A DNA stretch of 64,000 nt, from the sequence record NC_070998.1, one strand, 5' to 3'. This document shows, one piece after another, positions 1-64,000 of the stretch. The translations under genes were made by a program, and so were the position numbers. The notes beneath the pieces were generated by a model, which had not been told where the DNA came from, made no database searches, and saw nothing but the letters and a program-made list of their open reading frames with translations. How positions within the stretch are numbered: position 1 is the stretch's first letter; each line of letters begins with the position of its first letter.

Positions 1-903
1 TTACGGCATGTAGTTTGGGTTAGAAATACCGCGTTTATCTTCAGCCATCATCTCGGTAAGACCGCCATCACGCAGTGCTTGCAGAGTAGCAGTAGGCTGT
101 TTGAAGCCAGCAGGAGCCGCACGACCACTTGGGTTGTACATCGGCATACGCTTCATTACACTACGCGCAATCTCTTTAGCAGCATAGGTGTCAAACTCGA
201 TCAGGCCAGTGAACTCAGTGTTGATTTCACGGACTTTACCTGCCGGAGAATCTACATCATAACTGAACTCATACTGAGGACCTTCCTTAGGCATTTGCGC
301 AAGGACAATCGCGGCATGACGTACATCTTGCCAGTTACGGGTAGGCTCGAAGTAAACAGAACTTGCAGAGATTTCATCAAGCAGAAGTTCACCACCATAA
401 TTCAAAGTGATAATCTTCGGATGATGGATAACTGGATCATTAAGCAGGTAACTGATCCAAGCATCAAACAGTTTGGAGAACGGTTCACCTTCAGGATCAA
501 GTGCATTATGACTGATAGTACCAAATTGACGGCTGGAACCAACTGGGAAGGAGAGTGTAGCGCCACCAGCCCAAGTGATATCATGGTAGTCAACAGAAGT
601 ACGAACGGTCAGACCTGACCAGTTACGGCTTCGAGTTTCCATGTAAGCGCGCAGCAAACCGTGGAGTTCTTTACCACCAGGCATTGCGGAGAATGCAGAT
701 GGGGTAGAGAGCATCACACAGTAAGGACGTTGCGATACATAAGGTTGTTCCTGGACATAACGGAAGTTGTTCGGAGCAAATCCGTACTGACCGCCGTTAG
801 CAGCATTGATCACCGGAGTATTACCGATATCAAACGCTCGCTGGAAATCGCTGTTGCCAGGAAGCAACATCTTATTATCCCGATGTGGGCTATTAGTAGA
901 CAT
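1..903 (-). CDS. Tail tube protein (phiKZ gp30-like)
   Basis: 300 aa directly downstream of the sheath gene; GGQYGFAP...QPYV N-terminus resembles phiKZ-type tube proteins. Confidence 0.8.
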   Translation of the reverse strand: MSTNSPHRDNKMLLPGNSDFQRAFDIGNTPVINAANGGQYGFAPNNFRYVQEQPYVSQRPYCVMLSTPSAFSAMPGGKELHGLLRAYMETRSRNWSGLTVRTSVDYHDITWAGGATLSFPVGSSRQFGTISHNALDPEGEPFSKLFDAWISYLLNDPVIHHPKIITLNYGGELLLDEISASSVYFEPTRNWQDVRHAAIVLAQMPKEGPQYEFSYDVDSPAGKVREINTEFTGLIEFDTYAAKEIARSVMKRMPMYNPSGRAAPAGFKQPTATLQALRDGGLTEMMAEDKRGISNPNYMP

Positions 904-913
904 TGACTATTCC

Positions 914-3112
914 TTATTGAGCGGTCAGACTTGTCTCGTTATAGGCTTCCAGTACGGAGTTCATCATATAAACACCTTTGGAGAACCACAGACGAGTAGT
1001 CGTGTACATGACAGATTTACCGTTAGGTTCATCTTCCCGGAAACCTGGTTCAACTTCCCAGTTAACGATGACAGAACCAAACTTCTCACGGATATCTTTC
1101 TCAGCTGTATCTTTAACAAAGGCAATATAACCTTGTTGACGATACTGAGTGTCACCAGAGATCTTGATCCAAGTGTCCTGAAGTACCTTCTCCACACAGA
1201 CACATTTCCAAACGTTGGAAAGGTCTTTCAGTACAGAGTCGGTGTTATCATAAACAGTCGGCAGAGCCGGTCGGCAATACTGAGAAGTATTCAAAGGAGT
1301 TACCGAGATAGCACCTTTGGTGAGGTTGTTAGCAGCCGGATCATCATCTTCAAACTGAACCAGTGGATCGTGAGCAACGCGCAGGGTGCGGTTACCTTCG
1401 TGATCAGGCATTCGATCACCGTAGATCTTGCCATCGTTACCACCACCTGCATAAGCAAATGCGTACATGGTATCGATGTTCAGAGAGAAGCGACCAAAAG
1501 TCGGTTCATCGATGATGCGACAATCCCACATGTTAATCGCTGCGCGACAAGCATGAGATTGGAAAGTCTCAGATTCCGGATACATGACAATCTTAGAGTT
1601 CAACGATTCCATAGTGGAATAGAGTTGCTCTTGAGATTTCTTCTTCAGATATTCAGTTGCACACAGTACAACAATGATATCTTTACGAACACCCAGGAAA
1701 TCGATCAGTGCATCTTTAACCGCTTCATTATAACCAACGTCCCACATAAAGGAAGTACGGTTACGAATGACGTCTTTGACATCCAAAGAACGACGGTAAG
1801 AAACAAAGTAAGCTTCCAGCAGAGATTGGTTCATGTACCAATATTGCTTATGACTTACAATAGCCGGAGAGCTGGTATTGGGAACCCAAACACCATCAAC
1901 TTCAGTAGTCCAGTCGGCGGGAGCGTCCGGGTACTTACCAGTTTTATCAGCATAGGGGTTAATACCACCGTTAGCTTGCAAGTAACTGTTCAGACCGACA
2001 CGAGTACCTTTGAGCTTGGAAGGAACATCTACCAGACCACCGAAGACGATGTGGTGATAATTCTTACCATAATGGTTAACCAAACTCAGCGGGTTCATGA
2101 TCGCTCCTTGGGGAAGGACATCGGTCTTGATCACCGGGGGAGTTTGTTTACCATCACCATATTCAGCTGCATACAGTTTAGTACAAACATCGTTCAGATA
2201 GTTGGTATAAACATGAGCAGATTCAAACGGTGCCGCTTTATCTTCCACTGGACGGTTTACTTGACGACCGGTGAAACGATCCAGACCACCTTGTACAGAA
2301 TAACGAACGTTATTAGCGCCAACGCTATTGAACAGGGTAATAACGGAATCGGGAGAACCGATAGTAGTAGTTGCTGGTACACGGATTCCACTAGAAAGTA
2401 GCTCACCGATGTTCATGGTGAACGGATATGCACCGTAGTTGATTACAAAACGCGCGATCTCATTCCAGTCGGTACCAAAAGAGTGACCAATGGCTGCATA
2501 CATTGCGTTGTAGCTATCGCCAATGCCTGAGAGTAACTCAAACAGCGGATAGAACGTCCCCGCGGTATCAGCAGGAACTGCTTTACCAGCAGGAGCGATA
2601 ACTTCGAAACTCTTAACCTCTCCTACAGCGGTAGCTTGATCGACAAACATGGTTGCCGGAGAAACAAAGATACCAGGAACAGTAGGAGTGTCTTCATCTA
2701 CCTTTGGATTACCTGCAATGTCAAGCACATAGTCATCACGGGAATCACGTTCGTAGTTAGGAACAGGAACACCTTCGAAGAGAACAACCCCGAGAATAGT
2801 ACGCGCTACTTCGACGTTATTAGTGAGACGCTTAAAGCTGAAAGAAGCTTGCGCTGCAGACCCAAGCTTTTGAATAGCGACCGCGATCGGGTTATAAAAC
2901 GGACCATACGGATCCATTACATCACCGAACTTCTCTTTGAAGTCAGCGACCGCGACTGTATCGCGTTTAGTCGGGCCCCGAGGGGTGACCATAGCGAAGT
3001 CAGGAAAGTGAGCAGGAGAGGCGAAAACGGGGATTGGATTAGTAAGATTTTCTTTGCTAACAATACCTTCGTTTACCACTTTTCCCGGAATCACTTTATT
3101 AAAAGTAGTCAT
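914..3112 (-). CDS. Contractile tail sheath protein (phiKZ gp29-like)
   Basis: 732 aa, highly expressed codon bias, sheath-tube pair divergent from the gp28/27/26-terminase block as in phiKZ. Confidence 0.82.
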   Translation of the reverse strand: MTTFNKVIPGKVVNEGIVSKENLTNPIPVFASPAHFPDFAMVTPRGPTKRDTVAVADFKEKFGDVMDPYGPFYNPIAVAIQKLGSAAQASFSFKRLTNNVEVARTILGVVLFEGVPVPNYERDSRDDYVLDIAGNPKVDEDTPTVPGIFVSPATMFVDQATAVGEVKSFEVIAPAGKAVPADTAGTFYPLFELLSGIGDSYNAMYAAIGHSFGTDWNEIARFVINYGAYPFTMNIGELLSSGIRVPATTTIGSPDSVITLFNSVGANNVRYSVQGGLDRFTGRQVNRPVEDKAAPFESAHVYTNYLNDVCTKLYAAEYGDGKQTPPVIKTDVLPQGAIMNPLSLVNHYGKNYHHIVFGGLVDVPSKLKGTRVGLNSYLQANGGINPYADKTGKYPDAPADWTTEVDGVWVPNTSSPAIVSHKQYWYMNQSLLEAYFVSYRRSLDVKDVIRNRTSFMWDVGYNEAVKDALIDFLGVRKDIIVVLCATEYLKKKSQEQLYSTMESLNSKIVMYPESETFQSHACRAAINMWDCRIIDEPTFGRFSLNIDTMYAFAYAGGGNDGKIYGDRMPDHEGNRTLRVAHDPLVQFEDDDPAANNLTKGAISVTPLNTSQYCRPALPTVYDNTDSVLKDLSNVWKCVCVEKVLQDTWIKISGDTQYRQQGYIAFVKDTAEKDIREKFGSVIVNWEVEPGFREDEPNGKSVMYTTTRLWFSKGVYMMNSVLEAYNETSLTAQ

Positions 3113-3226
3113 ACTCGACTCCGAAATTATGTTGGATTTTTTTGATCAAAAAAATCAATCGTATGACCTTACGGCCACTAGATGGTTTAACGTTAATACG
3201 CATAACATTATTTTGGGACTAGACCT

Positions 3227-4102
3227 ATGATTATAAATGGTTACGACACCACAGTCGGTAGTCGTTTTAAAGTAAAAGACAAAGCAACTGAAACCATTCG
3301 AATGCTCCAAAGTAGCGATAAATTGGAGTTGGTGGATCAACGTGGGGTTTACGCAATCTCTCACAAGAATGATTACAATCTTCCTCCTTTTATCTTCCCT
3401 ATTTCCACGCAAAACTACATGCGTGAAAAAGTAACTATTTTTGATCAACGTCCGTACATTAATAAGGAAGGTAGAAACGTTAATCTTCCCGAATATAATG
3501 TCATGTTGTTAGCTGCCTGTTTGCAACAAGATCTGCAAAACAATCAAACCACTTTGATCAAATCAGTTCGTCCATTTACTATCAAAGCATTCGCTAATGC
3601 AATGGGTCGTAAACTGGAACGCATGGTAATGCTGGACGTGAATCAATCTATGGTGGTTCGCGTCATCCTAGCTTATTATTATGTTTGTCTTCTGGAAAAT
3701 AGTCGAGATGACTTTGCATTCGTAGCCCAGAACAGCATTCATGGTGCGCTGCGTTTTCCTATTCCTTTTATCCAAGAGACAATCAAAGATTTGGGTTTTG
3801 TTAACACTCTTCCAGAACTACTGAAGGCACTGACCACTCATCCTGCTTTGCAATCTCTTTCTCGTTTGGATCTTCCAGGTCTGGTACAAGCTGGCACCAC
3901 CATCTTCTTTTCTACCTCTGGGTTTAAACAACTCATGGGTGCTGCACTAGAGATGCCTGCATTGTTCACTGCTCTGTGCTGGGGTGCTGCTACTCAACGT
4001 ATTTACCAAAACACTATGATTGGTGAAGAGTTGAACGTAAAGCAAGACAAACGTGTAGAGACCTTCATCAGTACTGTTGGATATTATTTTAAATCAGCCT
4101 AA
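3227..4102 (+). CDS. Conserved virion protein (phiKZ gp28-like)
   Basis: 291 aa, GGGA SD, syntenic position. Confidence 0.6.
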   Translation: MIINGYDTTVGSRFKVKDKATETIRMLQSSDKLELVDQRGVYAISHKNDYNLPPFIFPISTQNYMREKVTIFDQRPYINKEGRNVNLPEYNVMLLAACLQQDLQNNQTTLIKSVRPFTIKAFANAMGRKLERMVMLDVNQSMVVRVILAYYYVCLLENSRDDFAFVAQNSIHGALRFPIPFIQETIKDLGFVNTLPELLKALTTHPALQSLSRLDLPGLVQAGTTIFFSTSGFKQLMGAALEMPALFTALCWGAATQRIYQNTMIGEELNVKQDKRVETFISTVGYYFKSA

Positions 4103-4118
4103 TCAACTGGGGTAATCC

Positions 4119-6935
4119 ATGACAGCTTATGTTGCTTCGCACACCCAGGAGAATAATCCACTTGTCGATTATGCATTTAACACGATGTGGGGTAATCCAG
4201 AATTGGATTCTCAATATCAACTTAAGCTTGCTCGGGTTTCTCCAGCGCTTGGTTATGTGAATAACTTCTTCTATATGGGGAAGTCGTTTACACTACCAAG
4301 TGAAGGTGTGTTTTATCATGTCTTTTCAATGGGTGGTTTAGACCTCGACTACTGGAATATGGGTAGTCGAGGCAATCACTGGTATCCGTTTAATACTTGG
4401 GTGAAAGCTTCCACTATTTCTCATGATCGTGGTGTTGGGTTGGATGTTTATAATAGCAAAGGTAGAATCTTTCCAAGAACTCATACCTATATTTTAAACA
4501 CCTTCGAGGGGAACACTTTTGTAGCATTCCCTATTAATGGTAATTATCCAATTCCTGTTAGTAGTAACATGTATATTCGTTGTTACACGACAGATATTAA
4601 CACTGCGATTATTCCAAGTGATCAACAAGTTAAATGGCGATTTGGTTATTCTGGGGTAGAGTTTGTAACTGGTTCTGATTTAACCAATTTGAAGAATCAT
4701 TACAATGCTTATTTAGCTTATGGTATTGGGAAAGTCACTTTCTTTGTAAATGGTGTTATTACTGATATTAGTAAGTATGTTGGTCGTATTGGTGATCTGT
4801 TAGAAGTTTACTACGATCCAACTATCAAAATGGAAGTAAAGTACCAGTACGGTAGTTTGAATGACTATTACTCTGAGAAAGATAGTAAACGAAAACTATT
4901 AATTTTCCCAGGGTTTACTGACAAACCTCGTAAATACCAGTACTTTGATGATTGTGAGTTCTTCGTAGTTAATCGGTTAACTGGGCTAGGTCTGTATTAT
5001 CATCGTAATAGTCAAGATGCTATTCGTCAGTTAACTCATCAGGATTATGGATTAACTTCTGACTACGTAAGTTTCTTGATTAGTGAACTTATTGGGTTGA
5101 GTAAAGGTAAAGCAACTGAGAATGATTTCGATGTTGTAGTTCGTTACAGAGATACTAAGTGGCAATTTAATCTAGGTCCCAATACTAGTCGTATTAATGA
5201 TCTTTACTTACTGGAAGATCCAGCAGTAATTCTTCAGGCGATGATTGGACCTCATGCTACTGTAAAAGAGTGGACTCCAAGTGAATTGGAGAAAGCTCCT
5301 TGTAACTATGTGCTCAACTCTATTGCACCAAAGATCACCACTGAACGTGTAAGAGACGCTTTAGGTTACAATGGTTGTTCTACAGCTCTGTCTGATTCAC
5401 CTCTGTATATGCCGTTCATTACTCCTGGTGATCCAGCCTTTGAAGATATCTTCCCAACACCACCTTATACTTCTGGGTTAGGATATCGTATTCCTGCTAG
5501 TTATGTTGAATCATCTACGGCTTATGAGTATAACAAAGATGGATTATATATCCGTAAGAGTTCTATTCGTAATAGTGAATGGTTTAAACCAGGCCAGGAT
5601 ACTCACTACGTGGAGTTTGTAGTAGGTCAGGCCAGTACATGGTTAGACTATGAAATTAGCAGGGTAGATGTCCAAGCTAGACCTGGTTATGGATTCCGGG
5701 TATTTAAAGCAGGCTGGATTATTGATGATAATCCAGAGCCCACACCAGATACTAGTTTGTTTGCTAATGAAGTAGCAATTACTTCTGACGGTAATGACAT
5801 CTATCCTAGTCCCACAGAGTTAAGCATTGGTGGTGATTTAACATTAGCTAATCCAGTTGGACCTGTGACCACAGGTAGACCAGATGGCAAGTGGGTCGAC
5901 ATTACTGACAGTAATGAATACCAAGTTATCGATGGTGTTATTAAATGGAAGTTCGATACCAACAACCACGTTGGATTAGTTATCTTTGATACCATTCATT
6001 TGTATAACGAATTTGATCTAACACATGTTGATAATTCCGTTTACTTTGGTATTACGCACCAGTGGGAAATTGGTGGTGTTCTAGCTACTATGGAACCTGG
6101 TCAACTTGATGTCTGGTGTAATGGACATCCATTGATTGAGAACGTGGACTATAAGGTAGAATATCCTTATGTATACATAATCTCTAAAATGTGGTTAGAT
6201 CAATCTGGTACAAACAAGTTTGCTTATCGTGGACGAGGACTCAGTGCTGGTGGTTTGATCCCATCTAGTGAACTGGGTTTTGTAATGGATGGAGTGATTG
6301 GGCACAACGGTCGTTATAATCTTCGCATAGATCGTCCCACAAAGACTATTATTAACGGTAGACTTTGGATCACCTCTGCAATTGATCAAGCTGAAGATAT
6401 TCATCACGGAACTAATGTAGCTGTATTGAACGGATTCCCCTATGAGGTAAAACACATCTACTGTGATAATAAGTATGTTGAACAGTGTGATTTACATTGG
6501 GGATTTAAAGAATCCAGAGAGCTTGATAAGAAGGTTAGTGACTACTTGACAGAACACGTTAAGTACAAACCTAAAGCTCCTGTTAATTATCCGTATCTTC
6601 AGGAAGACCGTTATAGACTCTTTAGTCCATTCTTAAGTCAAATTGTAAATGAACTGATCTTAGGTTTCTTACCGACTCCTACGCCTAGCGATACGCCGAT
6701 TAAATATCCAGACAGTGTAATTGATAATTTAACTCGTCCTTATCAATGGTTGTTGAAGTTTGATCCGATTAAACTTAACATGGATTTGAGATTCTTCTCT
6801 GTTCATCCTTACAGTAATCTTACTCGTCCAACTGTTACTCCTAATCAATTAACAATTATCTCTCGAGTTAACGATTTGTATCTCGATGGTAAGTTGAAGA
6901 TTGAAGGTTTCTTTGAGGTATCGTCTAATGTTTGA
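4119..6935 (+). CDS. Large virion/baseplate protein (phiKZ gp27-like)
   Basis: 938 aa, GGGGT SD, syntenic position. Confidence 0.6.
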   Translation: MTAYVASHTQENNPLVDYAFNTMWGNPELDSQYQLKLARVSPALGYVNNFFYMGKSFTLPSEGVFYHVFSMGGLDLDYWNMGSRGNHWYPFNTWVKASTISHDRGVGLDVYNSKGRIFPRTHTYILNTFEGNTFVAFPINGNYPIPVSSNMYIRCYTTDINTAIIPSDQQVKWRFGYSGVEFVTGSDLTNLKNHYNAYLAYGIGKVTFFVNGVITDISKYVGRIGDLLEVYYDPTIKMEVKYQYGSLNDYYSEKDSKRKLLIFPGFTDKPRKYQYFDDCEFFVVNRLTGLGLYYHRNSQDAIRQLTHQDYGLTSDYVSFLISELIGLSKGKATENDFDVVVRYRDTKWQFNLGPNTSRINDLYLLEDPAVILQAMIGPHATVKEWTPSELEKAPCNYVLNSIAPKITTERVRDALGYNGCSTALSDSPLYMPFITPGDPAFEDIFPTPPYTSGLGYRIPASYVESSTAYEYNKDGLYIRKSSIRNSEWFKPGQDTHYVEFVVGQASTWLDYEISRVDVQARPGYGFRVFKAGWIIDDNPEPTPDTSLFANEVAITSDGNDIYPSPTELSIGGDLTLANPVGPVTTGRPDGKWVDITDSNEYQVIDGVIKWKFDTNNHVGLVIFDTIHLYNEFDLTHVDNSVYFGITHQWEIGGVLATMEPGQLDVWCNGHPLIENVDYKVEYPYVYIISKMWLDQSGTNKFAYRGRGLSAGGLIPSSELGFVMDGVIGHNGRYNLRIDRPTKTIINGRLWITSAIDQAEDIHHGTNVAVLNGFPYEVKHIYCDNKYVEQCDLHWGFKESRELDKKVSDYLTEHVKYKPKAPVNYPYLQEDRYRLFSPFLSQIVNELILGFLPTPTPSDTPIKYPDSVIDNLTRPYQWLLKFDPIKLNMDLRFFSVHPYSNLTRPTVTPNQLTIISRVNDLYLDGKLKIEGFFEVSSNV

Positions 6936-8667
6936 TGGACAACCAACGATTCCAGATACAAATGGAGTGTTCCCAGGGAACACTCCTAGTCGTCCTAATG
7001 GAGACGAACTAAAACGTGTTTGGTATATTGAACAGATTTATGATCCTGATGTTCACCCTGTTGAGGATATGACTAAGTACGTTGTTCCTTACGAAGGTGA
7101 GATCGTAATTGATCGTCCTGCTCACAAGTTTTACGAAGTTTCTCATGTAGATCGTTACGGAACTTGGAAAAGTACCTTTGTACCTTGGTATCCAATTCCA
7201 GAAACTAGCGAGAATGATTACTCTTTGTTCCCTAAGCACGAATACGGATTCCTACAGGGTGAATTAGCACTCTGTATCGATTACAGTGTTCGTCCTCCGG
7301 TTGCTAGGGTAGATGCTAACGCCACTGCTCCTGATGCTGCTTATGCGTTGCTGTACGAAGGTTCGGTGATTGGCGAAGCTGGCAAGATTATCTCTGCCAG
7401 ATATTCGGGTTCTGATCTGGTCGATAACCATATCTCTGTTTCTCCTGTTGTTATTGACAACTTGGAGAATAAGACCATCATGGGTGCTGATAGTTTCTCA
7501 GTTCAACTGAATGAAGCCGCGATGCCTAATGGTAAACGCTGTACTTTGGTTTATTACGATGTAGCAGGTAGACCCATTCCACCTACCTATTCAGTAGCAG
7601 TACAACACAGCGCATATCTGAAAGATCATCAACTGGGTCAACGTTACGTTAAATCCATTGAGTTGGTTTCCCCTTGGTTTACTAACTCTACACTTCCTAG
7701 TACCTTGTTTATTCCTATTAACTTGGCATTAAAAGCTGTAGAGTTTAGAGCGAAAGTTCATTATTCTGATGGTAGTTACGAAGAACATCCAGTAAACAGT
7801 TTTAATGGTGAATCTGGATTTACTTTGTCAGGGTTGGAACAATATAAACCAACTACCCCAGGTCAATCCACTAATGCGCTGGTATTGTCTTATGCTTACA
7901 AAAATAATGAGCAAGCTTATATCGCGCAGCCGGGTTCTCCCAAGCATACGTCAAACCGTTATACGATTGTTGCAACGACTGCTCAGGGCAGTTATAGTCC
8001 TCGTATTTACAGTTACCCTTATTGGGATCCTGCTGCTGGGTGGAAGCTTCGTCATTGGCTTACTGATCTGGATCGGCGGTATTGTCGAGATGTTACACAA
8101 CTGGTCACTCTGAATGAAGCAAGCCCCGCATTTGACGGTCGTAAATACGGTGAAGAACAAAACCTTATTTTCAACCTGAATATGCGGGATGTTTCTGCCA
8201 GTTATGAACCTTGGTCATTTGTCCAACATACTACTATCACATTGTACTCTGATGGAACAGTAGAGGGTCGTAAGTGGGATGTTCGACACTCATACGGGAA
8301 ACCTGCTTTCAATGCCTTGTCTGTTGAGTACATTGAACAAGTAGGTGGGAGCCAAATTGCTAAATTTGCTGGGATGGCTTCTTTGGAAGATTTCCTTAAC
8401 AAAGCGTATTATGGGTTTGACCCTATCTATGATCCGAGAACTGAAAGTAAAGCTTTAGTTCCCACTCATTTTGATTTGGTGAAGAACAATAATACCGCTA
8501 GAACCGGTATACCAATTGGGGAGTTTAACAACATTCCTGTAGGTGACTTGTCATTTAGTAATGGTGAAGGTGTCTATCTTCGTTGGACTCGTCGTGAAGC
8601 TTCAGGTAACGAACTACAGTTAGGTGTATCCGCTGGTGTCTGTAAGAAAGTAGTTGTTTACTCTTAA
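6928..8667 (+). CDS. Virion/baseplate protein (phiKZ gp26-like)
   Basis: In-frame ATG at 6928 after GAGGT SD, 8-nt overlap with upstream gene (track start at 6901 is less likely); synteny. Confidence 0.6.
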   Translation: MFDGQPTIPDTNGVFPGNTPSRPNGDELKRVWYIEQIYDPDVHPVEDMTKYVVPYEGEIVIDRPAHKFYEVSHVDRYGTWKSTFVPWYPIPETSENDYSLFPKHEYGFLQGELALCIDYSVRPPVARVDANATAPDAAYALLYEGSVIGEAGKIISARYSGSDLVDNHISVSPVVIDNLENKTIMGADSFSVQLNEAAMPNGKRCTLVYYDVAGRPIPPTYSVAVQHSAYLKDHQLGQRYVKSIELVSPWFTNSTLPSTLFIPINLALKAVEFRAKVHYSDGSYEEHPVNSFNGESGFTLSGLEQYKPTTPGQSTNALVLSYAYKNNEQAYIAQPGSPKHTSNRYTIVATTAQGSYSPRIYSYPYWDPAAGWKLRHWLTDLDRRYCRDVTQLVTLNEASPAFDGRKYGEEQNLIFNLNMRDVSASYEPWSFVQHTTITLYSDGTVEGRKWDVRHSYGKPAFNALSVEYIEQVGGSQIAKFAGMASLEDFLNKAYYGFDPIYDPRTESKALVPTHFDLVKNNNTARTGIPIGEFNNIPVGDLSFSNGEGVYLRWTRREASGNELQLGVSAGVCKKVVVYS

Positions 8668-8677
8668 TTCATAATAA

Positions 8678-8709
8678 GCTAACTCTAGACCTCGAGGTCT
8701 AGAGTTAGC
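8678..8709. terminator. Perfect 32-bp palindrome, probable terminator
   Basis: GCTAACTCTAGACCTCGAGGTCTAGAGTTAGC just after the stop codon. Confidence 0.65.
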
Positions 8710-8739
8710 AATATGTTTGTTACTTTTAAGATCCACATA

Positions 8740-8757
8740 TTTTCAAACCTATATTAC
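8740..8757 (+). promoter_or_regulatory. Early phage RNAP promoter
   Basis: TTTTCAAACCTATATTAC; TATATTAC is the phiKZ early motif and recurs at many operon starts here. Confidence 0.8.
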
Positions 8758-8818
8758 TATAGTGTATAGATAAGAAAGTTATTTTAACTTCTTTCACCTT
8801 TAAGTATAGATAAGGAAT

Positions 8819-9778
8819 ATGATTATGTCTAAGCAAATCAAAATTGAAGTACCGGCCAATGTTTCTGGTATGGATGTTTGGAAAGCATTTCAAGCTAAAG
8901 GTAAACCAGTTCTTGAAATCAGTGAAGATGAGTGGGTCGGTGCAAGTGGCGCTACGGAGTACTTTGACCACTGGGATACTCTTTCCACTCAAGGTCATAA
9001 AGTGGCACTGGGGATTGATCATCATGGTCGGCACGTCATTATGATCAGGAATGAAGGATTTATCTTCCAGCGTTATTCTGACAGCAGCCAAACCTGGGTT
9101 CTGAATGGTGCTAATGAATTCCGCAATAAAGTCAGTCACGCTGAAGTGGGACTTGACGGCTGGAAATATATCTGCGAACGGTTCAAAGTTCAACCTGTTG
9201 TTGAATCTGAACCCGCCATTGTAGATCAAGGTGAGGAGAAAGAAATGGCTCCTAAAGATAAAGTGATCAATATCACTGTTACCAATGAACAAGCACAATC
9301 CGAACCCACCCAAATTAAGGAAGAAACCAAAATGAACACCACCACTCAAACTACTTCTGCACTGAACCTGAACTCCGACATGAACAACGCAGCGCCTGCT
9401 GTATCCACCAACACTGACAACCTAGGTATCGACACTACCACAGGAATCCTGGTAGCTGCTGGTGCTGCACTGGGCACCTGTCTGGGTATTCAATACACTG
9501 AAAACCGCTTCGATCTGACCTCCAATGTAATCACCGGCGCTGCTGTTACTCTGGCTGCAGCAGCATCCTTCGGTGCAGCTAAAGCTGGTCTGAATGAGAA
9601 ACTCGGTACCTACACCGGCATAGCTTCTCATGCGGCTCTGGGTGCTCTGGTGGGTGGTGTAACAGCCCAAGGTATGAAGTTTGGCGCCGACAAGTACCTC
9701 CCAACTCTGGAGCTTCAAGATGACACTACTGAACAAGCTCTGATCGAAGTGACGGAACTTCCTGTACTGGAAGCTTAA
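8819..9778 (+). CDS. Early membrane protein of unknown function
   Basis: 319 aa, several Gly/Ala-rich hydrophobic C-terminal segments, own promoter and terminator. Confidence 0.75.
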   Translation: MIMSKQIKIEVPANVSGMDVWKAFQAKGKPVLEISEDEWVGASGATEYFDHWDTLSTQGHKVALGIDHHGRHVIMIRNEGFIFQRYSDSSQTWVLNGANEFRNKVSHAEVGLDGWKYICERFKVQPVVESEPAIVDQGEEKEMAPKDKVINITVTNEQAQSEPTQIKEETKMNTTTQTTSALNLNSDMNNAAPAVSTNTDNLGIDTTTGILVAAGAALGTCLGIQYTENRFDLTSNVITGAAVTLAAAASFGAAKAGLNEKLGTYTGIASHAALGALVGGVTAQGMKFGADKYLPTLELQDDTTEQALIEVTELPVLEA

Positions 9779-9785
9779 TTAAATC

Positions 9786-9811
9786 GGACCTATAGTTTTC
9801 ACCATAGGTCC
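9786..9811. terminator. Hairpin terminator
   Basis: GGACCTAT...ATAGGTCC followed by an AT/T tract. Confidence 0.6.
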
Positions 9812-9845
9812 ATTAATTTATATTTTTTAATTCTAGAGGTGTAAA

Positions 9846-10322
9846 ATGACTAAACGTTTCCATACCGTTCTTATCACTTCAGCCAATACCGCAACTATTA
9901 CTGATATCAGAACAAACGGTAAATTAAACATCACCTTTACCGGTAAAGTATTAAAAACCTGTGATGACTTTTTAGATTTCATCAATGAACTTCAAGAATG
10001 TCTTTGGGAAAAGAAAACATTGATCCTTGAGCTTTTTGGTGAATCACATATCTATTTCGACTGGATGATTGTGTTGGATGGGTCTGTGAGTTTGCGCGAT
10101 TGCGAACTTCACAATACCGATCTGGAAAACGTAAAACTCTCTAATGTAAACGTCAGGCTATGGAAAAACGCTATCATTAAATACAGTGAAATGGAGAACC
10201 AGGTTCTTCAGCATGAAGGTGGTGACCTGATGGTTAGATTCTGTTCTAGTGAGAGTACTAAACTTTCTTCTCTATTCTCAGATGACACTTTGATCATGTT
10301 TGACCAAGTACATACACGTTAA
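9846..10322 (+). CDS. Hypothetical protein, paralog of 33227..33691
   Basis: 158 aa, GAGGT SD, shares LILELFG motif and size with 33227..33691. Confidence 0.7.
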   Translation: MTKRFHTVLITSANTATITDIRTNGKLNITFTGKVLKTCDDFLDFINELQECLWEKKTLILELFGESHIYFDWMIVLDGSVSLRDCELHNTDLENVKLSNVNVRLWKNAIIKYSEMENQVLQHEGGDLMVRFCSSESTKLSSLFSDDTLIMFDQVHTR

Positions 10323-10329
10323 CCTAGTT

Positions 10330-10359
10330 AACCTCTACTCCCAATTGGGAGTAGAGGTT
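10330..10359. terminator. Hairpin terminator (CTAC/GTAG family)
   Basis: AACCTCTACTCCC-AATT-GGGAGTAGAGGTT plus T tract. Confidence 0.8.
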
Positions 10360-10458
10360 TTTTAATACTTTATTTATTTTTCTTTAAAACTTTATTACAG
10401 ATGCTATGGAAACCAAGACAGTCTGGTGAAGTATTATATTCTAAACTAGGATTTACCA

Positions 10459-13400
10459 ATGAATCAAGATAAACTTAATACGGCCAAGTCGATACTTAAT
10501 CACTTAGGGATTAAAGCTGAATCTCTTCCCAACTTTGTAACAGATTGTTATTCTAAACAAATACCTTGTGTTGATTTAGATGAACGTGTACTAGCTCATT
10601 ATGAAGATGAATCTTTAAGCACCCTTAAAACAGTCAGATTTCTAAAAGACTTCTCAAGGTTTGGTGCAGGTATACATTTAGAGACAACTAACCAAACGTT
10701 TCTAAGGACAGCTGAGTTATTTAGGCAGATGGGAATTAAGAACTATTTCTTTATGCTTCAGCTTAATAACCCATTACTCAAAGATGTTGATCCATGGGCT
10801 GATGATTTAACCGATGAACAGAAGTTCATGGTATTGGAAGAGGCAAGATGTAATATATGGTACTGCCTTAGAGAACTAATTAAAATTGATGGTAGAAGGT
10901 TTCAGGGTAACCGTGCTGTTATTAGCTTTATATGGTCCTGTTTGAACCATATTCCGACACTAATATTGATGCCACGCCAATCTGGGAAAGCCATGCATAG
11001 CGCTGCCAACATAAAGGTACCTGGGGGGTGGTCGTGCATAAAAGATATCAAAGTGGGGGATGTAGTCACTTCTAAAGACGGTTCACTATCTAATGTTACA
11101 GGCGTTTTTCCTCAAGGAACGACTGATATTTATCGTGTTCATTTTGTTGATGGTAGGGCTGCTGATTGTTGCGGTGAACACCTTTGGACAGTTTGGGACG
11201 CTGGTAAGGGACGGCGTGGTAAATGGAGGGTGATGGACACTCTTTCGATAATGGAAAGAATTCCTGAATTGAAACGTGCTAGAAACCATTTATCGGTCCC
11301 TCTTATTGATCCTGATAAAACCACCCCTCCTAGCAATTTACCTTTACATCCTTATTTGTTAGGTGTCTTGCTTGGTGACGGGTCATTGGGACAAGGTAGT
11401 GTTTCTATTACTAAACCAGATCCTGAACTACAAAAAAGAGTTTCAAAAATTTTACCTAAAGGTTACGTTATTTCTCAGCACTCAGAGATTAAACGTTTCG
11501 GTATTGTAAAGGGGGAGGATTTTGATTCTAGCAAACACACTTCTATACAGGACTTGTTGCGAGAACTCAAATTACATGGTACTAGCACGTTCACTAAGTT
11601 TATCCCCGAGTGTTATAAATTAGCTTCTCACGGTCAGCGTCTTCGGTTACTACAAGGATTGATGGACACAGACGGGACTGCTGAGAAGGGGGGAAATACT
11701 TATTATTCCACTAGTAATGAACAACTAGCTAATGACGTTTTATACTTAGCTAGAAGCTTAGGTAATATTGCTAGGATTAAGAAGGAACAAAAATATTACA
11801 CACATAAAGGGGAGCGTAAACCAGGTCAACCTAGTTATAGAGTTCTGATTCGTAGTAGGGAACCATGGAACCTATTCCAAGATCCTAAGCGTAAAGCTCG
11901 TGTACAAAACTGCACAAGGGGTTTGGTGTTTAACAGTAAGTTAGCTATCTACTCTGTTGAGAAGCTTCCTGAGCAAGCTAAGACCATTTGTATTGAGATT
12001 GATCACCCTGATCAGTTGTACATCGTAGATGACTTCGTAGTAACTCACAACACTGTTGGTATGCAGGTAATGGCTTTCATATTACAGTATATCATCGGGC
12101 GTGGTTATCGTACAGGACTTATCACTCTTGCAGCTTCTAACCGGATGCAGTTCATTAATGCACTTAAGAAGATTCGAGCTGGACTTCCTGAGTACATGAT
12201 TAACATGAACTACAAGGACAAGGATGCTGGTAACATTCTTTCTTATCAGGCATACGGACAGGATAAAGAAAACACCTTTGAAGTAAAAGTACCTAGTGGT
12301 GGTGAAGATGGTGCCGAAAACGTATCTCGTGGTAACACGTTTGAAACACTGTTATTTGACGAACCAGCTTGGACTAAGTACATTGAAAACATAATGAACG
12401 GTGCTGGTCCTAGTACATTGACTGCTCAGAAGAATGCTCGGGAAAAGGGTATTCCTTACTTTACAGCAGAAGCTACTACTCCTAATAGTGTACTTAAGGA
12501 CGAAGGTAAGTACATGCATGACAAGATGGTTTCTAGTACTGAATGGAGAGAGATCTTCTTTGACAGTTACAGTGAGACACATTTAGTCGAAAGAGTAATG
12601 AAAGCTTCACCTGTGAAAACCACTTATCCTAGATTTGCTATGCAGTTTAACCATTTACAATTAGGTTTTGGTCACGATTGGGTTAAACGGACAATGGATA
12701 AGTTAGGTTTGAGCTGGGCTAAGGCCAAGATAGACCTTTTGCTTTTCTGGAGTGAAGACTCTAAGAATAAACTCTTTGATGACAAAACTCGGGAGAAACT
12801 TAACGATAGTAAAGTTGAACCGATTTGGAATGAGGAGATAAATGATACTGGTTTGTTTGTAGATTGGTTTGTCACTAAGGAGAGATTAGACGAGTTAGTA
12901 AATGATCCAACTGAGTTTATCTTGATGGGTGTCGATACATCTGATGCTATTAACAAGGATGCTTGTACATTAGTATTAAGACGCATGAAGACTGGTGAGA
13001 ACATTGGGGTAGGGCGTTATCCATTAGCATTCTTGGATGACGTTACAACTGTTCTGCGCGAGATGATCTTGAGGATTGAAAACTCTTTATTGATTATTGA
13101 ACGTAACCGTGCTGCGCACATGATCGAGCAACTGTTACTGACATTACCAAGTTACGGAATAGATCCATTTAAGCGTATATTCAACGATATTTATCAAGAT
13201 CCGATTAAATATAAAAATGAATATCGTGATGTTCAAGAGGTAATGTTCAAGTTTAGAACTAAAGAGTTTTATTTGAAACATAAAGCCAGATTTGGGTTCT
13301 TAACTAATGCTGAAACTCGTAGACAGATGTATGGGTTTATTTTGGAAGCTGTGAGCAATACTGGTAGTGGGATTAGATACGGACATTTGGTGGATGAACT

Positions 13401-13827
13401 AATTGGTTTGGAAACTGATATGGATGGTCGTATTGACCACGGTAAGAAAGGTCATGACGACTTGGTAATTGCTTGGCTGTTAAGTTATTGGGCCATTCGT
13501 ATGTTGAAGAATAGTTCACTGTACGGCATTCCTCCTGGTCAAGCTTTAACTCAGATCTCTACTTTAACTGGTAGTCAAGACGGCGAGAACTATACCAAAG
13601 ATCAACTAGAATTGTTTATGTTGATTAAGGAACGCATTGAACAGTTGAGTAAAGAACTGGAAGATAGTGATTCTGATATGGTTGGTAAGCGCATTGAGTT
13701 AGAGATACGTAAATTGGGAGAATTCATTCCTAAGAGTCTCAAACGCGTATTGACTATTGACGAAATCATTAGCAATGCTTCTGCCGAACGTAGTAAACGT
13801 GCCATCAACAGACGTTTTAATAGATAA
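10459..13827 (+). CDS. terL: Terminase large subunit (phiKZ gp25-like) with intein
   Basis: Walker A PRQSGK|TVG split by an intein; LFDE Walker B; RNase H-like MGVDTSDA and DDLV motifs; 768 aa after splicing. Confidence 0.92.
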   Translation: MNQDKLNTAKSILNHLGIKAESLPNFVTDCYSKQIPCVDLDERVLAHYEDESLSTLKTVRFLKDFSRFGAGIHLETTNQTFLRTAELFRQMGIKNYFFMLQLNNPLLKDVDPWADDLTDEQKFMVLEEARCNIWYCLRELIKIDGRRFQGNRAVISFIWSCLNHIPTLILMPRQSGKAMHSAANIKVPGGWSCIKDIKVGDVVTSKDGSLSNVTGVFPQGTTDIYRVHFVDGRAADCCGEHLWTVWDAGKGRRGKWRVMDTLSIMERIPELKRARNHLSVPLIDPDKTTPPSNLPLHPYLLGVLLGDGSLGQGSVSITKPDPELQKRVSKILPKGYVISQHSEIKRFGIVKGEDFDSSKHTSIQDLLRELKLHGTSTFTKFIPECYKLASHGQRLRLLQGLMDTDGTAEKGGNTYYSTSNEQLANDVLYLARSLGNIARIKKEQKYYTHKGERKPGQPSYRVLIRSREPWNLFQDPKRKARVQNCTRGLVFNSKLAIYSVEKLPEQAKTICIEIDHPDQLYIVDDFVVTHNTVGMQVMAFILQYIIGRGYRTGLITLAASNRMQFINALKKIRAGLPEYMINMNYKDKDAGNILSYQAYGQDKENTFEVKVPSGGEDGAENVSRGNTFETLLFDEPAWTKYIENIMNGAGPSTLTAQKNAREKGIPYFTAEATTPNSVLKDEGKYMHDKMVSSTEWREIFFDSYSETHLVERVMKASPVKTTYPRFAMQFNHLQLGFGHDWVKRTMDKLGLSWAKAKIDLLLFWSEDSKNKLFDDKTREKLNDSKVEPIWNEEINDTGLFVDWFVTKERLDELVNDPTEFILMGVDTSDAINKDACTLVLRRMKTGENIGVGRYPLAFLDDVTTVLREMILRIENSLLIIERNRAAHMIEQLLLTLPSYGIDPFKRIFNDIYQDPIKYKNEYRDVQEVMFKFRTKEFYLKHKARFGFLTNAETRRQMYGFILEAVSNTGSGIRYGHLVDELIGLETDMDGRIDHGKKGHDDLVIAWLLSYWAIRMLKNSSLYGIPPGQALTQISTLTGSQDGENYTKDQLELFMLIKERIEQLSKELEDSDSDMVGKRIELEIRKLGEFIPKSLKRVLTIDEIISNASAERSKRAINRRFNR
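10990..12051 (+). mobile_element. Class 3 intein (354 aa) with LAGLIDADG endonuclease
   Basis: Starts with Ala; block B EHLW, block F TICIEID, block G VTHN, +1 Thr; LGVLLGDG and LQGLMDTDG motifs. Confidence 0.9.
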
Positions 13828-13836
13828 GGGGCTAAT

Positions 13837-14100
13837 ATGATTTATGGATTAATAACAGTTGTTTGGTTACTGTTTTGTTATGTTACAGACCTTAATGATT
13901 TATACATTATACCGGCGTGTTTCTTTATCGGAAGAGAGGTCGCTCAAGCTGAACAAAGGGTGATCTCACAATACTACGGTAATAAGAGGGTAAATGCTCC
14001 TTGGTATTGTGGTCTTGAGGAAAGAGCTTGGACTAAGAAGGGAATACTGGATTTAGTTATTCCTTGGTTGGTAACTTTGTGTTATAGTTTTATCATTTAA
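13837..14100 (+). CDS. Small membrane protein resembling those near enterobacterial prophage tail-fibre genes
   Basis: 87 aa, hydrophobic, REVAQAE...GNKRVNAPW motif (recalled family), GGGG SD. Confidence 0.6.
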   Translation: MIYGLITVVWLLFCYVTDLNDLYIIPACFFIGREVAQAEQRVISQYYGNKRVNAPWYCGLEERAWTKKGILDLVIPWLVTLCYSFII

Positions 14101-14108
14101 ATAATTTA

Positions 14109-14141
14109 AACTCTACTTACTCCTAAGGAGTAAGTAGAGTT
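14109..14141. terminator. Hairpin terminator
   Basis: AACTCTACTTACTCC-TAA-GGAGTAAGTAGAGTT. Confidence 0.8.
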
Positions 14142-14153
14142 ACTTTTGTTATA

Positions 14154-14180
14154 TTCTATAATTTCTTAAACCTATATTAT
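14154..14180 (+). promoter_or_regulatory. Early promoter of free-standing HNH gene
   Basis: TTCTATAATTTCTTAAACCTATATTAT. Confidence 0.7.
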
Positions 14181-14208
14181 TGTAGAGAAGTATTAAGGAG
14201 TTATAGTT

Positions 14209-15255
14209 ATGATAAATGTTTATTTCTCAGAATTACCTAAAACTTTAACTGAAATATTAGGGTTAAAGTACGATGGTACTATGTCTTATGAAGAACGCGT
14301 TCAGAAAAGATATGATTACATTAAAGAACAGTACGAACTAGATAACAAATATGAAGGATGGGATTACTTAGAGAATGTTAAATACGGTTTAAAGTTTGAT
14401 CATTTAATTACTTTTGAATATATGATATCTACTAAAGGTAGGATTTTAACTTTATTTATGCAAGAAGGAAGATATAAAGTACTTAGAGGAGATATTAGTA
14501 GGACTGGGTACAGTAACCAAACTATAACTATGGATAAATCTGGTTATAAGTGTTCGCGGCACCGATCCTTGTCTTCAACATTCATCCCTAAACCAAGTCA
14601 TTATAAACAAGGAATAAATCGTTTAGTAGTTAATCATAAAGATTTAATTAAGTTAAATAACCACTTTACTAATTTAGAATGGTGTACTAATCAGGAGAAT
14701 TTACGTCATCAAGTTATTGAGCATGGCAAGGTTAACGTTTATTTTAATCAAATATTTGAAGGTACGGTAGAAATAGATTGTAAATACAAAGGTGTTAAGT
14801 TTAAAGTATTTGGGGCGGAGGGGTTAGAAGAAATAGGACTTTACCGTGGATGTATTAATGAAATTTTCTCTGGTAGAAAGGAGCTTTCATTTGGTTGTAG
14901 TTGGAAGATAATAACTCAGGAAGAGGCTGATAAACTTCCAGATATTCCAGAATTCATTAAAGATAAGTTTATAAACAACATACCCTATACGGATATAAGA
15001 GTTAAACCTTTGAAAGGTACTGTTGTTAGGGACTGTGAATATAAAGGTTTAGAATTCGTAACTTATGGTAAACAAGAACTAGTGTCTTTAGGGTTTAATC
15101 AAGGTAATGTTTCAGTTTCTATCACAACCGGAAAGGTTACCCAGAGTTGTTTATGGGAATATATTTCCAGAGATGAGGCAGAATTATTACAAAGAGGATT
15201 AACTAAAGATCAACAGAAAGTTATTGTTACCAAGAGAGGACCTAATAAGAAGTAA
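14209..15255 (+). mobile_element. Free-standing HNH endonuclease with two C-terminal NUMOD1-like repeats
   Basis: VNHKDLIKLNNHFTNLEW; two ~62-aa GTV..DC.YKG...W..IS repeats; close paralog of 50898..51941. Confidence 0.88.
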
Positions 15256-15257
15256 AT

Positions 15258-15285
15258 CCAACACCTTCCTAATGGAAGGTGTTGG
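15258..15285. terminator. Hairpin terminator
   Basis: CCAACACCTTCC-TAAT-GGAAGGTGTTGG. Confidence 0.75.
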
Positions 15286-15350
15286 TATAAATAACCTCAT
15301 TTTCTTTTTATTGATTTTATGACCCTTTAATTTAACTAAGGAAATGAATT

Positions 15351-17819
15351 ATGCATAACACTGGGAACCCCTTGGGCTCAAAAGACATCCTTGATCTCTA
15401 TGACAACAGTGAGAACATCGATTACTTTGTTAATTCGCAAGAAGACGAACACCCAGATCGGTTTGGTGTTAAACGACTTACTTTGGCCGGATTGATCAAA
15501 CGCTCCATGGCGCTGCGAAATGAAATCAATGATTTCTCCGGTGCACTACCATTTACACCTGCATGGTCTGATGTTCCAATGAACGTCAGCACTGGCGTCG
15601 GGGGTGAAGGAGGCGCACTTAACCTTCAAGCTAGTGCGCTTGGTAACCGAACTGAATATCTTAAAGAAAGTGTTGATGGGCTTTTTTCTCGTTCAATTGA
15701 TCTTTCTGCGGCTAAATATGGGATCAAGGGACTTGCTACAGACATTAATGGTGTGAAGCAAGCCATTAGTGACGCCGAGGAATACGGTCTCTCAATCACC
15801 GCCCCTAAGAACCTGGTGATTAAGTTAGTAGGCACTGACGTTCTTACCTTCAGCTCAAGTTGTGACTTCAATCATTGCAAAATTGATTTGTCTGGGTTCT
15901 CAGGTAGAATCGTCTTTACAGATGGTGGTGTCTGGACAACTTATGATCAAACCCACCCTGTTGTCTCCAAACTGAATGCAGTGGCGACACTAGATGGAAC
16001 AGTTATTAATGCTTGGGACGGGGTTCCAGAAGTTGAGAACAGTTTCGTTAAATTTAACACCAATCAAAATTTCTACAGCTATCGACAAGCTGTTGTTAAA
16101 CGGAATGAACTTAACTGTCATACTCGATTTGGACAGCTTGACAGTTCATTCCTTTATCCGTTACCTGGATCTGCTATAACTTCGGTAGAAGTTAAGAAGT
16201 TCCCTGAGACTTATACAGTTGTCAAGAACATCAACTTCCACTTAGGTTCCAATGACACCATTAGTGATCTCGTCACTATCTCTGGTAGCTTATTGATTTT
16301 TGAGAACGTTATTTTTAACCAAAATAACTTTAAAAATATACTCAAAAATCAAACCTGGCTGTCAGTGGTTAAATCCGCATATGTTCAGGTAAGGAACGTT
16401 CGTTTTGTTTGGGTTTCGATCTCTGGCGCTACTAGCGGATATACGTACAACATTGGGATGTACGACTCCTACCACCTTAGGTTTGATAACGTTAAAGGCA
16501 GTGGTGATGGATGGGGTGCTACTGGTAGTAACCTTTGTCGCATTATCAAGTTTAACGAATGTCATTTATCTCGGATTGACTTCCACCAGCCTTTTAGTGA
16601 GTTAATGCAGATCAGCAACTCCAAGCTGGGAAGTTGGGGCATTTTGGTCACTGCAATTGGTAACTTGCTGATTGAAAATACCGAGTTTACTATTTCTGAT
16701 AACATCAACATCAATAACCATGGCTATATTCGGAGTCGTGACGATACCGGTGGTTTCTGTGATGGTGACTTGAAAATTCGCAACTGTTTCTTTACTGACA
16801 ACACTTCTACCGCGATGCAAGACCTGATCAAACATCAATATTCGAATAATCCTAAGCCTGCTGATTCACCAATCACCTATCGATACTGGCGGACAATTGA
16901 AATTATTGGCATTGGATGTAATAAGCGTCTTAATCTGGCTCCTAACATTGTTCCCAACGTTGGTATTTGTTACCCGATTAAGATTACAATTAGGAATGGG
17001 GTACGTGGCGACTTTGAATTTAATTCGCGTGACTTCAAAGATTATATCCCAACTGTCACTAAGCTCTATCCAAGTAATACTCCAATCAGTAACTACCCGA
17101 ACGTCTCTATCTCCATCGATGATTTGAACTTGAGATACATCTCCGTGGTTGAAGCGGCGAGTAGCAGTAAGTTTAACTTCCATGTTAACTTATCGAAAAT
17201 CTACAACACGGACCGGAACACTGGGTGTTTAGTGGAAACTACCGTTGAAGGTGTTTTGAATATCACGGACTCCATCATAGGTGGACTGGACTTCTATTCT
17301 GGTGGATTCACCAATAAATATCTTTGGGTTTCCATGATGGGTGGTGCGTTGAAACACGATGGTAGTCTAAACCAAGAACCATTGAATGGTTTCAATTCTT
17401 TTGTTTCGGTAAATCTCATTAATGTGCTTATTTCTACAATCTCTGAAGCAATGTTAGGTATTATAGCCAAAGCGAAAGTCTCAAGCTGCAACTATATTGT
17501 TGCTGATGCGGCTCAGCAAGGGTTATTAATTGGTAACTTCAACACTAATAATGGCTGGACAGGGCCAGTTGAATTACCCATCCCTGCATCGTTTAACAGA
17601 ATGAACATGTTGACATTGATCACTGGTTTTGACAGTGATAATAGTCGTAAATCCCACACGTTCATGCTAGCCAGGGCAAATTGTTCAATAACGATTGAAT
17701 ATCTTCCTGGAAGTCATCTAACTGTGACAACTGGTGCAGGTAACTCAAAAATCACGGTATCGAGTACTGAGTACACTACTCCAGCATCTGTTCCAAGATC
17801 TCTTTACGTTTATAGTTAA
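15351..17819 (+). CDS. Tailspike / putative polysaccharide depolymerase
   Basis: 822 aa; NTGNPLGS..DLYDN...DRFG N-terminus typical of enterobacterial prophage tailspikes; beta-helix-like N/I/S/G-rich body; TATG late-type motif upstream. Confidence 0.75.
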   Translation: MHNTGNPLGSKDILDLYDNSENIDYFVNSQEDEHPDRFGVKRLTLAGLIKRSMALRNEINDFSGALPFTPAWSDVPMNVSTGVGGEGGALNLQASALGNRTEYLKESVDGLFSRSIDLSAAKYGIKGLATDINGVKQAISDAEEYGLSITAPKNLVIKLVGTDVLTFSSSCDFNHCKIDLSGFSGRIVFTDGGVWTTYDQTHPVVSKLNAVATLDGTVINAWDGVPEVENSFVKFNTNQNFYSYRQAVVKRNELNCHTRFGQLDSSFLYPLPGSAITSVEVKKFPETYTVVKNINFHLGSNDTISDLVTISGSLLIFENVIFNQNNFKNILKNQTWLSVVKSAYVQVRNVRFVWVSISGATSGYTYNIGMYDSYHLRFDNVKGSGDGWGATGSNLCRIIKFNECHLSRIDFHQPFSELMQISNSKLGSWGILVTAIGNLLIENTEFTISDNININNHGYIRSRDDTGGFCDGDLKIRNCFFTDNTSTAMQDLIKHQYSNNPKPADSPITYRYWRTIEIIGIGCNKRLNLAPNIVPNVGICYPIKITIRNGVRGDFEFNSRDFKDYIPTVTKLYPSNTPISNYPNVSISIDDLNLRYISVVEAASSSKFNFHVNLSKIYNTDRNTGCLVETTVEGVLNITDSIIGGLDFYSGGFTNKYLWVSMMGGALKHDGSLNQEPLNGFNSFVSVNLINVLISTISEAMLGIIAKAKVSSCNYIVADAAQQGLLIGNFNTNNGWTGPVELPIPASFNRMNMLTLITGFDSDNSRKSHTFMLARANCSITIEYLPGSHLTVTTGAGNSKITVSSTEYTTPASVPRSLYVYS

Positions 17820-17822
17820 CAA

Positions 17823-17854
17823 AACCTCTACTCCCCATTTGGGGAGTAGAGGTT
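17823..17854. terminator. Bidirectional terminator between convergent genes
   Basis: AACCTCTACTCCCC-ATTT-GGGGAGTAGAGGTT. Confidence 0.82.
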
Positions 17855-17861
17855 ACTTTAC

Positions 17862-18494
17862 TTACGCCGCTACTTTAAAATTGTTAACAATTTTAAGCAA
17901 GTTTTCCAAACTAGTTTCATCTGGACGAAGGATTTGAACGTTAACACCAAACTGATCTACCAAGTAATCAAGAGAACGTAGGTATTTGTCGCGATATGTT
18001 TCAAATACATCCTTATCTTTGAACATCAAATCCTTGGCATTGACCTCGCGTTTTTCCTCGACCGCTTTATTAAGTCGTTCCAAGAATTCTTCATGATTAA
18101 TATCAATAAAAATAACGAGGGACGGAAGAATATCAAATCCGTAACTTGACAAGAGCTTCTTGTTGAATTGAAAGATCTCGCTTGGAGTCACGTGGTCGTC
18201 TGATTGATAGACCATAGAGGTGATGAAATTGCGATCACTGATGACATCACGACCGTGTTTCAAATAAGGTCCAATGACCTTTTGGAATGCTTCCACCCGA
18301 CTCACCCCAAAACCTTGGATCTCTTCATCCTTGGTCATGGTGTTACTAACGAGTTTGGCTTTAAAAGCTTGACTCTCCGGACTTTCATTGAAAGGTTCTG
18401 CTGTAACCCGGGCCTTAATGGCAGCTCCGAGCTTTTTACAAACGGTCGATTTTCCGCCAAAGTCCATTGCTTCGACGACAATATACAATCCCAC
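17862..18494 (-). CDS. tmk: Thymidylate kinase
   Basis: VVEAMDFGGKST P-loop, EP motif, SDRNFITSMVYQ. Confidence 0.88.
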   Translation of the reverse strand: MGLYIVVEAMDFGGKSTVCKKLGAAIKARVTAEPFNESPESQAFKAKLVSNTMTKDEEIQGFGVSRVEAFQKVIGPYLKHGRDVISDRNFITSMVYQSDDHVTPSEIFQFNKKLLSSYGFDILPSLVIFIDINHEEFLERLNKAVEEKREVNAKDLMFKDKDVFETYRDKYLRSLDYLVDQFGVNVQILRPDETSLENLLKIVNNFKVAA

Positions 18495-18505
18495 ACTCTA
18501 CTCCT

Positions 18506-19981
18506 TTATTTATAATAGTCACGCACTAATGTTCTAATTACAATGTACAACATCAACCCATTACGTAGACAAGCCACGCTGTACTGAGTCTTGATTCCGG
18601 TCATTGCTGTGATTAACTTATCACCATTCTTTCTAAGCTTGTGAACCAATTCATTAATTGACTTATTACTAGTGTATCCGCCGCGTAGTTTATATACAAC
18701 GTTGCTCAAGTCATTATAACGTATAGAGTTAGAGCTCAGGTACTCAAAAAGGTGAGTAATAACATCATCTACAAACTCTCTGTATTTCTCACCCTTTGGA
18801 TGATTGTACTGGGTAGGAAACTCTTTAACTACTAAAGCCAATTTATCTTCAAATTGTTTCTGTGCTTTAGAGTCATCAATTGCTTTGGCGGCAAAACCCA
18901 GCAGTTCTTGCTTGTAGAAAGAGTGTCCATCAGTGATAATGTTATTGATGTAAGTACGAAAGGCATTTACATTCTTTTGAATATCTTTCAGGTCGATCTG
19001 ACCATCGCTAATAACAAAGCCTGATTCTGTTTCCACCAGGTTAACACTATCTTTAACCTCATAAAGCACTTTGGTAAAATCGTTAACAACACCCTTTAAA
19101 CGGGATTCCATGTCATTTACCATGTAGACAATTTTCTTATCATTGTCCATTTTGGTGAATGTGTCATAGTGGATACCTGTTTTAGGATCAATAATGAATT
19201 CAGCACGTGCTTTAAACAGAGCATTCCAACTACCGTAACGTTTGATGTCAAACTTCATCGACAGTTTGTTATAAGCAGTTTGAGCAACACTAGGTTTTAC
19301 CAAATAAGCAAAATAGTGGTTCATGATAGATGTTAAAATACGATAGTGGAATAACACCACCAAATTAACTAAAGCGTCATCTTTCATATTTTTCGGTAAA
19401 TTGGATTTGTGTACCTTATGCATCAAATAAACAATGGATAAGTTAAATGCATCTGAAGATACTTTAAAGTCCTTATTGACCCACTTACACTTTATTAACT
19501 CATCACGAAGCTTTACTTCATCAACGTCAATAATATCTGTAAAGAAAGCTACGCGATCAGCAGTTTTAAAAACGATTCGATGTGTACCAAGATATGGTGT
19601 CCCGAAGAACTCTGCGTGATCGTTATCTTTAGTTGCAAAACCATAAACAAAACGTCTAAGAGTGGAAACCCATTTGGGAGTAATTTCCAGGTCTTCTACT
19701 AACCCTTCAAAAACACCATAAACTGAATGATCAGTGTTGTAGTTGTAGTTTGGGACTAAAGCTTCTAACCCAGCAATACATTCGGCAATATCCTCAAAGC
19801 TTTCTAAACCACCATATTCGGTTATAGACCGAACAGGGGCAAACATAGAGCTAAGATACTCTTCGCTTCCAGAAAGCTTACTAAGGACTTCCTGTAGCTC
19901 TAAAAAGCTATTATCGTAATCTGCTTCTTCTAAAGGTTCAGGATTAAATCTAGCTTGAACCTGATGGCTAAATTGATTCAT
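18506..19981 (-). CDS. Conserved phiKZ-like phage protein, probably virion-associated
   Basis: 491 aa, GGAG SD; YNKLSMKFDIKRYGSW and YMVND motifs resemble a core family; function not assignable. Confidence 0.55.
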   Translation of the reverse strand: MNQFSHQVQARFNPEPLEEADYDNSFLELQEVLSKLSGSEEYLSSMFAPVRSITEYGGLESFEDIAECIAGLEALVPNYNYNTDHSVYGVFEGLVEDLEITPKWVSTLRRFVYGFATKDNDHAEFFGTPYLGTHRIVFKTADRVAFFTDIIDVDEVKLRDELIKCKWVNKDFKVSSDAFNLSIVYLMHKVHKSNLPKNMKDDALVNLVVLFHYRILTSIMNHYFAYLVKPSVAQTAYNKLSMKFDIKRYGSWNALFKARAEFIIDPKTGIHYDTFTKMDNDKKIVYMVNDMESRLKGVVNDFTKVLYEVKDSVNLVETESGFVISDGQIDLKDIQKNVNAFRTYINNIITDGHSFYKQELLGFAAKAIDDSKAQKQFEDKLALVVKEFPTQYNHPKGEKYREFVDDVITHLFEYLSSNSIRYNDLSNVVYKLRGGYTSNKSINELVHKLRKNGDKLITAMTGIKTQYSVACLRNGLMLYIVIRTLVRDYYK

Positions 19982-19995
19982 TTAATCCTTCTCCA

Positions 19996-20847
19996 TTAAC
20001 GCTTTCTTGGGACCATCATTTTCAGCGAATCACTAACACCTTTTGGATCAGCGTAAGCAAGGTGTTTCTTTAATTCTTCGTTGAAGAACTCTTTAAACTC
20101 TCTAGCAGAATCTGCGTAACGTTCTACATCATCGCGCACATCGTCCACAGATACACCATAACGACTCACAGCCTCTTGCATACCTCTACGACACGTCTTA
20201 TAAATGTAAGCCTTTGTAGCTAGTTCTACGAGTTCGTAGAACTTATCGTACATCTTAGGTGGGATTACTGAGAAGTGTTCGTCGTAAGCTAAAATTACTT
20301 TAGCGATCATATTAAACATCGCTGCGCCAGCATCTCTTATTAAGAAAGAGTTATTACCAGTCATGGTGAAACTAGTAAATGAACGCTGTACGTTACTGTC
20401 GTCCAAACCAGTCATTAGTCTATTTAGTGCATTACCCACCTGACCACCAGTTCCGCAAGCACCATTCCCACTTGTCATGTTATAACCAGATGCAATAGCG
20501 CGATTAAGATTACCCGGATACACTTCAATAACTGAAATAATCTTTCTACCGCCCGTAAGAAAATCTGGTACATTTACATGTATATGTCCGCCCTGCATGT
20601 TCGTTATTCTAGCGCTGCTTAAATCAATGATCTCACTCGAACCTCCTATCACGTTAAGCAACGGTGCAACCATCTTGAGAATTACTTTCTCACGGATACC
20701 TTGCTCAATACTGTATTCAGTGTTAACAGGAGACCATACAGAACCAAATCCGGCGTTTGGGTTATCGAACGCTAACTTTAACAAATATTCAGGAATATCA
20801 TTAACTCCTGATATTAAATTTTGAATAGAAAAGTCCACTGGTGACAT
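19996..20847 (-). CDS. Conserved phiKZ-like phage protein, probably virion-associated
   Basis: 283 aa, AAGGA SD, minus-strand TATG upstream. Confidence 0.55.
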   Translation of the reverse strand: MSPVDFSIQNLISGVNDIPEYLLKLAFDNPNAGFGSVWSPVNTEYSIEQGIREKVILKMVAPLLNVIGGSSEIIDLSSARITNMQGGHIHVNVPDFLTGGRKIISVIEVYPGNLNRAIASGYNMTSGNGACGTGGQVGNALNRLMTGLDDSNVQRSFTSFTMTGNNSFLIRDAGAAMFNMIAKVILAYDEHFSVIPPKMYDKFYELVELATKAYIYKTCRRGMQEAVSRYGVSVDDVRDDVERYADSAREFKEFFNEELKKHLAYADPKGVSDSLKMMVPRKR

Positions 20848-20920
20848 TGTGTTTATCCTTATAATTAGGTTACTTTAGGAAGTTACAAAAGATCAAAAAT
20901 CAATAATGAATAAACATAAA

Positions 20921-20950
20921 CCCTACCCTCCCAATTAAGGGAGGGTAGGG
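20921..20950. terminator. Hairpin terminator just 3' of the minus-strand structured RNA
   Basis: CCCTACCCTCCC-AATTAA-GGGAGGGTAGGG. Confidence 0.82.
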
Positions 20951-20970
20951 TAACTTATGTTAAAGTTAAA

Positions 20971-21587
20971 TGCTCATCCCACAAGACTATCCGTGACCCA
21001 CCTTGGGATCCTCAGATCCCTATGAATTACAGATAGTCTTGCAGGTCGTGCACTCACTGCACCACTTCCACCCGACGAAAGGTGGCATACAGTTTGCTCA
21101 GTTAGCTCTAGTCGTCTAGCAGAGAGGCCCTGCTCTAGGGCACTAACTTACGCGCTGCTTATAACGCATCAGATGGCCTAACCGGCAAACGATGCGGGAA
21201 CTCACTGTTAGGGCGTTCCTTAATTGAGCAAGTCAGGAATAGATGATCCCGAGTTACTCTAGACGTCTTTGTTTCATGTCGCAGTCTTACTTCGACTATA
21301 ACTTTCAGACTTATTTGTCGCTTAAACGACACTACGCTTCGTCTGAAAGGCAATACCTCTTTGTTTCACGTCCTGAGGTTTTCTATTTGGGACGATCCCG
21401 CCACGTAGGGATTTGGATGTCTCTTAGCTGTTTGAATGCACCGTTAGGATAAAGGAGATATGCTGACCGAGCATTATAACAACGGGAAACAATTAAGAGA
21501 CTACTAGGACGATCACTACTTTTGAATTACCAAACAGTGATCGAATAGGTGAACCATCAATCCCACATTCACCTAACCGGGATGGTT
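20971..21587 (-). ncRNA. Candidate large ornate non-coding RNA (~620 nt), class unknown
   Basis: GC-richer than flanks, no credible ORF, more than 10 helices; G-U pairs complete helices only on the minus strand; lies in tRNA island upstream of a terminator. Confidence 0.7.
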
Positions 21588-21968
21588 AAAGTAAAAAATT
21601 GATGATTCAAGAGGGGTGTTATCCATGAGAGAAAATACTTTCTATTAAGCTTTGAGTTTCAACAAGATGTGATAGAGCATGAAGCAACAGAAGAGTTTAT
21701 TCAAACATGGATAACAATGTGGTCCGGCGACTGGAACTCGAATCCAGAAGACTTACGTCGCCACATTTTAAGTATGGTCCCTTTACCGATTTGGGCACCG
21801 CCGGAATATATAGATCGGATCTTTCTCTTTGTTGTCATGAACACCAATAGGTCTCATATTGTTTATTTACCTTAGTCACTTCAATTCGAGTCAAAGTGTA
21901 ATTTTTCGGATAAATGTTAGATTGACAAGTTTCTTGAGAAAGATCTAAATTGAGGAAACTTTGATTAC

Positions 21969-22229
21969 CTACAATTCGATATCAAAAGATATAGGATTTT
22001 CTTTGGTGAGCTTTGCAAGGAGTTCGGTGTATCCACCAATCAACTCCCCATCAAGAAAAATCTGGGGGACGGTAGAAATCTCCTTTCCGCACAACTTACT
22101 TAATCCGTCTTTACCGATACCGGTTGTAACGATATCGATGTATTCAAAATCAATTTCTTTTTGTTCTAAGAGATCCTTAGCCTTTACACAATAAGGGCAA
22201 TTTTCTCTGCCATAAACTTGTGCTTTCAT
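21969..22229 (-). CDS. grx: Glutaredoxin
   Basis: 86 aa, CPYC, TVPQIF and GGY motifs. Confidence 0.93.
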   Translation of the reverse strand: MKAQVYGRENCPYCVKAKDLLEQKEIDFEYIDIVTTGIGKDGLSKLCGKEISTVPQIFLDGELIGGYTELLAKLTKENPISFDIEL

Positions 22230-22323
22230 TTACTACCTTAAATATGGTAATAACCAGCTAGATTAAATAAGTGAGATAATGGGTAAAATTTTCTATTATA
22301 CTTATTTAACCAAGAGATTTAAA

Positions 22324-22400
22324 TGGTGGGCCTGGTGCGATTTGAACGCACTACCTAAGCCTTATGAGGACTCAGCTCTGACCAAGTGAGCTACAGGCCC
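22324..22400 (-). tRNA. tRNA-CAT, probably Ile2 (lysidine) rather than Met
   Basis: Full cloverleaf, loop CTCATAA, encoded CCA; C4-G69 and C5-G68 match TilS/Ile determinants. Confidence 0.85.
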
Positions 22401-22420
22401 TTGATTTACAAAACTTTTAT

Positions 22421-22924
22421 CTATAGCTTGAGCGTGTATCCCATATTCCGACAAACTTTTCTGTACTCTTCAAGATTAAATACTCCATTACAATCCGTGT
22501 ATTTAATCAAAGTGTTCATAGGTAATCCGGTGATTTCACAAGCTATTCTACATGTGGGATAACGTTTACCGTTAACATTCCATCCGGTCTTTTTGCGTAG
22601 CTTTTTTAGAGCGGCGCGATGTTTTTCTTCTGAGTCCCACCAGTTATCTTTACTTGTCCCTTTCATAAGGTGTTCTGGATTACAACGCCTTCTATTATGA
22701 CATGTATGTCTAACCACTTCTTCTTTTGTTATTTCACCATTGAAGACTTTATATACAAACCTATGAACAGACTCATTCTTACCAAGAAACCCATTTGGAT
22801 GAAATTGACCATAACCACCGCTAAGAGATCTGGTCCATTCCCAACATTTGTTTTCTTGATTAATAAAAATATGTGGTTTGATTTTATCTTCAAAAATAGT
22901 AAACAGTTCTTGATTAATCGTCAT
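22421..22924 (-). mobile_element. HNH endonuclease within the tRNA cluster
   Basis: CWEW, GYG, VHR and HTCHNRRRCNPEHL motifs; ATG at 22924 after TGGTG SD (track start at 22942 is TTG). Confidence 0.85.
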
Positions 22925-22944
22925 TTTATCACCATTAATCAAAT

Positions 22945-22977
22945 AGGTCGGAGCTCTAACCGCTGAGCTAAAGACCC
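22945..22977 (-). pseudogene. 5' half of a tRNA (positions 1-33), truncated at the anticodon
   Basis: GGGTCTT TA GCTC AGCGGTTA GAGC T CCGAC CT then runs into the HNH leader; no matching 3' half seen. Confidence 0.8.
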
Positions 22978-22984
22978 TGTAAAA

Positions 22985-23061
22985 TGGTGAGCTCGGTGCG
23001 ACTTGAACGCACGACAGGAAGCTTAGAAGGCTTCTATTCTATCCAACTGAATTACGAGCTC
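22985..23061 (-). tRNA. tRNA-Arg(TCT)
   Basis: Cloverleaf, stem GAAGC/GCTTC, loop CTTCTAA, encoded CCA. Confidence 0.93.
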
Positions 23062-23070
23062 TGAATAGGT

Positions 23071-23252
23071 GGGTAGGAACAAATCCTACCCGACATGTAT
23101 TACTTCGTTCTATCCCCAAGGTGCGCAAATGTCCGACCCGGTTTAGGGTTGAAATTATCAAGTGGTAGATTCGGAAGTAATAATGTTCTTTGAAATAGGG
23201 CGAGATGTTAGACCGGACTTTATACCGGTATCTCCTGGTGGTAAGTTCACCA
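23071..23252. ncRNA. Second candidate structured RNA (~180 nt)
   Basis: Four adjacent helices (GGGTAGGA/TCCTACCC, ATTACTTC/GAAGTAAT, GAGAT-ACCGG/CCGGT-ATCTC, TGGTG/CACCA); strand unresolved. Confidence 0.45.
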
Positions 23253-23328
23253 AGCAACTTATTTTCAGTCTACTAACATCTCTAAGTCGAGTAACTAGAT
23301 TAACTATTTACTTCTACTATACTTCAAC

Positions 23329-23336
23329 ATAATATA
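23329..23336 (-). promoter_or_regulatory. Early-type promoter pointing into the tRNA/ncRNA island
   Basis: Minus-strand TATATTAT just inside the terminator at 23361..23391. Confidence 0.5.
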
Positions 23337-23360
23337 AACATTATGCTTATTAAATAAAAA

Positions 23361-23391
23361 TACTCCTAGTTAGTTGGAGTAACTAGGAGTA
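23361..23391. terminator. Hairpin terminator
   Basis: TACTCCTAGTTA-GTTGGAG-TAACTAGGAGTA flanked by A tracts. Confidence 0.75.
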
Positions 23392-23987
23392 AAACAAAAA
23401 CGCATGGAAGCATTTTTGAACGGCTCGTTACTTTTTAATTAACTCTTTATAAAAACTAATTAAAAAGTAAGTGTTGATTTAACACCTACAAAAATAAACC
23501 CTACAGGAAAAAGAACAAAACAATGAAAAGAAAACCAACGCACGAAGAACCCCGAGTTCTTCCTTAAGAACACTTTGTTAAATATCCTTAAGGAAGAGAA
23601 GATGTAGGGATCATCTTCTCTGGAATAACAAGCACCTAAACGTACATGAAAGCAAGGGAATACTTTCCTAATAGTAACTCTTTTAGAATTAACATTAGGA
23701 AAGCCACAGATATCTAGGAGGAGGAAAATATCTGTGACTTTTTATTACGGAGGCTTTTCAAATGCAAGAAGCTAACTGTTAGCGGCAGTCTGACTTCTTT
23801 AAGTTCACTTAATAAAAATAAACTTAAAGAAATAAGGTAACAAATAATATTAGATGCTACCTTAAACCAAAGCGGTATAAAAACAATCAAGGATCCGATC
23901 ATGAAAAACACTACTGGTAACTACCGAACGTTTTTCTTTCACATATAATAAATAACTTGTTGTAAATAAATAAAAATATTTAAGTCC

Positions 23988-24011
23988 CATAATTTTTCAG
24001 ATAGATATTAT
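23988..24011 (+). promoter_or_regulatory. Variant early promoter
   Basis: CATAATTTTTCAGATAGATATTAT; same variant at 30791 and 58277. Confidence 0.6.
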
Positions 24012-24067
24012 TTTAATGATAAACTAGTGAGGTTTAATTTTAACCTTAAGTGTAGAGAGGGTAGTTT

Positions 24068-24481
24068 ATGAGACTATTTGGTTGTGAAGAAAAGGTAAGT
24101 GGAAGAGATCGACAAGTTTTCGTGTTTAAGGATTTTGTTATTAAACTTCCTAGAACTGAAAGCTGGTTGTCATTTGTGAGAGGACTATGTTCCAACCTTA
24201 AGGAAATTGAAACTGTTACCAATTACGATGGGTTGTTTCCAGATCAGATCATGGAGATAAAGTGGTCGGGATTTTTCGGGATCGTACTTGTAGTTAAACG
24301 CTACCAGGAAGTTAGGGATGTGTCTGAACATAGATGCAGGTTCTTTAACAGACTGGAACGAATTTACGGTGCTGATACATCTGATTGGAAATTCATCTGG
24401 GATGAAGATAACAAAGTCTTTAATTACGGCTGGGACAAATACGGACGGCTCGTAAAATTAGATATTGGGGTTTATTACTGA
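24068..24481 (+). CDS. Minimal protein-kinase-like protein A1
   Basis: GRDRQV loop, VIK, alphaC Glu, DNKVFN catalytic loop, VKLDIG; ends 3 aa later. Confidence 0.65.
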   Translation: MRLFGCEEKVSGRDRQVFVFKDFVIKLPRTESWLSFVRGLCSNLKEIETVTNYDGLFPDQIMEIKWSGFFGIVLVVKRYQEVRDVSEHRCRFFNRLERIYGADTSDWKFIWDEDNKVFNYGWDKYGRLVKLDIGVYY

Positions 24482-24882
24482 TGAAGCTCTTTACACTCCC
24501 AATAAATCCTGGGACTACAAGAAATATTTTAATCTTTAAACATTTTGTAATAAAACTTCCAAGAACGTGTAGTTGGGATCTTTGGAAACCCAATCTTAGT
24601 GATTTTAAAGCTAGTCTTGCAGTAAATAGATTGGAGCGCAAGAACATCAAACAAAATCAGGATGTTCCCGGAATCCCTAAGTTATATTTTTCAGACCCCT
24701 TTGGTTTTATCATCATTATGAAACGTTATCGAAAGTTTGACTCGGTAGCTCAGTACGTAAAACTTTATGATGAACTCATTAAAACATCGAGGTTGGAAAA
24801 AGAGTTCTGGGAAGATGATGCCTGTATCAGTAATTTTGGTTTAGACGAAAACAATCAAATTGTAAAAATTGACTTAGGTTAG
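24481..24882 (+). CDS. Minimal protein-kinase-like protein B1
   Basis: GTTRNI, VIK, NRLE, DACISN, terminal VKIDLG; TGATG coupling to A1. Confidence 0.65.
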   Translation: MKLFTLPINPGTTRNILIFKHFVIKLPRTCSWDLWKPNLSDFKASLAVNRLERKNIKQNQDVPGIPKLYFSDPFGFIIIMKRYRKFDSVAQYVKLYDELIKTSRLEKEFWEDDACISNFGLDENNQIVKIDLG

Positions 24883-24891
24883 GAGTGGTAT

Positions 24892-25506
24892 ATGAACTTT
24901 GATCAAATTAAGAAACGTGTTCAGCTTAATTTGCGTAATGCGTTTTCTGTAACTCATGTTAAACAGGAGTTGGTTAATCAAAAACTCATTAAAGACATGA
25001 GAGTACTGTGTGAATTTCGGGTCGAGTGCATTAGTTTTGTACTTAACAACGAGGAGAAACACTTTATCTTTTATATCGATAAACTCGATGGTCTTTATTT
25101 CACTAGGAGTAAAGAAGGGATGTTGGACGAACTTACTTCTAGAATACGTTATTACGATTTTACCTTTGAACTCACCGATGATCCTGAGTACCGTAATGAC
25201 ATCACCGGTAAACTTCTGGAAAGTATTATCGGTCGTGAAGCTCGTCAGCAGATGCACAACACTTTCAACTTCTGGAAGGAAGAAGCACAAGCCCGAGGCA
25301 ATAACTTCTTTTACACACTAGGTTACAAAGTAACTGGGTACAATAAACGCACCATGTCGTTTACAGCTGACTTTGAACTTAACGTTCGAAAAGAGGATGA
25401 AGACGAATTTATCAGTTATCGTGGTCAGTTTGTCGATGGTTCTGCTGTTAACATTAAAACAGACTGGAATGGTGTTTATGTGACACTTTCCGATATCTTC
25501 TATTAA
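24892..25506 (+). CDS. Hypothetical early protein
   Basis: 204 aa, AGGAG SD, terminator at 25523..25540. Confidence 0.75.
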   Translation: MNFDQIKKRVQLNLRNAFSVTHVKQELVNQKLIKDMRVLCEFRVECISFVLNNEEKHFIFYIDKLDGLYFTRSKEGMLDELTSRIRYYDFTFELTDDPEYRNDITGKLLESIIGREARQQMHNTFNFWKEEAQARGNNFFYTLGYKVTGYNKRTMSFTADFELNVRKEDEDEFISYRGQFVDGSAVNIKTDWNGVYVTLSDIFY

Positions 25507-25575
25507 TTATGTGATAGACATCCAGGGAGGTAACTCCCTGTTATTTTTACACGTTAATAGTCGGGGATTGGTCTA

Positions 25576-26259
25576 ATGGGAACGATAGGTTTGAAAATTA
25601 AAATGTTGTTTGTTTATGTTATTTTGAAGATTATGTCCAAAAACATAGAAGTAATCAACGAGAAAGTTAAAGAGTTGGTTATCTGGGCTAATGGTAAAAA
25701 TAACGACAATGTTCTTTTGGGCGGGATTGGAAGTGTGGAAGTTCGCTTGGTGAAAGAGGGTAGAGGATGGTGGATTCATATTAAAGGTCTAGGTGTACCT
25801 TTGATCAAGGATCGACTCACCAACGGTTTCTATGCTTTCAATAAGAAGACCGTGGGACGTCTGGAGGCTCTTTTCATTACCTGGGCTGGGGTAGACTTCA
25901 AACACGACATCGATCACATCTGTGACTATATCAAGGGATTTGACTACATGTGTCAAGTTCCTGAGTTTGGCATCTTTGATCGTATTCGTGAAACCAAGAA
26001 AGAAGTTCACTTTACCCCTCACGAAGACTTTGGCAATTACATTGATGTGAGAGGTAATGTTGCTCGTAAGGTCTATGGACAATATTCCCTGGAATTGTGT
26101 TTTAAGATCAATTCAAAGTTTTGCCGAGGGTTTGTGGGTGAGTTAGTTATTGATGAAATCAAACCTATCGATATTACTACCGTATTCACTCAGAAGGAAT
26201 TTAACAAGTCCCTGGGTTGGTTGGTATCGGATTACGTTCAAAACGTCGTAAAGTGTTAA
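25576..26259 (+). CDS. Hypothetical early protein (start may be 25633)
   Basis: Long ORF followed by hairpin at 26269..26292. Confidence 0.7.
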   Translation: MGTIGLKIKMLFVYVILKIMSKNIEVINEKVKELVIWANGKNNDNVLLGGIGSVEVRLVKEGRGWWIHIKGLGVPLIKDRLTNGFYAFNKKTVGRLEALFITWAGVDFKHDIDHICDYIKGFDYMCQVPEFGIFDRIRETKKEVHFTPHEDFGNYIDVRGNVARKVYGQYSLELCFKINSKFCRGFVGELVIDEIKPIDITTVFTQKEFNKSLGWLVSDYVQNVVKC

Positions 26260-26327
26260 ATAGACATGCTGAGAAGGAGAGATCCTTCTCAGTGTTATTA
26301 TTTTTGCTGTCCAATGGAGTGTAGGAA

Positions 26328-26990
26328 ATGAAAACAGTATTTGATCGCGCTGATAAAGCAGTATTGAATATGGCACGGATCGTCAACCTCTTTGCTTGTG
26401 ATAAAGAGATTCTGGAAGCCATAGAAATTGAGTTGATAGGTTCTCGTGGTAAGAAAATCAATATTCTTACCTGCGGTAATGTAAAACTGCAAGCAGTGAT
26501 AGAAGACATGAATGTTTATCTGGGTTTTGGAGATGTTAGGTTCAAAGAAGAGTGTCTCCCTACCCTTCCTGGATGTTCTTTTAAAATCAACTTGTTGGTC
26601 AAGAACCACGACGAGATTTCTAATGATCTTCGTAAACGGTTTATCATTACCTATGAAAGTCGTTACAGAACCGCACTGCAACGCTTTATGAACAATTTGA
26701 AAGCTGGTTCCATGCAAAGGTCAGGATTCTGGTCAAAGCTGTTTAAACGGGGTCGGGTAAGCTTTAAGTCTGCTAACCCGGTTATCAATGAAATGTTCAC
26801 TTTGAAAGAAGTGGTCCCGTTTAACGGATACGATTTAACATTGAAGTTTGATATCCTGGGCGAGATTAAGGGAATAGGAACTTACTACAACAATTACAAC
26901 CCTGATATTTACATGTCAGTTTCTAAAGATACTCCTGAGAAACTCACTGATGGTGTTATCGGTAACATCATGAGCAAATACATCCTGTAA
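26328..26990 (+). CDS. Hypothetical early protein
   Basis: 220 aa, GGAG/AGGA SD. Confidence 0.72.
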   Translation: MKTVFDRADKAVLNMARIVNLFACDKEILEAIEIELIGSRGKKINILTCGNVKLQAVIEDMNVYLGFGDVRFKEECLPTLPGCSFKINLLVKNHDEISNDLRKRFIITYESRYRTALQRFMNNLKAGSMQRSGFWSKLFKRGRVSFKSANPVINEMFTLKEVVPFNGYDLTLKFDILGEIKGIGTYYNNYNPDIYMSVSKDTPEKLTDGVIGNIMSKYIL

Positions 26991-27009
26991 TCTAGGAAGG
27001 AAAATAACT

Positions 27010-27768
27010 ATGAAAACTTTTAATCCATGTGAGAGAATGTCCTCACTCCATTCCGCCATGGATGTCAACTATGCACTTATTCAAGATTTCCGTGAACTGG
27101 GGTATTCTCAGTTCTTTCTTCCACTGTTGGAGTATAACAACTATGCTCGTAAACATCTGAAAGAAACTATTGCTAGTTTAAATGTTAGAGGAGAGTTTGA
27201 ACTTAAAATTGGAGTAGTCTGTAAGAACCAGATTAGTTTGGTTCGTAATAAACAACACAAATACTCTCTTCATGTTTCTGATGTTTACACTCAGGATAAA
27301 GAGATTATTTCTTTGTCTGGTATTCGTGATCTGTTTAACGAAGCTCAGGTCAGTATGATCATGACTAGACTGAATGCTTGTAAGTATCCGGAAGATCTCT
27401 ATTACAAACACTTTGAGATTATTCGTTCTAACATTGCTAAGTCTTTGACAGTGGGAAAGGTTAGCTTTGTTGATAAGCTTCTCAAACGTCCTAAGGAGAT
27501 TTCCTTTGACACCGGCGGATACACAGAAGGAAAATGGGTAGAAGCTCCGTATACAGCTTACTATGGGCTTTGGGGAAATGTTGAGGTTGAAGGACGGTGT
27601 AACTATTACGTTGGTATGATTAATCTTAGTTTGTTCCCTGAGATCCATACACCGGTTCACATCAAGCATTTTAAAGTTCTGTTCAATAAAGATCTTAAAA
27701 GTCTAGGGACTTACTTGGCTAAAGATATTGCGAGTCAGGTGTGTCAAGCGCTAGGTCCTAAATTCTAG
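27010..27768 (+). CDS. Hypothetical early protein
   Basis: 252 aa, AAGGA SD; weak similarity to 26328..26990 (F..KL.KR...SF). Confidence 0.72.
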   Translation: MKTFNPCERMSSLHSAMDVNYALIQDFRELGYSQFFLPLLEYNNYARKHLKETIASLNVRGEFELKIGVVCKNQISLVRNKQHKYSLHVSDVYTQDKEIISLSGIRDLFNEAQVSMIMTRLNACKYPEDLYYKHFEIIRSNIAKSLTVGKVSFVDKLLKRPKEISFDTGGYTEGKWVEAPYTAYYGLWGNVEVEGRCNYYVGMINLSLFPEIHTPVHIKHFKVLFNKDLKSLGTYLAKDIASQVCQALGPKF

Positions 27769-27829
27769 ATGTTTCATTTATTACAGGGTTGATTTTTAAT
27801 TAAACTAAATTTAGATAAGGAAAAATACC

Positions 27830-28414
27830 ATGTTTAAAAATGTTAATGAAATTGTTCAATATAAAGAACAGATTAAACAAGTCATTCACGACATAACCTC
27901 ACCGAAAGCTGAAAGTAAAGAGGTCGATATAAATATTAAAGAGATACAAGAAGTATTAAGAATTTCTTTTATCGACCTTAGAGGAGATCATAAGGTAGTG
28001 AAATTTGATTTGATTAAAAATATTTTTGATTCTGGGGAACAACAACTGGCGTCTATTAAAAACATTAGCACATTTACTGAATTAGATTTCTTTGCTAATG
28101 GTGAGGTGATGAAAGAAAGCGTTGACGCTTGTTACGAACTATTCTTTATTACATTTGTTACTCGTTTAGTGAGCAACTCGGTTTATGTTGTACATGACGT
28201 TTTCAAAGGAAATTTACTTCTTGATTTCTTAAAATCAGGACAGCTTAAAGGGTTAGATATAAAGAACACGACTAGAACAGTAAAGTACACAGTCTTTGAT
28301 AAACATGAAAATGTCGTTTGGGAAACTTCAATGAGTAATAGAACAGGATGTAAGCATTTCAAGTTAATTGGGGATCTGAATTGGTTAATAAATAGGAATT
28401 GGTATTTTCAGTAA
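27830..28414 (+). CDS. Hypothetical protein
   Basis: 194 aa, TAAGGA SD, very AT-rich. Confidence 0.7.
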   Translation: MFKNVNEIVQYKEQIKQVIHDITSPKAESKEVDINIKEIQEVLRISFIDLRGDHKVVKFDLIKNIFDSGEQQLASIKNISTFTELDFFANGEVMKESVDACYELFFITFVTRLVSNSVYVVHDVFKGNLLLDFLKSGQLKGLDIKNTTRTVKYTVFDKHENVVWETSMSNRTGCKHFKLIGDLNWLINRNWYFQ

Positions 28415-28571
28415 TGGGTAAGGCGATTTATTTGTCTTACCCATTTATTTTAACATTACATTTTTATGTAAAAAGTATATTATATGTAATTGGTTTACTT
28501 TTCTTGATTTTTGAACGTCATTTAACTTGGTTTCTTCACTCCTTTTTAAATCGGATTTATTTTCGATTTAA

Positions 28572-28660
28572 GGGGGGTTTGGGGGGTCCAGGTCAAAGTG
28601 GGGTCCAAAGGTCAAGTGCGGGTCCAATTACCTAGTTCGGGTGAGTGGGCGGCTGGAAGC
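28572..28660. repeat. G-rich tract with about 2.5 tandem GGGTCCA(AA)GGTCAA(A)GTG units
   Basis: G6-TTT-G6 then G4 and G3 runs inside an AT-rich intergenic gap. Confidence 0.75.
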
Positions 28661-28863
28661 CTATTATACTTAATTAGTAAAATGAGTATGATGGTAAGAT
28701 AAGAATGAACGTAGTGAATGCCTTATCCATCAATACGAATGAACTGTAACTAGGTAAGAAGAAAAGTAATACATTTTAAAGATACTACAAACAACTTACT
28801 CTGGGTGAATAACCTGGGGTAAGGGAATATGTTTGTTCATTTAAATAAACTATTAAAGAGGAT

Positions 28864-29208
28864 ATGAGAGTGAATATTGAAAAAGAAGTTGAACTGTTAA
28901 TAAAGACTTTTAAAAATATATATTTTAATATTGATAAAGAATCATTAGTAATTTCCATAAAACCTATCAACATTAAACAACTTGGGCATATCTCAGTTAG
29001 TAAAGAAAATGAACAACAACTTGTAGAACTATTAGATAATCAAGTTAATTTAAGATGGGGTTATGGTTTCTGCCAAGAGTCTCCCATTATTGAGATTTAT
29101 TTAGGTGATGGGAAAAGGGGTTGTTGTTTTGATAGTATACAGACATTATCTCCAACCACTGAAGGGCTAGTAGAACTAATAGTGGAGTTATTTGAAGATC
29201 TAACTTAG
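28864..29208 (+). CDS. Hypothetical protein
   Basis: 114 aa, GAGGA SD. Confidence 0.62.
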   Translation: MRVNIEKEVELLIKTFKNIYFNIDKESLVISIKPINIKQLGHISVSKENEQQLVELLDNQVNLRWGYGFCQESPIIEIYLGDGKRGCCFDSIQTLSPTTEGLVELIVELFEDLT

Positions 29209-29390
29209 AGAACAGTTTATGCTAAGTTCATCAGGATTGATAATACTTACTAGTTTATTGATAAAGGCTGTAACTAGTAAACTAGAGTTTACACCTGGAA
29301 CGTTACAAGATTCAGATTTCTACGCTTTAATTAAATCAATTGGTGAAAATCTAGTTTATTAAACTTTTACATTAAATCTAGGAGAAGAAA

Positions 29391-29897
29391 ATGAAACTAA
29401 CAATGCGTGAAGTTAATCTCATGATTAACAATAACATCTATCTCTTTGGGAAATTCCTGGATAAGGAGATAGATCGAGTAGAGATCAAGTTACCGGATAA
29501 CGAAGAAGTGGGAGTTGATCGCACTATTGTTTTCCAACATGGCACTGAAGAGAATGGGGTGATACAGTTTATTACTGGTGATAAGGATCCGATCACAAAG
29601 AAGATCAAGATTAAAGTACGGGAAGAGGAACTCCACGTAAAACTTGCATCTAAACTGGAGCTGGCAGAGGCATTAATTCAGCGAGAACTGGGGGACATTA
29701 TGCTGGAATCCAGTTTCAATGAAATGGTGGATGATCCGGAAGTGAATAAGCAGGTGTGTCCATTTATTTCCAATAAGAGAATTGATGAGTACGTTCTCAC
29801 ATCCACACAGGAACTGGATGGTAGATTGTCAATAATTTTGTTGAGTCTTTATATTCAAGGTTCGTACTGGATTGATCGACCCATGGAAGTAAAATAA
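29391..29897 (+). CDS. Hypothetical early protein
   Basis: 168 aa, TCTAGGAGAAGAAA leader, terminator at 29913..29944. Confidence 0.72.
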   Translation: MKLTMREVNLMINNNIYLFGKFLDKEIDRVEIKLPDNEEVGVDRTIVFQHGTEENGVIQFITGDKDPITKKIKIKVREEELHVKLASKLELAEALIQRELGDIMLESSFNEMVDDPEVNKQVCPFISNKRIDEYVLTSTQELDGRLSIILLSLYIQGSYWIDRPMEVK

Positions 29898-29981
29898 ATA
29901 ATAACTAACGATAACTTACTCTGGGCCTTAACCCAGAGTAAGTTCTGTTTTTCATATTACTAATAAGTCTAGGAGAAGAAA

Positions 29982-30341
29982 ATGAAATTACGTATGGATG
30001 TATTGAAAAGTAACATTGGTTCTAAAAGTGTAGAACTTGTTAAGTTTATTCGTAAAGAGATTGAAGAGGTCAGTTTTGCTATAACTGTTGATATGGATTA
30101 CCGGATGGTAATGAAACCAGCTTACGGATCACTTTACTCCACTTCCGTAATTGATACAGTTACCAAAGAAGTAAAGGATGAGGTAAACCATAGACAACGT
30201 TTCTTTGGTCATCTGGAAAGATTACACGGTAACGATATACCTTGTTGGAATTTTGTTTGGGATGAAGACAACAAGGTATTTAACTATGGCTGGGATAAAT
30301 ACGGTAGATTAGTAAAAATAGATTTAGGGATTTTTCACTAA
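29982..30341 (+). CDS. Chimeric kinase-like protein A2 (C-terminal half only)
   Basis: C-terminal WDEDNKVFNYGWDKYGRLVK matches A1; unrelated N-terminus lacks Gly loop and VIK. Confidence 0.62.
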   Translation: MKLRMDVLKSNIGSKSVELVKFIRKEIEEVSFAITVDMDYRMVMKPAYGSLYSTSVIDTVTKEVKDEVNHRQRFFGHLERLHGNDIPCWNFVWDEDNKVFNYGWDKYGRLVKIDLGIFH

Positions 30342-30706
30342 TGTTTATTAATCGTAAAGGATGTACTAGAACGGTTTTGGTTTTTAATGACTTTGTGATT
30401 AAAATTCCAACCTTAAACTCTTGGGAGCTTTTTCTTCATGGTCTGCTGGCAAATATTACTGAAGAAAGGTTTAGTAGGGAGTTAGATAATCGATTAGGTC
30501 TAGTCCCCATGTATTATGGTAGTAAGCTGGGGATTTATGTTGTTAGTAAAAGAGCCAGAGAAGTAAAGCACCGTGGGTTGTTCTGGGTAGAATTGGGAAG
30601 ATTAGCGGCCTTATCAGATCTTCATCCTGACTTTTGGTATCACGATGCAAAACCCGAAAACTTTGGATATATTAATAATCAACTTGTAAAAATTGACCTA
30701 GGTTAG
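30341..30706 (+). CDS. Minimal protein-kinase-like protein B2
   Basis: GCTRTV, VIK, NITEE, HDAKPENFG, terminal VKIDLG; 121 aa; TAATG coupling. Confidence 0.72.
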   Translation: MFINRKGCTRTVLVFNDFVIKIPTLNSWELFLHGLLANITEERFSRELDNRLGLVPMYYGSKLGIYVVSKRAREVKHRGLFWVELGRLAALSDLHPDFWYHDAKPENFGYINNQLVKIDLG

Positions 30707-30715
30707 GAGTAGCAT

Positions 30716-30757
30716 ATGAACTTTGATCAAATTAAGAAACGCGGACTAAATACATAA
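30716..30757 (+). pseudogene. Truncated copy of the 5' end of 24892..25506
   Basis: MNFDQIKKR-GLNT*; ATGAACTTTGATCAAATTAAGAAACG identical to the sequence at 24892. Confidence 0.8.
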
Positions 30758-30774
30758 GACAATTTAATTTAGGT

Positions 30775-30800
30775 TCTATAATTTTTCACATAGATATTAT
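30775..30800 (+). promoter_or_regulatory. Variant early promoter
   Basis: TTCTATAATTTTTCACATAGATATTAT. Confidence 0.6.
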
Positions 30801-30843
30801 TTCTATGTAATGTTACAATATGTATTTCAAAGGAGTGTAGAAA

Positions 30844-31329
30844 ATGTCTGTTATTGAAAGTGTAAGTGAACTGAAGACTTTGACCAAAGCGTGTTTGAAG
30901 ACTGTAATGTTTCATAACGTCTTTATTCACTCCGGTGATTATCAATTCCGTAAGTTGAAAGGAAATCTTCTCATGGAATTGAAAGTGGAACTTCTTGATG
31001 GTAAACGGATGCTCAACATCTACATTCATGGAAGTTCTGGTAACACTAAACAACTTCTTTCACTTTCTCTTGGTGATTGCAAGTCCTGGTACAATAAGGA
31101 TTTCATCAGGGTTATTGAGCGAGCTTTGGTAAAACAGATGTTTGTTCGTCTAGGTGAAACCAAACAGATGGTATTTGATGATCTCGATTACTATTATGTT
31201 TACACTAAGAAATTGGATAAAGTTATCTGTAACGAAGTAGAACAAGCTATGAGTAATTTCCATTCTGGGGTGAGAGTTGTTAAAGCTCCATTTAGGAAGT
31301 TGCTAGAAACCCCTGTAGAACTCGTTTAA
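30844..31329 (+). CDS. Hypothetical early protein
   Basis: 161 aa, AAGGAG SD. Confidence 0.72.
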   Translation: MSVIESVSELKTLTKACLKTVMFHNVFIHSGDYQFRKLKGNLLMELKVELLDGKRMLNIYIHGSSGNTKQLLSLSLGDCKSWYNKDFIRVIERALVKQMFVRLGETKQMVFDDLDYYYVYTKKLDKVICNEVEQAMSNFHSGVRVVKAPFRKLLETPVELV

Positions 31330-31364
31330 ATAATAATTTTCTATTAAAGTCTAGGAGAAAGTAA

Positions 31365-32108
31365 ATGAAAATTTCTATTAAGCAATGTATGCAAGCAACT
31401 CCGGCGATCATTGATCAAGTTTTTGTACATATCAACATGTACTTGAAACGTGCAGTTCATAACAACCATCTTGTTCCATTTAAAGTTTATGGATTCGATT
31501 GTAAGCTGATTTTTATCAACGATGTGGACCAAGGTATCAAGATTGGTTTGAATATTGGAAATATCTCACACATTGATTTTATTATCAAGAAAGAAGACGT
31601 CGAGATTGGTGTGGTAAATATCGAGCATGTAAAAGAATATGTCAATGAACAAATGTTCAAAATTATCACTCGTCTGTTTTATCAATTGTTCACTTACGAC
31701 GAAATTAACAATTTGGTTAAAGAGTATGGAGAATGTGACTATGGTGACATTTCTCACCTGTTTAATAAACATTACCCCTCAATAGAAGTTCAGAAACGTA
31801 CTAATGGGTATCGTTACTATACCTGGGTGGGGATTCCTAAAGCTGATGAAGCAACATTACGTTTTGAAAACATTGTTCAAAATTCCATGTTTATGCCATT
31901 GAGCGATATTGGTGAAGTTTCTATCTTTGATAAGGAATTTACAACTTTCGAAATGTCAAATGAGATTTCTAATCGTCCCATTGAAATTCCTGCCGAACAA
32001 GTTTACTATGCTTGTAAGGTAATTGACAACTTTTGCTATGATTTGACCTTCCTTTGCATGAAGGGAGAATATAAACCAGAGTGGTTAAATACCATGGTTT
32101 CAATCTAA
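31365..32108 (+). CDS. Hypothetical early protein
   Basis: 247 aa, TCTAGGAG leader. Confidence 0.72.
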   Translation: MKISIKQCMQATPAIIDQVFVHINMYLKRAVHNNHLVPFKVYGFDCKLIFINDVDQGIKIGLNIGNISHIDFIIKKEDVEIGVVNIEHVKEYVNEQMFKIITRLFYQLFTYDEINNLVKEYGECDYGDISHLFNKHYPSIEVQKRTNGYRYYTWVGIPKADEATLRFENIVQNSMFMPLSDIGEVSIFDKEFTTFEMSNEISNRPIEIPAEQVYYACKVIDNFCYDLTFLCMKGEYKPEWLNTMVSI

Positions 32109-32133
32109 TAGCAAATAAAATGGGATAAAACGA

Positions 32134-32502
32134 ATGCAACAAGTAGATAGTAAGTTTGAAAAGAAAATGGTAGTTTTTCTTAACAGTTTGATTAATCAGA
32201 CTAAGAAAAACAAGATTGAACTTAACAGTAAAGCCGAATTCAATATAGATGGCAAAACTGTTGTGTTCACCGCCCTACCTGAATTTCGTAAATATGGAAG
32301 TTTCCAAGTTTGTAACTGGAATAGTCCTGTTTATAATAGTAACAAAGAAAGTGTAATAGCTTCTTTCAAACTGAAATTGAACGGAAACATGTTTGGTAAG
32401 TTTAGCGTTCATGTAAAACATGTGATAGGGGATGTTCCCGAGCACGAACTTATCAAACTCTCTCGTGAAATGAAACAGAACCTGATGGCCAGTTTAAACT
32501 AG
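32134..32502 (+). CDS. Hypothetical early protein
   Basis: 122 aa, GGGA SD. Confidence 0.68.
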   Translation: MQQVDSKFEKKMVVFLNSLINQTKKNKIELNSKAEFNIDGKTVVFTALPEFRKYGSFQVCNWNSPVYNSNKESVIASFKLKLNGNMFGKFSVHVKHVIGDVPEHELIKLSREMKQNLMASLN

Positions 32503-32513
32503 TCTAGGAGATA

Positions 32514-33149
32514 GTGCAAATGGAAATGACTGTTAGCGTAACCGAGTTCACTGATAACACCACTTTATTTTGGCAAGGTGTTGAAACCGCTCGTAAGAAC
32601 TTCAAACAAACCCAGGTAGTGGGGTTTAGTAATATCATTGAACTGAATGAAACTATTAAAGTGGAGTTCTGGAATCAGTGTAATGAAGAAGGCGATCTTA
32701 ATGTAAGCTGTTTGGTTCCTGGCTTGGGTTCTTCCGGTACTCTGGGGTTTAGCTACTCCGAGGTACAAGAAGATGAGATTCCTGAAGAAGCGTATGGTAA
32801 TCACCTGTTGATCTTTATTAACAGCCTAGTTAAACATCTTGGTCACAAAGCTTATCAACAGTGGTGCGAAGAAACCGACTTTATAAGTTACATTGATCAG
32901 CTCAATACTGATAGGATGACTGAACTTCTTCCCAAAGGGTTTGGTCTGATTCTGGAACCAGAAGTGCGTGGGTATGATCTTCAAGTGGTTGATAGTGAAG
33001 GTCAGTTGCTATACCGCGCATCTGGAGAAAACGTTCTTGACTTTGAAGAGAACACTTCCTGGGATAAGCTTAAGCTGGAGATTAAACTTGCTTGGATGAC
33101 TGTTTATGTAAATGGTCTTGCTTTCAAAGATCAGAAAGTTATTATTTAA
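32514..33149 (+). CDS. Hypothetical early protein
   Basis: 211 aa, TCTAGGAG leader, hairpin at 33158..33187. Confidence 0.72.
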   Translation: MQMEMTVSVTEFTDNTTLFWQGVETARKNFKQTQVVGFSNIIELNETIKVEFWNQCNEEGDLNVSCLVPGLGSSGTLGFSYSEVQEDEIPEEAYGNHLLIFINSLVKHLGHKAYQQWCEETDFISYIDQLNTDRMTELLPKGFGLILEPEVRGYDLQVVDSEGQLLYRASGENVLDFEENTSWDKLKLEIKLAWMTVYVNGLAFKDQKVII

Positions 33150-33226
33150 ACCTATCTAGAGTAATCCAGGATTTCCTGGATTACTCTTTTAAGTCTAGTT
33201 GAATAAGTACGATAGGAATAATTATA

Positions 33227-33691
33227 ATGATGAAAGAAGGTAGGATAAGTTATGTAATAGATGGAAATAAAGTTGTATTTCATGATAATCAACTAAATGG
33301 TAGTTTAGTATTGTATTTCAAACCTTTGAATCCTAAGCAAGGGTCAGATTTGATGTATGGTACTTTAAACGATATCTTGTTGTCGTTGAAGAGAAAAGAA
33401 CTTATCTTGGAGTTATTCGGAATCACCAGAATAGATGTTCAAAAAGACATCATACTTAGAGGTAAGATTTTTCTTAAATCTAGTTTCTTATTTGATCCTG
33501 AATTGAACAATTCTAAACTATACTTTGTTTCTATTAAAAGTCGCTGTGTAATTAACGAATCAGAGATTTCTCACTTTGGTGATACAAGACATGGATTGAT
33601 TAGATTTGATCACTGTAACATCTCCAAAGAAGATTTTGTAAGACTTCCAGCAGGAAGAGAAATTACTGTTATAAACAACCAGATCCATTAA
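33227..33691 (+). CDS. Hypothetical protein, paralog of 9846..10322
   Basis: 154 aa, LILELFG motif. Confidence 0.7.
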   Translation: MMKEGRISYVIDGNKVVFHDNQLNGSLVLYFKPLNPKQGSDLMYGTLNDILLSLKRKELILELFGITRIDVQKDIILRGKIFLKSSFLFDPELNNSKLYFVSIKSRCVINESEISHFGDTRHGLIRFDHCNISKEDFVRLPAGREITVINNQIH

Positions 33692-33708
33692 TCTAGAAAG
33701 AGGTCATT

Positions 33709-35241
33709 ATGAACGCTAAATTCATTATTGAACAAATCGTTATGTCAATGTCGTTTTTGAAAGCTGATCAATTTACCGAGCATAAGTTTATTAAACAGGA
33801 AGATGAACACGGGATGTATACGTGTTTGAAAACTGTCATTAATCATCCTGAAACTGGTCACTTGCAAAATAAAGTTGGTGTTGCTACAATTTTAGAGGAT
33901 ATCAAAGAAAAATTAGGAACTATATTTTTCAATTGGAGTTATCTCCTGGATGTTCTCTCCGAGATTAACAAATTAGAAAATATAGAAGAATACAAGGACG
34001 TGTTAGAGAATTTTCATTATCATTTATTAGAAAGGGCATTGACCCGCAAGGTAGATCTTTTTCTAGGTGAGGTGAACCAAGACGATCTGGCGGATCGTCG
34101 CGCTATACTTGTGCGAGCTTTTCAGGGTCATTACTTAAACCTCCATTTATTTAATGAAACCATAGAACGTGCTTTTGATCTTAATCTTGGTAAACAAATG
34201 GAGTTACTTGTCGATGTATTCAATATTCCCCAAGAGATGGTTGAAGCTATCCTAGAAAAAGAAGATTCTTACGACCGTCGAGTTTTTACTATCAGTTCAC
34301 TCCGAGATTTCTTATTTGATAAAGAACCTTCTCCATCCAAACCAAAGGGTGATGCCGTTTCGGATGACACTCAAGCGGTTCAAGAAATTCTAAATAAACC
34401 AATTAAGGACAAAGATATGAAACAAGAACAATTTTACACCAAACTGTATTTCTACACTGACGCAAAACACATTATCTTCTCAGATGGTAAAGCTCAGGAC
34501 ATTGCTGAATGTTTCTCGAAACTATCTCCAGCTGATCAAGCTTCTGTTTGCTACGAGTTTGGTATTTTGGCTTCAGACATTCAGTATGTTCCGGGGATTG
34601 CCAATGTACTTGCAACTATGTTCATGAATATGGATATGCAAAATCTTAAGCGCAAACTTTCAGATCTGGTTTCTTGTGGATTTATTGAAGAACTACACGA
34701 TCGTCTCGACGGTTGTAAAACCTGGGAAGATGCCAATAAACTTCACAAATATGTAATGGTGACTTTCAATGGAATGAAAATTCCAGATCTGAAGGATATC
34801 ATTGTTAAATACATGTCTTTGGATAATCACGATCAGTTTGATCACAATGGGACACAGCTAGCTGGTTTCTTTGCTGGTGTAATTTATGCTGATGCGATGA
34901 CCATGGTTAAACGTCATGAAGAACAACTACACATGCCTAATGTGGTATCTCCGACTGATTTTGGGGTGATTAGTGACGATGTTGGTGAACTTTACATCCC
35001 TGATATTTATGACCGCAATTTTGGTGCCGGGCTGCTAAAGAGTAAACAAGAAACCCAGCGCTCTAAATCAGAACAAGCATCAGACATTACTATGGACGAT
35101 GTTCTCGACATAGTGTTTGGACGACGTTCCTTCAGCGATAAAGAAAATGAACCCAAGCAACCAGTAAAAGAACAACAGAAAAACATTTTAGAAGACAATC
35201 GCAAAGTGCAGCGCCCTCGCATCATCATTATCAAACGTTAA
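33709..35241 (+). CDS. Hypothetical protein (510 aa), possible internal start at 34417
   Basis: GAGGT SD, terminator at 35248..35279. Confidence 0.75.
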   Translation: MNAKFIIEQIVMSMSFLKADQFTEHKFIKQEDEHGMYTCLKTVINHPETGHLQNKVGVATILEDIKEKLGTIFFNWSYLLDVLSEINKLENIEEYKDVLENFHYHLLERALTRKVDLFLGEVNQDDLADRRAILVRAFQGHYLNLHLFNETIERAFDLNLGKQMELLVDVFNIPQEMVEAILEKEDSYDRRVFTISSLRDFLFDKEPSPSKPKGDAVSDDTQAVQEILNKPIKDKDMKQEQFYTKLYFYTDAKHIIFSDGKAQDIAECFSKLSPADQASVCYEFGILASDIQYVPGIANVLATMFMNMDMQNLKRKLSDLVSCGFIEELHDRLDGCKTWEDANKLHKYVMVTFNGMKIPDLKDIIVKYMSLDNHDQFDHNGTQLAGFFAGVIYADAMTMVKRHEEQLHMPNVVSPTDFGVISDDVGELYIPDIYDRNFGAGLLKSKQETQRSKSEQASDITMDDVLDIVFGRRSFSDKENEPKQPVKEQQKNILEDNRKVQRPRIIIIKR

Positions 35242-35304
35242 CATTTATACCCTCTACACCTTTGCAGGTGTAGAGGGTAGCTTAGCCTATTAAAATTTTG
35301 TCTA

Positions 35305-35331
35305 TTCTATAATTTTTCAAACCTATATTAT
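35305..35331 (+). promoter_or_regulatory. Early promoter
   Basis: TTCTATAATTTTTCAAACCTATATTAT. Confidence 0.75.
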
Positions 35332-35427
35332 TATTGTGTACCAGTAGGAAGAGTTTTAATTTTGACTAAGGAGTTTATCATGTAACTATAATCAAATCAC
35401 CTATCTAATTAGCACAGGGTCACTAGG

Positions 35428-35799
35428 ATGAACAAATCAGATTTAATAAAGAAAATATTCCTAGGAGAACTCTTTGAAGAAAAACCTAAGAGTTACCCCA
35501 AAGTTTATTTTATCAAAGGTATGTTGCGAGATGATAACTTAAGGTTCTTTTCCACGTTCAGATATCGGGTTAATAAACAAGATGTTATTATTGTCTCTAT
35601 CAAGATTGCTCTTGATAATCCAGAGAACAATGTATGTGTTTCATTGATCCATATTAAACCAATGAAAAAGTTCACTAAATCGATATTTCGCAAATCCTAT
35701 CGAGTACTTTACAAAGGGATGGATGAGATCATTTCATCGTCATCTATTCTCCTTGCAGAGAAACTAGACAAGCTTGAGGAAAGCTTTAATGTCAAATAG
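35428..35799 (+). CDS. Hypothetical basic protein
   Basis: 123 aa ORF downstream of an early promoter. Confidence 0.62.
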   Translation: MNKSDLIKKIFLGELFEEKPKSYPKVYFIKGMLRDDNLRFFSTFRYRVNKQDVIIVSIKIALDNPENNVCVSLIHIKPMKKFTKSIFRKSYRVLYKGMDEIISSSSILLAEKLDKLEESFNVK

Positions 35800-36181
35800 T
35801 GTAGAAAAGTTAATCGTTATGATCAAGCGGGATGTGGGCGAGTTCCTTGATATGATCAAGAGTAAACCGTTTCCTTCTGAAATCAAAACTGAAGAAGCTA
35901 AAATGTTCAGTTTCAGTACCACTTGTACCGGAACTGAATTTAAGATCTCTGTTACAGCCTTAAAGACAGAATTCGCAGGTAAGTTTCTGATATACATAAA
36001 TACTGCGTTTATGTCAGAGCCTAAAACAAAAGAATCAATTATTATCCACGGAGTTCCTCTTCACGGTACTTACGAGTCAACTCATGCTCTTGAGAATATC
36101 GAAGAAGAAGATCAACTGGATAGTGAAATCTATCGACTGATTGAAGAATCTCTTGAACAACATATCAGTCATGCTTTGTAA
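35789..36181 (+). CDS. Hypothetical protein
   Basis: In-frame ATG at 35789 after GAGGA SD (track start 35774). Confidence 0.65.
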   Translation: MSNSVEKLIVMIKRDVGEFLDMIKSKPFPSEIKTEEAKMFSFSTTCTGTEFKISVTALKTEFAGKFLIYINTAFMSEPKTKESIIIHGVPLHGTYESTHALENIEEEDQLDSEIYRLIEESLEQHISHAL

Positions 36182-36304
36182 CGCTCTGTATTGCGTTTAA
36201 ATCAATTTCTTTATTAAATACGTACGATTCAATACTTTAGAGAAAAGAATCGTTTACAAGAGCTCTCAGCTCGTTTTAATCAATATGTTATCTAGGAGAA
36301 GAAA

Positions 36305-37255
36305 ATGGATCGTTGCTTCAATATCTATGGTGCTGGTGGTGCTGGTATTAACATTCTGAACCAACTACTCAAAGAGTCCAAGTCCCAGCAGTTTATCAAA
36401 CAAGTGGTTGGTCTAGATACTTCTGACGCCAACCCGGCTATCGATGGACTGTTTGAAATCGAACGCCTGGGTGATACTCGTGGCTCTGGTTCTGATAAGA
36501 GTGCCAACATCTCCCGTTATCCGGACTTCGTAAAACAAGTTCTGGCTAAACACCAACCTAACAGTATTAACATCGTGGTGTTCTCAGCCGCTGGTGGTTC
36601 AGGTTCTGGTATTGGGCCTTTCCTGGTACGCGCCATGTTGGAACGTGATATCCCAGTTCTGTCGGTAGTTATTGGTGATACAACTTCTATTAAAGAGTTT
36701 GATAACACCATCTCCACCCTGCGTTCTCTGAATGCTCAGACTAAACTTGGTTGCCCGGTGTTGTTCGCTTATCGTGAAAACCAACTTGGCCGAACCCAAG
36801 GTGAAGTTAACCGTAACGTGCTGGAAGTAATTAACAATGCCATCATGATGTTCAATCTACAAAACGAACGTATTGATTACGCTGATGTTAAGAACTTTTT
36901 CTTCTTTACCAATGTGGTTAAAGCAGATCCGATTCTTACTCAAGTATCGTTCTGTAACGATGAGAATGTGAAAGACTACAAGCGCACCCCAGTTGCTTGT
37001 ATCTCTCTGTTCAATGACATTGATCAAATCAAAGCTCCGTTCGATAATCTCCTGTATCGCAAAGCCGGTTTGTTCGGACCTGAAACAGAAGGTCTGATTA
37101 ACGCAGCTCACGCTCTGCTTGATCACGGTTCTACTCTTAATGAGTTGGAAGTAATGATGAAGCAACAAGAGACCAAACAGGCTGAACTCTCTGGTAAATA
37201 CAAAGTACAAAAAGATCTGAGCCAAGGTTCTGATGACCACGGTATGTTCTGTTAA
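36305..37255 (+). CDS. phuZ: Phage tubulin PhuZ
   Basis: GAGGAGINI, GSGSDK and SAAGGSGSGIG tubulin signature; 316 aa. Confidence 0.93.
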   Translation: MDRCFNIYGAGGAGINILNQLLKESKSQQFIKQVVGLDTSDANPAIDGLFEIERLGDTRGSGSDKSANISRYPDFVKQVLAKHQPNSINIVVFSAAGGSGSGIGPFLVRAMLERDIPVLSVVIGDTTSIKEFDNTISTLRSLNAQTKLGCPVLFAYRENQLGRTQGEVNRNVLEVINNAIMMFNLQNERIDYADVKNFFFFTNVVKADPILTQVSFCNDENVKDYKRTPVACISLFNDIDQIKAPFDNLLYRKAGLFGPETEGLINAAHALLDHGSTLNELEVMMKQQETKQAELSGKYKVQKDLSQGSDDHGMFC

Positions 37256-37299
37256 TATAAATGGAGTAGAGGAGGGGATTAACCCTCCTCTAACTTATT

Positions 37300-37578
37300 A
37301 TGCAAATTCTTTTTAATCTGTCTAGTATAGGCAACAACTTAACTGTATTGTCGGAAGCTAAAGAGAGTTTGGCATATTCCATTTTACAAGACGCGTGTCT
37401 TGACCATGGTATCCCTCTCCCACCTTCGTCGTATAGTAGAAGTCTCTCCCATGAACACAGTTATCTTTTTGAATTGGTGAAGGGATATGTGGATGAGAAA
37501 CTACTCACTGTACCCACCCCGAGTTACGCGACCTTAACCAACCTAGGTCATCTTCACTTTCAACTCGATATTACTTAA
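37300..37578 (+). CDS. Hypothetical protein
   Basis: 92 aa, first gene of a tightly packed cluster. Confidence 0.55.
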   Translation: MQILFNLSSIGNNLTVLSEAKESLAYSILQDACLDHGIPLPPSSYSRSLSHEHSYLFELVKGYVDEKLLTVPTPSYATLTNLGHLHFQLDIT

Positions 37579-37590
37579 CAAGGCCTGGTT

Positions 37591-38070
37591 ATGTTTCATA
37601 TCGATTACAATTTACTAAAATCACAAGTTGCTCTTACCTGTGTAATGTCAGGCGGACAAGCGACAGAAACTCTGGACTACAATAATGCTATCTATTACAG
37701 TAAACTCGCTCTAGATTGTATTGTTCATGTTCTCAATGATAAAGTAAATAAACCTGAAGAATCATTTTACCTGTATTGCGAAGAGTACCACAAGAACGAT
37801 TGTCAATTCACCTTCCTTGGAGAAATTGTTATTGGAATGGTGTTAGATATCAAAAGACAGTTCTACACCTCAGGTTTTGATCCACGGTTGAAGTATAAAC
37901 TACTTGAACGTAAATTTAATAATATTCCTTGTTATCGCATCTGCATGGATTTAGAAGAGACGTTCCTCTTCTTTACTCCTAAGGAAGATAAGGAAGATGT
38001 TTCTCAAGCTGTATCTGATGATCCATCTCAGGAGATGTTAAATGAGCTCTTTGGGATTTACAGTCATTAA
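37591..38070 (+). CDS. Hypothetical protein
   Basis: 159 aa, packed operon. Confidence 0.65.
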   Translation: MFHIDYNLLKSQVALTCVMSGGQATETLDYNNAIYYSKLALDCIVHVLNDKVNKPEESFYLYCEEYHKNDCQFTFLGEIVIGMVLDIKRQFYTSGFDPRLKYKLLERKFNNIPCYRICMDLEETFLFFTPKEDKEDVSQAVSDDPSQEMLNELFGIYSH

Positions 38071-38488
38071 CTTCACCAACTTCTTTCCGTTTATAGAGCA
38101 AGCTCTTGATGAGAAAGGAATGTACTCATCAAGAATGATAGTTAGAAAAGATTATCCATTCCTTGTTCCTGCGTTTCAAACATATCTAATTAGAAAGTGT
38201 GGTGTATTCTCTTTAGTTGGTTATGTAGAAGAACCGGTATTAACATCCTGGTTTGATTTTGAAACGTTAATAGAAGAGTTTGATGATTTACTACTACAGT
38301 TTAGAGAGTACCTCATATCTAATTTAGGGCTAGATCTACAAGCCAGGTATACTCTGGTTCGTTATCTGGATAATTTCAACTTTATCATTGCACAAGGAGA
38401 ACAGGATGATCCGGTACTCGACCACCAACATTCATCCCTTGTGGATGATTGTGAACAAGTGGTCACTGAATGCGACCCGTTTCTTTGA
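38042..38488 (+). CDS. Hypothetical protein
   Basis: 148 aa, AGGAG SD, overlaps upstream gene. Confidence 0.6.
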   Translation: MSSLGFTVINFTNFFPFIEQALDEKGMYSSRMIVRKDYPFLVPAFQTYLIRKCGVFSLVGYVEEPVLTSWFDFETLIEEFDDLLLQFREYLISNLGLDLQARYTLVRYLDNFNFIIAQGEQDDPVLDHQHSSLVDDCEQVVTECDPFL

Positions 38489-38699
38489 AATAGCGCAAGA
38501 GTATGTTCAAAATCGCAATCCTGAAGTTTTATCTATCAGGTTACAAATGCTGGAACCTACTCAAGGATTTATGTTAAATCAAGAAGTAAGACAACAGCTT
38601 GATTTACTTATCCAAACATTAGAATCTATTGAAGAATGGCAGAAGTGCTATTTCGAAAACCAACAGTTTATTGTTATAGAAGGGCAATTAAATGTCTGA
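38406..38699 (+). CDS. Hypothetical protein
   Basis: ATG at 38406 after AAGGAG SD (track start 38388). Confidence 0.58.
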   Translation: MIRYSTTNIHPLWMIVNKWSLNATRFFEIAQEYVQNRNPEVLSIRLQMLEPTQGFMLNQEVRQQLDLLIQTLESIEEWQKCYFENQQFIVIEGQLNV

Positions 38700-38994
38700 A
38701 CCTAAAATCTTTACCCAACTGATTACGTTCCCAGGTATTCCGATTGAGACTGTAACAAATGCAGTTGGTCTCCTTATGAATGTTCATGGCGTAGAGCATC
38801 AACTGACAGTTAACCCAGAAGGGTTTTCTAGTGATGCACTAGTAACTGGCGACGAGGTAGCTGATATTCGGGCCACTAATCAATATCTGGAACTTAACGG
38901 TTTGCTTGGTGGACTTTCTCGCGATCATGAGTTGGTAACTTGCGATACTAAGTCAGATGGCAAATGTCTACATCTGACCTTCACTTGTAAGTAA
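38692..38994 (+). CDS. Hypothetical protein
   Basis: 100 aa, overlap coupling. Confidence 0.65.
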   Translation: MSEPKIFTQLITFPGIPIETVTNAVGLLMNVHGVEHQLTVNPEGFSSDALVTGDEVADIRATNQYLELNGLLGGLSRDHELVTCDTKSDGKCLHLTFTCK

Positions 38995-39003
38995 GGACAC
39001 TAC

Positions 39004-39636
39004 ATGTTTGTCTACCTTAATGCGTTTAATTACGATGAACTCATTGGGGGAATCGTGGAGCGTTTAGGAATTCAAGACGAACCTTTGACCTATGAGATTT
39101 TGTTAAAGGCGTTCAAGAGTGTTTCAGAACGTTTAAAACGAAGGAAAGAGCTTCTTTCCTCCGCCAATGAAGATCCAGATAACGTAGTTGAAAAACTGGC
39201 TGATCGTTATTTAGAACTAGTTAGGATTTCTCCCCACTTTAACGATGAAACTAATCCGATCAGTTTTCTAGTAGAACTAATAGTGGGTTCAAAACCTCAA
39301 AGTGTTTGGGAAGGTTATGAAATCTACCGGATTCTTTCCGAGGTTCACCAAGAAGTTGGTAATGATAAAGATGGTTATTGCTTGGACATTGACCCGGACG
39401 AGGCTCTAGCTATCGCTGAAACTATTCTGGAACACATTGAAAGTAATAAACTGATTGGGGAAAATCCTTTAGATTCTTTCCTAGAAGAACACATCAAAAA
39501 TCAATTGATTGGCGATGAACCAGGTTCTTTACAGTTAGAAGTAATAGATTCCCCAGGTAAAGTAGTGAACTATGGAAATGCTTTGATAACATTACCCCTA
39601 TTACTTGCCAAGGTTGAACACTATGAAGTTATCTGA
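39004..39636 (+). CDS. Hypothetical protein
   Basis: 210 aa acidic, TAAGGA SD. Confidence 0.68.
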   Translation: MFVYLNAFNYDELIGGIVERLGIQDEPLTYEILLKAFKSVSERLKRRKELLSSANEDPDNVVEKLADRYLELVRISPHFNDETNPISFLVELIVGSKPQSVWEGYEIYRILSEVHQEVGNDKDGYCLDIDPDEALAIAETILEHIESNKLIGENPLDSFLEEHIKNQLIGDEPGSLQLEVIDSPGKVVNYGNALITLPLLLAKVEHYEVI

Positions 39637-40045
39637 AATCCAAAAAGGCGACCTAGTTAATTACGATATGATCACCCCAGGTATTTTTGGGGACCAGTAT
39701 CGAGGTGTTTTGGTAGCAGGCGTGGTTGATTATACAGTAGCTTCCAGTATTGATCCAGAGCTTAATGTAAAACACCAAGCTTTCTATCCAATGTTTAAAA
39801 ACACCGTGGATAACGTTAATGATCCATCTCGTTACGATTATCTGCTTATTAGACCAGACCCCACCCAATCTAATCTCTTGGTTATCGGTTATCCCTGGAT
39901 TAATCCAAGTTCCCTAGAAGTAACCAAAGGTCGCTCTGCCCTTATTACCATTACCACTTGGGAACAGCGCTTTGAAAGCCCTTTAAAAGACTTTCTAGCT
40001 AATCTAGGTGTTCCTTACACCATTGATGTTCGCGATAAGTCCTAA
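39623..40045 (+). CDS. Conserved phiKZ-like protein preceding DNA polymerase
   Basis: ATG at 39623; NDP..YDY and GYPWI motifs; terminator at 40061..40094. Confidence 0.62.
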   Translation: MKLSEIQKGDLVNYDMITPGIFGDQYRGVLVAGVVDYTVASSIDPELNVKHQAFYPMFKNTVDNVNDPSRYDYLLIRPDPTQSNLLVIGYPWINPSSLEVTKGRSALITITTWEQRFESPLKDFLANLGVPYTIDVRDKS

Positions 40046-40201
40046 CACCCTTAACTGATTCTAGCCCAACCTCCTTAATTGGGGGTTGGGTTAGTCTTTA
40101 CATTTGTTATTTTATCTTTTCACCACGATCGCAATTTAGTAGCCAACTAAACATTTAATCTCCCATCATTTGTTTTTCATATTTCTGTTGAGGGAACAGT
40201 T

Positions 40202-42268
40202 ATGTCAGAATCCAATCCGTTTCTCTCAGAAACGTACGAATCAGATCGTAATATAATTAAACACTCTATTGATCAGTATTCGGAATTGATTAGTAGAGTA
40301 CAAGGTGAAGATAAAGAAGTTGTAAAGGCTAATTTACTAACCTATTTCAAAGCCAACAAAGAACAATATAAGTCTAAACGGGCTAAAGTTATTATTAAGA
40401 ATAAAGTTGGCGATAGAGAAGTAAAGATTATCCCATTCTCGTCTGTATTAAAGCATGTGCAAGATAAAAACTATCACTTCTCACCAAGTATGATAGCTTA
40501 CACCAATTCCGATGAAGAAGAATGTGTAAACTCAATCGGCACTCGGCTGTTTATTGCTAACCGTAAGTACTACAAGAACTTGCGTCAAGACGCCAAAGCT
40601 GTTAACGATAAAGATCTTTATGGTAAATACCATGAACTTCAAAATGCTTTTAAGATATTCAACAACGCTCAATCTGGTGCTATGTCTTCTGGCGGGACTT
40701 GTCTCACCAATCAGACAGCACACACTTCACTTACATCAACAACGAGATGTCTGACCTCTACAGCTAACCTTACCAACGAACAGTTCATCGCCGGTAATCG
40801 TTTCTACCATAACCCTGATGCTACCTTGCAGTCTATGATAGCTAGAATCCAAGTTACAGATTTCAAGTTACTTGAACAAGTGATGGAGGGCTATAAACTT
40901 CACTATCCTTCATCTGAAGATTTAATGAAACGTGTTAAATACTGCTCTAGTAGATATTGGGATTCTGAACCGCAGATGAAACTGATAGAGTCATTTGTAG
41001 ATAAAATGAACCCTATTGAAAAGGCATCTATACTTTATACTCTAGACTTGTTTTCTTTGTTTAATCATAATAGAGAGTTTATCAAAACCTTCTTTGATAA
41101 ATGGTGTCATATACCAGAAGTTGATGAGACAAAACTACTCAAACCCGATAATGGCGATAGATATGTTCTCTGTGTCTCTAAGTTACCAAGAGAACATAGT
41201 AAAGAGCAACTACAAGGACTCAATCATTATCACGTTCAAGTAGAAAAAGAATATGCTGATTTTATCAAAGTGTTCTTTAAATCTCCTATTCCTCCAACAG
41301 GATTATTCAATGTAATTAACGCTGTAAGGGACTGTGTACTCACTAGTGACACGGACTCGAGCATCATGAGCCTAGATGAGATGATTGATGCTTACGCTAG
41401 TGACGAAGCAAGCAAAATAAAACTCAACGGTGTTATTACATATTTTGTTAGAATGATCTCGTTAGACCAACATAGACAACTTTCGTCCAATATGAACGTG
41501 GCTAAGAAGAATCTTACACTTCTCGAGATGAAAAACGAATTCTACTTCTCTAGTTATGTTACAACTGATATGTCTAAACATTACTATGCTTATCAGGACA
41601 TGGTAGAAGGAGTGGTTAACGAAGAAGTCGATATTGAGGTCAAGGGCGTCCAACTTAAGTCTTCTAAGATAGCAGCTGTTATTAAAGAAAAGGCCCAGGA
41701 ATTGATGATAGCTACCTTGGACGCGATTAAGACAGGGGAATCTTTAGATGCTGCCGAGGTCCTACACGGTATTGGGGAACTGGAAAGAGGTATCGTTAGC
41801 GACATTCAAAATGGTGATTATAAATGGCTTAGTCGCGAAAGTATCAAACCCGCTGCCGCGTATTCTAACCCAGATTCTGAAAAATACTTTTATCACTCTC
41901 TTTGGGAAGAAGTATTCTCAGAGAAATATGGTCCTGCACCTGAACTTCCTTACACTGGAATCAAGATGTCTGTTGATCTTACTTCTAAATCAAAGCTTAA
42001 TGCTTATTTGGAAAAGATCGAAGACATTTCTATTCGTGAGAAGTTTAAGGTATTCCTAGAAAGTAAAGGTAAAGATAAGTTGACTAACCTTTATCTTCCT
42101 ATGGAACGCGCCCAGAACTTGAAAGATATTCCGCTAGAACTCAAACAAGCCATTGACTACAGAACCTTGTTAAAACAAAACCTCAAGAGTGTTTACACTG
42201 TACTCCATTCTACAGGTTTGTACATGATGAATGACAGTATTACCCGTTTAGTATCAGACGAACATTGA
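40202..42268 (+). CDS. Family B DNA polymerase catalytic part (phiKZ gp50-like)
   Basis: KIFNNAQSG region B, SDTDS region C, KHYY and VKGV motifs; no exonuclease domain, consistent with the split polymerase. Confidence 0.9.
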   Translation: MSESNPFLSETYESDRNIIKHSIDQYSELISRVQGEDKEVVKANLLTYFKANKEQYKSKRAKVIIKNKVGDREVKIIPFSSVLKHVQDKNYHFSPSMIAYTNSDEEECVNSIGTRLFIANRKYYKNLRQDAKAVNDKDLYGKYHELQNAFKIFNNAQSGAMSSGGTCLTNQTAHTSLTSTTRCLTSTANLTNEQFIAGNRFYHNPDATLQSMIARIQVTDFKLLEQVMEGYKLHYPSSEDLMKRVKYCSSRYWDSEPQMKLIESFVDKMNPIEKASILYTLDLFSLFNHNREFIKTFFDKWCHIPEVDETKLLKPDNGDRYVLCVSKLPREHSKEQLQGLNHYHVQVEKEYADFIKVFFKSPIPPTGLFNVINAVRDCVLTSDTDSSIMSLDEMIDAYASDEASKIKLNGVITYFVRMISLDQHRQLSSNMNVAKKNLTLLEMKNEFYFSSYVTTDMSKHYYAYQDMVEGVVNEEVDIEVKGVQLKSSKIAAVIKEKAQELMIATLDAIKTGESLDAAEVLHGIGELERGIVSDIQNGDYKWLSRESIKPAAAYSNPDSEKYFYHSLWEEVFSEKYGPAPELPYTGIKMSVDLTSKSKLNAYLEKIEDISIREKFKVFLESKGKDKLTNLYLPMERAQNLKDIPLELKQAIDYRTLLKQNLKSVYTVLHSTGLYMMNDSITRLVSDEH

Positions 42269-42325
42269 TCTTTACTCCTCTACTCCTTAATTGGGGTAGA
42301 GGAGGTTATTTTATCCCTCCTATTT

Positions 42326-42345
42326 ATTTTTCAAACCTATATTAC
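42326..42345 (+). promoter_or_regulatory. Early promoter of HNH gene
   Basis: TTTTTCAAACCTATATTAC downstream of terminator 42275..42304. Confidence 0.78.
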
Positions 42346-42374
42346 TATAGTGTATAAATAAAAAGAGGTTTGAA

Positions 42375-43406
42375 ATGAAAATTGATGAACGACTACTTGC
42401 TTATAAACCAATATCTGTTACTCTTAACTTTGATTGGGAAAAGACTACATTTGATCAAAGAGCTCAAATGAGGTGGGATTATATTCAGGAACAGAAAAAG
42501 AAAGATCCCAACTATGTTGGATATGATTTTCCTGAATGGTTTAGGAGTTCTCATGGCTCAAATGCCGACCGTAGTGGAAAATATTTCGTAGATAAAAATA
42601 AGTTAGTTAACACCATTGGTCAAATAGTAAAATTACAAGGTAAAGACGTTATTATTAGTTTTGGAAGTAAGAGAGATGATGGATATCTAGCGGTCAGGTT
42701 ATCGTGCAATGGCGGTCGCGGTAAAGCCAAAGTTCACCGAATAGTAGCATGTACTTTCATACCTATCCCTTTCAGACTAAGGGGGTGCAGCAAGAAAATA
42801 GTAGTTAATCATAAGAATGATATTAGGCATTGTAATTTTATCTCTAATCTCGAATGGTGTACTAACCAAGAGAATATCACAAAGGCATACGAAACAGGAG
42901 TAAGTAAGGTCACACCGTTTAAATGTGTCGTCGGTGAAATTAATGGAATAGAAGGAAATGTTTATTATTTCTCTAGGATTTCTGAGCTCAACGAGTTGAA
43001 ATTTAGCAACTGGAAAATATATAACTCAGTAAATACAGGAAGTATGTATTGTCACGCTAGGTGGTATCAAATAAGTAAAGAGGAGTTATCAGGTAAGAAG
43101 TTAGGGATACCGGAAGAAGATCTATTAAAAATAAGGGATACAAAAAACGGAAATTTTAAATCAAGATGTGCTGTCGGGACGATTGTTTCGGATGGGCCAT
43201 GCAAGGGAGAGATATTTTATATATTTGGTTCAGCAGAGTTACGTAAATACGGATTTGATGACAGTAGAGTCTCATCTGTAATATTAAATAAAAGAAAAAC
43301 ACATAGGGGTTGTACTTGGTATAGAATAAGTAGAAAAGAAAGTTTAGGTAAACCCATTGGTTTAACAGAAGCTCAAAAAGAACACATCTTTGGTAAGAAA
43401 GAATAA
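42375..43406 (+). mobile_element. Free-standing HNH endonuclease, same family as 14209/50898/56419
   Basis: QRAQMRWDYI N-terminal motif, VHRIVACTFI, VNHKNDIRHCNFISNLEW, two C-terminal repeats. Confidence 0.85.
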
Positions 43407-43424
43407 TCAATGTTATGTAACTTA

Positions 43425-43455
43425 ACCTCTACCTTCCAGATGGGAAGGTAGAGGT
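43425..43455. terminator. Bidirectional terminator
   Basis: ACCTCTACCTTCC-AGATG-GGAAGGTAGAGGT between convergent genes. Confidence 0.78.
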
Positions 43456-43462
43456 ATAATTA

Positions 43463-44542
43463 TCATCTTTCTTTTAAATCTAAATGAACATTGTAGAACT
43501 TGTTTCTCCAGTATGGATCTTTTATCTGATTAAGAATAAAAACAGGATTTAGTTTATAGAAAGTTCTTAATTGAGCTTCTATAATAGGATCCTGATATCC
43601 CATGTAATCCATATAAGAGAGATATGGTTTCACCCAATATAAAGCAGCTAAGGTATAAATCCAGCCTAACTGAATAAACATCTGGGATTTACCGCAGTTA
43701 ATGAAAGGACCTGAGTTAGAATAAAGAGTAGGATGGTATTCCATATACTCAGTAAAACTTCTCAGTCGATCAGACATCAATTTCTTTTTCTTCCACGTTA
43801 CATACCTACCTAAGTCCATGGAGTAGTCTGTAAACGCGAATGGTGGATCTTGAATAACTATTTTGTCACCAGCCGTATAATTTAACATTACTGTTTCATT
43901 ATGTACTGGATAATAATCCATCAGTACTAAATAGATGAAGTGCTGGGGTGTTAAACCTACATTAACATTACTGGCAACTCTATCAGTTAAGTAATAGTAA
44001 TAACTTAGCACTAGTCGATGGAGATCCACTTGTATAGCGGTGTAGAAATCTTCTTGACCCTTTCTAATCTCGCTGTCTAATAACTTAGACAAATCCCAGT
44101 ATTGAACATTACTAGTGGAGAATATGGTCGAAAGTATTGGTTGCTCAGATATTTTTTCACGAGAGAGATCATCTATTGTCAACCCGTACTCGTTATCAAA
44201 CGGAACGACAAAAAGAGTATGATGATTGCTTTCAGGAAATACTGTATCGAGGTGATCTTTACCTTTGTTATATAACGAGGTAAGGTTAACCAAGCTTGCG
44301 TATTGTCTACCTTTTAATTCCACCAAATTAAAAAGAGACTCTGATCCTGATACAATGTCAACCGAAAAGTGTTGAAGCAGTTGTACTAATGGATGTTGAC
44401 TAGGAACAACTCGATTACCTAGTTGGAAATACTTCCTATAGTTTTCTCTGTTTCTAGCTATAATACGTTGTAGGTTACCAAGACCTCCGTACTGTGGTAC
44501 CGAGTATTGTAACCCATTGCTCTTTAGTTTGAAATGAGACAT
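43463..44542 (-). CDS. Conserved core protein divergent from chimallin (phiKZ gp52-like)
   Basis: ~359 aa, VPSQHPLVQLL motif, syntenic position; ATG at 44542. Confidence 0.6.
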   Translation of the reverse strand: MSHFKLKSNGLQYSVPQYGGLGNLQRIIARNRENYRKYFQLGNRVVPSQHPLVQLLQHFSVDIVSGSESLFNLVELKGRQYASLVNLTSLYNKGKDHLDTVFPESNHHTLFVVPFDNEYGLTIDDLSREKISEQPILSTIFSTSNVQYWDLSKLLDSEIRKGQEDFYTAIQVDLHRLVLSYYYYLTDRVASNVNVGLTPQHFIYLVLMDYYPVHNETVMLNYTAGDKIVIQDPPFAFTDYSMDLGRYVTWKKKKLMSDRLRSFTEYMEYHPTLYSNSGPFINCGKSQMFIQLGWIYTLAALYWVKPYLSYMDYMGYQDPIIEAQLRTFYKLNPVFILNQIKDPYWRNKFYNVHLDLKER

Positions 44543-44694
44543 ATGGTAACTCAACTTAAAAAGATAAGTAATGTAGTATTATATGTACAAACATCTAGGT
44601 TCATCCTAGGTGTTAAAGCGGTAGCTGTACGTCGTATGGAAAATTCTGTCATACGATCAACGTAGGAATGACTAATTTGTGACAATTTTTATAG

Positions 44695-44732
44695 TTCTAT
44701 AATTTTTCAAACCTATATTACCTAAGTGATAA
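44695..44732 (+). promoter_or_regulatory. Early promoter of chimallin operon
   Basis: TTCTATAATTTTTCAAACCTATATTAC; 29 nt identical to 52816..52844. Confidence 0.8.
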
Positions 44733-44808
44733 GTAAGAGAAGTATTTTCAATTACTTTATTAACCCGCCACTAGTGATTTAAATAACTTTTAGCTAAAGG
44801 AAATTATC

Positions 44809-46710
44809 ATGCAAGTTAACAACAACGAAAACAACGCTATGAACACTACCCTGGGTCTGGGTACTTCTTCTAACGGTTCTGGTTCTCCTCTGGCTGCGCT
44901 GTTTGGTAGCACCAACCTGATCACCTCCTCCCACTCCGCAACCGAAGTTGCTGATGTGATCAAGTACCTGCAAGAGAAAGTTAAAGAGCTGCTGGCCAAC
45001 ACCGCCCCTGAAATCCAGAAAGCAACTCTGCCGCGTTTCATAGAACGGCCGACCTCTGACATCACCCCGCATCTGCCCGCCATCGCAATGTACACCGTAC
45101 TGGGTACTAGCTGCTACGTTATGCCGATCCTGTTCTACAAAGCGGGTTTCACCGATGCCACCGATACCATCCAAATGGGTAACGAAGCTCCGCGTGGTTA
45201 TGCTAAAACTCCGACTTCCTTCATGACCAATGATGTAATGAAGAAGGTTAAGGAAAGCTTCAAATTGATCGACGGTAAAACCATGACCAACGTAGTGATT
45301 ACCGCACCGATGGTAATGAACCTGGAGCGTTATATCAAAGCTGGTATTACCGGCGAAGATATGGCCGCTAAAGTTGGTCACAAACTGCTCAAAGAGTGGC
45401 AGACCGGTATTACCAACATGGCTGCTCTGGAAACTCAGAAAGCTGGTGGTCAACTGCCCAACCCGTTTGCCGGTGGTAAACTGTTTGGTCAGCATGAAGC
45501 TGCTCTGGCTCGTGTTGAGTCTGTTCATCAACTGGTTGTTGATGGTCTGCCTGTTCCGTATAACCTGGCTGTTAAGCTGGCAACTGCCAACAAGAACAAC
45601 ATGACCAACTACGGTAACAACACCGCCAAGACCATCCTGACAACTTACCTGAACGTCCAACTGGAAACCATGTCTCCTGGTCAGTTCAACGATGTTCGTG
45701 CTCGTAACCCCGGTCGTCCTTGCGGTCCGATCGTTCCGGTTGTTGTAGCTGGCATGTCCAACCCTGGTGAAACCCTGCATCACAACAACTCCCTGATGAC
45801 CCAACTGCTCGGTCTGTTCGCAAGTCTGGCAGCTAACGCACCGGTGTTCTTCTCCGAAGCGTTCCGTGGTCAACAGGTTGGTAACCGTGGTAACCTGGGC
45901 GTGTTCAACAACTACATGGCTTCTATTCTGGGTCCTGTGTACGGTGCTGATCACAACCTCACCAACAAGAACATCACCAACATCGCAGTAACCAATGACT
46001 GGATCCAGCGTTATGTTGCTCCCCAAGCAGTATACGCAATCGATCTGATCGGTTATGTAGATGAAACCAGTAACAACGACTTCTGGTTCGGTATCACTTC
46101 TGGTGACAAGTCCTCTACCTACGTTCGTTCCATGATCTCCCTGTGTGATCTGCTGACCGGCGGTAAGTTCTCTGCTCTGGCTAAAGAGAACACTGAGAAA
46201 GGTGCAAACCGTGACAAGTCCAAAGAGTGGGCGTTTGGTGATGCTATCATGCATCGTACCAACATCATCCGTCCTTACGGTATCGCCAAGAAAGGTAATG
46301 CTTGGTTTGATCTGGGTGAAGTCGATGGTATGTTCCTGCGTCAGCCCGAGTACTACGGTACCAATGAAGTAGCAATTAATGAGTACAACGCCCTGCTGCA
46401 AGGTAGCATGGGTAACATTGATACTCGTATCCGTCAGTACAACATCCTGAACCGTCTGCAGGCGATGTTCAACAACGATGTGATCGTTGAAGGTTGGAGC
46501 CTGCGTTATGTATTTAACCAATCCTTCTTCAACACCCTGGCTCAAGCAATGTCTGCTGCTGGTACTCTGTCCGTATCCGGTAACAACGCTGCCGCTAACT
46601 GGACCATGCACGTTCAGAACGAAATCCTGAACATGACCATGGGTGCTAGCCTGTCTAACGCTCCGGTCACTCAGAACGTAATGAACAACGTGATGTACAC
46701 CCAGTTCTAA
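44809..46710 (+). CDS. chmA: Chimallin, phage nucleus shell protein
   Basis: 633 aa, strongest codon bias in the window, early promoter, directly upstream of nvRNAP beta-prime as in Chimalliviridae. Confidence 0.85.
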   Translation: MQVNNNENNAMNTTLGLGTSSNGSGSPLAALFGSTNLITSSHSATEVADVIKYLQEKVKELLANTAPEIQKATLPRFIERPTSDITPHLPAIAMYTVLGTSCYVMPILFYKAGFTDATDTIQMGNEAPRGYAKTPTSFMTNDVMKKVKESFKLIDGKTMTNVVITAPMVMNLERYIKAGITGEDMAAKVGHKLLKEWQTGITNMAALETQKAGGQLPNPFAGGKLFGQHEAALARVESVHQLVVDGLPVPYNLAVKLATANKNNMTNYGNNTAKTILTTYLNVQLETMSPGQFNDVRARNPGRPCGPIVPVVVAGMSNPGETLHHNNSLMTQLLGLFASLAANAPVFFSEAFRGQQVGNRGNLGVFNNYMASILGPVYGADHNLTNKNITNIAVTNDWIQRYVAPQAVYAIDLIGYVDETSNNDFWFGITSGDKSSTYVRSMISLCDLLTGGKFSALAKENTEKGANRDKSKEWAFGDAIMHRTNIIRPYGIAKKGNAWFDLGEVDGMFLRQPEYYGTNEVAINEYNALLQGSMGNIDTRIRQYNILNRLQAMFNNDVIVEGWSLRYVFNQSFFNTLAQAMSAAGTLSVSGNNAAANWTMHVQNEILNMTMGASLSNAPVTQNVMNNVMYTQF

Positions 46711-46796
46711 TAGAGCTGATAAACGTTAAGATGTAACTACTAGAGAGGAGGGTAATTCCTCCTCTCTAGTTTATTACCTGGAGGTAATTTTTTCGT

Positions 46797-48191
46797 ATGT
46801 CAACTTTAGCGAATGTACTTGAGCAGTATCAAATACAACATCTTCTTCCAACCACTCTATTTGATAAAATTATTGAAGAGTCAGGTTATACACCAGAAGG
46901 TGATGACGAAAGCTTTTACCAGCCTCTTTATCCAGACATTGAAGATTTTAATTATCGGCATGATACTACTACAGTTCATCCGATCTATCTGAATGATTTC
47001 GATTTTAATATAGAAGAAGATCGAGAAAAGATTACTGCTCTACTACGTACCGAATATGAAGGAAACAATTTCGATACAGTCGCGAGCTGCACTTGTAAGA
47101 AACATCGGACTAATGCGTACCTTGGTACAAGTTTCGTTTGTGACAGTTGTGGAGATCCTGTCACTAAACCACTTGGCGAGAAAATCGAAACCAAAGTCTG
47201 GCTTCGCACTCCTGCTAATGTGTCAGGTTTTATTAATCCTACTATTGCGGAAGTGTTCTTTCGTAAACTTAACACCAAAACTCCTAAGGTAAATTTGATG
47301 GAGTATTGGATTAACAAAGAGTTTAGAAATGAAAAGCGTTTTAGAGACCCAAGTCATAGTGCGTTTAAAATAGCTTGTAAACTAGAAGCTTTCCGTTTGT
47401 CGCTCAATATCGAATTTGGATATAACGAGTTCGTTGACAATATGGATTTGATTATCAGATCAGCTATTGAACACGACACTAATGGTGTTCTGGATCTTAC
47501 TGAAAAGAACCGTGAACATTATGCGATGTTCTGGGAAAAATTCAAATCAAGAGCTGTAGCTCAACATCTCCCTTTGCCTAACAAGGTAACCTCTATTGTC
47601 GAGTCTGACCAACGAGATAAATATGTTAATAAGGAGAAGAGTGATCTTGAAAAGATCTTTTACACCATTGCTGATATGTATCCAGCTTATGACTATCGTT
47701 CTACTGAGAACGCAGAGATCATGGGGAAGATCTTTACTAAACTCAAAAACATGATGTTGGATGTAACTGAATCTATCCTCTTCAAGAAGAAAGGGATGAT
47801 TCGATATCACGCTGGTGCTGGTAAGCTACCAATGACTGGTCGTTCTATTATCACAGGTGAATCTGGTGTTTGTCGCTCAGACACTATCATCGTTCCCTGG
47901 TTGTACGGAATAACTTGTTTGGATAAACACCTAACTAACTGGCTGTATCGGAAAGGTTATACCCCGCTGAAAGTAAAGGAGATTATACGTTCTGCTGCTA
48001 ACTTTAAACATCCTGTTGTAGAGGAGTTCTTTAACTGGGTAGAAAGTAATCGATACGCCATTGCAACGTGCGGTCGAAATCCTTCTATTCAGTATTTGTC
48101 AGCACGTGGTTTCTTTGTACAGTTTAACCGCGATGTAGAAGATAAATCCATCCGGATTCCGATCACTACAGTTAAGGAATTTAATGCCGAT
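46797..48191 (+). CDS. nvRNAP beta-prime N-terminal subunit (phiKZ gp55-like), exon 1
   Basis: CTC/CDSC zinc finger, RNPS motif; ends FNAD at GAT, a U-ending 5' splice site. Confidence 0.9.
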
Positions 48192-48665
48192 CGAAATGTA
48201 TTTAGCATACATGTGGGAAAATAACTTAAACTATTTTCTCCAGTTAAATACACTCAGTCCCCCTAGGGTGAAAGTCCTAGTGAGGTACCTTTTGAATTGC
48301 TGGAAAGTCCACAAAAGTTACTTACCTAAGCTTAATTAGAAATGATTAAGTTAGTGGTGTCGAAAGACAGAAACAACAAGTAACCTGTCCTACGCTAAGA
48401 AATAATGCTAAGGGATACTAACAAGGGATAATCAGCCTCCGAGGATCTAAGTATATTCGTGATGAATAGATAGGATTCAGGTTCAACGACTGTCCCGTGG
48501 CTGGGAGTAGGGAAATCAGATTTCCTGAAGTATTAGGCACCTAACCGTGTAAAGACGTAGGTGATGGTATAGTCTGCTCCTCTAGTAATGTAGAGGCGGG
48601 TGTCTTAGCGCACCGGTGTTATTATGATAGCCAAAATGGCGAACGGTAATAACACGGACATAAGG
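48192..48665 (+). mobile_element. Group I intron 1 (474 nt, no ORF)
   Basis: P AATTGCTGGAAA, Q ATAATCAGC, R GTTCAACGACTG, S GTATAGTC; P3 GGTACCT/AGGCACC; terminal G at 48665. Confidence 0.88.
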
Positions 48666-48674
48666 TTCGACGGT
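48666..48674 (+). CDS. nvRNAP beta-prime exon 2 (9-nt micro-exon, Phe-Asp-Gly)
   Basis: TTCGACGGT is preceded by G and ends in T; joining exons restores NADFDGD. Confidence 0.85.
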
Positions 48675-49826
48675 AAACTTTTGCTGTCATTAAACCCTTT
48701 CAATTGCTGGAAACCCCTTAGAGCTTAATCAACTAAAGCGGAATTGGAAACAATAAACGTAAATGTTTGAAAATGATTAAGATTGGGCAATCAGCAGCGA
48801 AGCTTCTAAATACATTTGAGATGAATGGATACGAAGAACGTTCAACGACTACGTTCCCAGAAGCCTGGGATGATGAGGGCGCTTTAAAGCGAAGATATAG
48901 TCTCTACCGGTATGAAAGTATCGGATGGAAATCCCTGACCGGAATTCCACGTGATCTAGCGAATCACGAAGAGTCCTAAAAAGACGGAGAACAATAATGT
49001 TGTTAATACCTGAATCCGATGGGTTCTTTGTTACTGAAACTGGTCGAGTATACGACAAAGACGGCAAAGAACGAAATTACTACACCAACGGAGACGGGTA
49101 TATTACCGCCTCGATCTCTATTGGTGGTAAGTGGCAAACATTTGGGGTACAGCGGTTGGTCATGTTAGCCTATGAACCGATTGATAATCCAGATGACTAC
49201 ACGGTCAATCATATTGACCTTGATAAAACCAATAACAACAAACCAAATTTAGAATGGCTGACAACAAAGTGGAACAATATCCATTCTGCTATTTTTAACA
49301 GTAAAGGTAAACGCCCTGTTGTCAGATGTTTGAATGGTGATGAAGAAATGTTCATCAAAGATGTGATGACGCTTCCCACAATTCTTGGTGTCGATATCCA
49401 GCAAATATGGTTTGCAATTAAGAACTCAACCCAGATAAATGGATGGTCCATTTCACCGATCCCTTATGACGATAAAGAAATTATCCGATTATTGAACAGT
49501 TCCATTGGAACTGTTGATGGACCAGTGAGACCAGTTAGATGTTTAGACATCGAAACTGGAATTTGGAAAAATTACAAGAGTATGAAAGAAATGGCTAATG
49601 AATTTGGTGTTGGTATAACACACATCAGACATCGCTTAGCTACCTTTGAACGTCCTCGTATATTTCTCCAACGTTACATTATTCTGGATGATGGAGTTTC
49701 AGATGAGTTCATCACCCCAGAACTAATCGCCATGTTAAAGATGACTTGGACGAAGAAAAGAAAGCGTTGGTCAGAACGCTGTAATTAGGACTCGATAAAA
49801 ACCACTTATGTGGAACAATGTGATAG
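48675..49826 (+). mobile_element. Group I intron 2 (1152 nt) carrying an HNH gene
   Basis: P1 GACGGT/GCTGTC with U-G; P AATTGCTGGAAA, Q AATCAGCAG, R GTTCAACGACTA, S AAGATATAGTC; terminal G at 49826. Confidence 0.9.
48997..49788 (+). CDS. Intron-encoded HNH homing endonuclease
   Basis: GDGY, VQRLV and VNHIDLDKTNNNKPNLEW motifs; GGAG SD; lies 3' of the catalytic core. Confidence 0.88.
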   Translation: MLLIPESDGFFVTETGRVYDKDGKERNYYTNGDGYITASISIGGKWQTFGVQRLVMLAYEPIDNPDDYTVNHIDLDKTNNNKPNLEWLTTKWNNIHSAIFNSKGKRPVVRCLNGDEEMFIKDVMTLPTILGVDIQQIWFAIKNSTQINGWSISPIPYDDKEIIRLLNSSIGTVDGPVRPVRCLDIETGIWKNYKSMKEMANEFGVGITHIRHRLATFERPRIFLQRYIILDDGVSDEFITPELIAMLKMTWTKKRKRWSERCN

Positions 49827-50012
49827 GATAACATGTATCTATTCTTTATCCCCGATATGGTGGGTAAAGTAAATGCGTATAGTAACTGGGGGCACCATCA
49901 AATGGTCGATCCAAACAAGCCGTTTAAAACAAGTAGATTTGTTGCAGCGACACGAACTAATCTCTTAAACATAAATAGCGTACTTCTTAATACACCGATT
50001 GAGGAGGACTAA
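49827..50012 (+). CDS. nvRNAP beta-prime exon 3
   Basis: DNMYLFFIPD...EED*, 61 aa; spliced protein is 529 aa. Confidence 0.85.
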   Translation, partial: DNMYLFFIPDMVGKVNAYSNWGHHQMVDPNKPFKTSRFVAATRTNLLNINSVLLNTPIEED

Positions 50013-50013
50013 T

Positions 50014-50664
50014 TTGAACGTAACATCAGCTTTCAATAGAGGTTGTGGTGGAAGCTTGAGTAGTGAAGCTGCCCAAGTCTACGATAGCTTCATGGGAAAT
50101 ATGTTGCAGAAATACGAAAACTTAACTGGATGGTTGAGCGAAACTGTAGATTCTGTAAAGAAAGCTCATAGCAACTTCATGTCTTCTAAAATGTGGGAGT
50201 TCTCTAACCGTATTGGTAGAACAGGACACTACGTAGGAAGATTCGAAATCGGTTATCTGTCAGAAGTTCATTTCCAACAACAAGCCACTGGGTTTATGCG
50301 TAATTACATTATGGCTAATCCTAACATGATGGCGTTGTATGAAACTGAACAAGTTTCTGGATATGGTGGAGATTTCTCTGACTTGTGTTCTGGTATTGGT
50401 CATGGTAACTATTACTATGATAAAGCGATGGACGGATTAGTTACTCAAAATGAGAGTGATCAATACTTCTATCGTACTTACCACAATTCAATGGACGAAG
50501 GTACACATCTGAGTCCTAGAGAACGTTTCGATATTCAACGTACCTGGCGTGCAACCGACCACCATATTAAGAACTTGTTTGACTCGTCTAACATTGCGGG
50601 TGGAAACATTCTTACTTTGGAAGAAGTTGAAGAACGTCGTAAAGCAGAAGAAGACAAAGAGTAA
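50014..50664 (+). CDS. Conserved Chimalliviridae core protein (probably phiKZ gp59-like)
   Basis: TTG at 50014 after GAGGAG; FMRNYIMANP, GY and YDKAMDG motifs; synteny. Confidence 0.6.
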   Translation: MNVTSAFNRGCGGSLSSEAAQVYDSFMGNMLQKYENLTGWLSETVDSVKKAHSNFMSSKMWEFSNRIGRTGHYVGRFEIGYLSEVHFQQQATGFMRNYIMANPNMMALYETEQVSGYGGDFSDLCSGIGHGNYYYDKAMDGLVTQNESDQYFYRTYHNSMDEGTHLSPRERFDIQRTWRATDHHIKNLFDSSNIAGGNILTLEEVEERRKAEEDKE

Positions 50665-50737
50665 TTAAACTGAACTACCTGAGGAGTTATCCTTGGGTAG
50701 TTCTTTTAACTGCTTTAAAAATTAAGGAAATAGACAA

Positions 50738-50860
50738 ATGAAGCAAGTTCACGAAGATGATATTTGTGTTGTAACACGATCTGAAGTTGATGTTAATCGT
50801 TACTATGGAAGTGGACGTCGTAGTAAACTACCTCTGCCGATGCTTAGCGTAAAGGTTTAA
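50738..50860 (+). pseudogene. Truncated 5' copy (40 aa) of the Tad1-like gene at 51975
   Basis: MKQVHEDDICVVTRSEVDVNRYYG versus MKEVHKDNICVVTRSEVDVNRYYG; same AAGGAAATAGACAA leader. Confidence 0.88.
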
Positions 50861-50897
50861 AATCAGTTATTTAGTTAACAATATTAGAGAGTTAAAT

Positions 50898-51941
50898 ATG
50901 ATAAATGTTTATTTCTCAGAATTACCTAAAACTTTAACTGAAATATTGGGGTTAAAGTACGATGAAACAATGTCTTATGAAGAACGAGTTCAGAAAAGAT
51001 ATGATTATATTAAACAGCAGTATGAACTAGATAACAAATATGAGGGATGGGATTACCTTGAACATATCAAAGGTAGAGCATTATTTAATCATTTCATTAC
51101 CTTTGATTATTTAATTTCTACCAAAGGTAGAATTTTAACTTTATTTGTACGAAAAAATAAATATAAAGTTTTAACTGGTGATGTGGGAACTGAAGGTTAC
51201 AAAAGACAGGCTTTACACTTAAATAACGTGGTTTATAAATTCACTAATCATCGTGCCGTCGGATCCACTTTCGTTCCTAAACAGAACCACTACAAAGAAA
51301 GTTTAAATATTTTAGAAGTAAACCATAAAGACTCGATTAAGTTAAATAACAATTTCTTTAATTTGGAATGGTGTACCGGGAAAGAAAATGTACAACATAA
51401 TCACATCGAGCGATCAGATAAAAACATTTATTTTAATCAAAACTTCGAAGCGACGGTAGAAATAGATTGTAAATACAAAGGTGTTAAGTTCAAAGTTTTT
51501 GGTGCGGAAGGTCTTAATGAAATTGGGCTGGTTGCCAATCGGGTCCGTAAAGTTCTAATTGGTTCAACGACAGTTTCCTTCGGTTGTAGTTGGAAAATAA
51601 TAACTCAAGAAGAAGCTGAACAACTTCCTGATATTCCAGAGTTTATTAAGAATAAATTTCTTAATGATAGAAACTATATGAATCATCGTATTAAACCTTT
51701 AAAAGGTACTGTTGTTAAAGATTGTAAATATCAGGGACTGGAATTTGTCATTTACGGTAAACAGGAATTGCGAGGTTTTGGATTTAGCCAAGGCGGGATC
51801 TCAAAAATAACGTCAACCGGGATTTCACACCAAGGATGTCTTTTTGAATATATTTCCAGAGATGAAGCTGAGTTATTACCCAGAGGGTTAACTAAAGAAC
51901 AGCAAAAAGTTATTGTAATTAAACGTGACGCTACTGAATGA
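50898..51941 (+). mobile_element. Free-standing HNH endonuclease, close paralog of 14209..15255
   Basis: First ~50 nt identical to 14209; VNHKDSIKLNNNFFNLEW; two C-terminal repeats. Confidence 0.88.
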
Positions 51942-51974
51942 ATATGTTTCATATTCTATAAAGGAAATAGACAA

Positions 51975-52301
51975 ATGAAAGAAGTACATAAAGACAATAT
52001 TTGTGTTGTAACACGTTCAGAAGTTGATGTCAATCGTTATTATGGTCGTGGTCGCAATAATAATCTTCCATTTTGCATGCTTAGGTATCAGGACTCAAGT
52101 GATCCCAATAAAGAAAATGGTTTCACTTTGGAAGGTGTAATCGCTTCTGCTATTGATCGTTTGGAACACTTTAATACTGGACAGTTTAAATGTGATCACA
52201 ATGATCGTGCTTTGGAACATCTTCGTGGTGCATTGAAAGAACTCAATGACCGAGTAGAAGATCGTAAAGCGCGAGATGTTTACAACACCGACAAAGCTTA
52301 G
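51975..52301 (+). CDS. tad1: Tad1-like nucleotide-signal sponge (anti-Thoeris/anti-CBASS)
   Basis: DRL..F..G.F.C..N..AL.H...AL..LN.RVEDR..R.V..T.K matches the recalled Tad1 C-terminal core. Confidence 0.75.
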   Translation: MKEVHKDNICVVTRSEVDVNRYYGRGRNNNLPFCMLRYQDSSDPNKENGFTLEGVIASAIDRLEHFNTGQFKCDHNDRALEHLRGALKELNDRVEDRKARDVYNTDKA

Positions 52302-52309
52302 GAGTTAAC

Positions 52310-52798
52310 ATGGGTGCTGGATATGCTTCTTTCCAGATGGATTTAAAAAGCGCTGTAGCGATTAATGCAGCAATTGAAAAAGAAGAGATTAAGTGTGCTG
52401 ATGACTTTCACGAGAAGTTAGCAACTAAGATTAATATTGTAGCTAATGATCTTCACGCAACACTGATGTATGACAAACGAGATCCCGACATTAGTCCAGG
52501 GATTAATCGTAAATCATATAAAGCTAAGGTAATCAATGTAGAGAAGCTAGGTGTACCAGGTAAGCAATTCTACGCCCTAGTCCTTACCCTTGAGTCGGAC
52601 GAGATCCAGAAACGTTTTAAAGAGCTCCTAGAGCTTGGGTTTGAGCATTCCTTCCCAGAGCTTAAACTCCATTGTAGTTTGTACTATGGAGATGGGACTG
52701 AACTGTGTTATAAGTTCATGAAACGCTTATTCGATGAAGGTAAACTCCCAGAATACATTACACTTTGTAATGAGAACTGGAATACTTGTAAAGACTAA
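52310..52798 (+). CDS. acb1: Acb1-like 2H phosphodiesterase (T4 gp57B-like)
   Basis: LHATLMY and LHCSLYY (two HxT/S motifs), ALVLTLES, LELGFEHSF; 162 aa. Confidence 0.72.
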   Translation: MGAGYASFQMDLKSAVAINAAIEKEEIKCADDFHEKLATKINIVANDLHATLMYDKRDPDISPGINRKSYKAKVINVEKLGVPGKQFYALVLTLESDEIQKRFKELLELGFEHSFPELKLHCSLYYGDGTELCYKFMKRLFDEGKLPEYITLCNENWNTCKD

Positions 52799-52815
52799 CC
52801 TTTAAGATCCATAGA

Positions 52816-52844
52816 TTTTCAAACCTATATTACCTAAGTGATAA
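52816..52844 (+). promoter_or_regulatory. Early promoter identical to the chimallin promoter
   Basis: TTTTCAAACCTATATTACCTAAGTGATAA. Confidence 0.8.
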
Positions 52845-52892
52845 ATAGAATATGTATTTTTAACTCTACAGGTATAGATAAGGAATATTCTC

Positions 52893-53036
52893 ATGACTTC
52901 TGCTCAATTAGTCGGTATTGCTTTCTTCGCCCCTATGATGGTAGTTACCTTTTCTGTCTTGGGGTTCTACTACTATAACCAGTGGAAAGAAAATAAAGCT
53001 AAGAAAGGCCCGATGGCTCGTTTTAATAAGCGTTAA
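52893..53036 (+). CDS. 47-aa single-pass membrane protein (not in ORF track)
   Basis: MTSAQLVGIAFFAPMMVVTFSVLGFYYYNQWKENKAKKGPMARFNKR; TAAGGA SD; own promoter and terminator (53043..53076). Confidence 0.78.
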   Translation: MTSAQLVGIAFFAPMMVVTFSVLGFYYYNQWKENKAKKGPMARFNKR

Positions 53037-53118
53037 TTGAAGTGTTGCTACTCTCCCAATTGGGAGAGTAGCAATATTAAGAATGATAAATTTTTTGTTT
53101 AAATTTAAGGAGTAATGT

Positions 53119-53532
53119 ATGCCAAAGGGTGTAGTTGCTACCATGGATACTTTAGGTTTTGTTAAAGAACCTACTGTAAAGATTGACCGACTCATTGCTT
53201 ACTGGTTTGCAAACCGCATTGATCAATCTATTATCCTCACTGGTATTTATAGTTATCAATATGTTGTTGCAAGACATCAGAACGATTTCCAAATTGATAA
53301 TTTTATTAAAGATATGGAAGAAAGTTTACGTTCCTATCTTTTAGAGTGTTTCACAGGTGTCGAAGTGGTGGTAAGATCACCAGATTACGAGCCGGTTAAA
53401 AAGATGTTTACTTTAGCAGTTTCAGGACAAGTAGAAGAAGACGGTAAGCTGTATGATTTAGCAACGTCAGTTTCTGTTAATGGTAAGACATTCGAATTAA
53501 TTCAAAGAGGAAGGAAAGAATATGCAAGGTAA
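53119..53532 (+). CDS. Conserved core hypothetical protein
   Basis: 137 aa, AAGGAG SD, TMDTLGFV..P..KID motif. Confidence 0.68.
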   Translation: MPKGVVATMDTLGFVKEPTVKIDRLIAYWFANRIDQSIILTGIYSYQYVVARHQNDFQIDNFIKDMEESLRSYLLECFTGVEVVVRSPDYEPVKKMFTLAVSGQVEEDGKLYDLATSVSVNGKTFELIQRGRKEYAR

Positions 53533-54334
53533 AGAGGTTGCAGGTTTTGAAGGGGTTGATAAATTCGCTCACGGTGATTTGTTCGAATTCCTAAGTAAGT
53601 CCTTTGCTTATACAGAAGTGGCTGGACAACGTGTTATTCAGACCCCGGACGGTTTATTTGTAGAACACGTGTTGATGGAAGAAGAGTACTTCGTAGAGAA
53701 CTGGCTGACCCAATTCGCTATTGGACACGCCGGTGATAAGAACTACTTCGATATGGAGACTTGGAACCAACTTACCGATAACTTTACCAAAGGTGTAATT
53801 GTTATCAATGAGCAACGTCATCCAGTTCTGATCATTCGCAAGTTCACCGAAATGGTGCTTCCTGAAGACCTAATGGAGAAACTAGCTTTTTGCAGTAACT
53901 ATGCTTCTAAGGCCAAATTTGTTACTGACGAAGCCGAAAAGACCGCTCTGATCAAACAGTTTGCTGAACAAGTCAATGCCATCACTAACTATGCTGGAGT
54001 AGACGAAGATTCTCTAACTAGTTTGATTCCTCCCGCTTTCTACGATAAACACAATGTACATCCTCTCACAATGAAGCAATTGATTTACATTCGTGATACG
54101 TATAAAGTGGCTGGACAATCTATCGATCCTGATGGTGATATCTTTAAACGTCTTGAAACCATTATTACTAGGTTTAATAAAGGTGAAAAGATCAACGAGT
54201 CTGATAAGAAGTTTGTACTGGAAATTACCCAAAATGAATTTCTTTTTGACTACGAAGACCATTCGGTAGAAGAACCAATTTCAATCGAAAAAACACCGTC
54301 AGAACCTGAAGAATTTAATCCACTTGCGGATTAA
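53522..54334 (+). CDS. Conserved core hypothetical protein
   Basis: 270 aa, overlap coupling. Confidence 0.68.
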   Translation: MQGKEVAGFEGVDKFAHGDLFEFLSKSFAYTEVAGQRVIQTPDGLFVEHVLMEEEYFVENWLTQFAIGHAGDKNYFDMETWNQLTDNFTKGVIVINEQRHPVLIIRKFTEMVLPEDLMEKLAFCSNYASKAKFVTDEAEKTALIKQFAEQVNAITNYAGVDEDSLTSLIPPAFYDKHNVHPLTMKQLIYIRDTYKVAGQSIDPDGDIFKRLETIITRFNKGEKINESDKKFVLEITQNEFLFDYEDHSVEEPISIEKTPSEPEEFNPLAD

Positions 54335-54366
54335 ACTAATGAGGGTGTTTACGTCTAGGAACAGAC

Positions 54367-55500
54367 ATGGAAAAAAGATTTAATGCATTATGGTGTTCTG
54401 ATCAACATACGTTGCACCCTCATACCTCCACACAACACATTTTGGATAACATGAGTCGTTTCTATTACAAAGATAACAACTTAAGTGATATCGATCTAAG
54501 TGTTTGGGGTGGGGACTTCTTCCATGACTTAGCGCCAGCTAACGACAGTAACTTGTTGTTAGTGCACCGCTGGGTTAAAAAGTATTTACATAGTTGCCAT
54601 GAACGTAAAGTCCATGTAAGAATATTAGAAGGAACATCTTCCCACGATTGGGGACAACCAGAGACTTTAGAAGTACTAAAACCAAAAGGATCTCCTTATA
54701 TCAAATACATCAATACGTTGAGCATTGAGTTTATTCCAGAACTTGATATCAATGTAATGTATGTTCCTGATAACTTTGGTAAAACCTCCACCGAAGATAT
54801 TTATGATCAAGCAGTTGAACTATTAGCTAATCATAACTTGACCCAAGTGGATTTTATCTTCTTACATGGTGGGTTTGTATTTCAACTTCCTCCAGTTGCC
54901 AATAAGCACGGTACATTGTACGATGAATTGAAATGGAGTAAGTTAGCTAAACACGCTATCTTCTCAGGTCATATTCATAAACCTGGACAGAAATACAATA
55001 TCTATTGTTCCGGTTCTTTTGATCGTATAGCACATGGTGAAATGCATCCAAAGGGTGCTTACAGATTCTCGTTCAATAAAGAACACTTCAGCGCCTCGTT
55101 CTACGAGAATATCTATGCCCAGATATATGACACGATCCAGATAACACCGGAAACTAATGTTAAACAACTTACCAAGATCATTGATAGCTATTTAAGGAAA
55201 TCACCGCCACCTAAAACACGTATTAAAGTTAAAGGTGGTTTGTCAGCAGTAACGGTAGCTTTAATAAATGAGTACAAAGATCAATATCCGATGTACCATT
55301 TTGAAACTGATAATGTCAAGGAAGAGAATATTGATATAGATGCTACTCTGTATTCTCCAGAAGACTATAAAGCCATCACGTTGACTAAAGATAATCTTAA
55401 AAGTAATTTGTTTAATTTCATGGAACCAACTATCGGTCAGAACGATGACATAGATAAAGCGTACCTTGAACAGTTATTAGACGAGGTAATGAATGGTTAA
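54367..55500 (+). CDS. SbcD/Mre11-like metallophosphoesterase nuclease
   Basis: SDQH, GGDFF, GTSSHD, HG and GHIH motifs. Confidence 0.87.
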   Translation: MEKRFNALWCSDQHTLHPHTSTQHILDNMSRFYYKDNNLSDIDLSVWGGDFFHDLAPANDSNLLLVHRWVKKYLHSCHERKVHVRILEGTSSHDWGQPETLEVLKPKGSPYIKYINTLSIEFIPELDINVMYVPDNFGKTSTEDIYDQAVELLANHNLTQVDFIFLHGGFVFQLPPVANKHGTLYDELKWSKLAKHAIFSGHIHKPGQKYNIYCSGSFDRIAHGEMHPKGAYRFSFNKEHFSASFYENIYAQIYDTIQITPETNVKQLTKIIDSYLRKSPPPKTRIKVKGGLSAVTVALINEYKDQYPMYHFETDNVKEENIDIDATLYSPEDYKAITLTKDNLKSNLFNFMEPTIGQNDDIDKAYLEQLLDEVMNG

Positions 55501-56305
55501 CCGCACACTAGGTACTGTACCGATAAGTGTCGGTACTGCAATGGCCATAGAAGCTCTCCAGAGCGCTCCTATGCACAGATACCAAACACTCCTCGTCAAT
55601 CTACGTACTGTGGTGAGAAACGCAAGAGAGGCGTTTGAGGAGCTTCCTAGCGAAACTGAACTTTTTAATGCAGCTAAAGATGATGTGGTGGGGATTGCGA
55701 ATTATATTGCTGAACTTAAGTTGAAAACACTACTTGACATTAAGTTCTATTATCCTAGTTATCAAGCCCTACCAAGACTCTTTCCATTAGCTAAATTAAA
55801 AGAACAGGATCCCAGTAAGCTAGTTAATCCAAAAGAAGAGAACAGAAAGAAAAAGATCATTCTTGATAATGGTGCACTAAAACGTCTTATTAAAGAGTTT
55901 GATAAGTTTGTTTCCCAAGTGGATTCATCTATTCCTCAGTTCTCAGGAGATGGGTTAATCATTACTCACCACCCTGTTGATCTAGTAACAACAGAAAGTT
56001 ACCACAGATTGCATCTATTAGAGTCACACACTGGATCGATAAAAGGTTACGTTCAGTTTTACACTAAACTAACTGGAGGGAAAGAGTTAACTAATATCCC
56101 ATTAAACAAACTGACCATTCAGATCTTTGGTGATAATGCTGTTAACTTCATGTCCCAATCAATCTCAGTGAAAAACGAAATCAAAGCTCTGGCTAAATCG
56201 GTACCATGGAGTACTGCATCCACGCCAAGCTTTATCGCTAGTACAATTAGACGGATGCCGAGCTCTGCGCCAGAACGCGACATTCTACTCAAAATGATTA
56301 AGTAA
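55493..56305 (+). CDS. Conserved core protein (phiKZ gp66-like)
   Basis: 270 aa, PISVGT, NLRT..RN and LLESHTG motifs; synteny. Confidence 0.62.
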   Translation: MVNRTLGTVPISVGTAMAIEALQSAPMHRYQTLLVNLRTVVRNAREAFEELPSETELFNAAKDDVVGIANYIAELKLKTLLDIKFYYPSYQALPRLFPLAKLKEQDPSKLVNPKEENRKKKIILDNGALKRLIKEFDKFVSQVDSSIPQFSGDGLIITHHPVDLVTTESYHRLHLLESHTGSIKGYVQFYTKLTGGKELTNIPLNKLTIQIFGDNAVNFMSQSISVKNEIKALAKSVPWSTASTPSFIASTIRRMPSSAPERDILLKMIK

Positions 56306-56318
56306 AAGGAATATCAAT

Positions 56319-56354
56319 ATGTCTCAACAACAAGCTTTCCAACGTCGTCCATAA
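56319..56354 (+). pseudogene. Truncated 5' copy (11 aa) of the ChmC-like gene at 57454
   Basis: MSQQQAFQRRP* with AAGGA SD versus MSQQQTFQRRPQLL. Confidence 0.85.
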
Positions 56355-56418
56355 TTTTAGCGCTCTAAAAAATTTAGAACATATATCATCATTTAGAAAT
56401 GTTGTAATGGAGTTCTAA

Positions 56419-57435
56419 ATGTGTGAAATAAAATTAATATCAGATATTCTTAATCTATCCTTAGCTAAGGAAGATCATGAAGAAACTGTACAAAAACGTT
56501 GGGATTATATTCAAGAGCAATTAGAGAAAGATCCTAATTGGGTGGGTTATGACCACGCCGAATACCATCACGGTAGGGTTGATCTCTTTATAAACTTTAA
56601 TGGATGTGTAATTTCAACCAATGGAGAAGTGTTTAACAACACCGGGGTATTGAATAAAGTTTACACTAATAATTGTAAGTATAAATTTACAACTTTAAAA
56701 AATAAAGAAAAATCAAGTAGCTACTTTATACATAGATTGTTGGCCTCAACATTTTTACCTAGAAAAAATGATCTGGTTTCTAAACCTTTCCATAGATTGC
56801 AAGTGAACCATAAGGACGGAGTTAAAGCCAATAATATTTTATTTAATCTTGAATGGTGCACTAGTAAAGAGAATATTATTCACGCGTTCGATAAAGGTTT
56901 GTGCAAAGGTATTTCTGGGTCGGAAAACTCAAGAACTATACCTCTTTTGGCAACAGTGGTAATGATCGGACCTTTCAAAGGAAAGCAGTTTGTTTTAGTT
57001 GGTAAGCAAGAGTTTATAAATCATGGGTTTCACCAAGGTGGTGCGCATAGATGTTATAACAAAGATCTAGAAACTTCTAATGGATGCACTTGGGTTGGTA
57101 TCGATCCTGATAAGATATCGGACTACCCAAGAACACCGCCAGAAGGATACTTGGATTATTACCGCGAGAACTATCTCCTTTCCATGCCAACTTCTATACC
57201 AATAGTAGGAACCATAGAAAGAGGTCCACATGCTGGATACACTTTCTGCTTAATAGGTAGAAAGGAAATAAAAGCTGCCGGTTTTATCGACTCTCATGTA
57301 AGAGAAGCTGGACATAAAAACGGTATGCATAAAGGTTGTCGATGGAAGGTTATATCTAAAGAAGAAGTTGGCCATTACCAAAGAACCTTACCAAAAGAAA
57401 TTTTTAACACTATTCCAAAATACAACGAAAAGTAA
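56419..57435 (+). mobile_element. Free-standing HNH endonuclease, same family
   Basis: VQKRWDYI, IHRLLASTF, VNHKDGVKANNILFNLEW, two C-terminal repeats. Confidence 0.88.
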
Positions 57436-57453
57436 TTTATTAAGGAAAAAAAT

Positions 57454-58191
57454 ATGTCACAACAACAAACATTTCAAAGACGTCCTCAACTACTTGCCAA
57501 TGACTATCGTTACCCGGCTCCAATGTCCCGTGAACCTGTAGAGGGTGCTAAGTACCCTGCGCGTTGGACTTGGGAACAAGGTCTGGATGGTAAGATCTAT
57601 TTTAAAGTTAACGACGGGGTATTCGGTAAAGACGACCGTAACGCCAAAATGAAAGAAGTCGAAATGTCTGCCATGGATCGACTGTCCCTGTTCGAACTAA
57701 TGAAAGATGCTTGTGATAACGCCAACTTCACCAAAACCCAGTACCACGTCAAGAAAGTTACTTTCGGTGCTGGCGGTCGTTTGAACGAACATCCGTCTAC
57801 TCTTGGCATCTTTACTGTCATGCGTAGCCAAGAAGGACGAATCTCGGTAGGTTATACCAAAGGTTCCTACAAAGTTATGTTTGAATTCAAATCACCATTT
57901 GATTCAATGATTATGGTATCTAAAGACGGTGAACCTTGTGAAGACCCAGGTTTGATGAGTCGTGTATATTGCAAGGCGTTTATCAATTTCTACGGCCCAT
58001 ACCTTAACGAGCTAGAGATTGCCGGTTATAAGCCGCGCGAGAGCAAGAACGCTGGTGGTAATAACAACGCTGGTGGTAACAGTGGTTGGAACGGCAATGG
58101 TGGTAATAACTGGAATGGTAACGGTGGCGGTAACAATAGTTCACAACGTAAACCAGATCCCACTTCTTTTGATGATGACTTGGACTTTTAA
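57454..58191 (+). CDS. ChmC-like nucleus-associated nucleic-acid-binding protein (phiKZ gp67 position)
   Basis: 245 aa with G/N-rich disordered tail and acidic FDDDLDF end, directly upstream of the gp68-like gene. Confidence 0.68.
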   Translation: MSQQQTFQRRPQLLANDYRYPAPMSREPVEGAKYPARWTWEQGLDGKIYFKVNDGVFGKDDRNAKMKEVEMSAMDRLSLFELMKDACDNANFTKTQYHVKKVTFGAGGRLNEHPSTLGIFTVMRSQEGRISVGYTKGSYKVMFEFKSPFDSMIMVSKDGEPCEDPGLMSRVYCKAFINFYGPYLNELEIAGYKPRESKNAGGNNNAGGNSGWNGNGGNNWNGNGGGNNSSQRKPDPTSFDDDLDF

Positions 58192-58259
58192 GAGTAACTT
58201 TTAAAACATTTAAAGAGAGAAGGCTTTAAGCCTTCTCTCTATTATATCTATTTTTACCG

Positions 58260-58286
58260 TCCTATATTTTTTCAGATAGATATTAT
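58260..58286 (+). promoter_or_regulatory. Variant early promoter
   Basis: CCTATATTTTTTCAGATAGATATTAT after terminator 58214..58240. Confidence 0.6.
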
Positions 58287-58317
58287 TTAAGTGTTATTCT
58301 AGGGGAGTGTTTAAAAA

Positions 58318-59919
58318 ATGCGATATAGCACCGTACTTTCTGGGAAACGACGGATTGATTCTGTTATCGTTTCTCACAATAATGAACAGATTGAATTTAA
58401 GGGAACACAAACGGTTTGCGGTGGCGATGCTGATCAAGAGTTGTTCGAATTCATGAACATCTTCTTTGAAGGTTGTCGTGAGAGTACTATGGATCAATTG
58501 TGGAATTTGTTTAAAGAAGGTAAACGAATTCTCCAACCTGGTTATTTCGAAGAAGCTGAAACTCCAGAACTATCGGAACTTCGTGAACGTAGTTTGGATT
58601 ATCAGTTCCTAATCGATAAACTTGGCCCTATTGTCAAGCGTATGTACGAGTTGGTTACACCCAATGAAATTGCTTACGCAGCTCAAGTAACAGGTCGTAC
58701 GGTAGCTCCTAAAGACCTGATGCGTATGGCAGCTATGGGGGACTATCCAGAAGAGACTACAATTGATAATGACAAGTATGCTGAGTTAGTTAAACTTGCT
58801 TTCACAGCTCAACTTTGCTTCCCTCTTATCAACCAGTTGTTAGACCAGATCAACGAAGTAACTGGTAAAGATTATCAGTACGCTGTAGTGGGTAGTATGA
58901 TTTCTCAGATCCCTAGTATCGTAGAGATACCTGGTTGGAAGATCATGGATACCTATATCCGTGCAAGTTGTGCTCGTAAAGATAGTAAGCGGGAAAATAC
59001 CGACGTGGTATCTGAAGAACGATATGTTGACTATATCGTATTCGAGGGACTGTTTAGTAAACTCTCTTTGTCATTTATCCCGAGTCAACTCAAAGACAAA
59101 AACTTGTCCAAAGAGTTAAACTCATTAGTAGAAGGAAAAATCCGTAAAGAACAATCTACAAAGTTTACAAGGTTCTCCGAAAGTAAACCAGGTAGCGATG
59201 ATCAATCCATTCCAGAAAGTTATCGTATCGCTCAAACAGTAAATGGTTCTGATGAAGAAGCTATGGCAGAGTTCTTCTCATTTGGTATGTTTGATGAAGA
59301 AGATAAACCTCGTCATAAAGATATCTTTAAATACCAAGCAAAAGCTCTTGGAATTAAGGCCGAAAAGACCGTGGAGAAGTTGTTTCATAATCTTCCAACT
59401 GTTTGGGATTTTCGTTTTACCAACATTCAGAATCAATTACTCCAGTTAGCGTTTATTGATGATATTAACTATTATCTTTATCCTGCTATGGATTATCGGC
59501 AGCTAACCGCTGCAATGTGTTTGGCGCAAGTTAAACTATTTGAACAAGGTTATGAACATCTTGCCCAACTAGTCCGTGCTATGCGTTCTAATGCTGTCCC
59601 TATTACTTACATGGGAGATGAATTCAAACTCTCTACCAAAGAGCGAGAGGATCTAATCGATCTGTGTTATATCTATGTGGGTCAATCCACTGCTAGTACA
59701 GATAACATGTTAGTGATGTCGGTACAATCCTTCCTAGATGAGTTAGCGGCCTCTGGGTGGGAATCTAATATCGAACCAGGATTATTGGGTAACCAGAAGT
59801 TCCTTGATGCAATGTCACCCGGTGATATGTATCCCATTGATCTAGTACCAGAAATTAAACGTGAGTTACTTGCGTTGATTACCCAAACCCATAGTGTAGA
59901 AAAAGAAAACGAGGAATAA
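58318..59919 (+). CDS. nvRNAP sigma-like subunit (phiKZ gp68-like)
   Basis: 533 aa; size and position between ChmC-like and PicA-like genes. Confidence 0.68.
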   Translation: MRYSTVLSGKRRIDSVIVSHNNEQIEFKGTQTVCGGDADQELFEFMNIFFEGCRESTMDQLWNLFKEGKRILQPGYFEEAETPELSELRERSLDYQFLIDKLGPIVKRMYELVTPNEIAYAAQVTGRTVAPKDLMRMAAMGDYPEETTIDNDKYAELVKLAFTAQLCFPLINQLLDQINEVTGKDYQYAVVGSMISQIPSIVEIPGWKIMDTYIRASCARKDSKRENTDVVSEERYVDYIVFEGLFSKLSLSFIPSQLKDKNLSKELNSLVEGKIRKEQSTKFTRFSESKPGSDDQSIPESYRIAQTVNGSDEEAMAEFFSFGMFDEEDKPRHKDIFKYQAKALGIKAEKTVEKLFHNLPTVWDFRFTNIQNQLLQLAFIDDINYYLYPAMDYRQLTAAMCLAQVKLFEQGYEHLAQLVRAMRSNAVPITYMGDEFKLSTKEREDLIDLCYIYVGQSTASTDNMLVMSVQSFLDELAASGWESNIEPGLLGNQKFLDAMSPGDMYPIDLVPEIKRELLALITQTHSVEKENEE

Positions 59920-59924
59920 ATAAA

Positions 59925-61463
59925 ATGCAACTAGTTAACGCTCAAGTCGGTCTGACCAACCTGTACCCTGATCAAGTAATCCGTAATCCAGCAGTGAACA
60001 TGGATAACCAGGTCATCGATACCTTGGTTTCTGAGAATCTGCAAGGTGGTGTAAATGAACGTTCCCTGTTAACGGCTGCTGCTCTTTCAGGTGGACTTAA
60101 TGCTCAAGCTACTGGATTTGCTACTATCCAGAATGGTTGGAATGATAGCAAGGGTCTGATGAAACTGGATTTTATTGTTCAAGAATCTCCAGTGGCTGTT
60201 CAGTACATGCATGTGATTGGTTATATTCATAATAACAACTCACAAGGTCTTGACCTGAATGCTATATTTGTTCCGCAGTTCAGTTGGAAAAGTGAAGAAA
60301 GGATGGTGGGCTCTGGTTTGTTAGACACCCCAACAACCATTAAGCGCACCATCGGTCAACGCACCGATTACCTGATGAATGATGGTTCGGCTTCTGATCA
60401 AATGGTCACCATGCGTCCTGGTGACGTAGTGGAGTATGCGCTTAACAATGCAACTCAGCAATCCATTATCGATCAGATGGAAGCAGAAGGTCTGGAAGGA
60501 ATGACACCTGTTGGTACAGTAGCTGGTTCTAATATCTCACGTGTGGGTGCAATTGCATCCAAACGGGGCAACCTGAACCCAGCTGGTTATGCCGCAGACA
60601 TCCTGGGTGCCGGTCTATCTGTTCAGCGTGGGCAGAGAGTATACCAGGGCGGTACCGAAATGGATGGTGTTATCCAAGGTCATGGGGAAGGTTTGTTCGG
60701 AGAACTAGCGAACTCAGCTCACCAAGTAGGTGGTACTGAACCGGCTATCATGCGTGACAACTTCTTTGCTGAAATGTCATCAATGCTTGGTAATGTTCGG
60801 ATGGCTGGTTTTACCGGGTATACCATTAATGATCTACTGATGGTATTCGATAACCTGAACGAAGTACTTGACCTTACCTTGTTCGATGCCGAACAATACC
60901 GTGTGGATGATCTTTCTCTGAGTTGTGAAAGTATGGGTACTTCCCAGCTCGCCGAATTTGTTAGTCATGAAATCATGATGAACGTTATGGATCTGCTGAT
61001 CAAGTACGGTCTGACCACAATCTCTTTCCGTGGATCTAACTGTGATAACTTTGGCGGCGATGGTGGATTGAGTAACATTGTTATTCTTCCGTATAACGTA
61101 ACATCATTGACTGATAATGATTTTGACATGGGGTCTAAAGCAGAAGCTTTTGTAACCGCACTGACTAATCAGATCTTCACCAAACTCAATGGCATCAGTA
61201 TTAACCAACTCACCCCGATCCGTTTTGATGTCCACGCAGAGCTCTTTGGTACCACTACCATTAATATGTGTGTAGTGACCGAAGATAACATCTCAACCGG
61301 ATTCTCCATGAATGACGCTGGATCAGTCTCTGGGATGCAATCTCGCACCTTCCCGACCTTTGCTATTAACAACGCTTCCTCTATTCTGGGTAATGATTCT
61401 ACCGCTATCCAGATGGGTGCTAACTTCTATAGTAACATTAACGAATACTTCACCGGCTACTAA
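59925..61463 (+). CDS. PicA/Imp1-like phage-nucleus import factor (phiKZ gp69-like)
   Basis: 512 aa; I.NGW and TMRPGDV motifs; synteny. Confidence 0.65.
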   Translation: MQLVNAQVGLTNLYPDQVIRNPAVNMDNQVIDTLVSENLQGGVNERSLLTAAALSGGLNAQATGFATIQNGWNDSKGLMKLDFIVQESPVAVQYMHVIGYIHNNNSQGLDLNAIFVPQFSWKSEERMVGSGLLDTPTTIKRTIGQRTDYLMNDGSASDQMVTMRPGDVVEYALNNATQQSIIDQMEAEGLEGMTPVGTVAGSNISRVGAIASKRGNLNPAGYAADILGAGLSVQRGQRVYQGGTEMDGVIQGHGEGLFGELANSAHQVGGTEPAIMRDNFFAEMSSMLGNVRMAGFTGYTINDLLMVFDNLNEVLDLTLFDAEQYRVDDLSLSCESMGTSQLAEFVSHEIMMNVMDLLIKYGLTTISFRGSNCDNFGGDGGLSNIVILPYNVTSLTDNDFDMGSKAEAFVTALTNQIFTKLNGISINQLTPIRFDVHAELFGTTTINMCVVTEDNISTGFSMNDAGSVSGMQSRTFPTFAINNASSILGNDSTAIQMGANFYSNINEYFTGY

Positions 61464-61484
61464 TTTTAGATGTAAGGATTTACA

Positions 61485-63008
61485 ATGAACCAACTTAACA
61501 GTATTTACCAATCCATGCTCAAATCCTGGGGTGTAAGTTTCACTCCCGATCACGAACTGATCCTGAATATGGCTGGTCAAGAAGTTCCAGTTAAAGTAGA
61601 AGATAAGCAAGTCTATCTTCCCACTAACGATAACCTTAATGGTGTTACCATTGGTAAGGTATTCTTCCACCCTGCTTGTGAATCGGTAATGTCTAAGGAG
61701 ACTGAGATCTTCAAAGTTATCCGTAAACTTACCTGCGCTCGCATCTATCAAGTGTTCCAACCTATTGCACAAGTGTTGTTTGCTGTGGCTGGTAAGAAGA
61801 CTGGTAAAACTACTTCTGGTAAGATGCTGGAGAAACTGGAACCTTTTAAGAACGCTTCTAAAGAAGTTAAAGAAGACGTTCTTACTCTGATCAAAGGAAT
61901 TGGAATCACTCTGGAAGGCACAGGTATTGATAATCGTCTTATCAACTGGAATCTGATCAAAGGTGGTAAAGATGATCAAGATCGTCACGTTTACTATACT
62001 GCCATCCCAGATTACCCGTATTACCTGGAACTGTGCCGCATAGTAGCTCAAAACGATCATGTCAAACAAACAGGTCGTTTGAACTTCAACAACAACAACG
62101 TAAGTAAAGCTGCTATGGAGTTGGTGATTTATCTATTCGAGATGGTTTTCCCATCATGCCTGGATAACACTATAGCGAGTTACTCCGTGGTATCTCCTGA
62201 CGCCGCACGTTTAACTGCTTACCTGCACTCTTACGGCTTGGTAGTAAGTGAGCTCAATTCCCTGATCAGCAAGTTCCGTAAGGATTTCGATACCATTGGT
62301 ATTTATGGCATTGAACTAGACTGGCTGACTGAACTGGATTCATTGGGTGAATACAAAGGTCTTATTCCTCCCCTGGATTACAACAACTACAACGTAACCA
62401 CTTCTGGTGACAATGTAGGAAGTCGTGCTCCTAGTAAAGCTGTCACTACCTTTAACCTATTTGGTAATAACGCGACCCAACAAAACCAGCAACAACAAAC
62501 CAATACAGCTGTAAAGCAACCTAATGCTCCAGCGGCTCGTCCTGGTGAGCATTACATGGGATGTGACTACACCGAGTCCAATGGTGTATTTGAGTTTAAG
62601 TTCCAAATGCCTGGTGGTTTGATTCGTTCTGTATCAGTAACCGAAGATAACCGCATTATCAATGAGATTGTAATTAATCCTGCGATGAGTGCGATGAACG
62701 GTCTGGGGAATACTCCTCTCGGAGGTATGAATGATCCACGTTTGCTTATGGCTCTTGCTCAAATGCAAAACAATGGTATTCCTCCCCTGATGGGTATGGG
62801 GATGAATAATGGTGGTGGGTTTGTTCGTGACCCATATACTGGTCAAATGGTTCCTACCGGTGGTAATAACGGCTATAACAACAATGGTTATAACTCAGCA
62901 CCACTTGGTACCAATGACGCGTGGGGGAATAACAGCAATCAATATCAACCTATGGACGCTTATACAGCCACTGGCGCAGGTGGTACTGTAGGTGTAAATA
63001 ACTTCTAA
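61485..63008 (+). CDS. Conserved core protein (phiKZ gp70-like)
   Basis: 507 aa, VFFHPACE motif, Q/N/G/M-rich low-complexity tail; terminator at 63025..63054. Confidence 0.62.
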   Translation: MNQLNSIYQSMLKSWGVSFTPDHELILNMAGQEVPVKVEDKQVYLPTNDNLNGVTIGKVFFHPACESVMSKETEIFKVIRKLTCARIYQVFQPIAQVLFAVAGKKTGKTTSGKMLEKLEPFKNASKEVKEDVLTLIKGIGITLEGTGIDNRLINWNLIKGGKDDQDRHVYYTAIPDYPYYLELCRIVAQNDHVKQTGRLNFNNNNVSKAAMELVIYLFEMVFPSCLDNTIASYSVVSPDAARLTAYLHSYGLVVSELNSLISKFRKDFDTIGIYGIELDWLTELDSLGEYKGLIPPLDYNNYNVTTSGDNVGSRAPSKAVTTFNLFGNNATQQNQQQQTNTAVKQPNAPAARPGEHYMGCDYTESNGVFEFKFQMPGGLIRSVSVTEDNRIINEIVINPAMSAMNGLGNTPLGGMNDPRLLMALAQMQNNGIPPLMGMGMNNGGGFVRDPYTGQMVPTGGNNGYNNNGYNSAPLGTNDAWGNNSNQYQPMDAYTATGAGGTVGVNNF

Positions 63009-63069
63009 ACAACAATAAGGTAGACCTGTAAGTCAGCTAATGCTGACTTACAGGCTATTTTACCAATAT

Positions 63070-63408
63070 TTAATTTTCTCTTCTCACTCTAGTTACTTGG
63101 ATAACAGAGTTAATGTTTTCTCTAGTAACAGTCCAAATCCCTTTTAAGTGGGAGAAATCTTGATTAGGATTCTCTATTCCATTTAAATAAGAAATAGTCC
63201 AGATCATATCTTCAGGAATAAGACTATTCATTCCCCCCATACTCCTAAGTAGTTTATGAAAATTGTTGCGATAAGCGAACCGTAAACTATCATCTACAAA
63301 AGGAGAGAATGAAGCTCTAGCTAAAAGGATTTCTTTACAACTTCGAATAATAGTTTTGTATTCTTCAGTGTAGAAAAAAGAATTACCAGAGTTCATAGAA
63401 ATTGGCAT
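63070..63408 (-). CDS. Small conserved hypothetical protein
   Basis: 112 aa, AAGGA SD, convergent on the terminator. Confidence 0.6.
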   Translation of the reverse strand: MPISMNSGNSFFYTEEYKTIIRSCKEILLARASFSPFVDDSLRFAYRNNFHKLLRSMGGMNSLIPEDMIWTISYLNGIENPNQDFSHLKGIWTVTRENINSVIQVTRVRREN

Positions 63409-63498
63409 GACAAAAGTTTCCTTTTATTAATTTTTTACAAGCCCTATAATATTTCAGACCGATATTATTAGAATGTAATTCTAGGGAGATATTTAAAA

Positions 63499-64000
63499 AT
63501 GAAAGACAAGAAACCTAAAAACCAACTTACCCATAGAACAAATGGTCTAGCGGTCGGGCTGAACGCATGTAAAGTCTCTTCATCACCTGCTAGATTATAC
63601 ATGCTTTCGAAAAATCTCGGCAAAGCGGCGGTAGTCTGGCATCCGACAAATAGGAAGTTTAGCGCTGGCGATGAAGTCGAGTATGGGAAGACTGCTCGAA
63701 AAGTAGAAGCAGAGTCTGATGTGGAAGTTGAGGCTATTTTCTTTCCACGTAATATCCTTAACACCACCGAGCCTAATCTTTGGGGTAAAGTAAACGTTAT
63801 AGTTCGTAATCTAGAAACAGGAATCTATGACGTGATTGAACTGGAAAAGTTCAATACTCAAAACATGGATTTGGGATTCGAGTACAAATACGATGATGAT
63901 CTACTTCGTAGTATCAAACCTGGTAGTCAATATCGTAAAGGGACTGTGTTTGGACAATCAGCTCGTATTTCTGAGAGTAATGAATGGTGTCCAGGTATTG
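63499..64000 (+). CDS. nvRNAP beta C-terminal subunit (phiKZ gp71-73-like), partial
   Basis: ATG at 63499 after GGGAG, open to window end; SSPARLYMLSKNLGKA aligns with the beta D.NR..M..NMQRQA region; promoter-like CCGATATTAT at 63459. Confidence 0.75.
   Translation, partial: MKDKKPKNQLTHRTNGLAVGLNACKVSSSPARLYMLSKNLGKAAVVWHPTNRKFSAGDEVEYGKTARKVEAESDVEVEAIFFPRNILNTTEPNLWGKVNVIVRNLETGIYDVIELEKFNTQNMDLGFEYKYDDDLLRSIKPGSQYRKGTVFGQSARISESNEWCPGI

Follow-up and report, generated by a model that had tools for sequence, protein, structure and literature searches.

Introduction

How can an endonuclease gene come to lie within the coding sequence of a conserved gene and leave that gene with an intact start? 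According to the textbook view, a homing endonuclease enters a conserved coding sequence only via an intron or an intein and otherwise resides between genes. The question is raised by a locus of Aeromonas phage PS1, a nucleus-forming jumbo phage whose record gives Aeromonas hydrophila ATCC 7966 as isolation host, and the source of the window analyzed here (64,000 nucleotides of NC_070998.1), in which an HNH endonuclease gene separates a short stub from a second, functional start of the gene for an orthologue of ChmC. From the comparisons described below, we consider it probable (roughly 0.8) that a free-standing, intron-less HNH homing cassette invaded the coding start of chmC and preserved the function of the gene by means of a substitute start.

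Organization of the chmC locus

All features of this locus lie on the plus strand. The conserved upstream gene (55493..56305; phrog_3229, E 8.6e-72), which is the positional counterpart of phiKZ gp66, retains 93–94% nucleotide identity to HNH-free relatives up to the edge of the stub, and is the left flank of the insertion and likely its left homology arm. The stub, that is, the resident 5' end of chmC (56319..56354; 11 codons plus TAA; MSQQQAFQRRP*), begins 13 nt past the stop of this gene and retains its own ribosome-binding site, AAGGA. Both the stub and the functional-copy strings quoted in the first-pass annotation are present in the window, with the stub ATG at 56319 rather than 56320. 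The inserted cassette of 1135 nt (56355..57489) is composed of a spacer at its left end (56355..56418), the HNH gene (56419..57435; PS1 gp200), which is intact in PS1, a ribosome-binding site for the re-headed gene (57436..57453; AAGGA, read from the sequence), and a replacement head of 12 codons, MSQQQTFQRRPQ (57454..57489), in frame with the resident body. The functional chmC orthologue occupies 57454..58191 and encodes 245 amino acids. The cassette is missing from at least eight HNH-free relatives and is inserted past codon 12 of the ChmC orthologue.

The product of 57454..58191 is identified as the orthologue of ChmC, a predicted Whirly-type RNA-binding protein associated with the phage nucleus, because synteny and profile comparison both point to it. 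ChmC of phiKZ is gp67 (PMC11077065), and the gene order matches that of phiKZ (SbcD-gp66-gp67-gp68), with lengths agreeing with those of gp65–gp68. Alignment with phiKZ gp67 by hhalign was collinear (probability 85%, E 6.3e-6), and the PS1 protein belongs to phrog_3284, with homologues in OBP, EL, and RisingSun. Moreover, the C-terminal tail described for ChmC, N/G-rich and then acidic (PMC11077065), is visible in the alignment of the PS1 orthologue. Pairwise BLAST of the PS1 protein against phiKZ gp67 was not significant, and a PDB sequence search with the 245-aa protein gave nothing meaningful.

The HNH product belongs to phrog_59 (E 1.5e-25) and matches I-HmuI (PDB 1U3E; E 1.2e-4), its VNHKDG...NN...NLEW being aligned to VDHKDG...NN...NLRW in the catalytic motif; the beta-beta-alpha-metal HNH catalytic motif is present, and PF13392 (Pfam HNH_3) was detected on several homologues. 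As judged from these matches, it is a putative homing endonuclease of the I-HmuI-like HNH type. Informative relatives came only from a large protein collection: tblastn against GenBank phages found nothing above 40% identity beyond PS1 and PS2, and an IMG/VR scan with the protein found distant HNH-domain matches only. The closest other family members (P0004, P0005, and P0008) lie between divergently or convergently transcribed genes, with neither flank coding for a gene that continues from the HNH.

A hairpin in the spacer, TTTAGAAC / GTTCTAAA, spans the interval from the HNH Shine-Dalgarno sequence to the HNH AUG, with folds of −17.5 kcal/mol (z −2.4) and −10.9 kcal/mol (z −1.9). An analogous hairpin lies across the HNH AUG in contig L076, which carries a 58%-identical HNH lineage (z −2.25). 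As a hint only, the spacer hairpin may dampen HNH translation. No terminator was found between the HNH gene and chmC; the sole terminator-like site detected by the terminator scan in 55400–58400 is a hairpin 3' of chmC (58214..58240), which marks the predicted end of a transcription unit now comprising the stub, the HNH gene, and chmC. A sigma-70 promoter scan performed no better than shuffles, the tool being of the sigma-70 type and chimallivirus promoters lying outside its coverage. A group I intron with an HNH gene is found 7.5 kb upstream of the chmC locus.

Origin of the stub and the replacement head

The stub and the head are identical at 26/32 positions over the first 32 nt and at 28/36 over 36 nt. 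The six substitutions of the head in the first 32 nt are each to A or T, and cause a single amino-acid change, A6T. Local alignment of the 400 nt upstream with the 400 nt downstream of the HNH ORF gave a score of 20.0, against 13.0 for the best of 60 shuffles (z = 9.3). The stub is 31/32 identical to, and syntenic with, the chmC start of pAEv1810, and extends the synteny of the upstream gene and intergenic spacer with the HNH-free pAEv1810, AVP1, and ACP1.

Codon usage separates the two copies as the first-pass annotation had claimed, the summed log-odds being +3.7 bits for the stub (core-like) and −3.4 bits for the head (HNH-like). AGA accounts for 46% of the Arg codons in 10 PS1 HNH genes and for none in chmA, the major capsid gene, and the chmC body; TCA and ACA are also rare in core genes. 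The GC and GC3 contents are 35% and 29% in the HNH gene, and 45% and 41% in the chmC body. Apart from the question of origin, A6T and the rare codons in the head could influence ChmC expression.

The possibility that HNH-free relatives carry the downstream codons was checked on chmC 5' ends. The TCA, ACA, and AGA variants of the head occur in none of the HNH-free alleles examined (pAEv1810, AVP1, ACP1, and the metagenomic L061–L065), all of which have the codons of the stub. Neither element head turned up in an HNH-free phage among the alleles searched, and an exact-match IMG/VR scan with the head DNA gave no match. When the empty site was reconstructed from the stub (to 56350) and the sequence from 57486, its 36 nt were identical to the natural allele L064. 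These HNH-free alleles and the reconstruction, together with the cassette of contig L075 described below, support the earlier proposal that the stub is the original start and that the element donated the new one. The junction is placed past codon 12 because the stub of L075 reads ...CCTCAA followed, beyond the junction, by TTTTAG; compared with this stub, PS1 has TC changed to AT at 56351–56352, which generates its in-frame TAA. The 12 nt 3' of the head (CAACTACTTGCC), at which pAEv1810 differs, were also considered as imported DNA; this was rejected, as they are the natural resident allele in L061, L062, and L064.

Occurrence of the cassette on different chmC backgrounds

PS1 and PS2 contain the insert, and pAEv1810, AVP1, ACP1, and L061–L065 are without it, with precise junctions at one exact site; pAEv1810, AVP1, and ACP1 give two-piece megablast matches around the PS1 insert. 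The metagenomic contig L075 shares the PS1 cassette with 94–97% nucleotide identity. Compared part by part, L075 and PS1 are 93% identical in the HNH (amino acids), 96.9% in the spacer, and 94.4% in the head (nucleotides), against 77–79% in the chmC body. The L075 body is 92–97% identical to those of the HNH-free L061–L064, and the PS1 body is 88–92% identical to those of pAEv1810/AVP1. Furthermore, the L075 stub has the extra CCA codon of its local alleles, stub and body each matching the local HNH-free lineage. The metagenomic contigs are short (1.9–3.5 kb). The comparison shows, at the level of sequence, that the mobile unit consists of the spacer, the HNH gene, the ribosome-binding site, and the 12-codon head, and that the head travels with the nuclease, while the stub and body follow the local lineage. 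The finding of one cassette on two different chmC backgrounds is read as horizontal spread, and is the decisive evidence for re-heading of chmC by the cassette.

A second HNH lineage (58% amino-acid identity) was found in L076 and L077 at the identical site, with a native-type stub and a different head, whose protein sequence also differs in L076 (MSELQFKRRAPSILS). The backbone of L076/L077 is 98.6% identical to the HNH-free L065 through the end of the stub and then about 80% identical across chmC. A divergence gradient resembling co-conversion was also seen from the comparison of PS1 with L075. Among Ferozepurvirus phages, chmC is a divergence island (15–19%, versus 2–4% in the flanks), and homing of the cassette offers an explanation for this island in phages that are otherwise 96–98% identical.

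The same layout at other targets

Two further PS1 HNH genes reached z = 7.8 to 61 in a flank-duplication screen, in which 400 nt upstream were aligned to 400 nt downstream of each HNH ORF; the other seven stayed at z < 2, and in IMG/VR 1/36 unrelated HNH loci were flagged. With this background of 1/36, flank duplication is not a generic property of HNH flanks. Recurrence of the layout, which had been claimed from the Tad1-like gene and a tRNA, was borne out at both loci by empty alleles in relatives.

At the Tad1-like gene (50738..52301, plus strand; z = 61), a stub ORF (50738–50860) is followed by an insert of 1237 nt (50848–52084), which contains an HNH gene (50898–51941), a ribosome-binding site, and a new head of the gene (51975–52301). 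In PS2, which is without this insert, the gene opens with 96 nt that agree fully with the PS1 stub (96/96), the junction lying at the shared ATGCTTAG. The product of 51975–52301 is Tad1-like, a putative Thoeris anti-defence 1 protein, as it matches PDB 8KBH, 8KBG, and 7UAV (E 3.7e-5) over residues 45–106 of 108, that is, in the C-terminal part only. RefSeq lists the Tad1 stub as a protein.

At tRNA-Met (22324..22977, minus strand), comparison with AVP1 revealed a stub (22948–22977) corresponding to the first 30 nt of the native tRNA, a smaller HNH gene (22421–22924), and a complete second tRNA-Met (22324–22400) that differs from the native one. In AVP1 the arrangement is tRNA-Arg-TTTTACA-tRNA-Met, uninterrupted by an HNH, and its tRNA-Met begins with the 30 nt of the PS1 stub. 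A mirror case is found at gp135 of PS1, outside the window, where the 3' end has been replaced and the native tail, 98.5% identical to PS2, remains downstream. The layout of PS1 chmC is also found in an unrelated phage contig (L038). A PS2-specific HNH gene (PS2 167700–168746) is intergenic and has no coding stub; stubs are thus confined to insertions within a gene or a tRNA.

Alternative explanations

It is conceivable, but improbable, that the HNH gene and a piece of a donor chmC were captured once by illegitimate recombination in the ancestor of PS1 and PS2, the stub being debris and the unit not, or no longer, mobile. The ends of the stubs are indeed not conserved, reading P* in PS1, PQF* in L075, and RAKNNIIL* in L076, and the PS2 HNH copy is frameshifted by an additional A in an A6 run at 56762, which is also as expected for a late stage of the homing-endonuclease life cycle; moreover, one-sided illegitimate break repair has been documented in T4 (PMC2988022). 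A single capture is nevertheless at odds with the presence of the cassette on two chmC backgrounds with locally matching stubs, and with the second nuclease lineage at the identical site in the identical layout. It is opposed as well by two recent PS1-specific insertions, both with stubs, which are lacking in the sister phage PS2 (96–99.8% identical).

Alternatively, the target site (about 36 nt of chmC) might have been duplicated, with the downstream copy then gaining immunizing substitutions in place, so that the head would not have been imported. We regard this as decidedly improbable. The head and stub peptides are near-identical (10/11 residues), and almost every substitution is silent, a pattern that selection for immunity with function kept would produce; the head substitutions are, however, common to PS1 and L075 despite chmC bodies of different lineages, and the L076 head differs at the protein level. 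At the other targets, the Tad1 head is nearer to the natural pAEv1810 allele (85/96) than to its own stub (75/96), and in the mirror case at gp135 some 700 nt of a donor-type gene arrived with the HNH. Partial agreement of the Tad1 head with an allele found naturally in a different phage makes the heads look like donor alleles travelling with the nuclease rather than sequences recoded from scratch.

An Rfam scan of 48500–58500 at E ≤ 1 gave no hit in 50000–58500, detecting no group I ribozyme core around the chmC HNH, and caught the true group I intron upstream as an internal positive control (RF00028 at 48610–48924; 79.6 bits), in support of the earlier description of the element as splice-free. 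A cryptic self-splicing intron or other RNA-level bypass linking the stub to codon 13, with the duplicated head incidental, is very unlikely, since, although short unannotated N-terminal exons beside endonuclease genes are common in phages (PMC10448857), a real HNH-bearing intron lies nearby, and a stub-to-body splice would yield an in-frame protein, the only intron found is the one upstream, the head has its own ribosome-binding site and ATG, the PS1 stub closes with an in-frame TAA arising from substitutions, and the tRNA instance brings a complete second tRNA.

Discussion

The homing of a re-heading cassette at chmC may be envisaged as follows. The HNH would nick or cut an HNH-free chmC near codons 10–13 in a co-infecting relative, and the genome carrying the HNH would serve as template for mending the break, pairing on the left through the upstream gene and stub and on the right through the chmC body. 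The recipient would in this way acquire both nuclease and head, its own start remaining as a new stub. In the occupied genome, the recognition sequence would be split, the stub being without its right half and the head differing at four of the 12 nt that precede the junction; by this sequence logic, the carrier would be immune. ChmC would presumably be translated from the ribosome-binding site and ATG of the cassette, on a transcript reading through the HNH gene. The layout was most likely first formed by repair combining a homologous join on one side with an illegitimate join on the other and, once formed, would spread by ordinary homing. This origin step needs an extra assumption, because no stub is expected when both sides of a break are repaired by homology to a donor whose HNH is intergenic. 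In T4, one-sided repair, in which one end is joined by homology and the other by microhomology, admits a mobile element with limited homology (PMC2988022), and repair of this kind appears to be the likeliest way in which the stub was first made; the T4 events are a laboratory outcome with engineered substrates, whereas the PS1 layout is a recurrent natural architecture.

The closest precedent is provided by the mobile ORF elements (mORFs) of fungal mitochondria (Allomyces macrogynus atp6; Glomus atp6, atp9, cox2, and nad3), in which an endonuclease ORF moves, without need of an intron, with a replacement C-terminus of foreign origin, the native end being displaced and retained as a duplicate (PMC3630166). 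Of the two copies, it is the native one that resembles close relatives, the inserted one having diverged (PMC3630166), and likewise the PS1 stub is 31/32 identical to relatives versus 26/32 to the head, with 96/96 versus 75/96 at Tad1. The gp135 case, with its 3' end replaced, has the mORF layout except for the nuclease family and reading-frame arrangement. The mORFs are, however, organellar, encode LAGLIDADG or GIY-YIG enzymes, are usually in-frame fusions, and always affect the 3' end, whereas the chmC cassette is a phage HNH element at the 5' end, with a separate ORF upstream of the re-headed gene; because the 5' end is replaced, it must provide a ribosome-binding site and start codon.

Among phages, the free-standing SegF, SegG, and MobE of T4-like phages undergo intron-less homing, in which flanking polymorphisms are co-converted and immunize the carrier (PMC2988022). 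Like them, the PS1 nuclease lies outside introns, is present or absent among relatives, and is presumed to cut in an adjacent conserved gene; the Seg and Mob genes, however, lie between intact genes with no duplicated gene fragment, whereas the PS1 cassette lies inside the coding sequence and has left a stub. In the chimallivirus PhiPA3, an intron within an RNA polymerase gene encodes the I-HmuI-like HNH gp210, which nicks a competitor's allele devoid of the intron and confers a competitive advantage (PMC11620839). Gp210 has the virus group, nuclease family, and essential-gene target in common with the PS1 HNH, which differs in having no detectable ribozyme and a duplicated start instead.

Incoming DNA that carries a substitute for the displaced part of a gene is known from phages integrated in tRNA genes and from e14 or phage 21 in icd, and synthetic cleave-and-rescue or home-and-rescue drives combine a nuclease with a recoded, cut-resistant copy of an essential target. 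Unlike the PS1 cassette, the former depend on site-specific recombination by integrases and replace 3' ends, and the latter are engineered and use Cas9. Literature searches for an earlier phage description of this layout found none, which, with incomplete coverage, is weak evidence of novelty.

Whether these elements constitute a distinct class of phage homing element, with no intron or intein, in which a cut-resistant substitute gene end is carried and co-evolves with the nuclease, and the end of the recipient is kept as a fresh stub at each homing, is in our estimate evenly balanced. If they do, the substitute could be a 5' head equipped with a ribosome-binding site and ATG, a 3' tail that includes a terminator, or a complete tRNA, and the class would be a natural cleave-and-rescue drive, its design resembling engineered gene drives that pair a nuclease with a recoded rescue. 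Nucleases could then gain entry to genes that are essential (chmC) or serve anti-defence (Tad1), and to tRNAs, driving allele replacement at the target loci and damaging co-infecting relatives. The chmC locus itself reveals a third route in phages, a spare gene end brought along with the nuclease, and in this one genome the route leads to four targets: the genes for an essential RNA-binding protein of the phage nucleus, for a putative anti-Thoeris protein, and for a membrane-like protein, as well as a tRNA. In practice, annotators who meet a very short hypothetical ORF 5' of an HNH gene should regard it as a displaced gene start, and the stub boundary should mark the cut site, giving a direct and cheap prediction for each nuclease. 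In nucleus-forming phages, use of an intron-borne HNH as a weapon against co-infecting viruses is already known, and re-heading cassettes are candidates for such a role.

A second start at the chmC orthologue

The window covers bases 1–64000, in the record's own coordinates, of Aeromonas phage PS1 (MN032614.2/NC_070998.1; genus Ferozepurvirus; 237,367 bp), a chimallivirus-like jumbo phage, as judged from its 'nuclear shell protein' (44809–46710) and phiKZ-type RNA polymerase subunits. The 338-aa product of 56419–57435, which matches phrog_59 (E 1.5e-25) and, with the catalytic H-N-N/H residues in register, the I-HmuI structure 1U3E (E 1.2e-4), is predicted to be an HNH endonuclease. The 245-aa protein encoded at 57454–58191 is assigned as a ChmC orthologue by phiKZ synteny, profile alignment and tail composition. 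phiKZ shows the same gene block (SbcD-like, gp66, gp67, gp68) with matching lengths, gp67 being ChmC (PMC11077065); a profile built from eight relatives is collinear with gp67 (hhalign 85%, E 6.3e-6), pairwise BLAST alone giving no significant match; and the C-terminus is N/G-rich and then acidic, as in ChmC (PMC11077065). ChmC of PhiPA3 is reported to be abundant and needed for infection (PMC11077065).

Both starts described by the first-pass annotation were located in the window, each with AAGGA upstream. A stub ORF (56319–56354; ATG TCT CAA CAA CAA GCT TTC CAA CGT CGT CCA TAA) lies 13 nt past the stop codon of the preceding gene; the functional chmC begins at 57454 with a replacement head (ATG TCA CAA CAA CAA ACA TTT CAA AGA CGT CCT CAA). 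Stub and head are identical at 26/32 and 28/36 positions, and the 400-nt flanks upstream and downstream of the 338-aa ORF align with a score of 20.0, the best of 60 shuffles reaching 13.0 (z = 9.3). Codon log-odds bear out the claim that the stub is core-like (+3.7 bits) and the head HNH-like (−3.4 bits). AGA is absent from chmA, the capsid gene and the chmC body and makes up 46% of Arg codons across ten HNH genes; TCA, ACA and TTT usage differs between core and HNH genes in the same direction. GC3 is 29% in the HNH gene versus 41% in the chmC body.

HNH-free alleles carry the stub-type start

Megablast revealed that the sister phage PS2 shares the insert and that the relatives pAEv1810, AVP1 and ACP1 are without it. 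In these three, chmC begins 13–14 nt past the upstream gene with the stub sequence, ATGTCTCAACAACAAGCTTTCCAACGTCG(C/T), and the pAEv1810 start is identical to the stub at 31/32 positions. Five more HNH-free alleles from metagenomic contigs (L061–L065; 82–83% at the amino-acid level) have TCT or TCC, GCT, TTC, and CGT or CGC at the diagnostic codons. TCA, ACA and AGA occur at these positions in none of the eight HNH-free alleles, TTT in ACP1 being the sole head-type codon. Since the HNH-free alleles carry stub-type codons, the observation named as counter-evidence to an original stub, downstream codons in HNH-free relatives, does not apply, and the stub stands as the original start. The 12 nt 3' of the PS1 head (CAACTACTTGCC) are a natural resident variant, as seen in L061, L062 and L064; indeed, PS1 56319–56350 fused to 57486 onward matches L064 exactly over 36 nt.

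The cassette travels with its head

Relatives of the HNH protein were sought in a collection of 5.8 billion proteins, yielding P0001 (93% identical) and P0003 (58% identical), and the contigs encoding them (L075 for P0001; L076 and L077 for P0003) all show the order stub, HNH, head, chmC. The L075 stub, ATGTCTCAACAACCACAAGCTTTCCAACGCCGTCCTCAA followed directly by TTTTAG, is of the L061–L064 type, including an extra CCA codon; this places the junction after codon 12 and indicates that PS1 later changed TC to AT at 56351–56352, creating TAA. The L075 head is that of PS1, with TCA, ACA, TTT and AGA. Identity between L075 and PS1 is 96.9% in the spacer, 87–98% by thirds of the HNH gene and 94.4% in the head, and drops past the head to 88, 86, 77 and 79% along the chmC body. 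The L075 body is 92–97% identical to L061–L064, and that of PS1 88–92% to pAEv1810/AVP1. With the cassettes alike and the bodies and stubs belonging to separate lineages, one and the same cassette is therefore present on two chmC backgrounds, and on either of them the stub is of the local type. The proposal that the element donated the new start is thereby upheld: the head is linked to the HNH lineage in PS1 and L075, and the stub is local. Sequence comparison shows the layout, its direction, the head–nuclease linkage and the spread over backgrounds, evidence that the cassette is mobile, head included.

In L076/L077, the stub is again of native type (ATG...CGTCGT followed by GCCAAA...), the head is another allele (MSELQFKRRAPSILS), and the backbone matches that of HNH-free L065 at 98.6% as far as the final base of the stub, past which chmC is ~80% identical to every relative. 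This pattern fits the behavior of chmC among HNH-free Ferozepurvirus phages, where it is a sharp divergence island (57454–58191 against L001–L003): pAEv1810 and ACP1 diverge by 2–4% in the flanks, 15–19% in chmC and 0.8% in the spacer that follows. Within the N-terminus, the same comparison shows the greatest variation at codons 11–16, where the insertion point lies. No HNH-free carrier of the PS1/L075 head or of the L076/L077 head was found. The chmC-site HNH gene of PS2 has one additional A in an A6 run (window 56762 versus L004), giving two annotated ORFs, PS2_0060 and PS2_0061, either through decay after fixation or through a homopolymer sequencing error.

Recurrence at other loci

PS1, assembled from the window and four further sequence segments, carries ten HNH genes of larger types and one small one among tRNAs. 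The flank-duplication screen was positive in 3/10 of the larger genes. Recurrence at a Tad1-like gene and a tRNA, as proposed earlier, was confirmed. At the Tad1-like gene (region 50738–52301; PDB Tad1, E 3.7e-5), an HNH cassette of 1237 nt (50848–52084) is missing from PS2, whose first 96 nt of the gene are identical to the PS1 stub (96/96). The junction lies at a common ATGCTTAG, and the new head matches the natural pAEv1810 allele at 85/96 positions, including GRGRNNNLPFCML. The 40-codon stub of this anti-Thoeris gene is the RefSeq hypothetical protein gp209. At the tRNA locus (22324–22977, minus strand), AVP1 has an uninterrupted tRNA-Arg-TTTTACA-tRNA-Met; in PS1, only the initial 30 nt of this tRNA-Met persist beside tRNA-Arg (22948–22977), and the small HNH gene comes next, then a full-length tRNA-Met that differs from the native one.

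A mirror-image case was found outside the window at PS1 gp135 (127420–129300; L016:13420-15300), where PS2 and ACP1 have no HNH gene. Their gene tail (...NLREKLADIIRPGK* plus terminator) matches at 98.5% a copy downstream of the PS1 HNH gene, and the functional gp135 has a donor-type 3' part, 88.7% identical over ~700 nt, with its own terminator. The HNH gene here is frameshifted, and the native 3' end and terminator are pushed downstream.

As a control, flank duplication was detected in 1/36 unrelated IMG/VR HNH loci, L038, which on inspection was a further stub–HNH–rehead case; its relatives L044 and L041 hold the HNH gene without a stub. In this unrelated 33-kb phage contig (L038:2860-3350; IMGVR_UViG_2974533776_000001), MTNIFDKVSTAKELKESEDF... 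stands against VTNIFEKVQTAKHLKEREDL... An HNH insertion specific to PS2, at PS2 167700, lies between genes, and no coding stub is present. Stubs would accordingly seem, from these loci, to arise where the target is inside a gene or tRNA.

The HNH genes at window 14209–15255 and PS2 167700–168746 (L073:17700-18746) are 78% identical, share flanks (..GTAGAGTTACTTTTGTTAT.. upstream, ..TTTTATTGATTTTATG downstream) and lie at unrelated loci, each directly past a terminator hairpin, which suggests that this subfamily may target an intergenic regulatory motif. Two HNH genes have a near-identical upstream stretch of ~55 nt, AAACCTATATTACTATAGTGTATAAATAAAAAGAGGTTT (window 42320–42374 and PS1 128125–128178), a candidate cassette-carried promoter, and a related motif is present at the 14209 copy. 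At PS2 82748–84513 (L071:32748-34513), there are apparently two tandem HNH-related ORFs versus one in PS1 (82826–83824); at this otherwise conserved site, the PS2 copy has only 83% identity to the PS1 gene.

No intron at the chmC site

An Rfam scan of 48500–58500 (E <= 1) found no group I intron at the chmC or Tad1 HNH genes, its sole match being a genuine one at 48610–48924 (RF00028; 79.6 bits, E 2e-19), in agreement with the splice-free insertion proposed by the first-pass annotation. The head is provided with a separate RBS and ATG, and the chmC-site insert is, on these features, most probably not an intron. The genuine intron (plus strand) sits between an RNA polymerase beta'-like gene (46797–48224) and an HNH gene (48997–49788), the locus also spanning 48997–50012, and resembles the PhiPA3 RNAP intron with gp210. 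At this locus, PS1 and PS2 have a 60-aa ORF versus an annotated 90-aa ORF in HNH-free relatives, which retain 36 nt matching the 3' end of the intron.

Proposed mechanism and relation to known systems

Presumably, the nuclease nicks or cuts empty chmC alleles near codons 10–13; I-HmuI and PhiPA3 gp210 are nickases (PMC11620839). Repair would use the upstream gene and stub as left arm and the chmC body as right arm, copying nuclease and head, and the recipient's own start would persist as the stub, which would explain the constant local look of the stubs. The split site and the substituted head would make the carrier immune. First formation of the stub would require a one-sided or illegitimate join, for which T4 offers a precedent (PMC2988022); at least five independent origins are implied. 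No terminator was found between the upstream gene and 58214, and transcription of chmC therefore presumably passes through the HNH gene. In both chmC-site lineages, the SD-AUG region of the HNH gene is covered by a hairpin (z −1.9 to −2.4), which hints weakly at damped HNH translation, as is known for T4 nucleases (PMC2988022).

No account of a 5' re-heading layout in phages was found in the searchable library, which is weak evidence of absence. T4 Seg/Mob genes likewise home without introns, but leave no stub, and PhiPA3 gp210 shares virus group, nuclease family and an essential target with the chmC case, but uses an intron. The nearest described architecture is a fungal mitochondrial mobile ORF that supplies a C-terminus of foreign origin, the native one staying behind as a second copy (PMC3630166), a layout shared by the gp135 case; the chmC, Tad1 and tRNA cases are its 5' counterpart in phage. 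Collectively, the HNH-free alleles, the two backgrounds revealed by L075 and the recurrence support the interpretation of the chmC locus as a gene apparently re-headed by an HNH cassette.
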